Shown here one piece after another: positions 1 through 64,000 of a stretch of 64,000 nucleotides of DNA (positions are counted from its first letter, which is position 1; each line of letters begins with the position of its first letter). The notes under the pieces are model-generated. The model was given only the letters and a program-made list of their open reading frames with translations. It was not told the origin of the DNA and did no database searches. Source of the DNA: Mobula hypostoma (Eukaryota). The stretch lies in contig NC_086097.1 of the NCBI RefSeq assembly GCF_963921235.1, forward strand, positions 66,218,001-66,282,000. The letters run 5' to 3'. The position numbers and the translations under genes were made by a program.

Positions 1-3000
1 GAGGCTGGAGGCTGGAAACTAGCGGCGAAGCGAGGCTGGAGGCTGGTGACTAGGGGCGAATCGAGGCTGGAGGCTGGAGACTGGAGGTGGGGCGAGGCTG
101 GAGACTAGAGACTGGAGACGCGAGGCGAGGCTGGAGATGTGAGACAAGTCGAGGCGAGAGTGGAGGCTGGAGATTAGTGGCGTGGCGAGGCTGGATATTA
201 GTGGCGATGCGAGGCTGGAGACTAGAGGCGAGGCAAGGCTGGAGGCTGGAGACTAGGGGTGAGGCGAGGCTGGAGACTAGGGGTGGAGTGAGGCTGGAGG
301 CTGGAGACTAGTGGCGAAGTGAGGCTGAAGACTGGAGGCGAGGCGAGGCTGGAGACTGGAGGCGAGGCGAGGCTGGAGACTAGGGGTGAGGCAAGGCTGG
401 AGGCTGGAGACTAGTGGCGAAGCGAAGCTGGAGGCTGTAGACTAGTGGCGAGGTTGGAGGCTAGGGGCGAGGCTGGAGGCTGGAGACTAGGGGCGAGGCG
501 AGGCTGGAGGCTGGAGACTAGGGGCGAGGCGAGGCTGGAGGCTGGAGACTAGGGGCGAGGCGAGGCTGGAGGCTGGAGACTAGGGGCGACGCGAGGCTGG
601 AGGCTGGAGACCGGGGGCGACGCGAGGCTGGAGGCTGGAGACTAGAAGCAAGGCTGGAGGCTGGAGACTAGGGGCGAGGCGAGGCTGGAGGCTGGAGACC
701 AGGGGCGAGGCGAGGCTGGAGGCTGGAGACCAGGGGCGAGGCTGGAGGCTGGAGACCAGATGCGAGGCGAGGCTGGAGGCTGGAGACGAGGCGAGGCTGG
801 AGGCTGGAGACTAGAGGATTGGCGAGGTTGGAGACTAGAGGATTGGCGACGCTGGTGATGTGAGACGTGTCGAGGCTGGAGACGCAAGGCGAGGCGAGAG
901 TGGAGGTTGGAGACTAGTGGCGAGGCGAGGCTGGAACTAGTGGCAAGGCGAGGCTGGAGACTAGGGGCGAGGCAAAACTGGAGGCTGGTGACTAGGGGCG
1001 AAGCGAAGCTGGAGGCTGTAGACTGGTGGCGAGGTTGGAGGCTAGGGGCGAGGCTGGAGGCTGGAGACTAGGGGCGAGGCGAGGCTGGAGTCTGGAGACT
1101 AGGGGCGAGGCGAGGCTGGAGGCTGGAGACTAGGGGCGAGGCGAGGCTGGAGGCTGGAGACTAGGGGCGAGGCGAGGCTGGAGGCTGGAGACTAGGGGCG
1201 AGGCGAGGCTGGAGGCTGGAGACTAGGGGCGAGGCGAGGCTGGAGGCTGGAGACTAGGGGCGAGGCGAGGCTGGAGGCTGGAGACTAGGGGCGAGGCGAG
1301 GCTGGAGGCTGGAGACTAGAGGCGAGGCGAGGCTGGAGGCTGGAGACTAGAGGCGAGGCTGGAGGCTGGAGACCCGGGGCGGGGCGAGGCTGGAGGCTGG
1401 AGGCTGGAGACCAGAGGCGACACGAGGCTGGAGGCTGGAGACAAGAAGCAAGGCTGGAGGCTGGAGACCCAGGGCGGGGCGAGGCTGGAGGCTGGAGACT
1501 AGAGGCGAGGCGAGGCTGGAGACTGGAGACTTGAGGCGAGGCGAGGCTGGAGTCTGGTGACTGGAGGCAGGGCGAGCCTGGAGACTAGAGGCGAGGCGAG
1601 GCGAGGCTGTAGACTAGAGACGAGGCGAGGCTGGAGACTAGAGACGAGGCGAGGCTGGAGACTAGAGACTAGAGGATTGGCGACGCTGGTGATGCGAGAC
1701 GAGTCGAGGCTGGAGAATAGGGGCAGGGCAAGGCGAGGCTGGAGGGTGGAGACGAGGGACGAGGCGAGGCTGGAGGCTGGAGACTAGAGGCGAGGCGAGG
1801 CTGGAGGCTGGAGACTAGAGGTGGGGCGAGTCTGGAGACAAGAGACTGGAGACCCGAGGCGAGGCTGGAGACTAGAGGAGAGGCGAGGCTGGAGACGCGA
1901 GACAAGTCGAGGCGAGAGTGGAGGCTGGAGACTAGTGGCGAGGCGAGGCTGGAGACTGGAGGCGAGGCGAGGCTGGAGACTGGAGGCGAGGCTGGAGACT
2001 AGGGGTGAGGCGAGGCTGGAGACTAGGGGTGGAGTGAGGCTGGAGGCTGGAGACTAGGGGCGAAGCGAAGCTGGAGGCTGTAGACTGGTGGCGAGGTTGG
2101 AGGCTAGGGGCGAGGCTGGAGGCTGGAGACTAGGGGCGAGGCGAGGCTGGAGGCTGGAGACTAGGGGCGAGGCGAGGCTGGAGGCTGGAGACTAGGGGCG
2201 AGGCGAGGCTGGAGGCTGGAGACCAGGGGCGAGGCTGGAGGCTGGAGACCAGGGGCGAGGCGAGGCTGGAGGCTGGAGACCAGGGGCGAGGCGAGGCTGG
2301 AGGCTGGAGACTAGGGGCGAGGCGAGGCTGGAGGCTGGAGACTAGAGGCGAGGCTGGAGGCTGGAGACGAGGCGAGGCTGGAGGCTGGGGACTAGAGGAT
2401 TGGCGAGGTTGGAGACTAGAGGATTGGCGAGGCTGGTGATGCGAGACGAGTCGAGGCTGGAGACACAAGGCGAGGCTGGAGACTAGGGGCAGGGCGAGCC
2501 GAGGCTGGAGGGTGGAGACTAGGGATGAGGCGAGGCTGGAGGCTGGAGACTAGGGGCGAGGCGAGGCTGGAGGCTGGAGACTAGGGGCGAGGCGAGGCTG
2601 GAGGCTGGAGACTAGCGGCGAGGCAAGGCTGGAGGCTGGAGACTAGGGGTGGAGTGAGGTTGGAGGCTGGAGACTAGTGGTGGAGTGAGGCTGGAGGCTG
2701 GAGACTAGGGGCGAGGCAAAACTGGAGGCTGGTGACTAGGGGCGAAGCGAAGCTGGAGGCTGTAGACTGGTGGCGAGGCTGGAGGCTGGAGACTAGGGGC
2801 GAGGCGAGGCTGGAGGCTGGAGACTAGGGGCGAGGCGAGGCTGGAGGCTGGAGACTAGTGGCGAGGCGAGGCTGGAGACTAGGGGTGGAGTGAGGTTGGA
2901 GGCTGGAGACTAGTGGTGGAGTGAGGCTGGAGGCTGGAGACTATTGGCGAGGCAAGGCTGGAGGCTGGAGACTAGGGGCGAGGCGAGGCTGGAGGCTGGA

Positions 3001-6000
3001 GACTGGTGGCGAGGCTGGAGGCTGGAGACTAGGGGCGAGGCGAGGCTGGAGGCTGGAGACTAGGGGCGAGGCGAGGCTGGAGGCTGGAGACTAGGGGCGA
3101 GGCGAGGCTGGAGGCTGGAGACTAGGGGCGAGGCGAGGCTGGAGGCTGGAGACTAGGGGCGAGGCGAGGCTGGAGGCTGGAGACTAGGGGCGAGGCGAGG
3201 CTGGAGGCTGGAGACTAGGGGCGAGGCGAGGCTGGAGGCTGGAGACTAGGGGCGAGGCGAGGCTGGAGGCTGGAGACTAGGGGCGAGGCGAGGCTGGAGG
3301 CTGGAGACTAGGGGCGTGGCGAGGCTGGAGGCTGGAGACTAGGGGCGAGGCGAGGCTGGAGGCTGGAGACTAGGGGCGAGGCGAGGCTGGAGGCTGGAGA
3401 CTAGGGGCGAGGCGAGGCTGGAGGCTGGAGACTAGGGGCGAGGCGAGGCTGGAGGCTGGAGACTAGGGGCGAGGCGAGGCTGGAGGCTGGAGACTAGGGG
3501 CGAGGCGAGGCTGTAGGCTGGAGACTAGAGGCGAGGTGAGGCTGGAGGCTGGAGACTGGGGGTGAGGCGAGGCTGGAGGCTGGAGGCTGGAGACCAGAGG
3601 CGAGGCGAGGCTGGAGGGTGGAGACTAGGGACGAGGCGAGGCTGGAGGCTGGAGACCCGGGGCGAGGCTGGAGGCTGGAGACTAGAGGCGAGGCGAGGCT
3701 GGAGACTGGAGACTGGAGACTTGAGGCGAGGCGAGGCTGGAGGCTGGAGACTAGAGGCGGGGCGAGGCTGGAGACTAGAGGCGAGGCGAGGCTGGAGACT
3801 AGAGACGAGGCGAGGCTGGAGACTAGAGACTAGAGGATTGGCGACGCTGGTGATGCGAGACGAGTCGAGGCTGGAGAATAGGGGCAGGGCAAGGCGAGGC
3901 TGGAGGGTGGAGACGAGGGACGAGGCGAGGCTGGAGGCTGGAGACTAGAGGCGTGGCGAGGCTGGAGGCTGGAGACTAGAGGCGGGGCGAGGCTGGAGAC
4001 TAGAGACTGGAGACGCGAGACGAGTCGAGGCGAGAGTGGAGGCTGGAGACTAGTGGCGAGGCGAGGCTGGAGACTGGAGGCGAGGTGAGGCTGGAGGCTG
4101 GAGACTAGGGGCGAGGCGAGGCTGGAGGCTGGAGACTAGGGGCGAGGCGAGGCTGGAGGCTGGAGACTGGGGGTGAGGCGAGGCTGGAGGCTGGAGGCTG
4201 GAGACCAGAGGCGACGCGAGGCTGGAGGCTGGAGACTAGAAGCAAGGCTGGAGGCTGGAGACCCGTGGCGGGGCGAGGCTGGAGGCTGGAGACTAGAGGC
4301 GAGGCGAGGCTGGAGACTGGAGACTTGAGGCGAGGCGAGGCTGGAGTCTGGTGACTGAAGGCAGGGCGAGCCTGGAGACTAGAGGCGAGGCGAGGCTGTA
4401 GACTAGAGACGAGGCGAGGCTGTAGACTAGAGACCAGAGGATTGGCGATGCTGGTGATGCGAGACGAGTCGAGGCTGGAGAATAGGGGCAGGGCAAGGCG
4501 AGGCTGGAGGGTGGAGACTGGGGGTGAGGCGAGGCTGGAGGCTGGAAACTAGTGGCGTGGCAAGGCTGGAGGCTGGAGACTAGAGGCGGGGCGAGGCTGG
4601 AGACAAGAGACTGGAGACCCGAGGCGAGGCTGGAGACTAGAGGAGAGGCGAGGCTGGAGACGCGAGACGAGTCGAGGCGAGAGTGGAGGCTGGAGACTAG
4701 TGGCGAGGCGAGGCTGAAGACTGGAGGCGAGGCGAGACTGGAGGCGAGGCGAGGCTGGAGACAGGAGGCGAGGCGAGGCTGGAGGCTGGAGACAAGGGGC
4801 GAGGCGAGGCTAGAGGCTGGAGACTCGGGGTGGAGTGAGGCTGGAGGCTGGAGACTAGGGGCGAAGCGAAGCTGGAGGCTGTAGACTAGTGGCGAGGTTG
4901 GAGGCTAGGGGCGAGGCTGGAGGCTGGAGACTAGGGGCGAGGCGAGGCTGGAGGCTGGAGACTAGGGGCGAGGCGAGGCTGGACGCTGGAGAGTAGGGGC
5001 GAGGCGAGGCTGGACGCTGGAGACTAGGGGCGAGGCGAGGCTGGAGGCTGGAGACCGGGGCGAGGCGAGGCTGGAGGCTGGAGACCAGGGGCGAGGCGAG
5101 TCTAGAGGCTGGAGACCAGGGGCGAGGCTGGAGGCTGGAGACGAGGCGAGGCTGGAGACGAGGCGAGGCTGGAGGCTGGATACTAGAGGATTGGCGAGGT
5201 TGGAGACTAGAGGATTGGCGAGGCTGGTGTTGCGAGACGAGTCGAGGCTGGAGACGCAAGGCGAGGCTGGAGACTAGGGGCAGGGCGAGGCGAGGCTGGC
5301 GGGTGGAGACTCGGGACAAGGCGAGGCTGGAGGCTGGAGACTAGCGGCGAGGCGAGGCTGGAGGCTGGTGACTAGGGGCGAAGCGAGGCTGGAGGCTGGA
5401 GACTAGCGGCGAGGCGAGGCTGGAGGCTGGAGACTGGGGGCGAAGCGAGGCTGGAGGCTGGTGACTATGGGCGAAGCGAGGCTGGAGGCTGGAGACTAGA
5501 GGCGGGGCGAGTCTGGAGGCTGGAGACTAGAGGCGGGGTGAGGCTGGAGGCTGGAGACTAGAGGTGGGGCGAGTCTGGAGACAAGAGACTGGAGACCCGA
5601 GGCGAGGCTGGAGACTAGAGGAGAGGCGAGGCTGGAGACGCGAGACAAGTCGAGGCGAGAGTGGAGGCTGGAGACTAGTGGCGAGGCGAGGCTGGAGACT
5701 GGAGGCGAGGCGAGGCTGGAGACTGGAGGCGAGGCTGGAGACTAGGGGTGAGGCGAGGCTGGAGACTAGGGGTGGAGTGAGGCTGGAGGCTGGAGACTAG
5801 TGGCGAAGCGAAGCTGGAGGCTGTAAACTAGTGGCGAGGTTGGAGGCTAGGGGCGAGGTTGGAGGCTGGAGACTAGGGGCGAGGCGAGGCTGGACGCTGG
5901 AGAGTAGGGGCGAGGCGAGGCTGGAGGCTGGAGACCAGGGGCGAGGCGAGGCTGGAGGCTGGAGACCAGGGGCGAGGCTGGAGGCTGGAGACCAGGGGCG

Positions 6001-9000
6001 AGGCGAGGCTGGAGGCTGGAGACCAGGGGCGAGGCGAGGCTGGAGGCTGGAGACCAGGGGCGAGGCGAGTCTAGAGGCTGGAGACCAGAGGCGAGGCTGG
6101 AGGCTGGAGACGAGGCGAGGCTGGAGGCTGGGGACTAGAGGATTGGCGAGGTTGGAGACTAGAGGATTGGCGAGGCTGGTGTTGCGAGACGAGTCGAGGC
6201 TGGAGACGCAAGGCGAGGCTGGAGACTAGGGGCAGGGCGAGGCGAGGCTGGCGGGTGGAGACTCGGGACAAGGCGAGGCTGGAGGCTGGAGACTAGCGGC
6301 GAGGCGAGGCTGGAGGCTGGAGACTAGGGGCGAGGCGAGGCTGGAGGCTGGAGACTAGAGGCGAGGCGAGGCTGGAGGCTGGAGACTGGAGGCGAGGCGA
6401 GGCTGGAGGCTGGTGACTATGGGCGAAGCGAGGCTGGAGGCTGGAGACTAGAGGCGGGGCGAGGCTGGAGGCTGGAGACTAGAGGCGGGGTGAGGCTGGA
6501 GGCTGGAGACTAGGGGCGAGGCGAGGCTGGAGACTAGAGGCGAGGCGAGGCTGGAGGCTGGAGACTGGTGGCGAGGCGAGGCTGGAGACTAGTGGCGAGG
6601 CGAGGCTGGAGACTAGGGGTGGAGTGAGGCTGGAGGCTGGAGACTAGGGGTGGAGTGAGGCTGGAGACTAGGGGTGAGGCAAAACTGGAGGCTGGTGACT
6701 AGGGGCGAAGCGAAGCTGGAGGCTGTAGACTGGTGGCGAGGCTGGAGGCTGGAGACTAGGGGCGAGGCGAGGCTGGAGGCTGGAGACTAGGGGCGAGGCG
6801 AGGCTGGAGGCTGGAGACTAGGGGCGAGGCGAGGCTGGAGGCTGGAGACTAGGGGCGAGGCGAGGCTGGAGGCTGGAGACTAGGGGCGAGGCGAGGCTGG
6901 AGGCTGGAGACTAGGGGCGAGGCGAGGCTGGAGGCTGGAGACTAGGGGCGAGGCGAGGCTGGAGGCTGGAGACTAGGGGCGAGGCGAGGCTGGAGGCTGG
7001 AGACTAGGGGCGTGGCGAGGCTGGAGGCTGGAGACTAGGGGCGAGGCGAGGCTGGAGGCTGGAGACTAGGGGCGAGGCGAGGCTGGAGGCTGGAGACTAG
7101 GGGCGAGGCGAGGCTGGAGGCTGGAGACTAGGGGCGAGGCGAGGCTCGTGGCTGGAGACTAGAGGCGAAGTGAGGCTGGAGGCTGGAGACTGGGGGTGAG
7201 GCGAGGCTGGAGGCTGGAGGCTGGAGACCAGAGGCGACGCGAGGCTGGAGGCTGGAGACTAGAAGCAAGGCTGGAGGCTGGAGACCCGGGGCGGGGCGAG
7301 GCTGGAGGCTGGAGGCTGGAGACCAGAGGCGACACGAGGCTGGAGGCTGGAGACAAGAAGCAAGGCTGGAGGCTGGAGACCCAGGGCGGGGCGAGGCTGG
7401 AGGCTGGAGACTAGAGGCGAGGCGAGGCTGGAGACTGGAGACTTGAGGCGAGGCGAGGCTGGAGTCTGGTGACTGGAGGCAGGGCGAGCCTGGAGACTAG
7501 AGGCGAGGCGAGGCGAGGCTGGAGACTAGAGACATGGCGAGGCTGGAGACTAGAGACATGGCGAGGCTGGAGGCTGGAGACTAGAGACTAGAGGATTGGC
7601 GACGCTGGTGATGCGAGACGAGTCGAGGCTGGAGAATAGGGGCAGGGCAAGGCGAGGCTGGAGGGTGGAGACGAGGGACGAGGCGAGGCTGGAGGCTGGA
7701 AACTAGTGGCGTGGCAAGGCTGGAGGCTGGAGACTAGAGGTGGGGCGAGTCTGGAGACAAGAGACTGGAGACCCGAGGCGAGGCTGGAGACTAGAGGAGA
7801 GGCGAGGCTGGAGACGCGAGACAAGTCGAGGCGAGAGTGGAGGCTGGAGACTAGTGGCGAGGCGAGGCTGGAGACTGGAGGCGAGGCGAGGCTGGAGACT
7901 GGAGGCGAGGCTGGAGACTAGGGGTGAGGCGAGGCTGGAGACTGGAGACTGGAGACTTGAGGCGAGGCGAGGCTGGAGTCTGGTGACTGGAGGCAGGGCG
8001 AGCCTGGAGACTAGAAGCGAGGCGAGGCTGTAGACTAGAGACGAGGCGAGGCTGGAGGCTGGAGACTAGAGGATTGGCGAGGCTGGTGATGCGAGACGAG
8101 TCGAGGCTGGAGACTAGGGGCAGGGCAAGGCGAGGCTGGAGGGTGGAGACGAGGGACGAGGCGAGGCTGGAGGCTGGACACTAGTGGCGTGGCAAGGCTG
8201 GAGGCTGGAGACTAGAGGCGGGGCGAGGCTGGAGACTAGAGACTGGAGACGCGAGACGAGTCGAGGCGAGAGTGGAGGCTGGAGACTAGTGGCGAGGCGA
8301 GGCTGGAGACTGGAGGCGAGGTGAGGCTGGAGGCTGGAGACTAGGGGCGAATCGAGCCTCGAGGCTGGAGCCTAGGGGCGAAGCGAGGCTGGAGGCTGGA
8401 GACTGGGGGTGAGGCGAGGCTGGAGGCTGGAGGCTGGAGACCAGAGGCGACGCGAGGCTGGAGGCTGGAGACTAGAAGCGAGGCTGGAGGCTGGAGACCC
8501 GTGGCGGGGCGAGGCTGGAGGCTGGAGACTAGAGGCGAGGCGAGGCTGGAGACTGGAGACTTGAGGCGAGGCGAGGCTGGAGGCTGGAGACTGGAGGCCA
8601 GGGCGAGGCTGGAGACTAGAGGCGAGGCGAGGCTGTAGACTAGAGACGAGGCGAGGCTGTAGACTAGAGACCAGAGGATTGGCGATGCTGGTGATGCGAG
8701 ACGAGTCGAGGCTGGAGAATAGGGGCAGGGCAAGGCGAGGCTGGAGGGTGCAGACGAGGGACGAGGCGAGGCTGGAGGCTGGAGACTAGGGGCGAGGCAA
8801 GGCTGGAGGCTGGAGACTAGAGACGGGGCGAGGCTGGAGACTAGAGACTGGAGACGCGAAGCGAGGCTGGAGACTAGAGGAGAGGCGAGGCTGGAGACGC
8901 GAGACGAGTCGAGGCGAGAGTGGAGGCTGGAGACTAGTGGCGAGGCGAGGCTGAAGACTGGAGGCGAGGCGAGACTGGAGGCGAGGCGAGGCTGGAGACT

Positions 9001-12000
9001 GGAGGCGAGGCGAGGCGAGGCTGGAGACTAGGGGTGGGGCGAGGCTGGAGACTAGGGGTGGAGTGAGGCTGGAGGCTGGTGACTAGGGGCGAAGCGAAGC
9101 TGGAGGCTGTAGACTAGTGGCGAGGTTGGAGGCTAGGGGCGAGGCTGGAGGCTGGAGACTAGGGGCGAGGCGAGGCTGGAGGCTGGAGACTAGGGGCGAG
9201 GCGAGGCTGGAGGCTGGAGACTAGGGGCGAGGCGAGGCTGGAGGCTGGAGACTAGGGGCGAGGCGAGGCTGGAGGCTGGAGACCAGGGGCGAGGCGAGGC
9301 TGGAGGCTGGAGACTAGGGGCGAGGCGAGGCTGGAGGCTGGAGACTGGAGTAGAGTCGGGGCGAGGCTGGAGACTAGAGGCGAGGCGAGGCTGGAGACTA
9401 GAGACATGGCGAGGCTGGAGGCTGGAGACTAGAGGATTGGCGAGGTTGGAGACTAGAGGATTGGCGAGGCTGGTGATGCGAGACGAGTCGAGGCTGGAGA
9501 CACAAGGCGAGGCTGGAGACTAGGGGCAGGGCGAGCCGAGGCTGGAGGGTGGAGACTAGGGATGAGGTGAGGCTGGAGGCTGGAGACTAGGGGCGAGGCG
9601 AGGCTGGAGGCTGGAGACTAGGGGCGAGGCGAGGCTGGAGGCTGGAGACTAGGGGCGAGGCGAGGCTGGAGGCTGGAGACTGGGGGCGACGCGAGTCTGG
9701 AGGCTAGTGACTATGGGCGAAGCGAGGCTGGAGGCTGGAGACTAGAGGCGGGGCGAGGCTGGAGGCTGGAGACTAGAGGCGGGGCGAGGCTGGAGGCTGG
9801 AGACTACAGGCGGGGCTGGAGACTGGAGACGCGAGGCGAGGCTGGAGACGAGAGGAGAGACGAGGCTGGAGACGCGAGGCAAGGCGAGAGTGGAGGTTGG
9901 AGACTGGTGGCGAGGCGAGGCTGGAGACTAGTGGCAAGGCGAGGCTGGAGACTAGGGGTGGAGTGAGGTTGGAGGCTGGAGACTAGGGGTGGAGTGAGGC
10001 TGGAGGCTGGAGACTAGGGGCGAGGCAAAACTGGAGGCTGGTGACTAGGGGCGAAGCGAAGCTGGAGGCTGTAGACTGGTGGCGAGGCTGGAGGCTGGAG
10101 ACTAGGGGCGAGGCGAGGCTGGAGGCTGGAGACTAGGGGCGAGGCGAGGCTGGAGGCTGGAGACTAGGGGCGAGGCTGGAGGCTGGAGACTAGGGGCGAG
10201 GCGAGGCTGGAGGCTGGAGACTAGGGGCGAGGCGAGGCTGGAGGCTGGAGACTAGGGGCGAGGCGAGGCTGGAGGCTGGAGACTAGGGGCGAGGCGAGGC
10301 TGGAGGCTGGAGACTAGGGGCGAGGCGAGGCTGGAGGCTGGAGACTAGGGGCGAGGCGAGGCTGGAGGCTGGAGACTAGGGGCGAGGCGAGGCTGGAGGC
10401 TGGAGACTAGGGGCGAGGCGAGGCTGGAGGCTGGAGACTAGGGGCGTGGCGAGGCTGGAGGCTGGAGACTAGGGGCGAGGCGAGGCTGGAGGCTGGAGAC
10501 TAGGGGCGAGGCGAGGCTGGAGGCTGGAGACTAGGGGCGAGGCGAGGCTGGAGACTAGGGGCGAGGCGAGGCTGGAGGCTGGAGACTAGGGGCGAGGCGA
10601 GGCTGGAGGCTGGAGACTAGGGGCGAGGCGAGGCTCGTGGCTGGAGACTAGAGGCGAAGTGAAGCTGGAGGCTGGAGACTGGGGGTGAGGCGAGGCTGGA
10701 GGCTGGAGGCTGGAGACCAGAGGCGACGCGAGGCTGGAGGGTGGAGTCTAGAAGCAAGGCTGGAGGCTGGAGACCCGGGGCGGGGCGAGGCTGGAGGCTG
10801 GAGACTAGAGGCGAGGCGAGGCTGGAGACTGGAGACTGGAGACTTGAGGCGAGGCGAGGCTGGAGTCTGGTGACTGGAGGCAGGGCGAGCCTGGAGACTA
10901 GAAGCGAGGCGAGGCTGTAGACTAGAGACGAGGCGAGGCTGGAGACTAGAGACTAGAGGATTGGCGACGCTGGTGATGCGAGACGAGTCGAGGCTGGAGA
11001 ATAGGGGCAGGGCAAGGCGAGGCTGGAGGGTGGAGACGAGGGACGAGGCGAGGCTGGAGGCTGGAAACTAGTGGCGTGGCAAGGCTGGAGGCTGGAGACT
11101 AGAGGCGGGGCGAGGCTGGAGACTAGAGACTGGAGACGCGAGACGAGTCGAGGCGAGAGTGGAGGCTGGAGACTAGTGGCGAGGCGAGGCTGGAGACTGG
11201 AGGCGAGGTGAAGCTGGAGACTGGAGACTAGGGGCGAATCGAGCCTCGAGGCTGGAGACTAGGGGCGAAGCGAGGCTGGAGGCTGGAGACTGGGGGTGAG
11301 GCGAGGCTGGAGGCTGGAGGCTGGAGACCAGAGGCGACGCGAGGCTGGAGGCTGGAGACTAGAAGCAAGGCTGGAGGCTGGAGACCCGGGGCGGGGCGAG
11401 GCTGGAGGCTGGAGACTAGAGGCGAGGCGAGGCTGGAGACTGGAGACTTGAGGCGAGGCGAGGCTGGAGTCTGGTGACTGAAGGCAGGGCGAGGCTGTAG
11501 ACTAGAGACGAGGCGAGGCTGGAGACTAGAGACGAGGCGAGGCTGGAGACTAGAGACTAGAGGATTGGCGACGCTGGTGATGCGAGACGAGTCGAGGCTG
11601 GAGAATAGGGGCAGGGCAAGGCGAGGCTGGAGGGTGCAGACGAGGGACGAGGCGAGGCTGGAGGCTGGAAACTAGTGGCGTGGCAAGGCTGGAGGCTGGA
11701 GACTAGAGGCGGGGCGAGGCTGGAGACAAGAGACTGGAGACCCGAGGCGAGGCTGGAGACTAGAGGAGAGGCGAGGCTGGAGACGCGAGACGAGTCGAGG
11801 CGAGAGTGGAGGCTGGAGACTAGTGGCGAGGCGAGGCTGAAGACTGGAGGCGAGGCGAGACTGGAGGCGAGGCGAGGCTGGAGACTGGAGGCGAGGCGAG
11901 GCGAGGCTGGAGACTAGGGGTGAGGCGAGGCGAGGCTGGAGACTAGGGGTGGAGTGAGGCTGGAGGCTGGAGACTAGTGGCGAAGCGAAGCTGGAGGCTG

Positions 12001-15000
12001 TAGACTAGTGGCGAGGTTGGAGGCTAGGGGCGAGGCTGAAGGCTGGAGACTAGGGGCGAGGCGAGGCTGGAGGCTGGAGACTAGGGGCGAGGCGAGGCTG
12101 GAGGCTGGAGAGTAGGGGCGAGGCGAGGCTGGACGCTGGAGACTAGGGGCGAGGCGAGGCTGGACGCTGGAGACTAGGGGCGAGGCGAGGCTGGAGGCTG
12201 GAGACCGGGGCGAGGCGAGGCTGGAGGCTGGAGACCAGGGGCGAGGCGAGTCTAGAGGCTGGAGACCAGGGGCGAGGCTGGAGGCTGGAGACGAGGCGAG
12301 GCTGGAGACGAGGCGAGGCTGGAGGCTGGAGACTAGAGGTTTGGCGAGGTTGGAGACTAGAGGATTGGCGAGGCTGGTGTTGCGAGACGAGTCGAGGCTG
12401 GAGACGCAAGGCGAGGCTGGAGACTAGGGGCAGGGCGAGGCGAGGCTGGCGGGTGGAGACTCGGGACAAGGCGAGGCTGGAGGCTGGAGACTAGCGGCGA
12501 GGCAAGGCTGGAGGCTGGTGACTAGGGGCGAAGCGAGGCTGGAGGCTGGAGACTAGCGGCGAGGCAAGGCTGGAGGCTGGCGACTGGGGGCGAAGCGAGT
12601 CTGGAGGCTAGTGACTATGGGCGAAGCGAGGCTGGAGGCTGGAGACTAGAGGCGGGGCGAGTCTGGAGGCTGGAGACTAGAGGCGGGGTGAGGCTGGAGG
12701 CTGGAGACTAGAGGTGGGACTGGAGACTGGAGACGCCAGGCGAGGCTGGAGACTAGAGGAGAGACGAGGCTGGAGACGCGAGGCAAGGCGAGAGTGGAGG
12801 TTGGAGACTGGTGGCGAGGCGATGCTGGAGACTAGTGGCAAGGCGATGCTGGAGACTAGGGGTGGAGTGAGGTTGGAGGCTGGAGATTAGTGGTGGAGTG
12901 AGGCTGGAGGCTGGAGACTAGGGGCGAGGCAAAACTGGAGGCTGGTGACTAGGGGCGAAGCGAAGCTGGAGGCTAGGGGCGAGGCTGGAGTCTGGAGACT
13001 AGGGGCGAGGCGAGGCTGGAGTCTGGAGACTAGGGGCGAGGCGAGGCTGGAGGCTGGAGACTAGGGGCGAGGCGAGGCTGGAGGCTGGAGACTAGGGGCG
13101 AGGCGAGGCTGGAGGCTGGAGACTAGGGGCGAGGCGAGGCTGGAGGCTGGAGACTAGGGGCGAGGCGAGGCTGGAGGCTGGAGACTAGGGGCGAGGCGAG
13201 GCTGGAGGCTGGAGACTAGGGGCGAGGCGAGGCTGGAGGCTGGAGACTAGGGGCGAGGCGAGGCTGGAGGCTGGAGACTAGGGGCGAGGCGAGGCTGGAG
13301 GCTGGAGACTAGGGGCGAGGCGAGGCTGGAGGCTGGAGACTAGGGGCGAGGCGAGGCTCGTGGCTGGAGACTAGAGGCGAAGTGAAGCTGGAGGCTGGAG
13401 ACTGGGGGTGAGGCGAGGCTGGAGGCTGGAGGCTGGAGACCAGAGGCGACGCGAGGCTGGAGGGTGGAGTCTAGAAGCAAGGCTGGAGGCTGGAGACCCG
13501 GGGCGGGGCGAGGCTGGAGGCTGGAGACTAGAGGCGAGGCGAGGCTGGAGACTGGAGACTGGAGACTTGAGGCGAGGCGAGGCTGGAGTCTGGTGACTGG
13601 AGGCAGGGCGAGCCTGGAGACTAGAAGCGAGGCGAGGCTGAGACTAGAGACGAGGCGAGGCTGGAGACTAGAGACTAGAGGATTGGCGACGCTGGTGATG
13701 CGAGACGAGTCGAGGCTGGAGAATAGGGGCAGGGCAAGGCGAGGCTGGAGGGTGGAGACGAGGGACGAGGCGAGGCTGGAGGCTGGAAACTAGTGGCGTG
13801 GCAAGGCTGGAGGCTGGAGACTAGAGGCGGGGTGAGGCTGGAGACTAGAGACTGGAGACGCGAGACGAGTCGAGGCGAGAGTGGAGGCTGGAGACTAGTG
13901 GCGAGGCGAGGCTGGAGACTGGAGGCGAGGTGAGGCTGGAGACTGGAGACTAGCGGCGAATCGAGCCTCGAGGCTGGAGACTAGGGGCGAAGCGAGGCTG
14001 GAGGCTGGAGACTGGGGGTGAGGCGAGGCTGGAGGCTGGAGGCTGGAGACCAGAGGCGACGCGAGGCTGGAGGCTGGAGACTAGAAGCAAGGCTGGAGGC
14101 TGGAGACCCGGGGCGGGGCGAGGCTGGAGGCTGGAGACTAGAGGCGAGGCGAGGCTGGAGACTGGAGACTTGAGGCGAGGCGAGGCTGGAGTCTGGTGAC
14201 TGAAGGCAGGGCGAGCCTGGAGACTAGAGGCGAGGCGAGGCTGTAGACTAGAGACGAGGCGAGGCTGTAGACTAGAGACCAGAGGATTGGCGATGCTGGT
14301 GATGCGAGACGAGTCGAGGCTGGAGAATAGGGGCAGGGCAAGGCGAGGCTGGAGGGTGCAGACGAGGGACGAGGCGAGGCTGGAGGCTGGAAACTAGTGG
14401 CGTGGCAAGGCTGGAGGCTGGAGACTAGAGGCGGGGCGAGGCTGGAGACAAGAGACTGGAGACCCGAGGCGAGGCTGGAGACTAGAGGAGAGGCGAGGCT
14501 GGAGACGCGAGACGAGTCGAGGCGAGAGTGGAGGCTGGAGACTAGTGGCGAGGCGAGGCTGAAGACTGGAGGCGAGGCGAGACTGGAGGCGAGGCGAGGC
14601 TGGAGACTGGAGGCGAGGCGAGGCGAGGCTGGAGACTAGGGGTGAGGCGAGGCTGGAGACTAGGGGTGGAGTGAGGCTGGAGGCTGGAGACTAGTGGCGA
14701 AGCGAAGCTGGAGGCTGTAGACTAGTGGCGAGGTTGGAGGCTAGGGGCGAGGCTGAAGGCTGGAGACTAGGGGCGAGGCGAGGCTGGAGGCTGGAGACTA
14801 GGGGCGAGGCGAGGCTGGAGGCTGGAGACTAGGGGCGAGGCGAGGCTGGAGGCTGGAGACTAGGGGCGAGGCGAGGCTGGAGGCTGGAGACCAGGGGCGA
14901 GGCGAGGCTGGAGGCTGGAGTCCAGGGGCGAGGCGAGTCTAGAGGCTGGAGACCAGGGGCGAGGCTGGAGGCTGGAGACGAGGCGAGGCTGGAGACGAGG

Positions 15001-18000
15001 CGAGGCTGGAGGCTGGATACTAGAGGATTGGCGAGGTTGGAGACTAGAGGATTGGCGAGGCTGGTGTTGCGAGACGAGTCGAGGCTGGAGACGCAAGGCG
15101 AGGCTGGAGACTAGGGGCAGGGCGAGGCGAGGCTGGCGGGTGGAGACTCGGGACAAGGCGAGGCTGGAGGCTGGAGACTAGCGGCGAGGCGAGGCTGGAG
15201 GCTGGTGACTAGGGGCGAAGCGAGGCTGGAGGCTGGAGACTAGCGGCGAGGCAAGGCTGGAGGCTGGCGACTGGGGGCGAAGCGAGTCTGGAGGCTAGTG
15301 ACTATGGGCGAAGCGAGGCTGGAGGCTGGAGACTAGAGGCGGGGCGAGTCTGGAGGCTGGAAACTAGAGGCGGGGTGAGGCTGGAGGCTGGAGACTAGAG
15401 GTGGGGCTGGAGACTGGAGACGTCAGGCGAGGCTGGAGACTAGAGGAGAGACGAGGCTGGAGACGCGAGGCAAGGCGAGAGTGGAGGTTGGAGACTGGTG
15501 GCGAGGCGAGGCTGGAGACTAGTGGCAAGGCGAGGCTGGAGACTAGGGGTGGAGTGAGGTTGGAGGCTGGAGACTAGTGGTGGAGTGAGGCTGGAGGCTG
15601 GAGACTATTGGCGAGGCAAAACTGGAGGCTGGTGATTAGGGGCGAAGCGAAGCTGGAGGCTGTAGACTGGTGGCGAGGCTGGAGGCTGGAGACTAGGGGC
15701 GAGGCGAGGCTAGAGTCTGGAGACTAGGGGCGAGGCGAGGCTGGAGGCTGGAGACTAGGGGCGAGGCGAGGCTGGAGGCTGGAGACTAGGGGCGAGGCGA
15801 GGCTGGAGGCTGGAGACTAGGGGCGAGGCGAGGCTGGAGGCTGGAGACTAGGGGCGAGGCGAGGCTGGAGGCTGGAGACTAGGGGCGAGGCGAGGCTGGA
15901 GTCTGGAGACTAGGGGCGAGGCGAGGCTGGAGGCTGGAGACTAGGGGCGAGGCGAGGCTCGTGGCTGGAGACTAGGGGCGAGGCGAGGCTCGTGGATGGA
16001 GACTAGAGGCGAAGCGAGGCTGGAGGCCGGAGACTGGGGGTGAGGCGAGGCTGGAGGCTGGAGGCTGGAGACCAGAGGCGACGCGAGGCTGGAGGCTGGA
16101 GTTTAGAAGCAAGGCTGGAGGCTGGAGACCTGGGACGGGACGGGGCGAGGCTGGAGGCTGGAGACTTGAGGCGAGGCGAGGCTGGAGTCTGGTGACTGGA
16201 GGCAGTGCGAGCCTGGAGACTGGAAGCGAGGCGAGGCTGTAGACTAGAGACGAGGCGAGGCTGGAGACTAGAGACTAGAGGATTGGCGACGCTGGTGATG
16301 CGAGACGAGTCGAGGCTGGAGAATAGGGGCAGGGCAAGGCGAGGCTGGAGGGTGGAGACGAGGGACGAGGCGAGGCTGGAGGCTGGAGACTAGAGGCGGG
16401 GCGAGGCTGGAGACGCGAGACGAGTCGAGGCGAGAGTGGAGGCTGGAGACTAGTGGCGAGGCGAGGCTGGAGACTGGAGGCGAGGCGAGGCGAGGCTGGA
16501 GACTAGGGGTGAGGCGAGGCTAGAGGCTGGAGACTAGGGGCGAGGCGAGGCTGGAGGCTGGAGACTAGGGGCGAGGCGAGGCTGGAGACTGGAGACTTGG
16601 GGCGAGGCGAGGCTGGAGGCTGGATACTAGGGGCGAGGCGAGGCTGGAGGCTGGAGACTAGGGGCGAGGCGAGGCTGGAGGCTGGAGTCTAGGGGCGAGG
16701 CGAGGCTGGAGGCTGGAGGCTGGAGACCAGAGGCGACGCGAGGCTGGAGGCTGGAGACTAGAAGCAAGGCTGGAGGCTGGAGACCAGATGCGAGGCGAGG
16801 CTGGAGGCTGGAGACCCGGGGCGGCGCGAGGCTGGAGGCTGGAGACTAGAGGCGAGGCGAGGCTGGAGGCTGGAGACTTGAGGCGAGGCGAGGCTGGAGG
16901 CTGGAGACTGGAGGCGAGGAGAGGCTGGAGTCTGGTGACTGGAGGCAGGGCGAGCCTGGAGACTAGAAGCGAGGCGAGGCTGTAGACTGGAGACGAGGCG
17001 AGGCTGGAGACTAGAGACTAGAGGATTGGCGACGCTGGTGATGCGAGACGAGTCGAGGCTGGAGAATAGGGGCAGGGCAAGGCGAGGCTGGAGGGTGGAG
17101 ACGAGGGACGAGGCGAGGCTGGAGGCTGGAGACTAGAGGCGGTGTGAGGCTGGAGACTAGAGACTGGAGACGCGAGGCGAGGCTGGAGACTAGAGGAGAG
17201 GCGAGGCTGGAGACGCGAGACGAGTCGAGGCGAGAGTGGAGGCTGGAGACTAGTGGCGAGGCGAGGCTGGAGACTGGAGGTGAGCCGAGGCGAGGCTGGA
17301 GACTAGGGGTGGCGTGAGGCTGGAGGCTGGAGACTAGTGGCGAAGCAAAGCTGGAGGCTGTAGACTCGTGGCGAGGTTGGAGGCTAGGGGCGAGGCTGGA
17401 GGCTGGAGACTAGGGGCGAGGCGAGGCTGGAAGCTGGAGACTAGGGGCGAGGCGAGGCTGGAGGCTGGAGACTAGGGGCGAGGCGAGGCTGGAGGCTGGA
17501 GACTAGGGGCGAGGCGAGGCTGGAGGCTGGAGACTAGGGGCGAGGCGAGGCGCGGCTGGAGACTAGATGCGAGGCTGGAGGCTCGAGACCAGAGGTGAGG
17601 CTGGAGGCTCGAGACCAGAGGCGAGGCTGGAGACTTGGGGCGAGGCGAGGCTGTAGGCTAGAGGCGAGGCAAGGCTGGAGACGCGAGGCGAGGCTGGAGG
17701 CTGGAGATTAGGGGTGGGCGAGGCTGGAGACTAGGGGCGGGGCGAGGCTGGGGACTAGGGGCGGGGCGAGGCTGGAGGCTTGGAGACCAGCGGCGAGGTG
17801 AGGCGAGGCTGGAGGCTGGAGACTAGGGGCGAAGCTGGAGGCTGGAGATTTGAGGCTAGGTGAGGCTGGAGACTTGAGGCGAGGCGAGGCTGGAGGCTGG
17901 AGACTAGAGGCGAGGCGAGGCTGGAGATGCGAGACGAGTCGAGGCTGGAGACACGAGACGAGGCGAGAGTGGAGGCTGGAGACTAGTGGCGAGGCGAGGC

Positions 18001-18990
18001 TGGAGACTAGAGGCGAGGCAACGCTGGAGACTGGAGGCGAGGCAACGCTGGAGACTGGAGGCGAGGCTGGAGAGTCGGGGTGAGGTGAGGCGAGGCTGGA
18101 GGCTGGAGACTAGAGGCGAGGCTGGAGACTAGGGGCGGGGTGAGGTGAGGCTGGAGGCTGGAGACTATGGGCGGGGTGAGGCTGGAGACTAGGGGCGGGG
18201 CGAGGCTGGAGGCTGGAGACCAGGGGCGGGGCGAGGCGAGGCTGGAGACTAGGGGCGAGGCCGGAGGCTGCAGACTAGAGGCGAGGTGAGGCTGGTGGCT
18301 GGAGACTAGAGGCGAGGCGAGGCTGGAGACTAGAGGCGAGGCGAGGCTGGAGGCTGGAGACTAGAAGCGAGGCGAGCTGGAGATGCGAGACGAGTCGAGG
18401 CTGGAGACGCGAGGCGAGGCGAGAGTGGAGGCTGGAGACTAGTGGCGATGCGAGGCTGGAGTCTAGAGGCGAGGCTGGAGACTAGGGCCGGGGTGAGGCG
18501 AGGCTGGAGGCTGGAGACTAGGGGCGAGGCAAGGCTGGAGGCTGGAGACTAGAGGCGAGGCTGTAGGCTGGAGACTAGAGGCGAGGCGAGGCGAGGCTGG
18601 TGCCTTGAGGAGAGCTAAGGCGAGGCTGGAGACTAGAGGAGAGGCGAGGCTGGAGACTAGAGGAGAGACGAGGCTCGAGGAAGGAGGCGAGGCTGGAGGC
18701 TGGAGGCAGCAGACTTGACGCGAGGCTGGAGGCTGGAGGAAGGAGACTTGAAGCGAGTCTGGAGGCTGGAGGCAGGAGACTGGAGGCAGGAGACTTGAGG
18801 CGAGGCTGGAGGCTGTAGGCAGACTTGAGGCGAGGCTGGAGGCAGGAGACTTGAGGCGAGGCTGGAAGCTTGAAGCTGGAGGCTGGAGATTTGAGGCTGG
18901 AGGCAGGAGACTTGAGACGAGGCTTGACAGGAGGCAGGAGACTTGAGACGAGGCTTGACAGGAGGCAGGAGACTTGAGACTTGAGGTGAG
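1..18990. repeat. G-rich satellite array, 31-bp consensus GAGGCTGGAGGCTGGAGACTAGGGGCGAGGC, with higher-order organisation; runs off the left edge
   Basis: Directly visible. Near-pure monomer tracts lie at ~3005-3515, ~6735-7145, ~10085-10635, ~12980-13358 and ~15680-15990, separated by recurring variant blocks. The monomer is 17G/6A/5C/3T. Confidence 0.98.
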
Positions 18991-19534
18991 GCTTGTCTCC
19001 ACCTGGGGAGGGCGTGGATCACCACCCAACAGAGGCAAGGGACAGGAAGGGACAGAACCAACTCCAGGTAACGGCAAGACAGCCTGGCTTACCTAGGCGG
19101 AGGCAAGGGACAGGAAGGGACAGAACCAACCCCAGGTAACGGCAAGACAGCCTGGCTTAGCTGGGCAGAGGCAAGGGACAGGAAAGGAGCTAGGTACAGG
19201 GTGGCTCCAGGACCAGACAGCAAGACAAGTCAGGGCTTCTGGCAAAGCAAGGCGAGACAGAACTTCAGGTGAGGCAAGAGTTACCAGCAAGACAAGGCAG
19301 GGTTTCAGGCGAGGAAACAGAAGGCAGGGGAAGGGATACAAGGAGTAAGGACAAGAACCATCTAGCAACCACACCCTGGTCTCTGGAGGTATTTATGCAG
19401 CCAGCCCCAACGAGCATCAGCTGCCTCAATTAGCTCAACAAGGACAGAAACAGGGTAGATAGGAAAACCTGGAGCAAGGGTCGATGGACCGGACCATGAA
19501 CCAGAATACGGACTTCACGGACCGGACTAGGACA
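18990..19534 (-). mobile_element. 5' part (U3/R) of a Gypsy-like LTR whose downstream portion merges into the satellite
   Basis: The minus strand starts TGTCCTAGTCCGGTCC at 19534 (TG terminus). It has CAGCTG at 19418-19423, a TATA-like ATAAATA at 19390-19396 and then a pyrimidine-rich repeated tract, as in fish Gypsy LTRs. The other terminus is outside the window. Confidence 0.7.
19032..19183. repeat. 68-bp tandem repeat (~2.2 copies) inside the LTR
   Basis: GAGGCAAGGGACAGGAA starts at 19032, 19100 and 19168. Confidence 0.9.
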
Positions 19535-19659
19535 CATGCACACTGCTTCCTCATCGTCGTTTGTTCATTGCCTGGGTCTGATGTCGTTATGTCCATCTGA
19601 CTGGGGTGCTCATCCTCCCCACCTCTCGGTCACCCCTGGGGAGTTATATGGGATGCAGG

Positions 19660-19732
19660 GTTTGAGGGTTGGCACAACATTGTGGGCCAAAGGGCCTGTA
19701 CTGTGCTGTACTATGTTCTATGTTCTATGTTA
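19660..19732 (+). mobile_element. CR1 LINE 3' tail
   Basis: GGGCCAAAGGGCCTGTACTGTGCTGTA followed by a (CTATGTT)n tail. Confidence 0.75.
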
Positions 19733-19974
19733 ATAAATTAGTTCTAAATCTGTCCCATCTGAGATCAAATCTAAGATCCTTGGGTACTGCATGGGTCAGC
19801 TGGTTGTTTTATCCTTATTCTATAATAGGGTTTAATAACATGCAGGTCCTGTACCCTACAGTTTATATGGAATGATCACATTACAGAAAGTTTTGAAGCC
19901 AACCACACCAATGCCAACACCATCTCATTATTATAACACCTCATAATTACAGCACCTCCTGTAATGTGATCAGT

Positions 19975-20110
19975 CTGCTGGAATTCTTTGAGGAAATAAC
20001 AGGCAGGACTGATAAGGGAGTGTCAGTGGATGTTGGTCACTTGGGTTTTCAGAAGACCTTTGACAAGGATAAGACTACTAAGCATGATATTACAGGAAAG
20101 ATACTAGCAG
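19975..20110 (+). mobile_element. CR1 RT fragment
   Basis: Encodes an LEFFEEITGR...VDV...FQKTFDK-like RT motif. Confidence 0.7.
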
Positions 20111-20709
20111 GGCCAAATATGGGCTGGGGGAAAGATTGGTAGGTGAGGAAGAGGGAAGTGAAAATGATGTGAGGAGTAGGTGGAGGTGGCAAAGAGCTGA
20201 AAAAGATAGTATTTGATAGTATCTGTGGACTAAGGAATAACGGGAAGGAGGTGTTGAACCAGACAGAAGCTCATAAGAACATAGTATCGTGAGTTGTTCT
20301 TCATGTGGTCTCTTACAAAAGGGGTATTAAGTTACGCCATTCATAGCTATCTTACATATTTAGGAAACTTACAAACATTATTAATAGACTTTTATAAAAT
20401 TGCACTGTGGTATAGATCCCAGAGGAGAAATGTAAGTCTGTTAATTCAACAGATCCTTTTCATTTCTGAAGGATGCAATAAAAAACCAAAAGGAATCCTT
20501 GGGATATGTTATTATTTCATATCAATAATGTTATATATTGCACAAATATGATGAAGAAAGTGAAGGTTATTGCCAATGTACTAAACTTAGTTTAGTCAGT
20601 TAGGACAATGACATTGGCAGTACAAGAATGATGCACATAAATACTACTATTTAAATTGGTTTTGACAAGATTAAACCTATTTATTTTAAGTAATTTAAAT
20701 TTCAGTTAT

Positions 20710-21820
20710 TTTAGTAAAGTGCTTGACAAGGTTCTCCATGGTAGGTTCATTTAGAAAGTCAGGAGGCATGGGATCCAGAGAAACCTGGGTGCATGGATTC
20801 AGAATTGGCTTGCCCTTCAGGAGGCAGAGGGTGGTAGCAGATGGAGCATATTTTGCCTGCAGGTCGGCAACCAATGGTGTTCCATAGGGACCTATTCTGG
20901 AACACCCACTCTTCAGGTTAGTGTGCAGATAACATGAAGGTTGGTAGTGTTGTGGATATTGTAGAAGGTTGTCATAAGTTACAGTGAGATGCTGATAAGA
21001 TGCAGTGTTGGGCTAGGAAGTGGTAGATAGAGTTCATTCCAGAAAAAAAGTGTGAAATTATACACTTTGAAAAGTTGAATTTGAAGACTGAGTTCAAGGT
21101 TAATGGCAGGATACTTAGCAGTGTGGAGGAACAAAGGGATCTTGGGGTCTACATCCATCAATCAGTCTGTCACTGCAGAGGTTGATAAGGTGATTAAGCA
21201 GTGGTTGTGCTGACCTTTATCAGTCAGTGGATCGAATTGAAGAGCTGCAAGGTAATGTTATAACTTTATAAACTCTGGTCAGACCACTCTTGAAATATAG
21301 TGTTCAGTTCCAGTTGCTTCATTATAGGAAGAATGAGAAAGCTTTAGAGAGGGTGCAGAGGAGATGCTGCCTGTATTGGAGAGCATGTCTTATGAGGAGA
21401 GGTTGAGCGAGCTAGGGCTTTTCTCTTTGGAGTGAAGGAGAATGAGAGGTACGCAAGATGATAAGAGGCATGGATCGAGTGTACTGCCAGAAGCTTTTTC
21501 CCAGTGTGGAAATGGCTAATATGAGAGGTCATGTTTTAAAGTGATTGGATGAAAGCACAGAGAGATATCAGGTGCAGGATTTTTACACAGAGCATGGTAC
21601 TATAGGTGTGTGGAATGTGATGCCGGGGTGGTGACAGAGGCAGATACATTAGGTACATTTAAAAGACTCTTAGATAATCACATGAATGAAAGAAAAATGG
21701 GGGGCTATGTGAGAGGGAAGGGTTAGAGGGCAGTGTGGGATTGATTTTACGGTGGCTTAAAATTCAGCACATCATGGGCCGAAGGGCCTGTACCCTTCTA
21801 TATTCTATTTCAATGTTCTA
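20710..21820 (+). mobile_element. 5'-truncated degenerate CR1 LINE (RT C-terminus and 3' UTR)
   Basis: FSKVLDKVLHGR motif, degenerate RT C-terminus and a GGGCCGAAGGGCCTG 3' end. Confidence 0.85.
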
Positions 21821-22625
21821 AATCACAAATGTATATTTTGGTAGGCTTTATACAGATATAAGATTAAAATTAAACTATATTTCTTTGTGCACATGAACAC
21901 AAATTTACTACTTTGCAAATTGTTCTATATGCTATGCCTCAATGAATTATTTTATAAAGAACATTTATATTTTTATATGAACTAGGGTATAGAACATAGA
22001 ATAGAGAATAGTATTACACAGGAACAGGCTCTTTGACCCACAGTGTTGTTTTATTCAGATGCCCTGCCAGTAAAATATCCGTATCAATTAATAGAAATAA
22101 TCACAATTTCATGCACCTTTCAGAATTTTGATTGATTTTCTGACAAGTAACAGAAAACAATGAAAAGATACCACAAGGTTAATGTGTTAAAAATAGATTC
22201 CAAGACACTTCCATACTTAACAACCAAGAAGTCTTTTTTTTTGTATTGATGAAAGTATTAATATTAATTCGGTTTGTATCGTGCCCATATAACATCTTAC
22301 ATACCACATGCAAAATTTGACTTGGAATGAGGAGTGGATAGACCATTGATAGTATCCCATCTACTATCCATACCTATTTATAGTGTTTGTGTTAAATATA
22401 AACCGACTTGTTCTAAATATCGATTTTTGCCGCTACTGTATTTCCACCCTCTATCGTTCTGTTTTCCATGCACACTCTTATTTTCGTTGTAGTACCAAAA
22501 CCACCAGCTACTTGTACAATTAGAACATTGAGACAATCCACAATCTATAGAAACGTTACATTCCATTTCTTGAGAGAAAAATATCCGCTTCTGCAATGGA
22601 GTAAATTGACATTTTTGTCTCATAG

Positions 22626-22693
22626 AACGATACTGGCCAACTCAAGATGGAAGCCAGCCTAGCGGAAGAAAAGGATTGTAAATATTCTTCCAG
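22626..22693 (+). other. Candidate small exon (ATG at 22647, MEASLAEEKDCKYSS)
   Basis: Acceptor TTTTTGTCTCATAG, Kozak-like AAGATGG and a strong donor CAG/GTGAGC in repeat-free DNA. No homology recognised. Confidence 0.3.
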
Positions 22694-23659
22694 GTGAGCT
22701 GGCGACTTTCTGCATATTTAGGGTGACTTCGTGGTGACAGGAAAGATTTGGGCTTTTATACATATTTTCACCTGTTGAAAATGCAATTTACATTACCGGC
22801 ATGCGTTGCCGCGATAAACCCGTTGCTGCATCTTTGCTGAAAAATATCGCAGATCCACCCACGTTTTATTTTCGGAGCCGAAGTACTTGAGGATTTTTAG
22901 AGTGTATCATCGCTTGGGAAATCAAATACTGAGTTTTCATTGCTTGGCGAACACGATCAAGCGTTGCATGTTGATTTAGGGAGTATTCTTTGTACCCATT
23001 TCATATACTATTTGACCCTTATTAAAGTGACGTTGACATTTTCTTCAGTTTTAAGACAAATTGTTCCAGGTTAATCTCCAATTAAGTATAAAACAATATG
23101 CAAGATATTGTGGTTTAAATGTCATCGGCTCTATTTATGACGAAAGTCTCTGGAACAAGGTGACAGTGTGCGAGCTGAGGTACAAGTTCTCCCTTCAACT
23201 TTTAACGCAGATTTCAGTGCACTTAAAACCGTGGAAAGTTAAACGATATAATGATGAACGCTGACACCTTTATTTTCATTGCAAATCTATGGGATTTGAA
23301 TGGAAGGGTCTATAGAACGGAAGAAGCGAGCAGTTTATGGCTGTTTGTGGTACTGTACTTTGCCGTTTGTTCGGGGCCAGCTGCTGTAAGAGGTGACCTG
23401 AAAGCAGGCAGGAACAGGTACGTGCACTGGGAAAAGAACACAGATAAAGGCAACTGCCATTTGAGGCTTTAAATGCCAAAGCAGTCAACATGGTGATGTT
23501 GATGGAGAAGCCAGGTGTCATTGCACGACTGACGGTTCACTGACTACGAAGCGATTCTTTGTCACAAGGGGGGCCGTACTGAACCTGATGTTGGGTAATG
23601 AGCCTGGACAGATTTCTGACCTTACAGAGGAGAATAATAAGGAAATAATAGAAAGGAAG

Positions 23660-24050
23660 GTGGGAGAATTCAGAATAAAAAGGTAGGGGAGGGTGAAGGC
23701 AGATGTTTGGGAAGGAATGATACACGAAGCAAGGTGGGAGAGGCAAAGGGTTGAAGGAAGAATCTGATAGGGGAGGACAATAGACCATGACACAAAGTGA
23801 AGGAGGTGGGAACCAGAAGGAAGTGATGGGCAGATCATCAGGGCAGGGGAGGAGAAGGGAAGGACTGAGAGGTCAGCAGAATGAGGGGAAACAAAGGGGG
23901 GGGGGCAGGAAGGAAAACAGGAGGGCGAGGCTTCCAGAAATCAGAGAAATTAATGTTGATACCAAGTTGAGACCAGATGCAGGATGGAGGAGGAGGCCAG
24001 ATGCTGCTTGGATGAGCAACACCTCATATTCCCTCTTGGTAGTCTTCTTG
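23660..24050. mobile_element. Penelope-like element 3' remnant, partly inverted
   Basis: Purine-rich tract ending in a minus-strand GININ-like C-terminus (~23960), plus a plus-strand EQHLIFPLGS motif (~24014-24043). Confidence 0.5.
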
Positions 24051-24572
24051 GTAGTCTTGGTAGGATTCTTGGTATCCTGAATGATAGGTTCAAGAATTTT
24101 CTTGACTACAGACATTAAGCTAACTACCATTTGCCCACATCCTTTCTTAAACAATGGCATCATATTCATTGTTTTTCATTCTGCCAGGACCTGCTCAGAG
24201 TCCATGAAATTTTGTTCACATCATAAATGCATCTTTTATAACTGATTTCAGTGCATCCCATCAGGACCAGGAACTTGTCCGTGTTTAAGCCCACTAGTTT
24301 TCTCTTAGCCACCTCTTTAATGACAGCGATTAAATTGAGGTCCTCATCTTCCATCACACCCATTACATCTCAGTTGGTATATTAGATGTATCCTCCCTGT
24401 GAAGAGTGACACAAAATTATTGTTCAATTCCTCCTTTTCATCTTCCAAAGGACCTATATTCATTTTAGCCTCCCTTTTTGGCATTATTTAGTCATAAAAG
24501 CTTTAACTAACTGTTTTAATATTTTGTGCTGGTTTATTTTCATAAATCTAGCTTCCCTTTCCTTATTGCTTG

Positions 24573-25121
24573 TGTAACTCTCGCTTTGGCTAGTGACTTA
24601 ATATAGGGGATGATAGCCCCCGGCCCGGCCAAACTTAAGAAATCTTGTTTGGGTGGACGCTGCATGATGTGTCCCCTGTTACAAATCAGTACCCCGAAAT
24701 AACAAACAGTACACAATATGCGATTAAACGATTGAGCTTTATCACTCTTACTTTGACTATATGGTTAGTAAAGAAAACAAAAAAAAGAGAAAGGGCCCAT
24801 TCTCATGAAACACAATGTTGGAGTTCACTGATAAGCCGGTTGTCCACCACCGACCTTCTCCGATCTTCGCTGCCCTTCGGACCCTCACTCCAAGTTCACC
24901 CCATCCGGCGATCTACCAACTCTCTCCATTCGCGTCTTCTCTCCTCATCTCTCCCCAGCAAAAGACCGCGAAAATCTCTCTTCCAGACTCACAAGAAAGA
25001 ACAACATTTTTCTCATTGGATAGCCCCAGTATTCCAAACCCCATTATCTCTAGTCATAACCCAAATATTGCTGCTACAGAGAAACCATTACATTAGCAGT
25101 GAAACCTTACAGCATGTTACA
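24573..25121. mobile_element. Solo LTR (549 bp)
   Basis: Termini are TGTAAC...GTTACA. Flanks CTTG/TTTG give a 4-bp TSD with one mismatch. The host CR1 resumes on both sides. Confidence 0.8.
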
Positions 25122-25572
25122 TTTGCTTAGTGATTCTTTATTACTTTTTAATGATTTCCTAATCTTCCTGTTTCCCATAACTCTAGGCAATTTTGTGTAC
25201 ATGAACATTTAGTTTTGATGCCTTCCATATTTCTTCAATTATCTAAGGCTGGCTTTTCCTTACCCTTACTGTCTTTGCTTTTAACTGAAATATACTTCTG
25301 TTGAGCAAGCTGAAAAACTTCTTTAAAAGTCTTCCACTGTTCCTCAACTGTCCCACCATATAGAGTAGGCAGTGTTCCAAGTCTATGCCAGCCAACTCCT
25401 CCCTCATCCTGTATTGGTCTGCCTTGTTTAGGCATAATATACTGGTTTTAGATCAAAATATTGGACCCTATTTTTATATGAAAAGCTCAGTCCTACTGTG
25501 ATCACTCTTTCCAAGATCATTGATTTTACCTGTCTCATTGCACAGGGCCAGATCTAAGATAGCATTTTCCCT

Positions 25573-25689
25573 AGCAACACAAAATGGTGGAGGAACTGAG
25601 TAGGACAAGCAGCATCTATGGAATTAAATAAACAATCAACGTTTTGGGCTGAGATCCTTCATCATTTTAGCTTTTCTCCTTCACGCATT
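25573..25689 (-). mobile_element. Penelope-derived terminal-repeat fragment with a degenerate hammerhead motif
   Basis: Homologous to the arms at 33680-33918. Flanked by TAGCATTTTCCCT (25560-25572) and TAGCTTTTTCCCT (25690-25702). Confidence 0.7.
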
Positions 25690-26739
25690 TAGCTTTTTCC
25701 CTTGTAGGTTCATGAACGTGCTGTTCAAGAAAGCTTGAGGCATTCTACAAAGTCCTCCTCATGTCTGCTTTGACTAACTTGATTCACCCAATTTAGGTGC
25801 AAATTAATGTCCTCCATGAGAAATGTTGTTCCATTCTTACATGCATCAGATATTTCATGATTTATTTGCTGTGCCACAATAATGTTATCAATTGGTGACC
25901 TATAGACAACTCCCACCAGTGATTCCCATCCCCATGCCATATTAATTTAAACCTCCCAACAGCACTAGCAAACAATCCTCCTAGGACATTGATGCTGGTC
26001 CTGTCCAGGTGTAGACTGTCCAGTTTGTACTACTGGTCCCTCTTCCCCATGCCTGTCCCTATCTGATGTGTCCTGGAGCTTGGGGTATCCAGTTTCAATA
26101 AAGCAGATGGCTATTACAGATCCTGGAGCCCAACTTTTCCTGCATGTGGACACCTCCATGGCAACATTAATAGATCTAGGCCAGCTGATGCTCTTGTCTG
26201 GGGGAGATGGCAATAGTCCTGTGATGTGCAGATTGGCTTTTCACTTTCAGGATGACAGCAACTTGTCACTCCAGCATTATCTTCACAGTTGCTTCTCAAC
26301 TGGGTAGCGATCCCAGATGGTGGGAGCAGCTTTATAACTGAAGACTTGCATGTCTCACTGTAATATCCACAATGTCTAACATAGTCTTCAAACCACAGCC
26401 TTGAATCTGATCCCCACTTCTAGAGCAAAAGGGGAATGGAGAAAATTCCTTAAACAGTGAGTATGTGCACTAGAGAGGTGCAAACTAAGATATGCATCAC
26501 ATTTATCAACTATCACTACCTGGTATGAATCAAGTCTACAGACTATAGTGATCTTCAATTCCACTGGCAGTGTAATGCAAGTATGCTGAGTTATGGCTAT
26601 AGAAGGAGATATCAACTTGAAAGACTTGAAAGTCTTTGCTGATAGATTCTTGCTCCTTGGATTAGTTGAGGTATCATTGCTTTCAGAAGACATGGAGGTC
26701 AGCATTCCTGGAAACAGTCCTTTTTTTTGCTCTTCTCCA

Positions 26740-28787
26740 TTCTCTTCTACATTGGAAAGCGGTGTTTTGTACTCTGAGTGGGATGTGGGAAGTCGGGGAG
26801 ACGTCCAGTGTCCCAGATAAATACATCCACACCAGGTGCACCAAGTTGCAGCTCCTAAGAGAACATATTAAGGAACTGGAGCTGCAGCTGGATGACCTTT
26901 CACACATATGGGAGAACGAGGAGGTGATAGACTGGAGCTACATGAGGTAGTCATCCCTAGGTTGCAGGAGACAGGAGAAGGAGGGGAAATACACAGCCAG
27001 TGGAGAGTACACCTGTGGCCGTCCCCCTCAATAATAAGCATAAAACTTTAGATACAAATCAGGGGGACAATCTACCAGGCGAAGCCACAGTGACTGAGTC
27101 TTTGGCACTGAGTCTGGTGCTGTGGTTCAGAGAGCAGAGAAGTGAAGAGGACTGCAGTGTCAATAGGAGATTTCTTAGTCAGAGGAACAAAGAGGAGATT
27201 CTGTGGCCGTAACAGAGACACCCAGATGGTATGTCGCCTCTTTGGTTCCAGGATCAGGGATGTATCAGATTGGGTCCATGGCATTCTCAAGGGCGAGGAT
27301 GAGCAGCCAGAAGTCTTGGTGCATCTTGGCACCAATGACATAGGTAGACAAGGTGAGGAGGTCCTGAAGAGAAATTTTAGAGGCTAGGTAGAAAGCTGAG
27401 AAATAGAACCTCCAGGGTAGTAATCCCTGGATTACTGCCTGTGCCATGTGCCAGGGAGGGTAAGAATAGAATGATTTGTCAGGTGAATGCATGGCTGAAG
27501 AACTGGTGCAGGGGGCAGAGGTTCAAATTTCAGGATCAATAAGATCTCTTCTGGGAAGAGATCTATACAAAAGGGATGGGTTGCACCTGAATCCAAGGGG
27601 GTCCAATATCCTTGCAAGCAGGTTTGCTGGAGTTGTTTGGGTCTGTTTAAACTAATTGGCAGGGGGATGGGAACTGGAGTAATAGTGCTGAAGTAGAGGT
27701 AGTTGGTTTATAAACAGAGGCAATGTGTAGTGAGACTCCTAGCAAGGAGAGGCTGATGATACAGCAGAACTGCAGTCAACAGGATGAGTTGCAATGTAAA
27801 ACTTGGACAAAATCGAAAAGGGTAAATACAGGACTGAAGGTGTTATAGTGGTGACCAGTGGTGTTCCACAGGGGGTCTGTATTGGGACCGATTCTCTTAT
27901 GTGTCAATGATTTGGATTATGGCTTTGTTGCAAAATTTGCAGATAATACAAAGATAGGTGGAGCGGCAGGTGGTTTTGAGGAAGTAGAAGGGCAACAGAA
28001 GGACTTAAACAGATGAGAATGGGCAAAGAAGTAGCAGATGAAATACAGTCTCAGGAACTTTGGTACATGCACTTTGATTGAAGAAATGAAAGGGTTGACT
28101 ATTTTCTAAATAGAGAGAAAATACAAAAAACAGAGGCACCAAGGTACTTGAGAGTCCTTGTGCAGGATTCCTGAAAGGCTAATTTGCAGGTTGAGTCTGT
28201 GGTGAGGAAGGCAAATGCAATGTTAGCATTCATTTCAAGAGGACTGGAATATAAAAGCAAGGATGTAATATTGAAACTTTATAAAGCACTGGTGAGGCCT
28301 CACTTGGAGTATTGTGAGCAGTTATGGGTCCTTTATCTTTGAAAGGATGTGCTGAAACTGGAGAGGGTTCAAGAGAAGTTCATGAAAATGATTCTAGGTT
28401 TTAACGGCTTGTCATATAAAGAGTGTTTGATGGCTCTTGGTCTGTATTCACCAGAATTCAGATGAATGAGGGGTGACCTCATTGAAACCTATTAAATGAT
28501 GAAAGGCCTTGATAGAGTGGATGTGGAGAGGATGCTTACTGTGGTAGGAGAGTGTAAGACCAGAGGACACCGCCTCAGAAAAGAGGGGTGTCCTTTTAGA
28601 ACAGAGATGAGGAGGAATGTCTTTAGTCAGAGTGTGGTGAATCTGTGGAATTCATTGCCACAGGGAGTTGTGGAGGCCAAGTAATTGGGTATATTTAAGG
28701 CAGAGTTTGATAGATTCTTGAGTGGTCAGCACATGACAGATATGGGAAGAAGGTAGGAGTTTTGGGCTGAGAGGAAAATTGGATCAG
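26740..28787 (+). mobile_element. Internally deleted CR1 LINE: ORF1 (Zn-finger/leucine zipper and SGNH esterase) joined to the RT C-terminus
   Basis: IGDFLVRG and VLVHLGTND esterase blocks. At ~27847 the ORF2 start jumps to VTSGVPQG, followed by FAD and LVRPHLEYC motifs. Confidence 0.9.
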
Positions 28788-28789
28788 AC

Positions 28790-30700
28790 ATGTGGAAAGA
28801 GGAGAGAAGTGGGGAAGTTAAGATATGATCGGCAGTAGGATCTCTTTAGAGATAGCAGAGGTTGAGGAGGACGATGTGTTGGATGTGGCGGCTCATTGAG
28901 TGATAGGTAAGGACACGAGGTGGTGGGAAGATGGGTTGAGTGCAGATGTTCGGGAAATGGAGGAGATGCAGGTGAGGACAGAATCAATGGTGGAGCAAGG
29001 GAAACCCTGTTCTTTGAAGAAGGAGGACATCCCTGGTACGGAAAGCCACATCTCGGGAACAGATGCGGTGGAGACGAAAGAACAGAGAAAAGGGAATAAC
29101 ATTTTTACAGGAGGCAGGGTGTGAAAAAGTATAGTCAAGATAACCGAGGGAATCAAGAGGCTTATAAAAGATGTTGGTCAACAGTTTGTCTCCAGAGATG
29201 GAGACAGAGTGATCAAGAAATTGGGGAGAGGTGTCAGAAATGGACCAAGTGAGTTTAAGGGCGGGGTGGAAGCTAGAGATAAAGTCAATGAAATTGAAGA
29301 GTTCAGCATGGGTACATGAAGCAACACTAATGCAGTCATCAATGTACTGGAGGAAGAGTTAGGAAGCATTACCAGGGAAGGCTTGGAACATGAACTGTTC
29401 TACATAACCAATGAAGAGTCAAGCATAACTGGGTCTATGCGGGTGCCCATGGAGAAAGTGGGAGGAGCCAAAGGACAATTTGCTGAGGAAAAAATTTGTT
29501 GAGTTGCTCAGACAGAGGAGGATGATGGTGGAGGCCAACTGGCTGGTTCTTTTATTGAGAAAGAAATGGAGAACTTCAGGGCCTTGATGGGGGATAGAAG
29601 TGTATGAACATCCATGTGAAAATAAGCAGACAAGACCAGGGAATTGAATGTTACTGAGGAGATCAAAGGCATGAGAAGTGTCACAGATGTAGGTGGGAAG
29701 GGAGTGAAACAAGGGGATAGAATGGAGTTGAGGTGTGGGGACACGTTCAGTTGGGCAGGAGCAGACAGAGACAAGAGACCTGCCCTGACAGTCAAATTTG
29801 TGGATCTTAGGTTCAAGGTAGAAGCGAGTAGTGATGGGTAAGGGAACTCTGCATTTTGTGGCAGTGGATGGGAGCTCTCCAGAGTTGATGAGGTCAGTGA
29901 TGGTGTTGGAGGCAGTTTTGTAATGGTCCAGATTGGGGTCCTCTTCAAGGGGTAGGTATGAGGAAGTGTCTGGGAGTTGCTGCCTGGGCTCAGCAAGGTA
30001 GGGATCAGTCTGCTACACTACAACAAACACCCCCCTTGTCTGAGGGTATGATGGTAAGGTTGGGATTGGTGTGGAGAGAGTGGAAGGCAGAGCAGCCAGA
30101 GGGGGTAAGGTTCAACAAAGTGAGAGAAGAGGCTGAAGGCATGATGGTTGATGTCTCATCAGCAATTCGAGATAAACAGATCTAGAGCACAGTGTCCAAG
30201 AAGAGGAGGAGGGTTGGATATGGAAGAAGGGGTAATTAATGTGGGGTGTGGAATTTTTGCCAAAGAATGGGGCTCGGGGACAGATGCAATGGAAGAAGAA
30301 TTTAGCATAATGGCAAAGGGGACAAAGGTAAGGCCCTTGCTGAGGACAGAACTTCCTGCCTCTGAGAGGGGAAGGTTGAAGGGAATGGTGAAGATACAGC
30401 AATGATTAGAGTTGGGATCAGAGGGGTGAAGAGAGCTGGCAGTGCCAGAGGAGAGAAGAGGGTTGGGGTGTTCAGGAAAGGTGGGGTGGGAGGAAAATGG
30501 AGGATCCAAGGACCGAAGAGATGGTAGTGGAGCCTGAGAGACACCGGGTTGGAGAGTGGTAGTGAGGAAAGGAAGCCTGGGGGCTCAGCGGCAGTGAGGA
30601 AAGTCCGGGCCTGGAGGTGCTGGTGGTTGAGGTCCAGGCTGAAGCCAGAGCTAGAGGCTGAGCAATTTGCAGCGTGAAGGCGACCAGGGTCATAGGAACC
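28790..30700 (-). mobile_element. Penelope-like retroelement RT (degenerate)
   Basis: Motifs LSEAGSSVLSKGLTFVP, PSYA, YIDDC (~29331-29346) and FYKP.DS..YLDY..SHP.SCKN.IPFS.F.RL.RICS. Multiple frameshifts. Confidence 0.88.
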
Positions 30701-30949
30701 AGCATTGTCTGTGTTAGATTAGTCAATGGCATCTGTTCAGAGAAACATTCAAGCCTTCATTTAGAAAGATACAGATTAATCAAGGAAAATCAGCATGGAT
30801 TTATTATGTGATGATAACGTTTCATTAATTGATTTTTTTTAGGGGTTACAAGGAATACAAATGAAAGCCATGAATGTCACTTTAACAAAGATTTTGACAT
30901 GAATTAATTTGACAAGCTAGCCAATAAAATAAAGACTGGAATTGTCTCA

Positions 30950-31275
30950 GTGATAAGAAACAAATTTCTACAGATGTACTGTTGGAAGTATCCTGACTGG
31001 TTGTATCATGGTCTTGTACGGCAATTCAAATGCGTAGGAATGTAAGAAGCTGCAGAGGGCAGTGGCTTCTGCCCGATACGTAATAGGCACTTTAATCACT
31101 TTGTACTAAAATGGACTTTATTTGTTCCAGTTGTGTTTTTTAAATAAAATTCATGTATGATTTATGTTTATGTTTTTTTCTTGTGAACGCTGTTTATGTG
31201 ATGCTATGTGCCTGTGATGCCACTGCAAGTAAATTTTTCATTGCACCAGTGCACACGTGTAGTTGGCAGATGACT
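30950..31275 (+). mobile_element. Rex1/Babar LINE 3' fragment within old CR1 remnants (~30760-31820)
   Basis: FYRCTVGSILTGCI motif. Confidence 0.7.
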
Positions 31276-31555
31276 TGGCATTTATCAGAGGGTTCTATGC
31301 AATTCAGGACCTAGTCCCTTGCTCTATATTAAAGTTGTGGACCTAAATCTAGGAGGCATAATAAAGGAGTTCGCAGATGATATAATAAATAGCTGGGTAA
31401 GTAGAAGTAAAGAGGAAAGTTTTAGACTGCAGGAAAATATGGAATACTGAATCTGTTCAGCTGTGTGGAAATATGACAACATGGAATTTTATCTAGAGGT
31501 GTGAGAAATAATGCATTTGATAGGGAGTTCAACATGGCAAGGGACATAGATTATA

Positions 31556-31690
31556 AAGAGTCTTGAGGGGTCTTGGCTCTAAATGTTGAAGGTTATTCCC
31601 CTCCATAGATGCTGCCTGACTTTCTGAGTTCCTCCAGCATATTGTGTGTTGCTCAAGGTTTCCAGTACCTGCAGAATCTCTCCTGTATTC
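31556..31690 (+). mobile_element. Degenerate Penelope-derived terminal-repeat fragment
   Basis: GATGCTGCCTGAC...GAGTTCCTCCAGCA...TTTCCAG.A.CTGCAGAAT matches the arm at 33787-33917. Confidence 0.7.
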
Positions 31691-32172
31691 TTTTGAATAC
31701 AAAACGCTGAGGGAAATTTGACAAGTAGATAACATTTTGAGAGACGGAGATAGAGTAAATAGGAAGGAGCTATTCCTCTGAGCAGTGGGGTTCAAAAATC
31801 AGGGGAACAGAGTCAAAAGAAGTGCGAGAGACTGCGGATACAGTATTGTAATCCAGAGCAACAATCTTTGGGAGGAATTCAGCAGGCCCAATATTATAGG
31901 AGTTAGGGAAGAATTGTTGAGGTTTCAGGTGAAACCCTGCATCGGGATTCATCAGGAATAGATTTAAAGTGGTCGGTGGAAAGGTATTAGGGGATAATGA
32001 CGTAATATTTGTTCGCCAGAGGTTAGTAGAAGCAAGAATCTTTATTACGTTACGTGTATACTTTAAGAACCAGGAGCTAGAGAGCTGGTGTCTGAAGTGG
32101 AATCAAAGTGGGTGGCTGCTTTTACAAGGGGTAAATTCACAACAAGCTGAATGGAGTCCCTGTGTTGTAATT

Positions 32173-33070
32173 CAAAGTTCAAAATAAATTTATCAAAGTA
32201 CATATATGCCACCATATACAACCCTGAGAATCATTTTCTGTGGGTATACTCAATAAATCCATAATAGAATAATAACCATTATAGAGTCAATGAAAGACCA
32301 CACCATTTTGGGTGTTCAGTGTGCAAAAGGACAACAAACTCCGCAAATACAAAAAATGAAGAAATAATAATAAATAAATTGTCAACAAGTATCGAGAACA
32401 TGAGATGAGGAGTCAGTGAGTCCATGGGTTGTGGGAACATTTCAATGATGGGGCAAGTGAAATTGAGTTAAGTTATTCCCTTTGGTTCGAGAGCCTGATG
32501 GTTGACGGGTAATAACTGTTCTTGAATCTAGTGGTGTGAGTCCTGAGGCTCCTGTACCTTCTTCCTGATAGCAGCAGCAGGAACAGAGCATGATCTAGAT
32601 GGATGCTGCTTTGCCGTGACAACGCTTCATGTAGACGTGTTCAACGGTGGGGACGGCTTTACCTATGATGGACTGGGCTGTATCCATCATTTTCTGTGGA
32701 ATTTTCTGTTCAAGGGCTTTGGTGTTTCCATATCAATTTATAATGCAGCCGGTCAATAATTTCCCACTCGGGATCAATAATGTACTTGTGGTAAACCATG
32801 TATATATGTTGTAACTCGGTTACCTGTCTGGACACACCCCTCTGCTGACTGCCCCTGTGGCTCCTCCCACAGAGTCCTGTATAAAGGTGTTCGCCTTGCC
32901 CCTCCCCCTCAGTCCGGGGGCAGACACTCACTGTGGAGGTCGTATTGTACAGCGAATAAAAGCCTTTCAGTATTTTACCAAACCTCAGTCTTTTGGAGTA
33001 ATTGAAGGTGCTTCAGTACTTTTTCTTCTTATTATTATATACTCTCCACCACACATCTATAGAAGTTCAT
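32173..33070 (-). mobile_element. Rex1/Babar LINE 3' portion (resumes at ~33990-34035)
   Basis: Tail CAAAGTTCAAA; homologous to the copy at 44488-45314; RT C-terminal remnants. Confidence 0.8.
32787..33015 (+). mobile_element. Solo LTR (229 bp)
   Basis: TG...CA termini, perfect 5-bp TSD GTACT (32782-32786 and 33016-33020), internal TATAAA and AATAAA. Confidence 0.92.
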
Positions 33071-33745
33071 AACGAGAATCAGAATCAGATTTAATATCAC
33101 CAGCAATAAAGTTGTTAATTTGATGTTTTTGTGACAGTAGTACAATGCAATAGAAAAGAACAGTAAATATATATGTATTTATGTACAACTATAAAACCAA
33201 AAAAGTAGTGAAGTTGTGTTCATGGGTTCAGTGTTCATTCAGAAATCAGAAGGCAGACGTGAAGAAGGTGTTCCTGATTCATTGAGTGTTTGCCTCCTTC
33301 CTGATGGTAGCAATAAGATCTAGCCGTGACCTGGGTGATGGGGGTCCTTAATGATGGATGCCGCCTTTTTGAGGCTTTGCTCCTTGAAGGTGTCCCGGAA
33401 GCTGGGGAAGCCAGTACCCTTGATGAAGATTACTAAGTTTATGAGTCTCTGCAGTTTATTTCGATAACAAAAGCCGGTGATGCAGCCAGTTAGAATGCTC
33501 TTCACAGTACAAGAGTAGAACTTAGCCAGTGTCAAATCTCTTCAAACTCCTAATGAAATACAGCCGCTGTCGTGCCTCTTTGTAACTGCATCGATATGTT
33601 GAGCCCAGGATAGATCCCCAGAGATATTAAAGATTTGAAATTGCTCACTCTTTCCACTTCTGATCCCTCGTTTTACCCTCAAGCAACATACGTCAAAGTT
33701 GCTGGTGAACGCAGCAGGCCAGGCAGCATCTCTAGGAAGAGGTAC

Positions 33746-33781
33746 AGTCGACGTTTCAGGCCGAGACCCTTCGTCAGGACT
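33746..33781 (-). ncRNA. Minimal type I hammerhead ribozyme motif (mirror copy)
   Basis: Exact reverse complement of 33787-33822. Confidence 0.75.
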
Positions 33782-33786
33782 GTGTT

Positions 33787-33822
33787 AGTCCTGACGAAGG
33801 GTCTCGGCCTGAAACGTCGACT
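33787..33822 (+). ncRNA. Minimal type I hammerhead ribozyme motif
   Basis: AGTC-CTGACGA-AGGGTCTCGGCCT-GAAAC-GTC^GACT: core boxes CUGANGA and GAAA, stem I AGTC/GACT, GUC triplet, and a loopless palindromic helix III (ACGT). Confidence 0.75.
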
Positions 33823-34214
33823 GTACCTCTTCCTAGAGATGCTACCTGGCCTGCTGCGTTCACCAGCAACTTTGATGTGTGTTGGTTGAATTTCCAGCAT
33901 CTGCAGAATTCCTGTTGTCCTCGTTTTACCCTTCCTGACGTCCGCAATCAGCGCTTTGGTCGTACTGACGTTGAGTGCAAGTTTGTTTAAGTGTTAGATG
34001 TCATGCCGAATCTTCGTAAACTCCTAAAGAAGTCATCCTTTTGTCCCTAAGATTGATTGTTAGCATGAAGCAAAAACAGCTCAATAACTCAAGAAAAAAG
34101 TTCCAAAATAAAAAGTATTAACTGGCAAAATATTTTATTTTCGGCGCAAATTACTCATTTCACCATATGTTTTAATGTACATGTGCTAAATAAGTATATC
34201 AGAATCTGGTTCTG

Positions 34215-34467
34215 TTATATAAACAATGCGGATAGCTCTGGAGCCGAGCTCGAGCTCTGCAGAGAAATCTCGGAGCTCTCACTTCCGCGACCGAGGCTGC
34301 AGGCGTGGCCTTCGGCTTCCCGGTTCCTAAGCAACGGCGTCCAGCCCAACGGTCGCAACGAACGCGAGGCCTCGAGCAGCCGGGCTGAAGGACAAGATGG
34401 CCAGTGGCAAGCGAAGCTTTTTGCGAGCAACCCCTGTCTACGCACCTTTTGCGCTTCCCACCTAAAG
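34215..34467 (+). promoter_or_regulatory. CpG-island promoter and first exon, probably of the TTC6-like gene
   Basis: CpG-dense unique DNA. Motifs: forkhead TATAAACAA 34218-34226, ETS ACTTCCG 34281-34287, X-box GGTTCCTAAGCAAC 34322-34335, MYB-like CAACGG (e.g. 34347-34352), YY1/Kozak CAAGATGGCC 34393-34402. Donor AAG/GTAAGA after 34467. Confidence 0.7.
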
Positions 34468-34954
34468 GTAAGAGGGAAGAATTAAAAACAAGCATCGCAA
34501 CCAATTATAGACAGGTAGTTATAAGAGGAGGCAAGCTGGACTCGGTTCTTTTTGTTTGCCACTGTAATATTTCATTTCCACAGAAGACTTCACTAACTGC
34601 ACCTGAGGTGTGACTTTGTATCTTGCAATCGGGGCCAGATGAGAAAATGTTTTAAATATTCGTATTTTAAGTTACGCAAAGCTATATTGATGGCAGTGTT
34701 CACAGTACGAAATTGATACTGCAAATGTGGAGGAACTCAGCGAAGTAGTCGTCTTTCACCTTTCGCCGGGGTTGTCTTCTCAAAGTTTACGACGATGTTG
34801 CTGGCATTTCCAAAGCAAGATTAGAACATGAATATTGGATATGAGGCAGGTTATTTCACCGTAACAACTATATATAATCGTCACAACTAAATAACATCCA
34901 ATCCTTAACTCGCCACTTAGATGGGCGTACCTCAATGGTATTGGGTCAATGGTA

Positions 34955-35498
34955 GTTGGTCCCCTAATCTGAGGAAAGACATTCTTGCCATAGAGGGAGT
35001 ACAAAGAAGGTTCACCAGATTGATTCCTGGGATGGCAGGACTCTCATATGTTGAAAGACTGGATTGACTAGGCCTATACTCTCTGGAATTTAGAAGATTG
35101 AGCGGGGATCTTATTGAAATGTATAAAATCCTAAAGGGATTGGACAGGCTAGATACAGGAAGATTGTTCCCGATGATGGGGAAATCCAGAACGAGGGGCC
35201 ATAGTTTGAGGATAAAGGGGAAGCCTTTTAGGACCGAGATGAGGAAAAACTTCTTCACACAGAGAGTGGTGAATCTGTGGAATTCTCTGCCACAGGAAAC
35301 AGTTGAGGCCAGTTCATTGGCTATATTTAAGAGGGAGTTAGATATGGCCCTTGTGGCTAAAGGGATCAGGGGGTATGGAGAGAAGGCAGGTACAGGGTTC
35401 CGATTTGGATGATCAGCCATGATCATACTGAATGGTGGTGCAGGCTTGAAGGGCCGAATGGCCTACTCCTGCACCTATTTTCTATGTTTCTATGTTTC
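34955..35498 (+). mobile_element. Young 5'-truncated CR1 LINE
   Basis: Near-open RT C-terminus (TRGHSLRI..KPFRTEMRKNFFTQRVVNLWNSLP) and a (TTTCTATG)n tail. Confidence 0.95.
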
Positions 35499-35849
35499 AG
35501 TTAGAAGTAAAGCTATGTGGTCTAGTTGGCAGGAGTATCAATGGCACTCCTTGGTGGGAAATATCACGTCATATGTAAGTAACAATATATCTGATTCTTA
35601 ATATATTTGTGCTACTGATCATAATGTCTGCATTAAATAAAAAATGCAGAATATTTCATCTACATTTTATTTAACTTTTTTCAGTAACCAAAAATAATTG
35701 GCACACTTGTTAAAATTGATATCTTGTGTAAAAGGGGACACAAGGTTTCTAACTTTGGAATTGTTTTTATTCAGTAAGCAGCTTGCTGGAGAAAGGTATG
35801 TGGGAATGTTGTTTTGTGATGCAAGTGTGCAGTTCCGAATTTAGCCTTC

Positions 35850-36085
35850 TGATGCACCATCAATAACTCCAAAAGACTGGAAGTAGAGTAAATACTGAAA
35901 GGCTTTTATTAGCAGTAAAATGTGACCTCCAGCATGCTGAGTATCTGCCCCTGGACTGAGAGGAGGAGCCATTTCCCAATTGCCTTTATTCAGGGATCTG
36001 TGGGAGGAGCCACAGGGGCAGTCAGCAGAGGGGCATGTCCAGACAGGTAACCTAGTTACAACATATATATATATGGTTTACCACA
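35850..36085 (-). mobile_element. Solo LTR (236 bp), same family as 32787-33015 in opposite orientation
   Basis: TG...CA termini and a perfect 5-bp TSD CCTTC (35845-35849 and 36086-36090). Confidence 0.92.
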
Positions 36086-36684
36086 CCTTCGGTAATGAAT
36101 GTGGGCATTCATATGGGCAAAGGTTGAGTATTTCTGTCATGTGATCATAGCTCAGTTAGATTTAGCGTAGTTATAAGCGGTGGCAAAAAAAATAAAATAG
36201 AATAAATGTTTTAAGTTGGTGCGAGTCATTTTACCTGACTAAGAAGTGATTCAGCAAAGGTGGAATGAAAGTGGCTACCTGACATTAAAATAGAGCTATG
36301 AAAGATATTTAAAATTTATAATCTTATATACCTCTGTCAAGTTGCCTTGCATCCTCCTTCACTCTAAAGAGGAAATCCTTAGGATAAACGTGCTTCCAGT
36401 GCAAAAAAAAGGTAGGACTACACCTTATTTACAAGGAACATGAGGCCAAGAAGAAGCATTTAAAGCTCACCTGAGCTACCAAGAGTCTAATAGAAAAAGC
36501 CTAGAGGAAGGTTGAGTGAGCTAGTGCTTCTCTCTTTCGAGCAAAGGAGGATGTGAGGTGACTTGAAGTGGTGCATAAGATTGTGAGATCCATAGACAGA
36601 GTGGACAGCCGGTGCCCTCATTCCAAAGCAGCAATGGCTAATAGCAGAGGATATACTTCTAATGCGAGTGGAGAAAAGACTTGG

Positions 36685-37910
36685 CTATATTTCCACGGTT
36701 TCTGGAAGGATCGCTGGGATCCTGAAGAAATAATGGATAAATACCATCCACAAACCTGTAAGGAAGCTCAAATCCCAGTGAGTCAAAGATGGCCTGGGAC
36801 TCATGGCGGCTGGCATTTACAGGATTCCCTGTGAAAGCAGAGCAATGCATATCAGCCAGACGGGGCCAATGGTGGAAACCCGCAGCAAGGAGCACAGGAG
36901 GTGTATGCATTTGAATTACCCGGAGCAATTGCATATGCAGTGCTCTGCTACTGGCAATGACCATAGGATTGACTTCAGCGGCACAGAACTACTGTGCCGT
37001 ACCAATGGCTTTTTGGACCGCCTGGTGAATTTCAACAAAGACAAATGTCTCAGTCTATCTAAGAACTGGAATATGATTTTAAACAAGGTGGGACAGTGGA
37101 AACCTGATTAGAAACATAGAAACATAGAAAATAGGTGCAGGAGTAGGCCATTCGGCCCTTCGAGCCTGCACCGCCATTTATTATGATCATGGCTGATCAT
37201 CCAACTCAGAACCCAGCCTTCCCTCCATACCCCCTGACCCCTGTAGCCACAAGAGCCATATCTAACTTCCTTTTAAACATAGCTAATGAACTGGCCTCAA
37301 CAGTTTGCTGTGGCAGAGAATTCCACAGATTCACCACTCTCTGTGTGAAGAAGTTTTTCCTAACCTCGGTCCTAAAAGGCTTCCCCTCTATCCTCAAACT
37401 GTGACCCCTCGTTCTAGACCTCCCCAACATCGGGAACAATCTTCCCGCATCTAGCCTGTCCAATCCCTTTAGGATCTTATACGTTTCAATCAGATCCCCC
37501 CTCAATCTTCTAAATTCCAACGAGTACAAGCCCAGTTCATCCAGTCTTTCTTCATATGAAAGACCTGCCATCCCAGGAATCAATCTGGTGAACCTTCTTT
37601 GTACTCCCTCTATGGCAAAGATGTCTTTCCTCAGATTAAGGGACCAAAACTGCACACAATACTCCAGGTGTGGTCTCACCAAGGCCTTGTACAACTGCAG
37701 TAGTACCTCCCTGCTTGAGGACTAATCAATTAGGAGGGTCAGAAGACAGGAGTTGAGTATATACATACTGCCATACAGGACATGCCTAGGCATTATCCCT
37801 GATGAAGATGGCAGAGTTTGTCATTGAATTGCCGGTTAAAAATCAACACTTGGACCCAGCTGGAAGCCCAGGAAGGGTTTATGCATTATATACGTGGGAA
37901 AGTATGAGAT
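36685..37910 (+). mobile_element. Penelope-like element 3' end (GIY-YIG endonuclease remnant and a degenerate hammerhead at ~37795-37835), split by a CR1
   Basis: GIYRIPCE...ISQTG..VETRSKEH...HRIDF motif. CTGATGA at 37799-37805 is followed by a hairpin, but GAAA is mutated to GAAT. Confidence 0.8.
37110..37714 (-). mobile_element. Young 5'-truncated CR1 LINE
   Basis: Uninterrupted 162-aa RT C-terminus (YKALVRPHLEYCVQFW...) and a (GAAACATA)n tail. Confidence 0.95.
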
Positions 37911-37914
37911 CCTT

Positions 37915-39603
37915 TTTGTTTTAGATGTTTACTTTTTGTCTTCTGCATTAGTGTGTCAGTAGAAAAGAGTAAATTTTAGATTTCCAAACATTAATTTTCT
38001 GAAAAAATTAATTTACTTAGAAATTTTTGCATTTCAATAAAGAAAGTAACACATTAAGTCATCAGAATCAGGTTTAATATCACCAGCATATGTCATGAAA
38101 TTTGTTAACTTTACAGCAGCAGTACAATGAAATACATGGTAAATAAATATAGAGGAAAAAAACCTGAATTACAGTAAATATATGTATGTCTATTAAATAG
38201 TTAAGTTAAAATAAGCAGTGCAAAACAAAACAGAAATAAAAAATGTGGTGAGAGAAACTTGATTAATTTGTCGGTATATAGCCCAGTGTATGATTAAACA
38301 AAGATTCCAAACAGGTGCTAATGATCAATGACATAATGAGTTGAATGAACTAAACTGATTAACTGTAACAGAAATGCATGTGGAAGGAATCAAAATGGGT
38401 GAAGGACAACCAAACTAAAAGATGAGGGTATGGCAGATGTGATAATTTAACCTTCAAATAATCAATTCTTACACTATGGCAAGAGTGAGCATAGCAACAA
38501 GACACAAGGTGGTCATCCTACATCAGCAAGGTCTCTTCCAAGCAGAAATTTGGTAGCAGACAAGTGTTTCAAGATGTGCTGTTTGAGCTCTTCTGAAGAA
38601 GCACTTAAACCAGGCAAGGTTGAGGACCAGAATACAGTGGTTGGCCACAGAAACTGAGTGCAACAGACAAGAGATGTATCGAATTGATGTCTTTTCTAAA
38701 TTGGAAGAAGTCCAGTGCTACTGTCTGCTCTGAACTCACAGAAACCACTGGAACCCAATTACACCCCTCTACAGTTTGGAGAAGTCTTGTCAGAAGTGGT
38801 CTTCATGGAAAAGTTGCTACCAAAAAGCCATTCCTCTGAAGTGGAAACAAAGCCAAGAGACTCACCCAAGCACAAAAACACAAGGACTGGGGTGCTGAAC
38901 AATGGCAGCAAGTGCTCTGGACTGACGAGTCAAAATTTGAAGTTTTTGGCTCAAACAGGAAGTAGTTTGACCGTAGAAGAACTGGACAGTGCTACATGGA
39001 TAAGTGTGTACAGCCAACAGTGAAACATGGCAGAGGTTCCCTGCAGGTTTGTGACTGCATTTCTGCAAATAGAGTTGGTGATCTGGTCGGAATTAATGGA
39101 GTCTTCAATGCTGAGAAGTACAAGCCGATTCTCATCCATCAAGCAATACCATCAAGGAAGGATCTGATTGGTCCCAACTTCATTCTGCAGCAGGACAATG
39201 ACTCCAAACAGATGACCAAGTTCATAAAAAATTATCTTCAGTGAAAAGAAAACAAGGAGTTCTACAATAATTGTATGGCCTCCACAGAGCCCTGATCTCA
39301 GCACATCGAGGCTGACTGGGATTACCTGGAGAGACAGCTAAAGTCTGCAGAACTGTGGCAAGTTCTCGAAGAATCTTGGAACAACCTACCAGCTGATTTT
39401 CTTAAAAAACTGCATGACAGAATTGATGCAGTTTTAAAGTCAAAGAGTGGTCACACCAAATATTGATTTGACTTAGTTTTTTTTTACCATTTACTGCTCT
39501 TTAGAGTAAATGTTTGATATTTAGAAACTTTTCATTACTTTTTAAAGCATCTTTGCTTTACAGAATTATTTTTACATGTGCCTAAGACTTTTGCACAGTA
39601 CTG
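37915..39603 (+). mobile_element. Tc1/mariner transposon with a decayed transposase (38476-39466); a Rex tail is inserted at ~38060-38250
   Basis: MARVSIATRHKVVILHQQG start, plus QPTVKHG.GSL, QQDND.K and WPPQSPDL motifs. The right TIR GTGCCTAAGACTTTTGCACAGTACTG is followed by TA. The left TIR was not found. Confidence 0.9.
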
Positions 39604-40519
39604 TACATAAAGAACAACAGAAGTGACAAAAGAATTAAAAGGGGGTTGTTGGTCAATGTAAAGTGAAGGAATTGAACTAATGGGATTGCTCAACTGTCAA
39701 TCATCGTGGTCTTAATAGGCTAAATGGTCTTGTTCTGTGTCATAGTAAAGAATATTCTGAAGCTGTTTGCATAAATGAAGAGGACAATACAGAGGTAATA
39801 ACTGATGTATTAGCTAAAGATGGGGAATTGTGATATTGTGTGGGATTTAAAAATAAGTAAATAAGTACATGTCAAATGTTTACTATCAATTAAAAAAGAT
39901 CAATTGCTTAACAAGGTGAAATATATCTGGACTATTTGAGGAAGTGAGAGAAAATATGAGGGGCTGTGACTAAAATCAGCTGCAGAATTGGTGCCAGAGT
40001 TTTAGAAGACTGCCGTTGCTGTATTGTTTCAAAAGAGAGAGGAAAATGAACTGACTACAGTCAGTCCCCAGGTTATGATAGGATTGCATTCCTGAAAACT
40101 TCATAATGCAAATGGAAATCAACAACAAGAGTGTGGGAGAGGATCACAGAAGCAGCTGTGATGGGAAAGTTAGCAGGCACAGTAAGAACAGACACCATCC
40201 TATCTCACCGCCTCAGTCTGCTCAGCGCGGCCAGCTCTGCGCAGCCTTATCTAACAACTAATTGTTGCTGCTGAAGTGGGGCTTGGTTGGGACAATTGGG
40301 ATAGTATGTGGAAATGCCTTGTTCCTTGTTCCATTCCTACCTGGCAGATGATGCCTGAAGACCCACCACAATTGGCAAATACAGCATGCTAGTCTAATTG
40401 ACACTTGTTTGCAGGGGCTTTCCATTAGTTGGGCAACATAATCAAGGGAGGGTGTTTGTTTAATTTTGATAGTGGATACATGGTTGAAATTGATTCCAAG
40501 AAATACCATGAACTTGTAG

Positions 40520-41730
40520 TTAAGAGAGGCATAGATTAATCAGGGAGCATCAGTATGGATTTATTAAAGGATTGCCTAATTTGATTGACATTTACTGCAA
40601 AGGTAATGGGAATATTGATAAGGGCAGTGAATTTGATTACATCTATATAGATTTTTAACCAAGGATTTCAACACCCACATTGTAGACTGATTTAAAAAAA
40701 AAGTAAAACGCCTGGAATTCAAGTGAGAGTAGAAAATTAGATCCACTATTACCTTACTGGCAGGAAGCAAAGGTTGATGGGTGTTGTTCTAAGTGTAGAC
40801 TACTAGTTCTTAGCAATCAGCAGTCATTTCCTTGTTTTATGTAAAGCATATTAATGTCTTGGTCCTAAAAGTAGGGTACATGATAGAGGAGTTTGCAGCT
40901 GATACAAAAATACTCCGTGTAGTTGCAAGAAGGAAAGTTGCAGATTGCAAAAAATTATTAATGGCCTGATCAATCGTACAGTAAAATTGTGAAATAGAGT
41001 TAAATACAGAGAAATTAGATCTAATGTAGTTGGAGAAGGGAATGTATAGTTAGTAGGAGGATATTGATTGGTGGGGAAGAACAAATAGATCCTGAAGTGT
41101 ATGCTCATTGATGCTTAAAGATAGCAGAAGAAATCATTTAATGTAGTTAGAATGGCACATTGAATACTTCCCCTTTATTAACCAAGGCACAGAGAGCAGG
41201 GAGATAGATAACTGCTTGAGTAGTGCATGCAATTCTGGTCATCAAATTATAGTGAACTTATAATGAACTCATTGGATAAGGTGCAGAGGAGAGCTAAAAG
41301 GACAAGAAGTTTTTAGATCCATGAACAGTTTGGTTAAATAGGATTACTTTCTTTGGAACAGAAAAGCCAATGGGGAGACTTAACTGAGATGTATGAAATT
41401 TTGATAGATAGGAAGGTTACTTTCCCCTTAATGGAGGGATCAGAAACTGGGGGTGGGGGGCATGGACTTAAATAGGTAGGTAAATATTAAAGGATAATTG
41501 ACAGGTCTAGGAAGAGAATCTAAGAGGCTTTGAACATGCTGCCAGAAAGAGTGGTCATTATTGAGACAGTCATCACATTTTAGAAATACTTGGAAGTGTA
41601 CTTGAAAAGCTGTGACCAGCAGAACCACAGGTTAAGTGCTGGAAAATGAGATTAGGATGGGTCAAATTTTTTTGGATTGACATGCATGCAATGGGATCAG
41701 TGGCCCTCTGTATCCTGCATTTTCTATATC
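40520..41730 (+). mobile_element. Old, highly degenerate CR1 LINE
   Basis: Remnants of QYGFIKG, YIDF, FAADT and the C-terminal RT region. Confidence 0.7.
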
Positions 41731-44399
41731 TGTGTATCATTGGTTAACTATAAGATGCAGTATCAACAGGGCATTGCATTGTGAGAAGTTTATTTTTACT
41801 TTGCTTTGTTCTTTTAGTCCTACTGAATTGTGTAGGAGCAGATGCACAGTGACATTTATATTGAAGAAATACAAGGGGATGGTGTTAGATAATTTATGAC
41901 ACTCTATTGTCTTCATAGGTAGAACTATAAGTAAAATTGCGTAAAAGAGACCCCCATGTCATGGCAGTTTGTGGCAAAGCAATTTGCTTTAGAGAATTCA
42001 CAGATCACAACCAAAACATCTGGGATATGGAATAAAATCTTGTGAAATTTATATGAAAAATGTAAACAAATGCAGTTTTTTTCCAGCTCTCATTTCTTGA
42101 TGAATGAAGTGACTTTGTGTTATGCAAAATTTTAGTGAGGACTGTTTTCTAGGAAAGCACACACTACCTGAGGGCCATCTGTATTAACTGAAGGTTTCTT
42201 TCGAGAGCCTGATGTCCTATTATTCTACCATTCCCTAAGTTACTGGGGCAGTCTTCCATCATCTGCTCCTTGCTGGGTAACAAATTGAAGACAAAATTGA
42301 TTTTGGAGACATTGGTGGGACAGCCTATCATAACAGTTACATGAAAATGAAGCATTGATTCTTTGAAGCCTATTTGTATAGTCAACACTTATTAAGAGGA
42401 CTGCTTGGGACTTGGGTCATTATATTTTTGATGCTCAAAGCTGTTACAGTGAAGCCAGATTAACATTTCAAGTTATCATCTTATTTCATTTGCTGATTGC
42501 ATTAATTGTTTGATATTGTTTCTGTGCATTGTAATAATTTGCAAGGACCTTGTGGCAAAATAGTGAATGCGGTAGCAACTTTCATTGCATCTTATAGTGC
42601 TACCTACATGGCCAATAATTACAGTTTAAGTTCCAGCAGATGATATATCATTGTTCCCTTGATGAAGCAAATGTATATAGAGCCAACTGTTGTCTATCTA
42701 TTCTAAGATGTAAATTTGTATATGGGTCTTAGCTATTTTTAAACTGAGAATTTTTCAATGAATAAAGTAATTTCTCTTTTGAAAGGATACTTTCTATAAG
42801 GCAGTTTCAAATTTCAAAAAAAAATTTATGCCAAAAAATTTGCATTGGAGATTATGCCATCTTAATGTTTAGGGGCCAAAAAAACACTGACAGAAATGAA
42901 GAGTGGATTAAGAACAGATGTCATGACATTGACATTGGCATTCTCAGTGATGAAATTTATGTTTTGGCAAAACTCACTCATCTTTTCCCAACCACCACTG
43001 TGATATATCCAGTTTGAAAGTGAGTAGAAATCATTAATCTATAAAATCAGCAATGTGTGGAAATAGATATAATGTCATTCAATTCTTGTACTACAGACAA
43101 CATTATGTTGTGAACTGTCATTGATTTTCAAGAGTGATTTACCTTAGTAAATTTGAGGTCCTCTCCTGATATTAAGGACTATATACCTTGTTTTAGGCAT
43201 TAGGAAAAAATATGACGCGGTTCTATCCTGAATTCCAGTACTTGAAGACCCAATGTACTCAACTTCTGGTGATAGGAGAAAATCTAATATAGAAACATAG
43301 AAAACCTACAGCACAATACAGGCCCTTCGGCCTACAAAGCTGTGCCGAACATATCAGACATTAGGGTAAGTAACATTGCTGAGATAAACATAATCCATTA
43401 TGGGTTGTTGTGTAGGAATGAAAATGGAGCAGGTCCGTTGCAGGCGATAAAGTAAAGACCAGGACCTTGGGTATGGAAATTTCAGGATTAGCACAGTTGC
43501 TGCATTTAATTTGATGCAGAAGTAAACAGATCAGGGAGGTAAACTCGTTTCTATAGGAGGGATCTGGCAATGAGCAGCTCAGTCTAGAGGACACCAGTGC
43601 TTTTTCCTCAGCAGGACAGAGATGATTAGCTATTTGTAGCTGAATAGTTAGCACCAATTACTCTTTAATTTGGATCCCAGTGAAAGGTTACATTGGCTGT
43701 TGGAATTCATTTTAATGAATGGTGATGGGTGATACTGTGGAGTGTTAGAGTGATTTTTGGATTTAGGACACGTACATTTAGCAATTGACATTAGCTACCA
43801 GTCTTCACATCTGAATATGTATTGTGTATTTAATTTGGAGTGCAGCTGTGAACAATGGGTTCCTAAAGGCAGTGAATCCCAGACCAGACAATGCTGATTA
43901 AAATTCATTTGGCTGTCTGTGGTGTGGATGCGAATCAGGAGATGTGAAGGTTGTATGTAGTTTCAAAAAAAACATTGTCCATACATTGTAAATATGGTAT
44001 TGTCCTATGATGTTTGGCACATTAAATATTGAGCAGCACGTTGGGGAGCAGACCTTTCGACCGAAAGCATCTCCATATGATGCCTGCTATATCTTATTTT
44101 GTCAAATATCGAATAAAGGAGCTGCTTTGTATCTACCTATACTTTTCTCCAGAGGCTTCATTTATGCAACACCAGAGAGGGTTGATCTAGAAACAAAAAT
44201 AACAACAATAGTTTCAAGATTAGAAGAGGGAAACAAACAATTCAGATCTCAAATGTAGAAATTCAGGGGATGGGAATTCTCAACTACAAGCAGCATAGAA
44301 TTTATCTGTAATATGTAAAAAGCAATGCCAGGGCAGAGGGGTAGTATAATTTAGGGTCATTTATGAAAATAAGAGTTCTATGACTCGCAAGGTAGGAGG

Positions 44400-45870
44400 A
44401 GAGGATTCCAAGCCAGGTTGAAATGCCGAGGAATGAAACTCCCTCTACCCAGCATCTTGTTAGCAAATGTACAGTTGCTGGAGAACAAAGTTCAAAGTAT
44501 TTTTCAAAGTAAATTTATTATCAAAGTCCATACATGCCATTGTATACAACCCTGCGATTCATTTTCTTACGGGCATACTTAATAAGTCCATACTAGGATA
44601 ATAGCCATAATAGAATCAATGAAAGACTGAACCAACTTGGGTGTTTAACCAGTGTGCAAAAGACAACAACTGAACAAATAAAAATAAATAAATAAATAAA
44701 TAAGGAATAACTATCGAGAGCATGAAATGAAGAGTCCTTAAAATTGAATCCATAGCCTGTGGGAGCATTTCATTGATAGAGCCAGTGAAGTTGACTAAAG
44801 TTATCCCCTTTGGTTCAAGAGCCTGATGGCTGAGGTGTAATAACTGTTCCTGAAGCTGGTATAAATCCTGAGCTGTCCTGATGAAGGGTCCCAGCCTGAA
44901 ACGCCCATGGATGCTGCCTAGTCTGCTGAGTTTCTCCAGCACTTTGTGTGTATTGCTTTGATTTCCAGCACCTGCAGATTTTCTCTTGTTTCTGAGGCTC
45001 CTGTACCTTCTTCCTGATAGCAGCAGTCAGAAGAGAGCATGTCCTGGTGGTGGGGGTCCCTGATGATGGATGCTGCTTTCCTACGCTTTATGTAGGTATG
45101 CTCAATGATGAGGAGGGCTTTACCCATGATGGACTGGGCCATATCCACTACTTTTTATAGGATTTTCTATGCAAGGCCATTGGTGTTTCCATACCAGGCT
45201 GTGAAGCAGCCAGTCAATGTACTCTCCACTATACATCTATAGAAGTTTATCAAAGTTATAGAGGTCATGCCGAATCTTCACAAGCTCCTAAGGAAGTAGA
45301 GGCACTGCCATGCTGATTGAGATTGAGGACATAAGGGCAAGATTGTTGTATCAGCAGGAAATGAGGAATTGCTTTGATCTGTGTTTCATGAGACCTGGCT
45401 CACTCGAGACATGCTGGATATGTCAGTAAGATCCGAGGGCTTCTTGATGAACTGGATGGACTGGGCTGCTGATTCAGAGAGGCAAAAGGTGGGGTGGGGG
45501 GGTCTGTGTTTCATGATAACTTTGTGCTTGGATGCAGTGGACTTGTTGCATTGTTGTTCCCATAACCTGGAATATCTGATGATTAAGTGCCAACTGTACT
45601 ACTTACCAAGAGTTGTTCTCTGTGACTTGTTCCGGCTTTACTTGCTTTTAAGTACTTTTCATTTCATGTTCTCTTATTTCTTTCTTTCTGTCTTTCTTAT
45701 TTCTTTTTTCTCTGTATTTGCTCAGTTTTTTTGTACATTGGTTGTTGTGGTCTTTCATTGATTCTATTGTGTTTCTTGTATTTACTGTGATTGTTTACAA
45801 GAAAGTGGATCGCAGGTTGTATATGGTGACGTATATGTACTTTGATAATACTTTGAACTTGAACTTTGTT
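44400..45870. mobile_element. Nest: + strand Rex1/Babar endonuclease remnant split by a - strand Rex 3' copy (44488-45314), itself split by a Penelope-derived piece (44875-44990)
   Basis: LPSILLANVQLLENK before and IEDIRARL...CFHETWLT after the insertion. The inner piece begins GTCCTGATGAAGGGTCCCAGCCTGAAAC. Confidence 0.8.
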
Positions 45871-46985
45871 TAATGTGCAGAGTGTAAGAAATACATTGAG
45901 CCAATTAGAGGCACAAATAAAAATGGCCTTTGAGACAAGTACAAGTTGTTCACAAATGAGAGTTAAATATTCTACATTTTGCGTTTTATAGAAAGGTTAG
46001 AGAAAGTGGAGGTGGAGAATTTCTATTTATTATTTAATTATAGAATTATATATCATTATATTATTATATACCAGAATATGGATAAGGAAAACAATCCAAC
46101 AGTGACTGTATGGTTGGATTAGAGAAATTAGTATAAACCTAAAAACTTAAAATTAAATAAGCGGTATGCTGTATTAGTAATGTTACATAGTTTCTGTGAC
46201 CTGGAGTTTGCAATCAGTGGGGCAGCAGCAACATTAATCTCTGGATAAATCTCTGGATATCAATGGCAAGGATTAACTTTTTCAGACATTGTCGCTGTGG
46301 GGAAAAAAGCAAAAATTATACATAACATTTGTTTTCGTGTTTCTCAAATGTGATTTCCCAATACCAAGTCCTGTAAAAGCCGCCCTCTTGTGGCCATAAA
46401 ATTGCTATCAATCAATGCAGAATTGAAAAAAAATCTTTCAATTGCCCTGTATTTGGGCCTGATTAATTAAAACCGAAGTTTTTGAATTGTTTATTTGCTT
46501 GACTATGATGTGCCTCATAACTATGTGGATTCCAGACTTTAGTCTTAGAGTCATTGAAAAGTACAGCACAGAAGCAGGCCCCTTGGCCCATCTAGTTTGT
46601 GCTGAACTGTTTAAACTGCATACAAGTCAGAATCAGATTTATTATCACTGTTATGAAATTTGTTTTATGGCAGTACAGAAGAAGACAAAAATTATAATGT
46701 TACAAAAAATAAACAAATAATGCAAAGGAGGAATAGCAAGGCAGTATTCATGGGTCACGGACCATTCAGAAATTTGATTGTGGAGGAGAAAAAGCTGTTC
46801 CTAAGACTTTGTCTTCAGGCTCCTGTACCTCCTCCCTGATGGTAGTAATGAACAGAGAGCATTTCCCAGATTGTAAGGGTCTTTAATAATGGTTTTATCG
46901 CACTCCTGTATGCCTCATTGCCATCTGAGATTCTCCCAAAACAGTGGTGTCATTGTCAAATTTATATTTGAGTTATACATTAATT

Positions 46986-47292
46986 TGGCACGTGGCCAAG
47001 TGGTTAAGGCATTGGACTAGCGACCTGAAAGTCGTGAGTTCGAGCCCCAGCCAAGGCAATGTGTTGTGTCCTTGAGCAAGGCACTTAATCACGCATTGCT
47101 CTGCGACGACACTGGTGCCAAGCTGTATGGGTCCTAATGCCCTTTCCTTGGATAACATTGGTGTCGTGGAGAGGGGAGACTTGCAGCATGGGCAACTGCT
47201 GGTCTTCCATACAACCTTGCCCAGGCCTGCACCCTGGAGAGTGAAGACTTTCCAGGCGCAGATCCATGGTCTCGCAAGACTAACGGATGCCT
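46986..47292 (+). mobile_element. tRNA-derived SINE, full length
   Basis: A box TGGCCAAGTGG and B box GTTCGAGCC. Perfect 13-bp TSD TTATACATTAATT (46973-46985 and 47293-47305). Confidence 0.92.
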
Positions 47293-47308
47293 TTATACAT
47301 TAATTATA

Positions 47309-50300
47309 CCATAAGACGTTGGAGCAGAATTAGACCACTCAGCCATCGAGTCTACTCCACCTTTCAATCCTGACTGATTTATTATCCCTCTTCTGGCCTG
47401 CCTTCTCCTCGTAACCCTTGACACCCTGTCTAACCAAGAACCTATCAACCTCTGCTTTAAATATGCCCAAAGACTCGGCCACCTCAGCTGTCTGTGGCAA
47501 TGAATTCCATAGCTTCACCACCTTCTCGCAAAAGAAATTCCTTCTCATCTCGTTTCTAAATGGACATCACTCTATTCTGAGGCTGTGCTTTTTGGTCCGA
47601 GATTAACCCACTAAAGGAAGCATCCTCTCCATAGTCACCCTGTCAAGGCTTTTCAGTATTCAATAGGTTTTAATGAGGTTCCCCACCCCCATTGAGTAAA
47701 GGCCCAGAACTGTCAAACACTCCTCATACATTAACTCTTTCATCCCTGGAAACATCTTATGAACAACCTCTGGACCCTCTCCAATGCCAGCATATCTTTT
47801 CTTAGATAAGGGACCCAAAACTGCTCACAATACTCACAAGTGCAGTCTGACAAATGCCTTAGAAAGCCTCAGCGTCACATCCTTGCTCTTACATTCTAGC
47901 CCCTTCAAAATGAATGCTGACATTGCATTTGCCTTCTTTACCACCAACTCAACCTACAAGTTAACCTTCAGGAAATCTGCACAGGGACTTCCAAGTCACT
48001 TTGCACCTCCAATTTTGTATGTTCTTCCCATTCAGAAAGTCACCTTTATTCCTTCTACAAAGTGCATGACCATACACTCCTATACACTATATTCCATCTG
48101 CCATTTATTTGTCCATTCTCCCAATCTGTCTTAGTTGTTCTGCAGACTCCCTGCTTCCTCAACACTATTTGCTCCTCCACCTATCTTTGTATCATCTGCA
48201 AGTTTGACCACAGAGCCATCAATTCTGTCATCTGTGTCGTTGACATGTGATGTGAAAAGAAGCAGTCCCAATACTGACCCCTAAGGAACACCACTGGTCA
48301 ACAGCAGCCAACTAGAAAAAGTTCCCTTTATTCCCACTCTTTGTCTCCTGCCAATCAGCCACTCTTTTATCCATGCTAGTATCTTAACTCTAACACCATG
48401 GGCTCTTACCTTATTAAGCAGAGTCATATGTGGCATGTTGTCAAAGGCCTTCTGAAATCCAAATAAACAGCACCCACTGACTCTCCTTTGCCTATCCTAC
48501 CTGTTATTTTCTCAAAGAATTCCAATAGATTTGTCGTGCAAGATTTCCCCTTAAGGAAACCATGTTAACTTTGGCCTACTTTATCATGCACCTCCAAGTA
48601 CCATGAAACTTCATCCTTAATAATGGACTCCACCATCTTCTCAAACACTGAAGTCAAGCTAACTTGCCTATAATCTCCTTTCTTTTGTCTCCTCCCTTTA
48701 TTAAAAGTGGAGTGTTATTTGAAAATTCCTGGTCCTCTGGAACTATTCTGGAGTGCAGTGATTCTTGAAAGATCATTACTAATCCTTATGCATTCTCTTC
48801 AGCTACATCTTTCGGAATCCTGTGGTAGTCCATCTGGTCCAGGTGACTTATCTACCTTCAGCTTCCCAAACACCTTCTCCTTTGTAATAGCATTTGCACT
48901 CACTTCTGCCCCCTGTCACTCTGGAATTTCTGGCACACTCTAGTATTTTTCATGGTGAAGACTGATGCAAAATGCTTATTAAGTTTGTTTGCCATTTCTT
49001 TGTCCCACATTGCTGCATCATTTACCAGCTGTCCAATATCCACTCTGGCCTCTCTTTTACTCTTTATATATCTGAGCAAACTTTTAGTATCCTCTTTGAT
49101 ACTTTTGGCTAGCTTACCTTCATATTTCATCTTTTATCTCATTATAGCTTTTTTTTAAGTTGTCTTCTGTTTTAAAAGCTTCCCATTCTTTAACTTCCCA
49201 CTAATTTTTGCTACATTATATGCCATCTCTTTTGCTTTTATGCAGTCATTGACTTCCCTTGTCACCCACGGTTGCCTCATCCTCCCCTTAGAATACTTCA
49301 TCATCTTTGGGATGTATCTATTCTGCACCTTCCAAATTGCCCCAGAATCTCCAGCCATTGCTGGTCTGCTGTCATCCCTGCTACTGTTCTTTCCAGTCTA
49401 CTTTGGCCAGCTCTTCTCTCATGTCTCTGTAATTCTCTTTACTCCACTGTAGTAATGATACATCTGATTTTTATCATCTCCCTCTCAAACTGCAGGATGA
49501 ATTCTATTACTGCTTCCTAAGGGTTCCTTTACTACAAGCTCTCTAATCAACTCTGGTTCATTACACAACACCCTATTGAGAATTACCTTTCTCCTAGTGG
49601 GCTCAACCACAAGCTTCTCTTAAAAAGCCTCCTTGTAGGTATTCTGCAAATTCTCTCTCATGGGATCCAGTATCAATGTGATTTTCCCAATCTACCTGCA
49701 TAATGAAATCCCCCATGACCATCGTAATTTTACCCTTGTTACATGGCTTTTGTATTTTCCATTGAAATTAATATCCCATATCCTGGCTACCATTCAGTGG
49801 CCTGTATATAACTCCCATCAAGGTCTTTTTACCCTTTCAGTTTCTTTACTCTACCCACATGGATTCTACATCTTCCAGTCCTATGTCATCTCCTTCTAAG
49901 GATTTGACTGCATTTTTTATCAAACAAACCACATCAACCTCTCTGCCCACCCGCCTGTCCTTTCGATATAATGTATTTCTTTGCATGTTAAGCTTTCAAC
50001 TGTGATCTTCTTTTAGCCATGTCGCAGTGGTGTCCACAATATCAAACCTGCCAACCTGTAACTGAACTACAAGATCATTTACCTTATTCGATATAATGTG
50101 TGCATACAAATATAAAATCTTCAGTCCCATATTGATTACCTTTTTGATTTTGCCCCCATGTTACGCTTCACCTCATCTGTCTAATTGCAATTTTGCCTAT
50201 CACCTGTCTGTCCATCCTCCCAGTCTCACTACACACTGCATTGACTTGTATACCAACTACCCCATCCTCAGCCCTATCACTCCAGTTACCATCCCCTTGC

Positions 50301-52240
50301 CAAATTCGTTTAACCCTCCCCAGCACCTCTAGCAAATCTGCTGCAAGAATAGTGGTGTCCCTTTGTTTCAAGTGCAATCTATCCTTTTTGTACAGGCCAT
50401 CCCTTCCCCAGAAGAGATCCCAGTGATTCAAAAATCTGAATCCCTGCCCCCTGCACCACTTTCTCAGCCACTCATTCATCTGTACTATCATTCTCTTCCT
50501 GCCTTGACTAGCACATGGCACTGAGAGTAATCCAGAGATTACTACCTGGAAGGTCCTATTCCCTAACTTGCTATACTGACTGCGTGAGACCTTTTCCAAT
50601 ACATGGCTTTGGAATAGATGGCTTTCTTGCCAAGTTTGCAGATGATACGAAGATTGGTGGAGGGGCAGGTAGTGTTGAGGAAACAGGTGGGATGCAGAAG
50701 GGCTTAGACAGATTAGAAGAATGGGCAAGAAAGTGGCAAATGAAATACAATGTTGGAAAATGCATGGTCATGCACTTTGGTAGTAGAAATAAATGTGAGG
50801 ATTATTTTCTAAACGGAGAAAATCCAGGAATCTGAGATGCAGATGGACTTGGGAGTCCTTGTGCAGAACACCCTGAAGGTTAGCTTGCAGGTTGAGTTGG
50901 TGGTGAGGAAGGCAAGTACCATGTTAGCATTTATTTCAAGAGATCTAGAATACAAGAGCAGGAATGTGATGCTGATGCTTTATAAGGCACTGGTGAGGCC
51001 TCGCCTTGAGTATTGTGAACAGTTTGGGGGCCCTTATCTTAGAAAAGATGTGTTGGCATTGGAGACGGTCCAGAGGAAGTTCACAAGGATGATTCCAGGA
51101 ATGAAAGGGTTATCATACAAGGAACGTTTGATAGCTCTGGGTTTACTTGCTGGAGTTCAGAAGGATGAGGAGGGATCTTATTGAAACCCTTTGAATGTTG
51201 AAAGGGAGGGATCTCATTGAAACCCTTTGAATGTTGAAAGGGCCAGACGGAGTAGATGTGGAAAGGATGTTTCCCATGGTGGGAGAGCCTGGGACAAATG
51301 GCAAAGCCTCAGGATAGAGGGGTGCCCTTTTAAAACAGAGATGCGGAGAAATTTCTTTAGCCAAAGGGTGGTGAGTTTTTTGCCACTTGCAGCTGTGGAG
51401 GCCAGGTTGTTGGGTGTATTTAAGGCAGAGATTGATAGGTTCTTGATTGGACATGGCTTCAAAGGTTATGGGGAGAAGGCAGGAACTGGGGTTGAGGAGA
51501 AGATAGAAAAAAGGATCAGCCATGATTGAATGGCGGAGCAGACTTGATAGACCAGTTGGCCTAATTCTGCTGCTATGTCTTATGGTCTTGTGGTCTTCCC
51601 CCTTTCTGCATATGGCATTGGTGCCAATGTGCACCATGGCTTTTGGATGCACACCCTCCCTTTTGAGAGTTTTCTGCAGCTGCTCTAAGACATCCTGAAC
51701 CGTAGCACCTAGGAGGTAACACACTATTTTGGCTTCTCTTTCTTGGTCACAAAATCTGTCCTCCTGATTATTGAGTCTCCTATCACTACTGCTCTGCCTG
51801 ACTTTACCCTTCCTTGCTGAGCCTCAGAGCCGGCCACAGTGCCATTAGCCTGGCTACTGCTGCTGTGTCCTGATTGGTAATCCCCTCAGCAGTATCCTAA
51901 GGAATTTTCTTGTTTATGAGGGGAATACCCACAGGGGAACCCTGCATTGGGTGTGACCACCTCAGTAAAAGACTTATCTATGAGGTTTTCAGCCTCCTAG
52001 ATGGTCCTAGGCGCATTCAGCTTCAGCTCTAGTTCCTTGTCAGTCAGGAGCTGATGTTGTGTGCACTTCCTGCAGATGTAATCAACAGGGAGACTGTTAG
52101 GTACCCTGATACCCACATCTTACAGGAGCACCATTCCACTGTCTGAATTACCATCCTGCCCACACTGTTTTGCCTCTAACCTCTCAAATTTACGTTCTAC
52201 CCTGCGCCTGTTCTCGCCCAAGCCCGTTGAGCCAAAGCCT
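47309..52240 (-). mobile_element. Near full-length degenerate CR1 LINE (3' UTR, RT, EN, esterase ORF1), interrupted at ~50600-51590; the part beyond 51590 may be a separate copy
   Basis: Motifs RRNFFCEKVVKLWNSLP, MANKLNKHFASVFT, VVISGLL...WDLFWGR..LYKKDRLHL and VHIGTNAI. Confidence 0.88.
50600..51590 (+). mobile_element. 5'-truncated CR1 LINE with an internal 36-bp tandem duplication (51171-51242)
   Basis: AKFADDTKIGG and LYKALVRPRLEYC motifs; TCTTATGGTCTT tail. Confidence 0.92.
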
Positions 52241-53700
52241 GACCACTTTAACATTAATCTTTATGCCTTTGTGTATATATCAATTATTCTAGTTGAACTT
52301 GAAAAATATTTTCATTTATTTCTAGTGCAGAACCTATATATTATTTTTCTACCTCCTGAATATTCCCACTACCTTTCTTTCCATGATCTCTTTCCTCAAG
52401 ACTGCACTTATGATTACCAGTTTCTGTAGTTCAGAGAATCTGCTTCTAGCCCACATAAAATGAGCCACAAGGAAATTATGCAAGATGAGCCTGCTGAAGC
52501 ACATGTCTAATTTACTTGTTTTTAAGGATTGTGGCTTAATCAAGCATGGAAAGTATTCTGCACTCGTGTATCTAGATGCAATTACCTTAAAAGAACAAAC
52601 CATTCATTCATTATTAGTACTATAATAAAAATTACAGTAATGGATGTAGTTCTTGCTTTAAACAATGGTGCAATGGACTTGCATAAGGAATTGTAACCAC
52701 CATTCCTTGAATTTGGTATATAGAATTTATGTTACTTATTTGCTGAGTTATGAAAATAAAACATGTTGAAATCTCTCAAATGTTATCCAGGAGGGAGGAA
52801 TTATTGCTTGGGGCTGCAAGTGGTGCAGAACTACTGGGAACTGAACCAGAATACAAGTCATGCTACGTAAATTAGAAAACAGCTCTGCCAAGCATCTCAG
52901 TGAGCAGAGGCAGCTTGAGGAATATTTTTCTTGGTTTTATTTATCCATCTACTTAGTGACATTTGATTACAAATATTTCATTGAAATATGAATCTGAACT
53001 GTTTAATATATTTTTTTTATCAGGTAATGGAGCTTCACTATTCTTGAATACATTATTTCACCATCCATCAAGGGCTAATGATTCGGAGCTACCTGTCACA
53101 AACTTTTAAGAATGATTCATAATAAACAAAAGAGGAAATTTTCCTCCCTTTTTCTGGATTAAATCTGAGATCCCTAACCATTAGTTTAATTAAAGTTGAC
53201 TTTTTGCATGGGTAAGCAAAGAAATAAAAATATTTCAAGTATTCCAAAATGTTAAAAATATATTTTTCAATCCAGTTTAAATATTATTGAGCTCAGATCT
53301 TCAACCTGACATTTTCAACACATCTTTAAGTGAAGAGATCTTTAAGCATTTTTTAAAAAAGTGGAATCAAGTAGAATGTACAATGAATTCTTATTTGTCA
53401 TAGCTCATCTCAAGTTTTTCAAAAAGATAAAGATGGACTGAATTATAATACTTGGACAAATATTTGAATGTGATATAGAAAAAATAATTCTTGAACATTC
53501 TTTTTAATTCGTTGATAACATCTATGGTTTGATTTGCAAAGTAAGATCAATTATGGATATTATTTAGGTTTGCATGTCTAATTTGATTTTAAAGAGATCT
53601 TGCAGTAGTTTAGTCTGTGTTATACAGTGCTTGGTACACAAAAAATTTGGACAAAAGGTGTGCAGTAATTGAATTAACTTTATAGCTTTTGTCCCCACAG

Positions 53701-54740
53701 ATCAATATTGCAAGAGTCTTGAGATGTCTGAAACACAGAAGAATTTTGTTTCACATCTCTCTGAAGATATACAAGCGCAGGACAGTTTATACGCGATGCC
53801 ACAACCAGACTTTCACCATTTAAGTAAGACATCATGTACTGTGCTCCCAGCAGCAGGAAATCATGAACAAGAAAAGTTTAAGCAGACAACCGACAGCCCC
53901 ATGCAATTATCTGAAGATACACAAATAAGCAAGACTTTAAAAAATAATATTGAAGATGACTGCCGGTTACTAAGTCAAGCAACTAAGGCAGATCCCCAAT
54001 GGAAAAATAAGAGATCAGTTGTTGAAAAGGGATATCCATCTAGTAAAAAGAAATTAATAAGTTTGCAACTGCATGAAGTAGATGGTAAAAAAGAGGATGT
54101 TTTCAGGTCAGCAATAGCTCCTGTTGCAGGTACGGTTAAAGGTTTATGTATGACAAGAAGGCCTGAACCACCTCCTAAACCTAGTTCTTTGAAACCCATT
54201 AGTACAAGGAAGTCTCCAACACCTGAATCATCTGCTCTTGTTTCTGAACAAGCTGGTAAAGTTTCTGCTTCCAGCCTAAGATTACATGGTAGTAATGTCA
54301 AAATTGACTATGACGTTAGTGAAAAAGGTAATGTTCCTTCAGACACAGCTGAACAAAGTAATAAAAAGAAATGTCTCAAAAAATTCATTTCTCCAACAAA
54401 ACAAACATCAGATGACGCAAGTGTCCATTTTGATAAAGAAGGTGGCACTCATTCCATTCATTCCCAAGGCTTGAGGTCTGCTTCCGAACTGCTGGAAGAA
54501 GCTAAATATCTCGCAATGTCAGACACACCAAAAATATATGAAAGAAACTTCCAACTGAGCAAGCCTGAGCAGTCCCTGACCGCAGCCCAACAAACATTTA
54601 CAGCTAAGGCAAAATCTGTAGATGAAATCATTGCTTCACTGTGGTCTGTGAGACAAACCACCTCCCAGTCTGCTTCAGATCTAAAGATCAAAGGACTGTT
54701 AGACAGAGTGCTTGGTTACAGTTATAGCAGTAAAAGTGAG
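53701..54740 (+). CDS. TTC6: Large coding exon of tetratricopeptide repeat protein 6 (N-terminal low-complexity region); the gene continues beyond the window
   Basis: Open 1,040-bp unique exon with acceptor TTTTGTCCCCACAG and donor GAG/GTAAGT (phase 0). IAPVAGT...PEPP and SVDEIIASL...ASDLKIKGLLDRVLGYSY match my recollection of human TTC6 (IASGFGT...PEPP; SIEEIIASL...ASDQTIKELIQSILGQNY). The exon call is stronger than the name, which was not checked by search. Confidence 0.8.
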
Positions 54741-55484
54741 GTAAGTGAACCATAACAGACTTGTACTTGCTTTTAACTGGAAGTTGAATGTAGATTTTCA
54801 GAAGTGCAGTACTTTTGATAGTGTTTGAGACAAAATCCTCGAGATGTAATGTGTGGTGGATCTGATGCTTTAAAGCATTTAACAAAACTATACACATCAT
54901 GTTATAAGTGTATTTCTTAGTTGCAATACATAAATCTAAATGCACAAATACAATATGATTATCATAATGTTGAGGAAAGTAATTTTTAGTTTAGTGGAGT
55001 AGAATCCCATCAACATTGATTATTTCACTGGGATACTCTGACACTTTATAGAGTCAGTCTCTGCTTTAGGGGCTGGGGTGGCGTGCGAGGCTGCATCACC
55101 TGTGCAAGCATCAAGAAACACGAGTCGGGTTGGGTGGATGCAGATGAAGGTAAGGCATGATTCATATTGATTGGTAAGTTAGTTGTTAATAAAGGACAGG
55201 CAACACAAATTTATTCAAGGCAAATTGTGGCCAACTAACTTGATTTTCTTTGATAATGTAGCAAATTAATACAAGCTGATGTTGCTGTTGTTGTGGATGT
55301 TCAGAAAATGATGGATAAATCATTCCCTAATGGGTTTGGTAGCAAAATTACTGCCTATGGAATTAAAAGGGTAGTGACATCATGTATACAGAATTGGCCA
55401 AGACCCAGATTGTAGCATGCAGTGGTGAACAGCTACTTTTCAGACTGAGAGGTGTACCAAGTTGTGTCATCCAGGGACTTATAC

Positions 55485-56190
55485 AGATAAGGAGAATGAG
55501 GAAAGAAGTGGCAGATGGAATATAATGTTATGGATATGCATGGTCATCCATTTTTGTAGAACGAATAAAGACTATTTTCTAAATGGGGAGAAAATTCAGG
55601 AATCAAAGGTGCAAAGGGACTTGGGAGCCCCCGTACAGGATTCCCTAAAGGTTAACTTGCAGGTTCAGTTGGTGGTAGGCAAATACAGTGTTAGCGTTCA
55701 TCTTGAGAGGATTAGAATATTAAAGCAAGGACGTAATGTTTAGGCTTTATAAAGATGAGCGTTTGATGGCTCTGGGCCTGTACTCGCTGGAGGACAGAAC
55801 ATTGGGGTGGGGGTTCTTATTGAAACCTATTGAATATTGAAAGGCCTAGATGGAGTGGATGCAGAGAGAATGTTTCCTTTCGTGGAGGAGTCTAAAACCG
55901 GAGGGTACAGCCTCAGAATAGAAGGATGAATCTTTAGAACAGAGATGAGGAGGAATTTATTTAGCTAGAGAGTGGTGAATCTATGGATGCATTACCACAG
56001 ATGGCTGTGGAGGCCAAGTAATTGGGTAAATTTAAAGCTTCTTGATTAATAGGGCCATCAAAGGCTAAGGGAAGAAGGCAGGAGAATGGGATTGAGAAGG
56101 ATAATAAATCAAATATAATACAGTAGAATGGTGGAGCAGACTCAATGAGCTGAATGCCTGAATTCTGCTCCTATATCTTATGGTCTTTTG
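55485..56190 (+). mobile_element. CR1 LINE 3' fragment within older CR1 remnants (~55190-55460, ~56200-56300, ~58954-59240)
   Basis: QRDLG motif, FRTEMRRN remnant and a TCTTATGGTC tail. Confidence 0.85.
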
Positions 56191-56311
56191 TACTGCTGTT
56201 GACAGTTCTCCTATTTATATATACTATTGGCCTAGACATGTAGTCCATTTTTAAAATGACTGTAGTAAACAATGAGTAGGATTGTTTTGCAGACTTTTGA
56301 AAGGCATAGAC

Positions 56312-58945
56312 CAGTGTTTCTCAACTGATTTTAGCCTAACGCCCCCCCTAAAGCACCTTCATACTTGCCAACACCCCTCCTAGGCATAATATACTTTATG
56401 GCGCCTCCACAGTGTAAACACATGTCTACCATATACTAACATGAGAAAAATGATTCTGCTTTAAATTTTTATTTGTCTTTAAACCTAGCTTACACAGTAC
56501 CTCTGCACTGTTCAGCAGCTTCAAAATCAATGTGATCGTTGAGCTTAACAGTTTTAGCAAGTGTTGAAAATCTGGTTCAAGTCGTGACAGTAAAAGACTT
56601 AAGATCCCATATGTAACAGTGTCCAAGCGGTTTCTGTTTTTTGTGAGTAGGTGGTTCACTGCTCTGAAGCTTCTTTCAACAAAGTAGAGGATGGAAATGC
56701 AATGAAGATCAGTTTGGCTCTTCTCCAAAGACCAGGAAACTTCATATGACATTGTAGCCACATACCACAAATGCCCACATTTTTGTAAAGCATTTTTTCT
56801 TCTTCATCCTTCTGAATTTTGATAATTTCACCTTGCAAGCTCTCTTCCTGTTCTTCCACCTTGCAGAGAACTGGGTTAATTACACAGTCCAGAATTTCCA
56901 TATTGTTTAAATCCTTGAATCAACTCCAAAAATCCTTCTTCAGGTGTAAGCAGTACTCTTGCAAATCACCATCTATGAGAGGGCCATACGCTCCATGCAG
57001 GGAAAATGCAAGAACATTCTTCTCCCAATGTTTTGCTTATATATTTCCAATTTTCCAATAAAAGTGGACACTGCAATTTTTGCCTGAATTAAATTGAAAT
57101 TCTCACCCTGCAGTTTCATATATAGAGTGTTCATTTTGTCATACAGATTGGCTTGGTATGCTACATCTTCATGCGGAAGTTAATCTTGTTTCCCAAGCTC
57201 TTGTTGACTTTGAGCTTTTGCTCTACCAAAGTGTCAAAAAGGTCAAAGAAATGTTTTAAGCGGCAACTTTTTGACAGCCTACACATGTCAATATGTAGAA
57301 GCAAGCTTTCAAACTCTTCATCATTCTCTTGGCATAATTGGGGAAATATTCTGCTGTTTAACAGATGAGATTTAATTTTGTTGATAGCAGATACTGTATT
57401 ACATGAGTCATGCTTGGAAAAGCTTGCTGGCTGAGGTTTTTGGCTGAGAGGTGCTGATGATGAATTACACAATGGATTGCAAACAGACTTGAGACTTCTT
57501 TTTTCATAAATGCCACTAAACCAGCATGGTAACCTGTCATATATGGTGCTCATCTGTTGCACAAGAAATCATGTTCCTAATCGGAATACTTTTGTCCTCA
57601 ATGTACATTTGGATTTCATTGTAGATTGATTATCTGTTGATTTTTTAAAAAACTTTTTACAAAAGAAATCTCTTCATAAACTTAAACTATTTAAGAATAG
57701 TGGTTAGCACTCTGATACAGCAGGCACTATTAATCTTCCACCAATGGTATGAGATTTTCCACACTTTGCTATCATTTTGGAAATGTTATAAGAAGCAATG
57801 AGACCACTATCAAGGTTATTTCAGCTTTCTTGGCAAATGACTCAAGTATGCAATGCTTTTAAAATGTTTCTTTCCTCTTCTGGAACTAAGTAATACCATA
57901 AGTAACCTTTTCAGAGTGTCTTTTATGGAAGTGTTTCTGCAATCTTAATGATTTCATGGCTTCATTAGACAGTACAGTATTACAAATAAGACACTCGAGG
58001 CATTGCTGATCTGACGGGAACAGAATAAAACCATACTCCAGGTATGTAATATTGTATTGGCACACTTTCTGTAATTTCTGGTAGGATTAGACTTCAAGGT
58101 TTCACCACCTTCAGACTTATAGAGATCACGCTGTACCTATTTATCCATCATTAACAGGGCTAAATTAAAATTCTAAAAAACACAAACTGGGAAAGCCTAT
58201 TGGATGTTGACGACCGAAGCAAGTTGACACGAATGAAACGATTGCAGCAGCATGCAAAGGAACAGCAAGGTGACAACAAAGGAAGAGCAAACATCGAAAA
58301 CCTACAGCAAAATACAGGCCCTTCGGCCCACAATGTTATGCCAAAGATGTACTTACTTTAGAAATTGCCTCGGGTTACCCATAGCCCTTTATTTTTCTAA
58401 GACCATGGTTCTTGACGGCACATATGAAGTCGAGGTCGTTTTAACACCTCAAGAGAAATCCTTGGGGTTAACTGGTTCTCTGATTAGCTCTATTTCATTG
58501 TTTTGTTTCAGCTGTCACTGTATTGCAGTACAATCTGTTTTCTGTAGAGGAAGTTGAGAGGGTGTACTTGACATGCCAGCTGTTAAATTGCATGAACTCA
58601 TTCCATTCCGTGAGTCAAGGAGAACCATTGGGCACCCTGGTTGCTTATTTGTGCACCTCCAATAACGTCTGTTTGGTTGGTAAGGTCAGATGAGATTGCC
58701 AAATTTCAGATGCATTGTGACGATGAGTTATGCAGAGCTATGGTTCTTCCTGTGGTCTAGTCTCTCATCCTTTTCTTTTGGAAGTGTCTGCTCTATTAAC
58801 GGTCGCTCAGGTTTCATGCCTGAAGTTAAGCTGCTGCTTACTCCCCCCACCTCCCGAGAACCTCGAACCCACCCCGCCCCCCCATGACTTCTATTTCTCC
58901 TAATGCCCCCTTAGGACATGTAATCACCCACATTGAGAATCACTG
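56312..58945 (-). mobile_element. Complete hAT (Buster/Charlie-type) DNA transposon with a decayed transposase (~56500-58148)
   Basis: TIRs CAGTGTTTCTCAA and TTGAGAATCACTG. Perfect 8-bp TSD GCATAGAC (56304-56311 and 58946-58953). BED-finger remnant CLIC..VLSNEAMK, plus HCVIHHQHL and FPSS motifs. Confidence 0.93.
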
Positions 58946-59269
58946 GCATAGACTAATAAGGCACTGGAGGATGAATTGTTGAATTTCAGAACTAAAGTTT
59001 GAGAGCAGCAATATAAACTGAATGGTAACATTTCAAAACATGAGTAGAAACAGAGATCTGAAGCCTCACATTTTCAAGATTCTGACAAGTATGTTGACTT
59101 CTTGCTTTAGTAATAAAGACATGGTGTGCAATATCAAGAAATTTTTGCAATTATTGGTTAGGCATCCTATAGCATATCATGTGCAACTGTGGGCAAGGTA
59201 CTAAATATAGGATGTCAAATGTGGAAGACGGTCCATGAATAGTTCAGAGTTATCATGTTTCTGTAATTG

Positions 59270-59800
59270 TAAGAAGCAAGATTACTAAGTTTGCAGGCAA
59301 AATAAACAATTGGTAGTGTCTTAGATAGTGAAGAAGGTTTTATAAGGATACAGTGGAACAGTGACAGATGGAATTTAATCCAGATAAGTGTGAGGTACTG
59401 AATTCTGGAAGGTCAGGTTCTGGTGATGTTAATGATAGGGAGCTTAGAGGTGTTGTTGTACTGAGATATCTGGGGTGCAAGTACAAAGCTTACTGAAACT
59501 GGTGTTGCAGGTGGATATGGTAGTACAAAAGACATCTGATAAGCTTGCTTTCTTAGATTGAGGCATTGTGTATAAGAGTTCCATGTCTTTGTACAAAATG
59601 TTTGTTAGACAGCACTTAGATTTTTGTGTACAGTGCTGATCATTACACTAAAGAAAGGATGTGGTAGCAAAAGTGATGGTGAAGCAGAGGTCCACTGGGA
59701 TGCTGCTGGGAAAAGTGGGCTGTAGTTATAAGGAGAGATTGTACAGGCTGGCTTCATTCCCACTGGAATGTAGGAGGCTGAAGGGTAACCTTTAGTAATC
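59270..59800 (+). mobile_element. Degenerate CR1 RT fragment
   Basis: KFA, QMEFNPDKCEVL and RDLG remnants. Confidence 0.7.
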
Positions 59801-60494
59801 TCACATGACAAAGTTCAGAATAGAACTTTAATGTTCTTCAGTGTTGTGTGTCTGTGCAGGCATCAAACAACTTGACCAGGTGAGCAAAGTTGGCAAAATA
59901 TGCCAAGGGCTTCAAAGCTGGGAATGTTGGCTTGAGAGAGAGTGTTGTTGCTGTTTTGCTTATGGTGAATTTGGAGGATTTTGCAGAGATAGAGGGTGAT
60001 TTTTTTAAATGCCTTGGGATTCCTGCTGTAAATAGTCATTGGCCTCAGAATTATGTTGTGGGGGCTGGGAGCAAATAGTCTATCATACGGCTGTAATTTC
60101 TGCTGTTCTTTGTGCTTCTACAGGAACTCATTGATGAGCCCACTGGTGAATCTTTGATATTCTGCACATGACCTCTTTTGAACTTCTGCCTTTCTACTAT
60201 TCAACCACAAGAAGCTTCAAAACATACTGAAGCTTGAACAATTGATAGCTAGACTTCCCTATTGAGCCATACTTAACAGATAGCATAGTTTGGTCTATTA
60301 GCAAACACTTTTACATGCAAAAGATGGTAGAAGTTTGAAACATCCTTCCACAGATGCCAAAGCAATTGTTAATTTTAAATATAAGATTGCTAACTGTTTT
60401 GGTAACCAGACATATTTAGAGATAAGGGCAAAATGTAATTAGGCTAGATACCTGCTGTAATCTCATTGATTGGTGACACAGAATTGAGGGAGGA

Positions 60495-60755
60495 GCCTAA
60501 AGACACACACTCAACATTTCAGGAACAGCTTCTTCCCATCTTCTATCAGATTTCTGAATGGACCATGAACCCATTTACACTCTCCCATTTTTTCTTCTTT
60601 TTGCGCTACTTATTTAAGTTAATTATATATCGTATATACATTTGTTATTGTAATTTATAGTTAAAAATTATTACTATGTATTACAATGTACTGCTGCCGC
60701 AAAACAACAAATTCTATGATGTATGCCAGTGATATTGAAACCTGTTTCTGATTAT
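60495..60755 (+). mobile_element. Rex1/Babar 3' end
   Basis: FRNSFFP motif and an AAACCTGTTTCTGAT tail. Confidence 0.7.
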
Positions 60756-61223
60756 GACTAAAGGATTTATTTGTGTCTATGTTATAACCTAAAGTGGAAA
60801 TATATCAGTTGTTTGGGAAAAACCAGGGTAGAGAGTTTGTTTAGATACCAATGTGATGGGTCAAAAAAATTTCATCTGTGCAGTTTGATTCAATGCACAT
60901 ATTAATGCAGATGCTATTTTTACCATAAGCTTCTATCCTCATATGAAGACACAGAATCTTGACAAAATAACTTTTACTGGTATTGGCTGTACTCCAGTCA
61001 TATGTGTGAGCTGGGGCACACATGACATTTCAAGAATGACATATAAGGTAATAATCAGAAAGGAATTCTGATCGACATTGATTCCTAGTAGCTTAGAAAC
61101 ATGAAGTAAAACATATATCTATTATCTCAGCATAAAGTAGGAACTGAAGTTATGATATTTTGGATTGTGTACTTGTTGTATTTTGCAGAATGTTATTTAG
61201 GAGACTTTTAGGGATCCATATTT

Positions 61224-61664
61224 ATAAACAGGAGAAAATCTGCATTTGCTGGAAATCCAAGCAACACATACAAAATGCTGGAGGAACTCAACAGACCATG
61301 CAGCATCTAGGGAAAAGAGTACAGTTCACGTTTTGGGCCGAGACCTTGCAACAGGACTGGAGGAAAAAAAGACGAGGAGTCAGAGCTAGAAGGTCGGGGG
61401 TGGGGGGGAGGAAGAAACAAGGTGACAGATTAAACAGGGAAGGGGGAAGTAAAGAGCTGAGAAATCGATTGGTGTCTTTCACCAATCAACTTCCCAGCTC
61501 TTCACTTCACCCCTTCCCCACCCAATTTCACCTATCACTTTGCATTTCTTCCCCCCACCCCACCTTCTAGCTCTGACTCCTCATCTTTTTTTCTGCAGTT
61601 CTGCTGAAAGGTGTTAGCCCAAAACGTCAACTGTACTCTTTTTCATAGAAGCTGCTTGTCATGC
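61224..61664. mobile_element. Older, longer fold-back Penelope-derived element
   Basis: Imperfect inverted arms of ~180 bp centred near 61475, with degenerate hammerhead boxes. TSD AGGGATCCATATTT (61210-61223) and AGGGATCCAAATTT (61665-61678). Confidence 0.85.
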
Positions 61665-61974
61665 AGGGATCCAAATTTCTATTTGTTTTGGCTTTGTTTT
61701 TAATTGCTGTCTGGAATGTCATCACTTCCACATGCCATTATATTTCTTCCTTTGTTTTCCAAATAGAGTCCAATGATTGTCTGTCTAAAAAGTTAGTTTC
61801 AGATTCCTATCTATAATTTTCATATTAATTTGTATAGCAACCAGTTGAACTTGTATAACCACTTGCAGTTGATGCCATGCAGGTAATATTGACGAAGCGA
61901 CCTGACTGCTGATTACTGGCAACAGTGAAATTAAAATAACAAGTAACTTAAAACCAGACTTCAAACCACCTAGT

Positions 61975-63295
61975 ACTGTGCCCCCTTCCAGCTTTGCTTC
62001 CCTCCCTGATGAGCTCAATTACTTCTACACTGGCTTTGACCGAGAGAACAAGAAGGTCACCCTCAAAGCGGATCTCCCACCTGGTGAACTGCCTCTCTCA
62101 CTTTCCACCTTCGATGTTTGCGCCACCCTGAGCAGGGTGAATGTACGGAAGGCAGCTGGTCCAGATGGAATACCTGGCCGTGTGCTCAGAGTCTGTGCAG
62201 GGCAGTTGGCCGGGGTCTTCATGGACATTTTTAATCTGTCCCTGGCAGTTGTCCCCACAAGCTTCAAGATCGTTACCATCGTGCCAGTGCCGAAGCATTC
62301 CACTGCCATGGGTCTGAATGACTTCCGCCTAGTTGCACGCACCCCTATCATTGCAAAGTGCTTTGAGAGACTGGTTCTATCACATCTGAAATCCTGTTTG
62401 CCCACTACCCTGGACTCCCATCAATTTGCCTATCGCACCAACAGGTCAACAGAGGACGCCATCTCCATAGCACTTCACTCTGCCCTGACCCACCTGGACA
62501 GCCCCAACTCTTACGTCAGAATGCTGTTCATTGACTTTAGTTCGGCATTCAATACCGTGATCCCCTCCAAGCTGATCGCCAAACTTTGCCAGCTTGGTAT
62601 CAGCTCATCCCTCTGCAATTGGACCTTGGACTTTCTGACTAACAGACCCCAATCAGTTAAGTTAGACAACCTCTCCTCTTCCACTCTCACCCTGAACACC
62701 AGCGTGCCTTAAGGCTGTGTGCTGAGCTCTCTTCTGTACTCCCTTTTCACCTATGACTGCGTTCCTGTACATGGTTCTAACTCCATAATCAAGTTCGCAG
62801 ACAACACCACAGTGGTTGGCCTGATCAGAGGGGATGACAAGACGGCCTACAAGGATGAAGAAGACCAAGGAGATCATTGTGAACTTCAGGCATGCTAGGA
62901 GCCACACTCACGTCCCCATCTACATCAATGGAGCTGTAGTGGAGCATGTATCAAACTTCAAATTCCTTGGTGTCCACATTTCCAGGATCTCACCTGGTCC
63001 CTGAACTCTTCCATCCTGATCAGAAAGGCGCAACAGCGCCTTTATTTCCTGCACAGCATCAAGGAAGCTCGCCTCTCTCCCAGGATACTGACGGACTTTA
63101 CCGCTGTACCATTGAGAGCATACTCACCAACTGCATCTGAGTGTGGTATGGCAATTGTCCTGTATCGGACCGCAAAGCACTCCAGCGGGTGGTGAAAATT
63201 GCCCAGTGGATTATCGGCACCCAATTGCCCACCATTGAGAACATCTACCATAAACACTGCCTAGGCAGGGCAAAAAGCATTATCAAGGATGCATC
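61975..63295 (+). mobile_element. Rex1/Babar LINE RT (pseudogenised)
   Basis: [43 protein letters not shown] and KFADNT motifs. Confidence 0.93.
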
Positions 63296-64000
63296 TAAGC
63301 TGGGTCAAACAATGTTTTTGTAAGCTGGGTCAAACAATGTTTTTGCCAAAAGCTAATGAAATTGAAATTTTAATTCAAAAAGGGAAAATTAAAAAATTTA
63401 TTTCTTGTATGTATAATTTGATTCAAGAACAGACAATTAAACAAGGAACCCATAAGTCAAAGCAAAAATGGGAAACAGATCTGAATATTAATATTGATGA
63501 AATAAATTGGTCAAGACTTTGTCTGGACAGTATGACAAATACAATAAATGTTCGACTTAGATTAGTACAATATAATTTTTTACACCAATTATATATTACA
63601 CCACAAAAAATAAATAGATTAAATTCAAATCTGTCTGATAAATGTTTTTGGTGTAATCAAGAAATTGGTACTTTTTTACATTCTACTTGGTCTTGTTTTA
63701 AAATTCAACCCTTTTGGATAAATTTAAGAGTCTTATTGGAACAAATTACTGGAATTCAACTTCCACATAACCCTGTATTATTTCTATTAGGTGATATTGA
63801 AGGGATAAAACCAAATCTTAAATTGAATAAATATCAGAAAGAATTTATAAAAATTTCATTGGCAGTAGCTAAGAAGACTATAGCAGTTACTTGGAAATCT
63901 GATTCGTATTTAAGTATGGATCGTTGGAATAATGAGATGGCTAGTTCTATTCCACTTGAAAAAATTACTTATAATTTAAGAGATAATTATCTAACATTCT
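63296..64000 (+). mobile_element. Young 5'-truncated L1-clade LINE, ORF2 C-terminus; runs off the right edge
   Basis: The frame from 63322 to the window end has no stop. It contains KWETDL, QYNFLHQLYITP, the zinc knuckle CFWCNQEIGTFLHSTWSC and AKKTIAVTWK. Confidence 0.92.

Follow-up and report, generated by a model that had tools for sequence, protein, structure and literature searches.

The left part of the window (the whole 64,000-nucleotide stretch of DNA that was analysed) is filled by a homogenised satellite array that abuts the 5' part of an LTR-like element, and the array was probably made by in-place expansion of a repeat internal to that LTR (probability about 0.7). The anatomy of the array, the homology between the seed and the monomer, the abundance of the family, its common terminus and the presence of microrepeats in other copies were all observed.

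Anatomy of the array

The tandem array occupied the window from base 1 to about 18700, and its left end ran off the window. TRF described positions 1-18382 as 605 copies of period 31 with 74% matches and 11% indels. The 31-bp monomer consisted of 7+7+7+5+5-bp subunits built around GAGGC and GAGAC. There were 107 exact copies of the monomer, and the 306 copies with three or fewer mismatches accounted for about half of the array bases. The orientation was single, with no minus-strand self hits. A sequence-only reading of this DNA had described a 31-bp satellite of more than 19 kb. The array and its period stood, but the repeats were less uniform than that description implied and the array itself measured about 18.7-19.0 kb in the window, the figure of 19.5 kb including the LTR-like piece.

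The repeats nevertheless had the features of a satellite, a head-to-tail array of many kilobases (>18.7 kb) and homogenisation in higher-order units. Rare landmarks recurred as blocks of about 0.5-0.75 kb, and higher-order units began near 972, 2716, 6679, 10025, 12929 and 15616 (at least six units, mostly 2.7-3.9 kb, with a full range of 1.7-4.0 kb). Pairwise alignments of the 2.8-3.2-kb array blocks contained gaps and gave 91.6-93.9% identity, while the ungapped cores were 95.7-100% alike in all 11 cases measured. On the basis of TRF, landmarks and alignments, the homogenised satellite body was assigned to positions 1-17500, where the 31-bp monomer is accompanied by 24- and 26-bp variants and is G-rich on the plus strand and C-rich on the minus strand.

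Homogenisation was measured as the share of 30-mers that recur at least 600 bp away, per 500-bp bin. The share was 0.67-1.0 in 1001-16500, fell to 0.54-0.63 in 16501-17500 and to 0.12-0.19 in 17501-19000, and was zero in all three 100-bp bins between 18701 and 19000. Recurrence thus delimited a poorly homogenised array edge at 17501-18700, which was still of the GAGACTA type. The first two bins of the window were also low (0.43 and 0.60); either the partners of these sequences lie outside the window or the left edge of the array is near.

The CpG observed/expected ratio of the array was 0.78, that of 18701-19000 was 0.38 and that of 19001-19534 was 0.30; the flanks had values of 0.22-0.29. Between recent array copies, 10 of 768 CpG sites differed as against 30 of 4,737 other sites, an approximately twofold excess in a count for which the compared pairs overlap and may contain assembly errors. 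The canonical G-quadruplex motif had one match across 19 kb.

The LTR-like element

Positions 18997-19534 on the minus strand constitute the 5' part of an LTR-like element, delimited by summed contig depth and a shared terminus. The minus strand begins with TG at 19534 and the flank directly beyond, at 19535, reads CATGC, as the sequence-only reading had reported. The 5' end fits six of the seven letters of the fish Gypsy integrase motifs of Sushi (TGTYANR) and rGmr1 (TGTNANR), as tabulated in Table 3 of PMC3601003. The first 137 nucleotides were 34% T, a weak form of the T-rich start expected of U3. A candidate E-box, CAGCTG (19418-19423), and a candidate TATA-like box, CATAAATA (19397-19390), a weak feature, were located by sequence scan where they had been claimed, both on the minus strand and oriented towards the array. 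Among 1000 dinucleotide shuffles, one contained the two at a spacing of 10-40 bp, a pattern chosen after the fact, and 26 contained the TATA-like word by itself. The 68-bp internal repeat was recovered by TRF at 19030-19188 on the minus strand (2.3 copies, 93%). Descent of the microrepeats from this 68-bp repeat was rejected, since four 90-bp pieces of 19031-19390 scored 8-10 against the monomer (8-9 for the 68-bp repeat itself), no better than shuffles. That fish Gypsy LTRs often carry tandem repeats after the TATA box, as the sequence-only reading had stated, was not confirmed in the literature searched.

Neither strand of 1-19534 contained A[AT]TAAA, so the predicted promoter would meet no poly(A) signal for 19 kb along its path into the array. 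The missing AATAAA would be expected beyond the array if the LTR model holds. No second copy of 18991-19600 was found within the window. The purine tract that would mark a 3' LTR was not seen at 19535 onward. Protein searches with the element frames 18466-19092 and 19096-19392 gave no hits and no gag or pol link, a result that carries little weight where the DNA is non-coding. The designation of the piece as a Gypsy-like LTR is supported by its TG start, integrase motif, T-rich start and E-box/TATA pair, and was left without a gag/pol link by the three protein searches. From these 5'-half features, the element is probably a Gypsy (Metaviridae) LTR, and the rest of the LTR, with its 3' CA terminus and a 4-6-bp target-site duplication, would lie at the far end of the array, beyond the window.

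The array and the predicted promoter of the element share an orientation, in that the candidate promoter faces the array; its RNA would be 51% C. R-loops prefer G-rich RNA, and R-loop-driven growth from an LTR transcript was not favoured, given the C content of the sense RNA.

Transition between the array and the element

Element-type microrepeats, reading GAGGCAG, GAGACTT and GAGGC on the plus strand with 26- and 31-bp periods, occupied positions 18701-18995 (assigned to the minus strand). They were delimited by letter counts, homology score and contig depth and are the putative seed of the array. The short repeats placed earlier at about 18700-18990 were real, with GAGACTT and GAGGCAG units found at 18700-18995. 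When a 90-bp piece of these proximal repeats was compared with a pure monomer run, the local score was 52, as against 14.8±3.1 (maximum 28) in 300 shuffles, which indicates that the proximal microrepeats and the 31-bp monomer have a common origin.

The passage from one to the other had been described as gradual and free of any junction. That is true of homogenisation, which fades over approximately 17000-18700, but not of the letters, which switch sharply. The last GAGACTA was at 18653, the first ACTT-type unit was at 18710 and two diagnostic letters changed in between; the stretch at about 18600-18700 was degenerate. In 1-18700 GAGACTA outnumbered GAGACTT by 347:15, and in 18701-19000 the ratio was 0:7 (p about 1e-9 by Fisher's test, for units that are not independent); GAGGCAGGAGAC was confined to the right side of 18700 (6 occurrences). 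The element-type unit CTGGAGACTTGAGGC was present 13 times within the array, approximately once per block, and the edge of the array had a GAGACTA-GAGGC form that is one step away from the element form.

Other copies of the element

Part of 18700-19700 was present in 20 of the 24 public sequence runs listed, in five organisms. The contigs of four runs (X1 from organism A, X5 from organism B, X20 from organism E, and X11) were compared with 18500-20600 at 85% likeness; among the contigs listed, none spanned the whole interval. The unique flank differed from X1 at none of 841 letters, with a depth of about 10, and from X5 at 10 of 562 letters. X1 may be the source sample and is thus not independent for the locus. 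Organisms B and E had no contig cover at 19778-19919 and the locus was not traced in them, although such a hole proves nothing.

The summed depth over 18997-19493 (seven bins in X1) was 52,000-265,000 in X1, 92,000-561,000 in X5 and 6,000-675,000 in X20, and over the microrepeats at 18701-18995 it was 208,000-1,217,000 in X1 as against about 10 on the unique flank. Summed contig depth does not measure copy number, yet element and flank differ thousands-fold. The copy in the window was approximately 11% diverged, with 89 of 820 letters differing in six X1 pieces among the matches listed.

Of 32 pieces listed from three runs (there were 117,035 others), four stopped at 19526-19535 and continued with 38, 267, 276 and 459 unlike letters, and none of the 32 crossed from the element into the flank. 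The stops support dispersed copies with a common terminus and differing flanks. No site where many molecules end was listed, and none of the 24 loose ends listed (2,151 others) was at 19534.

At the inner boundary, nine X1 contigs that differed from the window covered 18996 (depth 548 of 767), at most 32 letters from the contig end. Two did so in X11 with 39 letters, seven in X5 with only 28, below the tool's 31, and none in X20. Position 19001 was covered by 21 such contigs in X1, 4 in X11, 25 in X5 and 2 in X20. The loose end at 18995 was extended in 63 X1 contigs by more GAGGCAG/GAGACTT units, and in 33 contigs of X20 GAGGC/GACTT subunits were attached directly at 19311, nearer the TATA box. 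Array lengths in other copies are beyond contig reach and the contigs do not tell short arrays from long ones. Nevertheless, the occurrence of microrepeats in other copies, on the same side of the LTR, indicates that such repeats, variable in form, normally belong to this family; an LTR family devoid of GAGGCTG/GAGACT-type repeats, one outcome that would have refuted the sequence-only reading, was not what the contigs showed. The depth at the junction itself (18996) was 767 in X1 and zero in X20, hundreds of times below either side, so that the exact joint is either common to a minority of copies or too diverged to match.

The T form at position 18551 made up 334,408 of 690,224 (48%) in X1, 412,231 of 3,406,076 in X5 and 266,061 of 356,004 (75%) in X20. 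The A form, which is the array type, contributed 52%, 88% and 25% of the depth, respectively. The A form is not private to the locus, which means that it is used by other copies or arrays or that this array is shared and of much greater size. Its abundance in two other organisms means that the array variant need not have arisen at this locus. Six of seven short motifs from joints and loose ends of contigs were absent from the window, indicating that further repeat variants exist elsewhere. The run X11, only guessed to be RNA and with contigs that give neither strand nor level, showed T at 18551 for 1,526 of 1,602 and was not counted as evidence.

Flanks and context of the locus

The right flank at 19535-19645, with no strand assigned, begins with CATGC, a candidate target site, and is a second, less abundant repeat, the summed depth at 19565-19635 being 7,619 in X1, 46,309 in X5 and 1,577 in X20. 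It is followed on the plus strand by the 3' tail of a dispersed element (19645-19732) that matched 43285-43346 and 58303-58344 in the window and that we take to be a CR1-type LINE/SINE. The tail had a depth of 2.9 million in X1 and loose ends at 19667 and 19710; most of the 24 loose ends listed belonged to it. TRF found no array to the right of the element.

A large coding exon of ttc6 was placed at 53724-54749 on the plus strand by protein hits and tblastn. All six protein hits of the 360-codon frame at 53673-54755 were named ttc6 and came from sharks and rays, the best being a sawfish protein with 83% identity, which marks the DNA as that of a ray. The array locus is interstitial, with the same contig extending at least 63.3 Mb before the window and 34.8 Mb beyond it, and lies about 34 kb upstream of the ttc6 exon. 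The human TTC6 orthologue has a promoter in common with FOXA1, according to PMC6978390; three short FOXA1 motifs had no match in the window. A Pfam search of 18 ORFs (not including the one at 63265-63999) detected only a sub-threshold GDSL hit besides a reverse transcriptase (RT) fragment at 61906-62709, Rfam had no matches in 17000-64000, and pattern scans of metagenome, viral and genome contig sets returned none, as expected for animal DNA.

Origin of the array

The direction of change and the mechanisms of growth are deduced as follows. The locus would first have received an LTR from an abundant family of Gypsy-like ray elements. Downstream of its TATA box this LTR, like its relatives, would have carried a short and unstable run of units 5 or 7 bp long (GAGGC, GAGGCTG, GAGACTT). 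Slippage would have lengthened the run and fixed the 26- and 31-bp combinations, and unequal exchange or conversion may then have copied blocks of 0.5-0.75 kb and next units of 2.7-3.9 kb, to more than 19 kb. The units adjoining the unique part of the LTR would have escaped exchange and retained the element-type letters, in keeping with the edge effect by which units at the end of an array are left out of exchange. The array would then be a side effect of recombination acting on a repeat that the element had brought in. Slippage followed by unequal exchange is the general satellite model given in section 6, part 1, of PMC12628747.

The array cores are 95.7-100% alike and CpG-rich while the element is approximately 11% diverged and CpG-poor, which implies that the bulk of the array is younger than the insertion; a young, CpG-rich array beside an old, CpG-poor element fits growth after insertion. 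Moreover, the least homogenised units adjoin the element. The earlier proposal that an LTR microrepeat was amplified to a satellite thus has in its favor the homology, the microrepeats in other copies and the gradient at the edge; the absence of a junction was overstated.

Growth in place has to be set against the sharp switch of letters near 18700, which resembles a recombination joint, and against the A form in X1, X5 and X20, which far exceeds the 347 units of the window and may predate the array or belong to other arrays. Both could be accommodated if half an LTR had been joined to a pre-existing array of a related, family-wide satellite, whether through a deletion or through conversion or ectopic recombination between common subunits, in which case the satellite would still derive from the family but at another locus. 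The switch at 18653-18710 with the degenerate stretch beside it, the abundance of the A form in three organisms, the six of seven motifs that point to variants elsewhere, and a locus that was not traced in organism B or E are all compatible with such a joining. A joining is nonetheless rather unlikely, since the loss of homogenisation stretches across more than 1 kb ahead of the switch, the edge form is a single step from the element form and element-type units recur inside each block. A reversed direction, in which a piece of an older satellite was captured and spread by an ancestral element and the present copy lies at or in the edge of the old array, is the standard alternative named in section 7 of PMC7004042 and is compatible with the finding of the A form even in X20, from the most distant of the organisms compared. 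It is improbable, however, because the high likeness and CpG ratio of the array copies contrast with the decayed element, no array lies to the right of the element and the T form dominates in X20.

Two further explanations were considered. The 540-bp piece could be the end of another mobile element, such as a DIRS-type element, an endogenous retrovirus LTR or a non-autonomous element, in which case growth in place would still hold. No gag/pol link or purine tract was found to argue otherwise, and the repeat totals of a batoid preprint do not separate Gypsy from DIRS1, the two together making up 2.5-3.7% of these genomes; the TG start, the near fit to the fish Gypsy integrase motifs, the T-rich start and the E-box and TATA-like box make another class quite improbable. 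Still less credible is an array length or a junction created by the assembler. Arrays are hard to assemble and no contig listed spanned the whole compared stretch, but a collapse or a chimera would not give nested higher-order copies that differ by 0-4%, nor a gradient of divergence, the type of junction occurs in independent contigs and the unique flank is identical to X1. In-place expansion of the LTR-internal repeat thus remains the preferred explanation.

Relation to known systems

The route from an LTR-internal repeat to a satellite is known. The mouse minisatellites Ms6-hm and Hm-2 lie in MaLR LTRs (Kelly 1994, as listed in PMC9659126 and PMC6947457). Like the present array, they represent a short, G-rich vertebrate repeat expanded inside an LTR. 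The mouse units are reportedly 4-5 bp in length without higher-order structure, whereas the array described here has a 31-bp composite monomer, three repeat levels, more than 19 kb of sequence and a source in a Gypsy-like ray family.

The Ogre-derived satellites of Lathyrus sativus, described in PMC7004042, come from a Ty3/gypsy family whose members hold short tandem arrays at a constant position, some of which occasionally reach satellite size. The ray family is similar in having short tandem arrays at a fixed position, in other copies too, and raises the same question of capture versus expansion. The plant seed, however, is in the 3' UTR of the internal region and the ray seed in an LTR-like piece; the long Ogre arrays, as characterized there, are mostly at primary constrictions while the ray array is interstitial and near a gene; and both flanks and the gag-pol order are given for Ogre, while only the right side falls within the window here.

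Among vertebrates, MALREP of the swamp eel and RPCS of Ctenomys are listed in PMC9659126 as satellites derived from Gypsy or retroviral LTRs. Their origin, as listed, was inferred from monomer similarity, whereas the seed copy of the ray is still attached to the array. The SINE-derived satellites of squamates are an instance of repeated array birth from parts of dispersed retroelements (PMC10702118); there the source is a SINE and the monomer a piece of the element body, in contrast to the pre-existing internal microrepeat of the ray.

Significance

No description of this repeat was found in the literature searched; Dfam and Repbase, which may contain the LTR, were outside its scope, and the relevant passages of a manta and devil ray preprint give repeat class totals only. 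A more far-reaching interpretation is that the family is a vertebrate counterpart of Ogre, with thousands of dispersed cassettes of promoter plus seed, several of which grew independently into ray satellites, and that the LTR promoter of the present copy is still active and drives transcription into an island of more than 19 kb, CpG-rich (0.78) and possibly unmethylated, upstream of ttc6. The scant decay of CpG between recent copies would, within that interpretation, suggest that the array may be unmethylated, but the interpretation as a whole is speculative and unlikely to hold in full.

What the locus offers is a single contiguous stretch in which the microrepeat, the monomer, the block and the higher-order unit can be followed in succession, with the seed still attached. 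Since the seed is spread over very many loci, the family would also lend itself to asking at which chromosomal places short repeats become satellites in a vertebrate, a natural experiment of the kind put forward for Ogre elements in section 10 of PMC7004042.

Right flank of the array and left edge of the window

The repeat at 19535-19645, which was present at intermediate abundance in the public contigs of three organisms, adjoins a tail that was presumed to be of the CR1 type. If the LTR-like element flanking the 31-bp satellite array had inserted into this repeat, the other half of the repeat should lie beyond the array. At the left edge of the window, homogenisation, the share of 30-mers recurring at least 600 bp away, was reduced to 0.43 and 0.60 in the two leftmost 500-bp bins (1-1000), which could indicate that the left end of the array is close by.

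Sequences outside the array

Short LTR-like pieces containing AATAAA or TATAAA words were seen at 24600-25130, 32787-33016 and 35849-36085, and self-comparison of the window showed that the latter two were inverted copies (82%). The same comparison revealed a second inverted pair, the CR1-type 3' fragments 34956-35498 and 37111-37647, with 90% identity and 1.6 kb between the copies. Sequences resembling decayed DNA transposons at 38250-39600 and 56300-58200 were judged by eye to be presumably Tc1-like and hAT-like; two frames from 56300-58200 had no Pfam match. A decayed non-LTR retroelement at 61906-63300 retained a reverse-transcriptase fragment (Pfam RVT_1, E 2e-12), and a perfect 25-bp duplication (63296-63345) was located where it ends.

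A large coding exon of ttc6 was assigned to 53724-54749 (+), in a frame open from 53673 and closed by a GT donor near 54741-54750. Two stretches were CpG-rich, 22251-23500 and 33501-35000, with observed/expected values of up to 1.11 and 1.06, respectively. A short exon-like piece, running from ATG to GT, was noted near 22650-22695 inside the former. Each of the two CpG-rich stretches may represent the promoter of ttc6 or regulatory DNA that is conserved.

Follow-up and report, generated by a model that had tools for sequence, protein, structure and literature searches.

Insertions of Penelope-like elements (PLEs) are recognizable by their structure. They are strongly 5′-truncated, are often adjoined by an inverted 5′-truncated copy, often carry a tail of 30-40 bp at one end only, and are flanked by duplications of variable length, as set out in those parts of Craig et al. 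(2021; PMC8557442) that deal with insertion structure. The same parts place the PLE hammerhead in the pseudo-LTR (pLTR), and give a DKG motif, a CX2-5CxxC linker and a CCHH GIY-YIG domain as features of the endonuclease-bearing (EN+) Neptune and Nematis PLEs. With purified Poseidon protein, both strands of the DNA are cut and extended, and reverse transcription starts at two internal RNA sites, the stretch between them being the tail (Frangieh et al., 2024; PMC11167929). The Poseidon hammerhead cuts only with the protein and is dispensable for insertion in vitro; the distance from the cut to the start sites is ~85-92 nt in Poseidon_Ac (PMC11167929).

Minimal hammerheads were defined in PLE terminal repeats (Cervera and de la Pena, 2014; PMC4209133). 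The sections of that study on PLEs describe opposite-strand hammerhead pairs with ~100-700 bp between the two motifs; truncated PLEs mostly have one motif only. Animal non-LTR retrozymes, in the passages that characterize them, are non-coding, carry a type-I hammerhead, show kinship with PLE terminal repeats and are probably mobilized by PLE enzymes; they are head-to-tail tandems that yield circular RNAs (PMC7229834; Li et al., 2026, bioRxiv 10.64898/2026.07.22.740005).

The locus described here lies in a 64-kb window of the Mobula hypostoma genome, the window being the whole stretch of DNA that was analysed. A repeat search of the window delimited an asymmetric insert of 239 bp at 33680-33918. 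Its inverted arms (33679-33781 and 33787-33889) are 103 nt each, 96% complementary and 5 nt apart, and an exact 14-bp direct repeat, CCTCGTTTTACCCT, occurs at 33666-33679 and again at 33919-33932. The 29 nt at 33890-33918 are without a partner in the left arm. An earlier note on this DNA had reported the same insert, arms, spacer and duplication, and had taken them for a non-coding palindromic mobile element of retrozyme-like character with a hammerhead on each strand. The dimensions were all reproduced by the repeat search, and the insert is non-coding. The comparison with retrozymes holds for the absence of coding sequence, the type-I hammerhead, the kinship with PLE terminal repeats and the probable PLE mobilization, but the insert is an inverted pair and no direct (head-to-tail tandem) repeat of the unit was found at the locus, so that the retrozyme-like label falls. 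The parts of the locus are as follows, with reference positions counted on a long copy of the parent element (L064:2793-5660).

33666..33679, no strand: left copy of the target-site duplication, 14 bp, an exact direct repeat
33680..33781, minus strand: left arm, an inverted, 5′-truncated and tail-less PLE 3′ end, 95% identical to reference positions 2690-2792
33746..33781, minus strand: minimal hammerhead motif (descriptor match), predicted cut between 33750 and 33749
33782..33786, no strand: fold-back turn GTGTT, the junction of both copies, with a copy-specific sequence
33787..33889, plus strand: right arm, the PLE 3′ end from hammerhead helix I to the proximal 3′ end site (repeat search)
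33787..33822, plus strand: minimal hammerhead motif (descriptor match), predicted cut after C33818
33890..33918, plus strand: one-sided tail extension of 29 nt, matching the 30-40 bp PLE tail (PMC8557442, in its account of tails; PMC11167929)
33919..33932, no strand: right copy of the target-site duplication, 14 bp, an exact direct repeat
34230..34470, plus strand: CpG-rich stretch, context only, GC 0.61 and CpG observed/expected 0.97

The CpG-rich stretch lies ~300 bp downstream of the insert, where the earlier note had placed a CpG-island promoter; its location is as claimed. This stretch goes with a TATAAA-like box (34217) and an ATG (34397), and as a promoter it is a candidate only.

The parent element was traced with a less biased query, the last 119 nt of the insert (33800-33918), which stops short of the junction and gave 30 loci. 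About two thirds of these extend upstream into a pyrimidine-rich region, and upstream of that region lies an ORF ending GLLYIGETQRRLGDCFAEHLRSV..., preceded by GTYPCKRNKCYTCPY. Long copies contain, in order, a reverse transcriptase (RT), a CX4CX2C linker, a GIY-YIG endonuclease with its stop codon, ~300 nt of pyrimidine-rich DNA and the ~135-nt end. Two of them, L063 and L064, have 2.83 kb in common at 94% identity, and the copy of 2,868 nt (~2.9 kb) in L064 served as the reference. The right arm together with its 29-nt extension is the last ~135 nt of this ~2.9-kb element (98% identical to reference positions 2687-2821), which bears out the link to Penelope drawn in the earlier note.

The domains of the element were assigned from homologues and by motif reading. 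In Pfam, RVT_1 matched the decayed ORF L062:3680-4465 with E=9e-6 and 26 bits, below the cut-off of 29.6, and GIY-YIG gave no match on the decayed ORFs of this genome even at E<=10. A search with the RT piece L063:3775-4731 gave 189 homologues at E<=1e-5 (best 5e-154), the best named ones being uncharacterized bamboo shark proteins with 67-68% identity. Full-length homologues contain RVT_1 followed by a C-terminal GIY-YIG domain, both above the Pfam cut-offs; in one of them, P0040, RVT_1 scores 38.8 bits and GIY-YIG, at residues 839-919, scores 28.5 bits against a cut-off of 22.6. Two endonuclease fragments, L062:4155-5081 and L031:9087-9359 on the minus strand, match P0040 over residues 713-929 (E=4e-31) and 848-929 (E=1e-16), respectively, and both cover its GIY-YIG domain. 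The RT and endonuclease pieces drew nothing meaningful from a sequence search of the PDB.

Read directly from the copies, the motifs are DKG (PADKGGAVVVW, L064:2786-3772), YIDD, the CKRNKCYTC linker within GTYPCKRNKCYTCPY, and a GIY-YIG motif (GVIYCVRC..GLLYIGET..(A)EH, read across copies) with two cysteines between GIY and YIG, of the CCHH type. The element is an endonuclease-bearing PLE, probably of the Neptune/Nematis kind, the clade being assigned by motif reading only. It resembles the EN+ PLE units in its RT, linker of the CX2-5CxxC form, CCHH GIY-YIG, strong 5′ truncation and adjoining inverted copy, as far as the insertion sections of PMC8557442 describe them, and moreover in its one-end tail, variable duplications, hammerhead in the terminal non-coding region and two 3′ start sites 30-40 nt apart. 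In contrast to known EN+ units, the commonest form here is extremely short, ~135 nt per arm, because 5′ ends are concentrated at the hammerhead's 5′ edge. The position of the hammerhead is also different: it lies downstream of the endonuclease stop codon, whereas the ORF of Poseidon_Ac starts inside its hammerhead (PMC11167929). From the predicted cut it is 71 nt to the proximal 3′ end and 100 nt to the end of the tail.

The hammerhead motif was searched with our own descriptor, consisting of a 4-bp helix I, CTGANGA, 3 bp or more of helix II, GAAA, a palindromic helix III core of 0-6 nt, and TH. Exactly two matches were found in the window, the same 36-mer at 33787-33822 (plus strand) and 33781-33746 (minus strand), so that the identical motifs on the two strands and the cut predicted after C33818 stand as claimed. 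No match on either strand occurred in 200 dinucleotide-preserving shuffles of the whole window, a control that is generous to the finding since the descriptor was written after the motif had been seen. The layout reads AGUC / CUGACGA / A-GGGU-CUCG-GCCU / GAAA / C-G / UC^ / GACU. The core elements CUGACGA, GAAA and GUC are present in type-I order, helix I is AGUC/GACU plus U.G, and an unpaired A follows CUGACGA after position 9 (between 9 and 10.1). Helix III is reduced to the palindrome ACGU (15.2-16.2), as expected of the minimal type-I motif with a palindromic helix III that the earlier note had recognized.

In these respects the motif is like the minimal hammerheads of PLEs, which, in the sections of PMC4209133 devoted to them, share the CUGANGA, GAAA and UH core, a helix I of 4-5 bp and the lack of a helix III hairpin; the palindromic ACGU could pair in a dimer. 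It differs from them in helix II, GGGU/GCCU closed by a CUCG loop, which has only 4 bp with a G.U at both ends and is not the long helix of 6-8 bp described there. One of these, the 10.1-11.1 pair, is G.U in the window copy and in the dominant variant here instead of the usually conserved G10.1-C11.1. A further difference from the opposite-strand pairs of the same source is that the two motifs lie only ~40 nt apart. The search with hammerhead models that the earlier note had proposed came back empty: no Rfam hammerhead model reached its gathering score in the window, and none matched even at E<=10 on 33300-34300 or on the 111-nt stretch L064:5450-5560. What Rfam did return was only generic long-hairpin miRNA models, all below their cut-offs (MIR839, 125 bits vs 200, among others). 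A match to PrrB/RsmZ was judged to be due to chance.

Conservation of core positions among copies is an invalid test of function, because copies decay neutrally after insertion. The element was compared instead with an older, diverged PLE family (21 copies, with 8 near-identical loci removed that belong to one cluster on contig 40), which keeps 33 of the 37 motif positions. All core nucleotides are retained across the two families, and the differences are found at N7, in loop II, at 11.1 (C to U, one-sided, the older family carrying C11.1) and at G12, where CpG decay affects the old copies. The sequence just downstream of the motif is far less alike, and other blocks are also conserved, namely GATGCTGCCTGGCCTGCTG, a GT-rich stem and the tail. 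No compensatory helix changes were found between the two families compared, and the helices are otherwise invariant. The helices are neither supported nor contradicted by this comparison, because conservation comes without compensatory change.

A strong competitor to the reading of the motif as an active ribozyme, standing somewhat short of an even chance, is that it is conserved for a role other than cleavage, for example as a site of protein binding or folding, and is catalytically weak or dead here. Genome-wide counts of the exact 32-nt motif fit this proposal, as the U11.1 version, with its G10.1.U11.1 pair, occurs 39,517 times and the C11.1 version 6,052 times, a 6.5-fold excess. By calculated folding energies the isolated 36-mer also prefers an inactive fold (-10.0 vs -6.0 kcal/mol). 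Metazoan minimal hammerheads have low activity in vitro according to the pertinent sections of PMC4209133, and the Poseidon hammerhead mutants leave in-vitro insertion unaffected, with cleavage needing the protein (PMC11167929). A role without cleavage does not account as readily for every core nucleotide being kept across two diverged families, and the Poseidon hammerhead does cleave with its protein, its C3/G8 mutants behaving as for a true hammerhead (PMC11167929).

When this locus is transcribed, the ribozyme is not expected to fold, the 103-bp hairpin having by far the greater stability: the predicted hairpin of the full insert reaches -213 kcal/mol, against -6 for helix I plus helix II. 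The competition between the long hairpin and the ribozyme fold suggested in the earlier note is supported by these modelled energies. Its further suggestion of a built-in off switch finds no sign of design; the hammerhead on each strand is a passenger of the double copy, and the paired motifs arose as a by-product when the end was inserted twice in inverted orientation. The dsRNA source that the note offered as the other option may hold.

Evidence for such a double insertion came from copies across the 3.48-Gb genome. With the insert as query, 2,379 first-look candidates were found, and all 40 places that were scored among them are full length with 87-100% identity. Duplications were scored on 30 copies with flanks, two of which failed the anchor; flanking direct repeats of 6-16 bp (median 13) occur in all 28 anchored copies. 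After ...CCTGTTGT (...TGTTGT) the 3′ end runs 0-13 nt further as a variably truncated TTGCGTTTT, and the 5′ end varies by a few nucleotides in the 30 copies. In all 30, the left flank beside the arm is unrelated DNA, with no second tail. The variable duplications and variable 3′ end therefore indicate target-primed reverse transcription, not cut-and-paste. Arm-versus-arm identity inside a copy averages 95.5% (the 25 of 30 copies that could be delimited), compared with 94.2% between copies; in the window copy the two arms are 97.6% identical over an 88-nt core.

Alignment of the 30 copies showed that the arms are well conserved and that the centre is different in nearly every copy. Between the anchors ...GAGACCCTTCGTC and GACGAAGGGTCTC..., 23 distinct centres of 6-28 nt were read in the 26 copies that could be parsed (4 could not). 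The pattern GAGACCCTTCGTCA-N0-30-TGACGAAGGGTCTC occurs at 1,772 places genome-wide, and the first 50 of these hold 34 distinct centres, counted by eye. The commonest are 'GGAC' (9 of 50) and 'GGACTTCCTTCAGTTAGTCC' (5 of 50), and the centre of the window copy occurs once among the same 50. Copies L026, L027 and L030, which have the same centre, have no private substitutions in common.

The 30 loci found with the shorter query gave a broader picture. An adjacent inverted partner was detected by BLAST in 14 of them, and a 15-nt remnant in one more. The tail is missing from 12 of the 14 partners, which end at reference positions 2784-2794, and present in the right units, which end at 2820-2828; for the right units this is fixed by the choice of query. 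Inverted junctions lie at many reference positions, for example 2379/2482, 2528/2484, 2556/2572 and 2607/2395. The 5′ ends of the right units fall at 2678-2701 in 9 of the 30 loci, helix I starting at 2690, and the remainder are scattered over 1879-2663 or belong to units longer than 1.5 kb; L048, L050 and L051 are long copies. Single-arm copies with the same 5′ end were also present (L043, L055 and L020:394-519). The sampled copies are single or inverted, and only one locus (L058) has a short direct partial duplication, with reference 2670-2720 ahead of 2556-2826. Insertions of this kind are ordinary, and the 239-bp form is their commonest class, not a separate element.

Taken as a whole, the insert is very probably the 5′-truncated 3′ end of a PLE joined head-to-head to an inverted second copy, likely in one event of target-primed reverse transcription. 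The protein of the element would make a staggered break ~14 bp wide, at which two antisense cDNAs would be primed, one from the distal start site, including the tail, and the other from the proximal site, without it. Both cDNAs would stop near the hammerhead's 5′ edge and be joined there through little or no homology. Alternatively, a single cDNA may snap back on itself and give the same product; two-sided priming and snap-back synthesis are indistinguishable from sequence alone. The layout matches the published signature of PLE insertions, and the fold-back pattern is one already described for PLEs, hence ordinary. The palindrome was most likely made anew at each insertion and not inherited, because the turn differs by copy, junctions occur elsewhere along the element and the duplications range over 6-16 bp.

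It is improbable that the fold-back itself transposes, as a non-autonomous, SINE- or retrozyme-like hairpin RNA that master copies give rise to by transcription and that the PLE enzyme copies as a single piece. Such a unit would explain why the overall architecture is alike in the 40 best places, all of which conform, and why the two commonest centres recur, and the fold-back does keep the tail and the 3′ start region that a PLE enzyme would need. However, a transposing unit should not show a different centre in nearly every copy, nor leave same-centre copies without common private substitutions, and it would account neither for the inverted junctions at other positions of the long element nor for the single-arm copies with the same 5′ end. 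Tandem arrays are absent at the locus, and the predicted 103-bp RNA hairpin would be a poor template. These observations also dispose of the palindromic mobile element of the earlier note, as the unit is the 3′ end of a 2.9-kb element.

MITEs and Foldback transposons have long inverted arms, small size, high copy number and flanking direct repeats. That the insert is such a DNA transposon, moved by cut-and-paste and holding a merely fortuitous hammerhead-like motif, is barely credible: the long arms, the direct repeats and the lack of an Rfam hammerhead match would suit it, but the duplications vary in length, the two ends are unlike, only one having a tail, the 3′ end varies, the centre is copy-specific, the arms run collinear to an RT/GIY-YIG retroelement's 3′ end, and the motif is absent from all 200 shuffles yet kept in the older PLE family.

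Under the reading as an inverted double PLE insertion, the clustering of 5′ ends at the edge of the hammerhead calls for attention. Contigs of four public runs (RNA or DNA) from three organisms break just before the hammerhead edge. The same contigs also break after two 3′ positions ~40 nt apart, and hold an opposite-strand joint at the hammerhead edge. The organisms from which these contigs come are related ones. In long copies the sequence upstream of the hammerhead is ...ACTAAC-TCTTCCTTCAG|TTAGTCC. This arrangement, ACTAAC-polypyrimidine-CAG|TTAGTCC, is compatible with a 3′ splice site, which it resembles, and TTCAGTT resembles an initiator. For the splice-site reading there is a precedent in Penelope of D. 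virilis, in the portion of PMC4209133 that treats it.

Many short copies have TG, GTG or GGTG instead of AG at the 5′ end, before TTAGTCC. Among 20 sampled places of the TG class, 9 are long copies with an A>T change and 11 are true 5′ ends, lying beside unrelated DNA (8) or an inverted arm (3). In the GGTG class, the upstream neighbour is unrelated DNA at 7 of the 19 places and an inverted arm at the other 12. A spliced upstream exon was considered as the source of these letters and rejected, GGTGGT, GTGGTR and TGGTRAG being absent from the 2,868-nt reference copy. The (G)(G)TG letters could be a non-templated addition at the RNA 5′ end, or could reflect a start one base upstream.

The preferred reading of the 5′-end hot spot, to which we give an even chance, is that it marks the start of the element's RNA. 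A short RNA species would likewise agree with the clustered 5′ ends (9 of 30) and recurring centres (9 and 5 of 50), as would, in a minority of copies, the propagation of an already folded-back copy. A fuller version of the preferred reading is offered only tentatively and is rather doubtful: an RNA of ~135-145 nt, beginning within a few nucleotides of helix I, perhaps from an internal promoter that abuts the ribozyme, would be a preferred template, and a dimeric enzyme would copy it from both sides of the staggered break, with two fixed start sites separated by 30-40 nt. In that case a fold-back scar would be what an insertion leaves by default, and the dominance of G10.1.U11.1 would mean that catalysis is dispensable for spread.

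The main value of these findings is for annotation, as an apparent palindromic ribozyme element, MITE or miRNA-type hairpin is here a routine scar of PLE retrotransposition. The sub-threshold miRNA matches in Rfam show how such a scar could pass for a miRNA-type hairpin. The window copy itself is most likely inert and at most a source of hairpin RNA; the only conceivable effect at the locus is that of a 103-bp inverted repeat ~300 bp upstream of a CpG-rich stretch, which would give hairpin RNA if transcribed. For specialists, the sharp cluster of 5′ ends at the ribozyme edge may mark the start of the element's RNA. Moreover, the most successful variant has a weakened 10.1-11.1 pair, which fits the published dispensability of cleavage for insertion in vitro.

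Whole-genome pattern counts of the hammerhead, the minimal type-I motif in the 3' end of the Penelope-like element (PLE), gave 39,517 exact copies of the G10.1.U11.1 variant and 6,052 of the canonical C11.1 variant. By the same count, the 23-mer AGTTAGTCCTGACGAAGGGTCTC occurs 56,162 times.

The 5' ends of PLE copies are bunched at the hammerhead's 5' edge (L064:5470-5490 in the long reference copy), where 9 of the 30 sampled genome loci (L032-L061) begin within 24 nt of one another. Upstream of this edge, the sequence of long copies resembles a branch point, a polypyrimidine tract and CAG, or alternatively an initiator (TTCAGTT). In many short copies a non-genomic TG, GTG or GGTG precedes TTAGTCC. 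Two independent copies, L058 and L059, both start exactly at ATCCTCTCATATCCCC (reference position 2556, counted along the long copy). In L058 a direct partial copy lies ahead of this start and ends in ...GAAACGT, the last base of which lies one base short of the predicted cleavage site.

The endonuclease ORF terminates in TAATG in the long reference copy (L064:5186-5655) and in several more of the long copies. The ATG of this motif opens a frame of ~150-180 codons that runs across the pyrimidine-rich region, the hammerhead and the tail, and which may be a chance product of pyrimidine-rich DNA.

In a second, older and diverged PLE family of the same genome, near-identical hammerhead units were found at nine loci on contig 40 (L083-L091, 31-42 Mb). 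One upstream flank is common to seven of these loci and another to L085 and L086, a pattern that suggests one older-family copy carried along by a larger segmental or tandem repeat. The window itself holds a diverged, older piece of Penelope-like coding region (28919-30470, minus strand), which matches the long reference copy over its positions 150-1766 at 70-77% identity.

The immediate surroundings of the 239-bp fold-back insert are as follows (window positions):

33530-33557, first copy of a 28-nt direct repeat
33680-33918, insert
34004-34031, second copy of the direct repeat
34217-34470, TATAAA-like box and CpG-rich 240 bp

The last of these may be a non-coding first exon; an ATG at 34397 opens a frame of 22 codons, with its stop upstream of a donor-like GTAAGA at 34468. 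Because the direct repeat (75% identical) flanks the insert on both sides, it hints that the insert's target lay inside another, older repeat.
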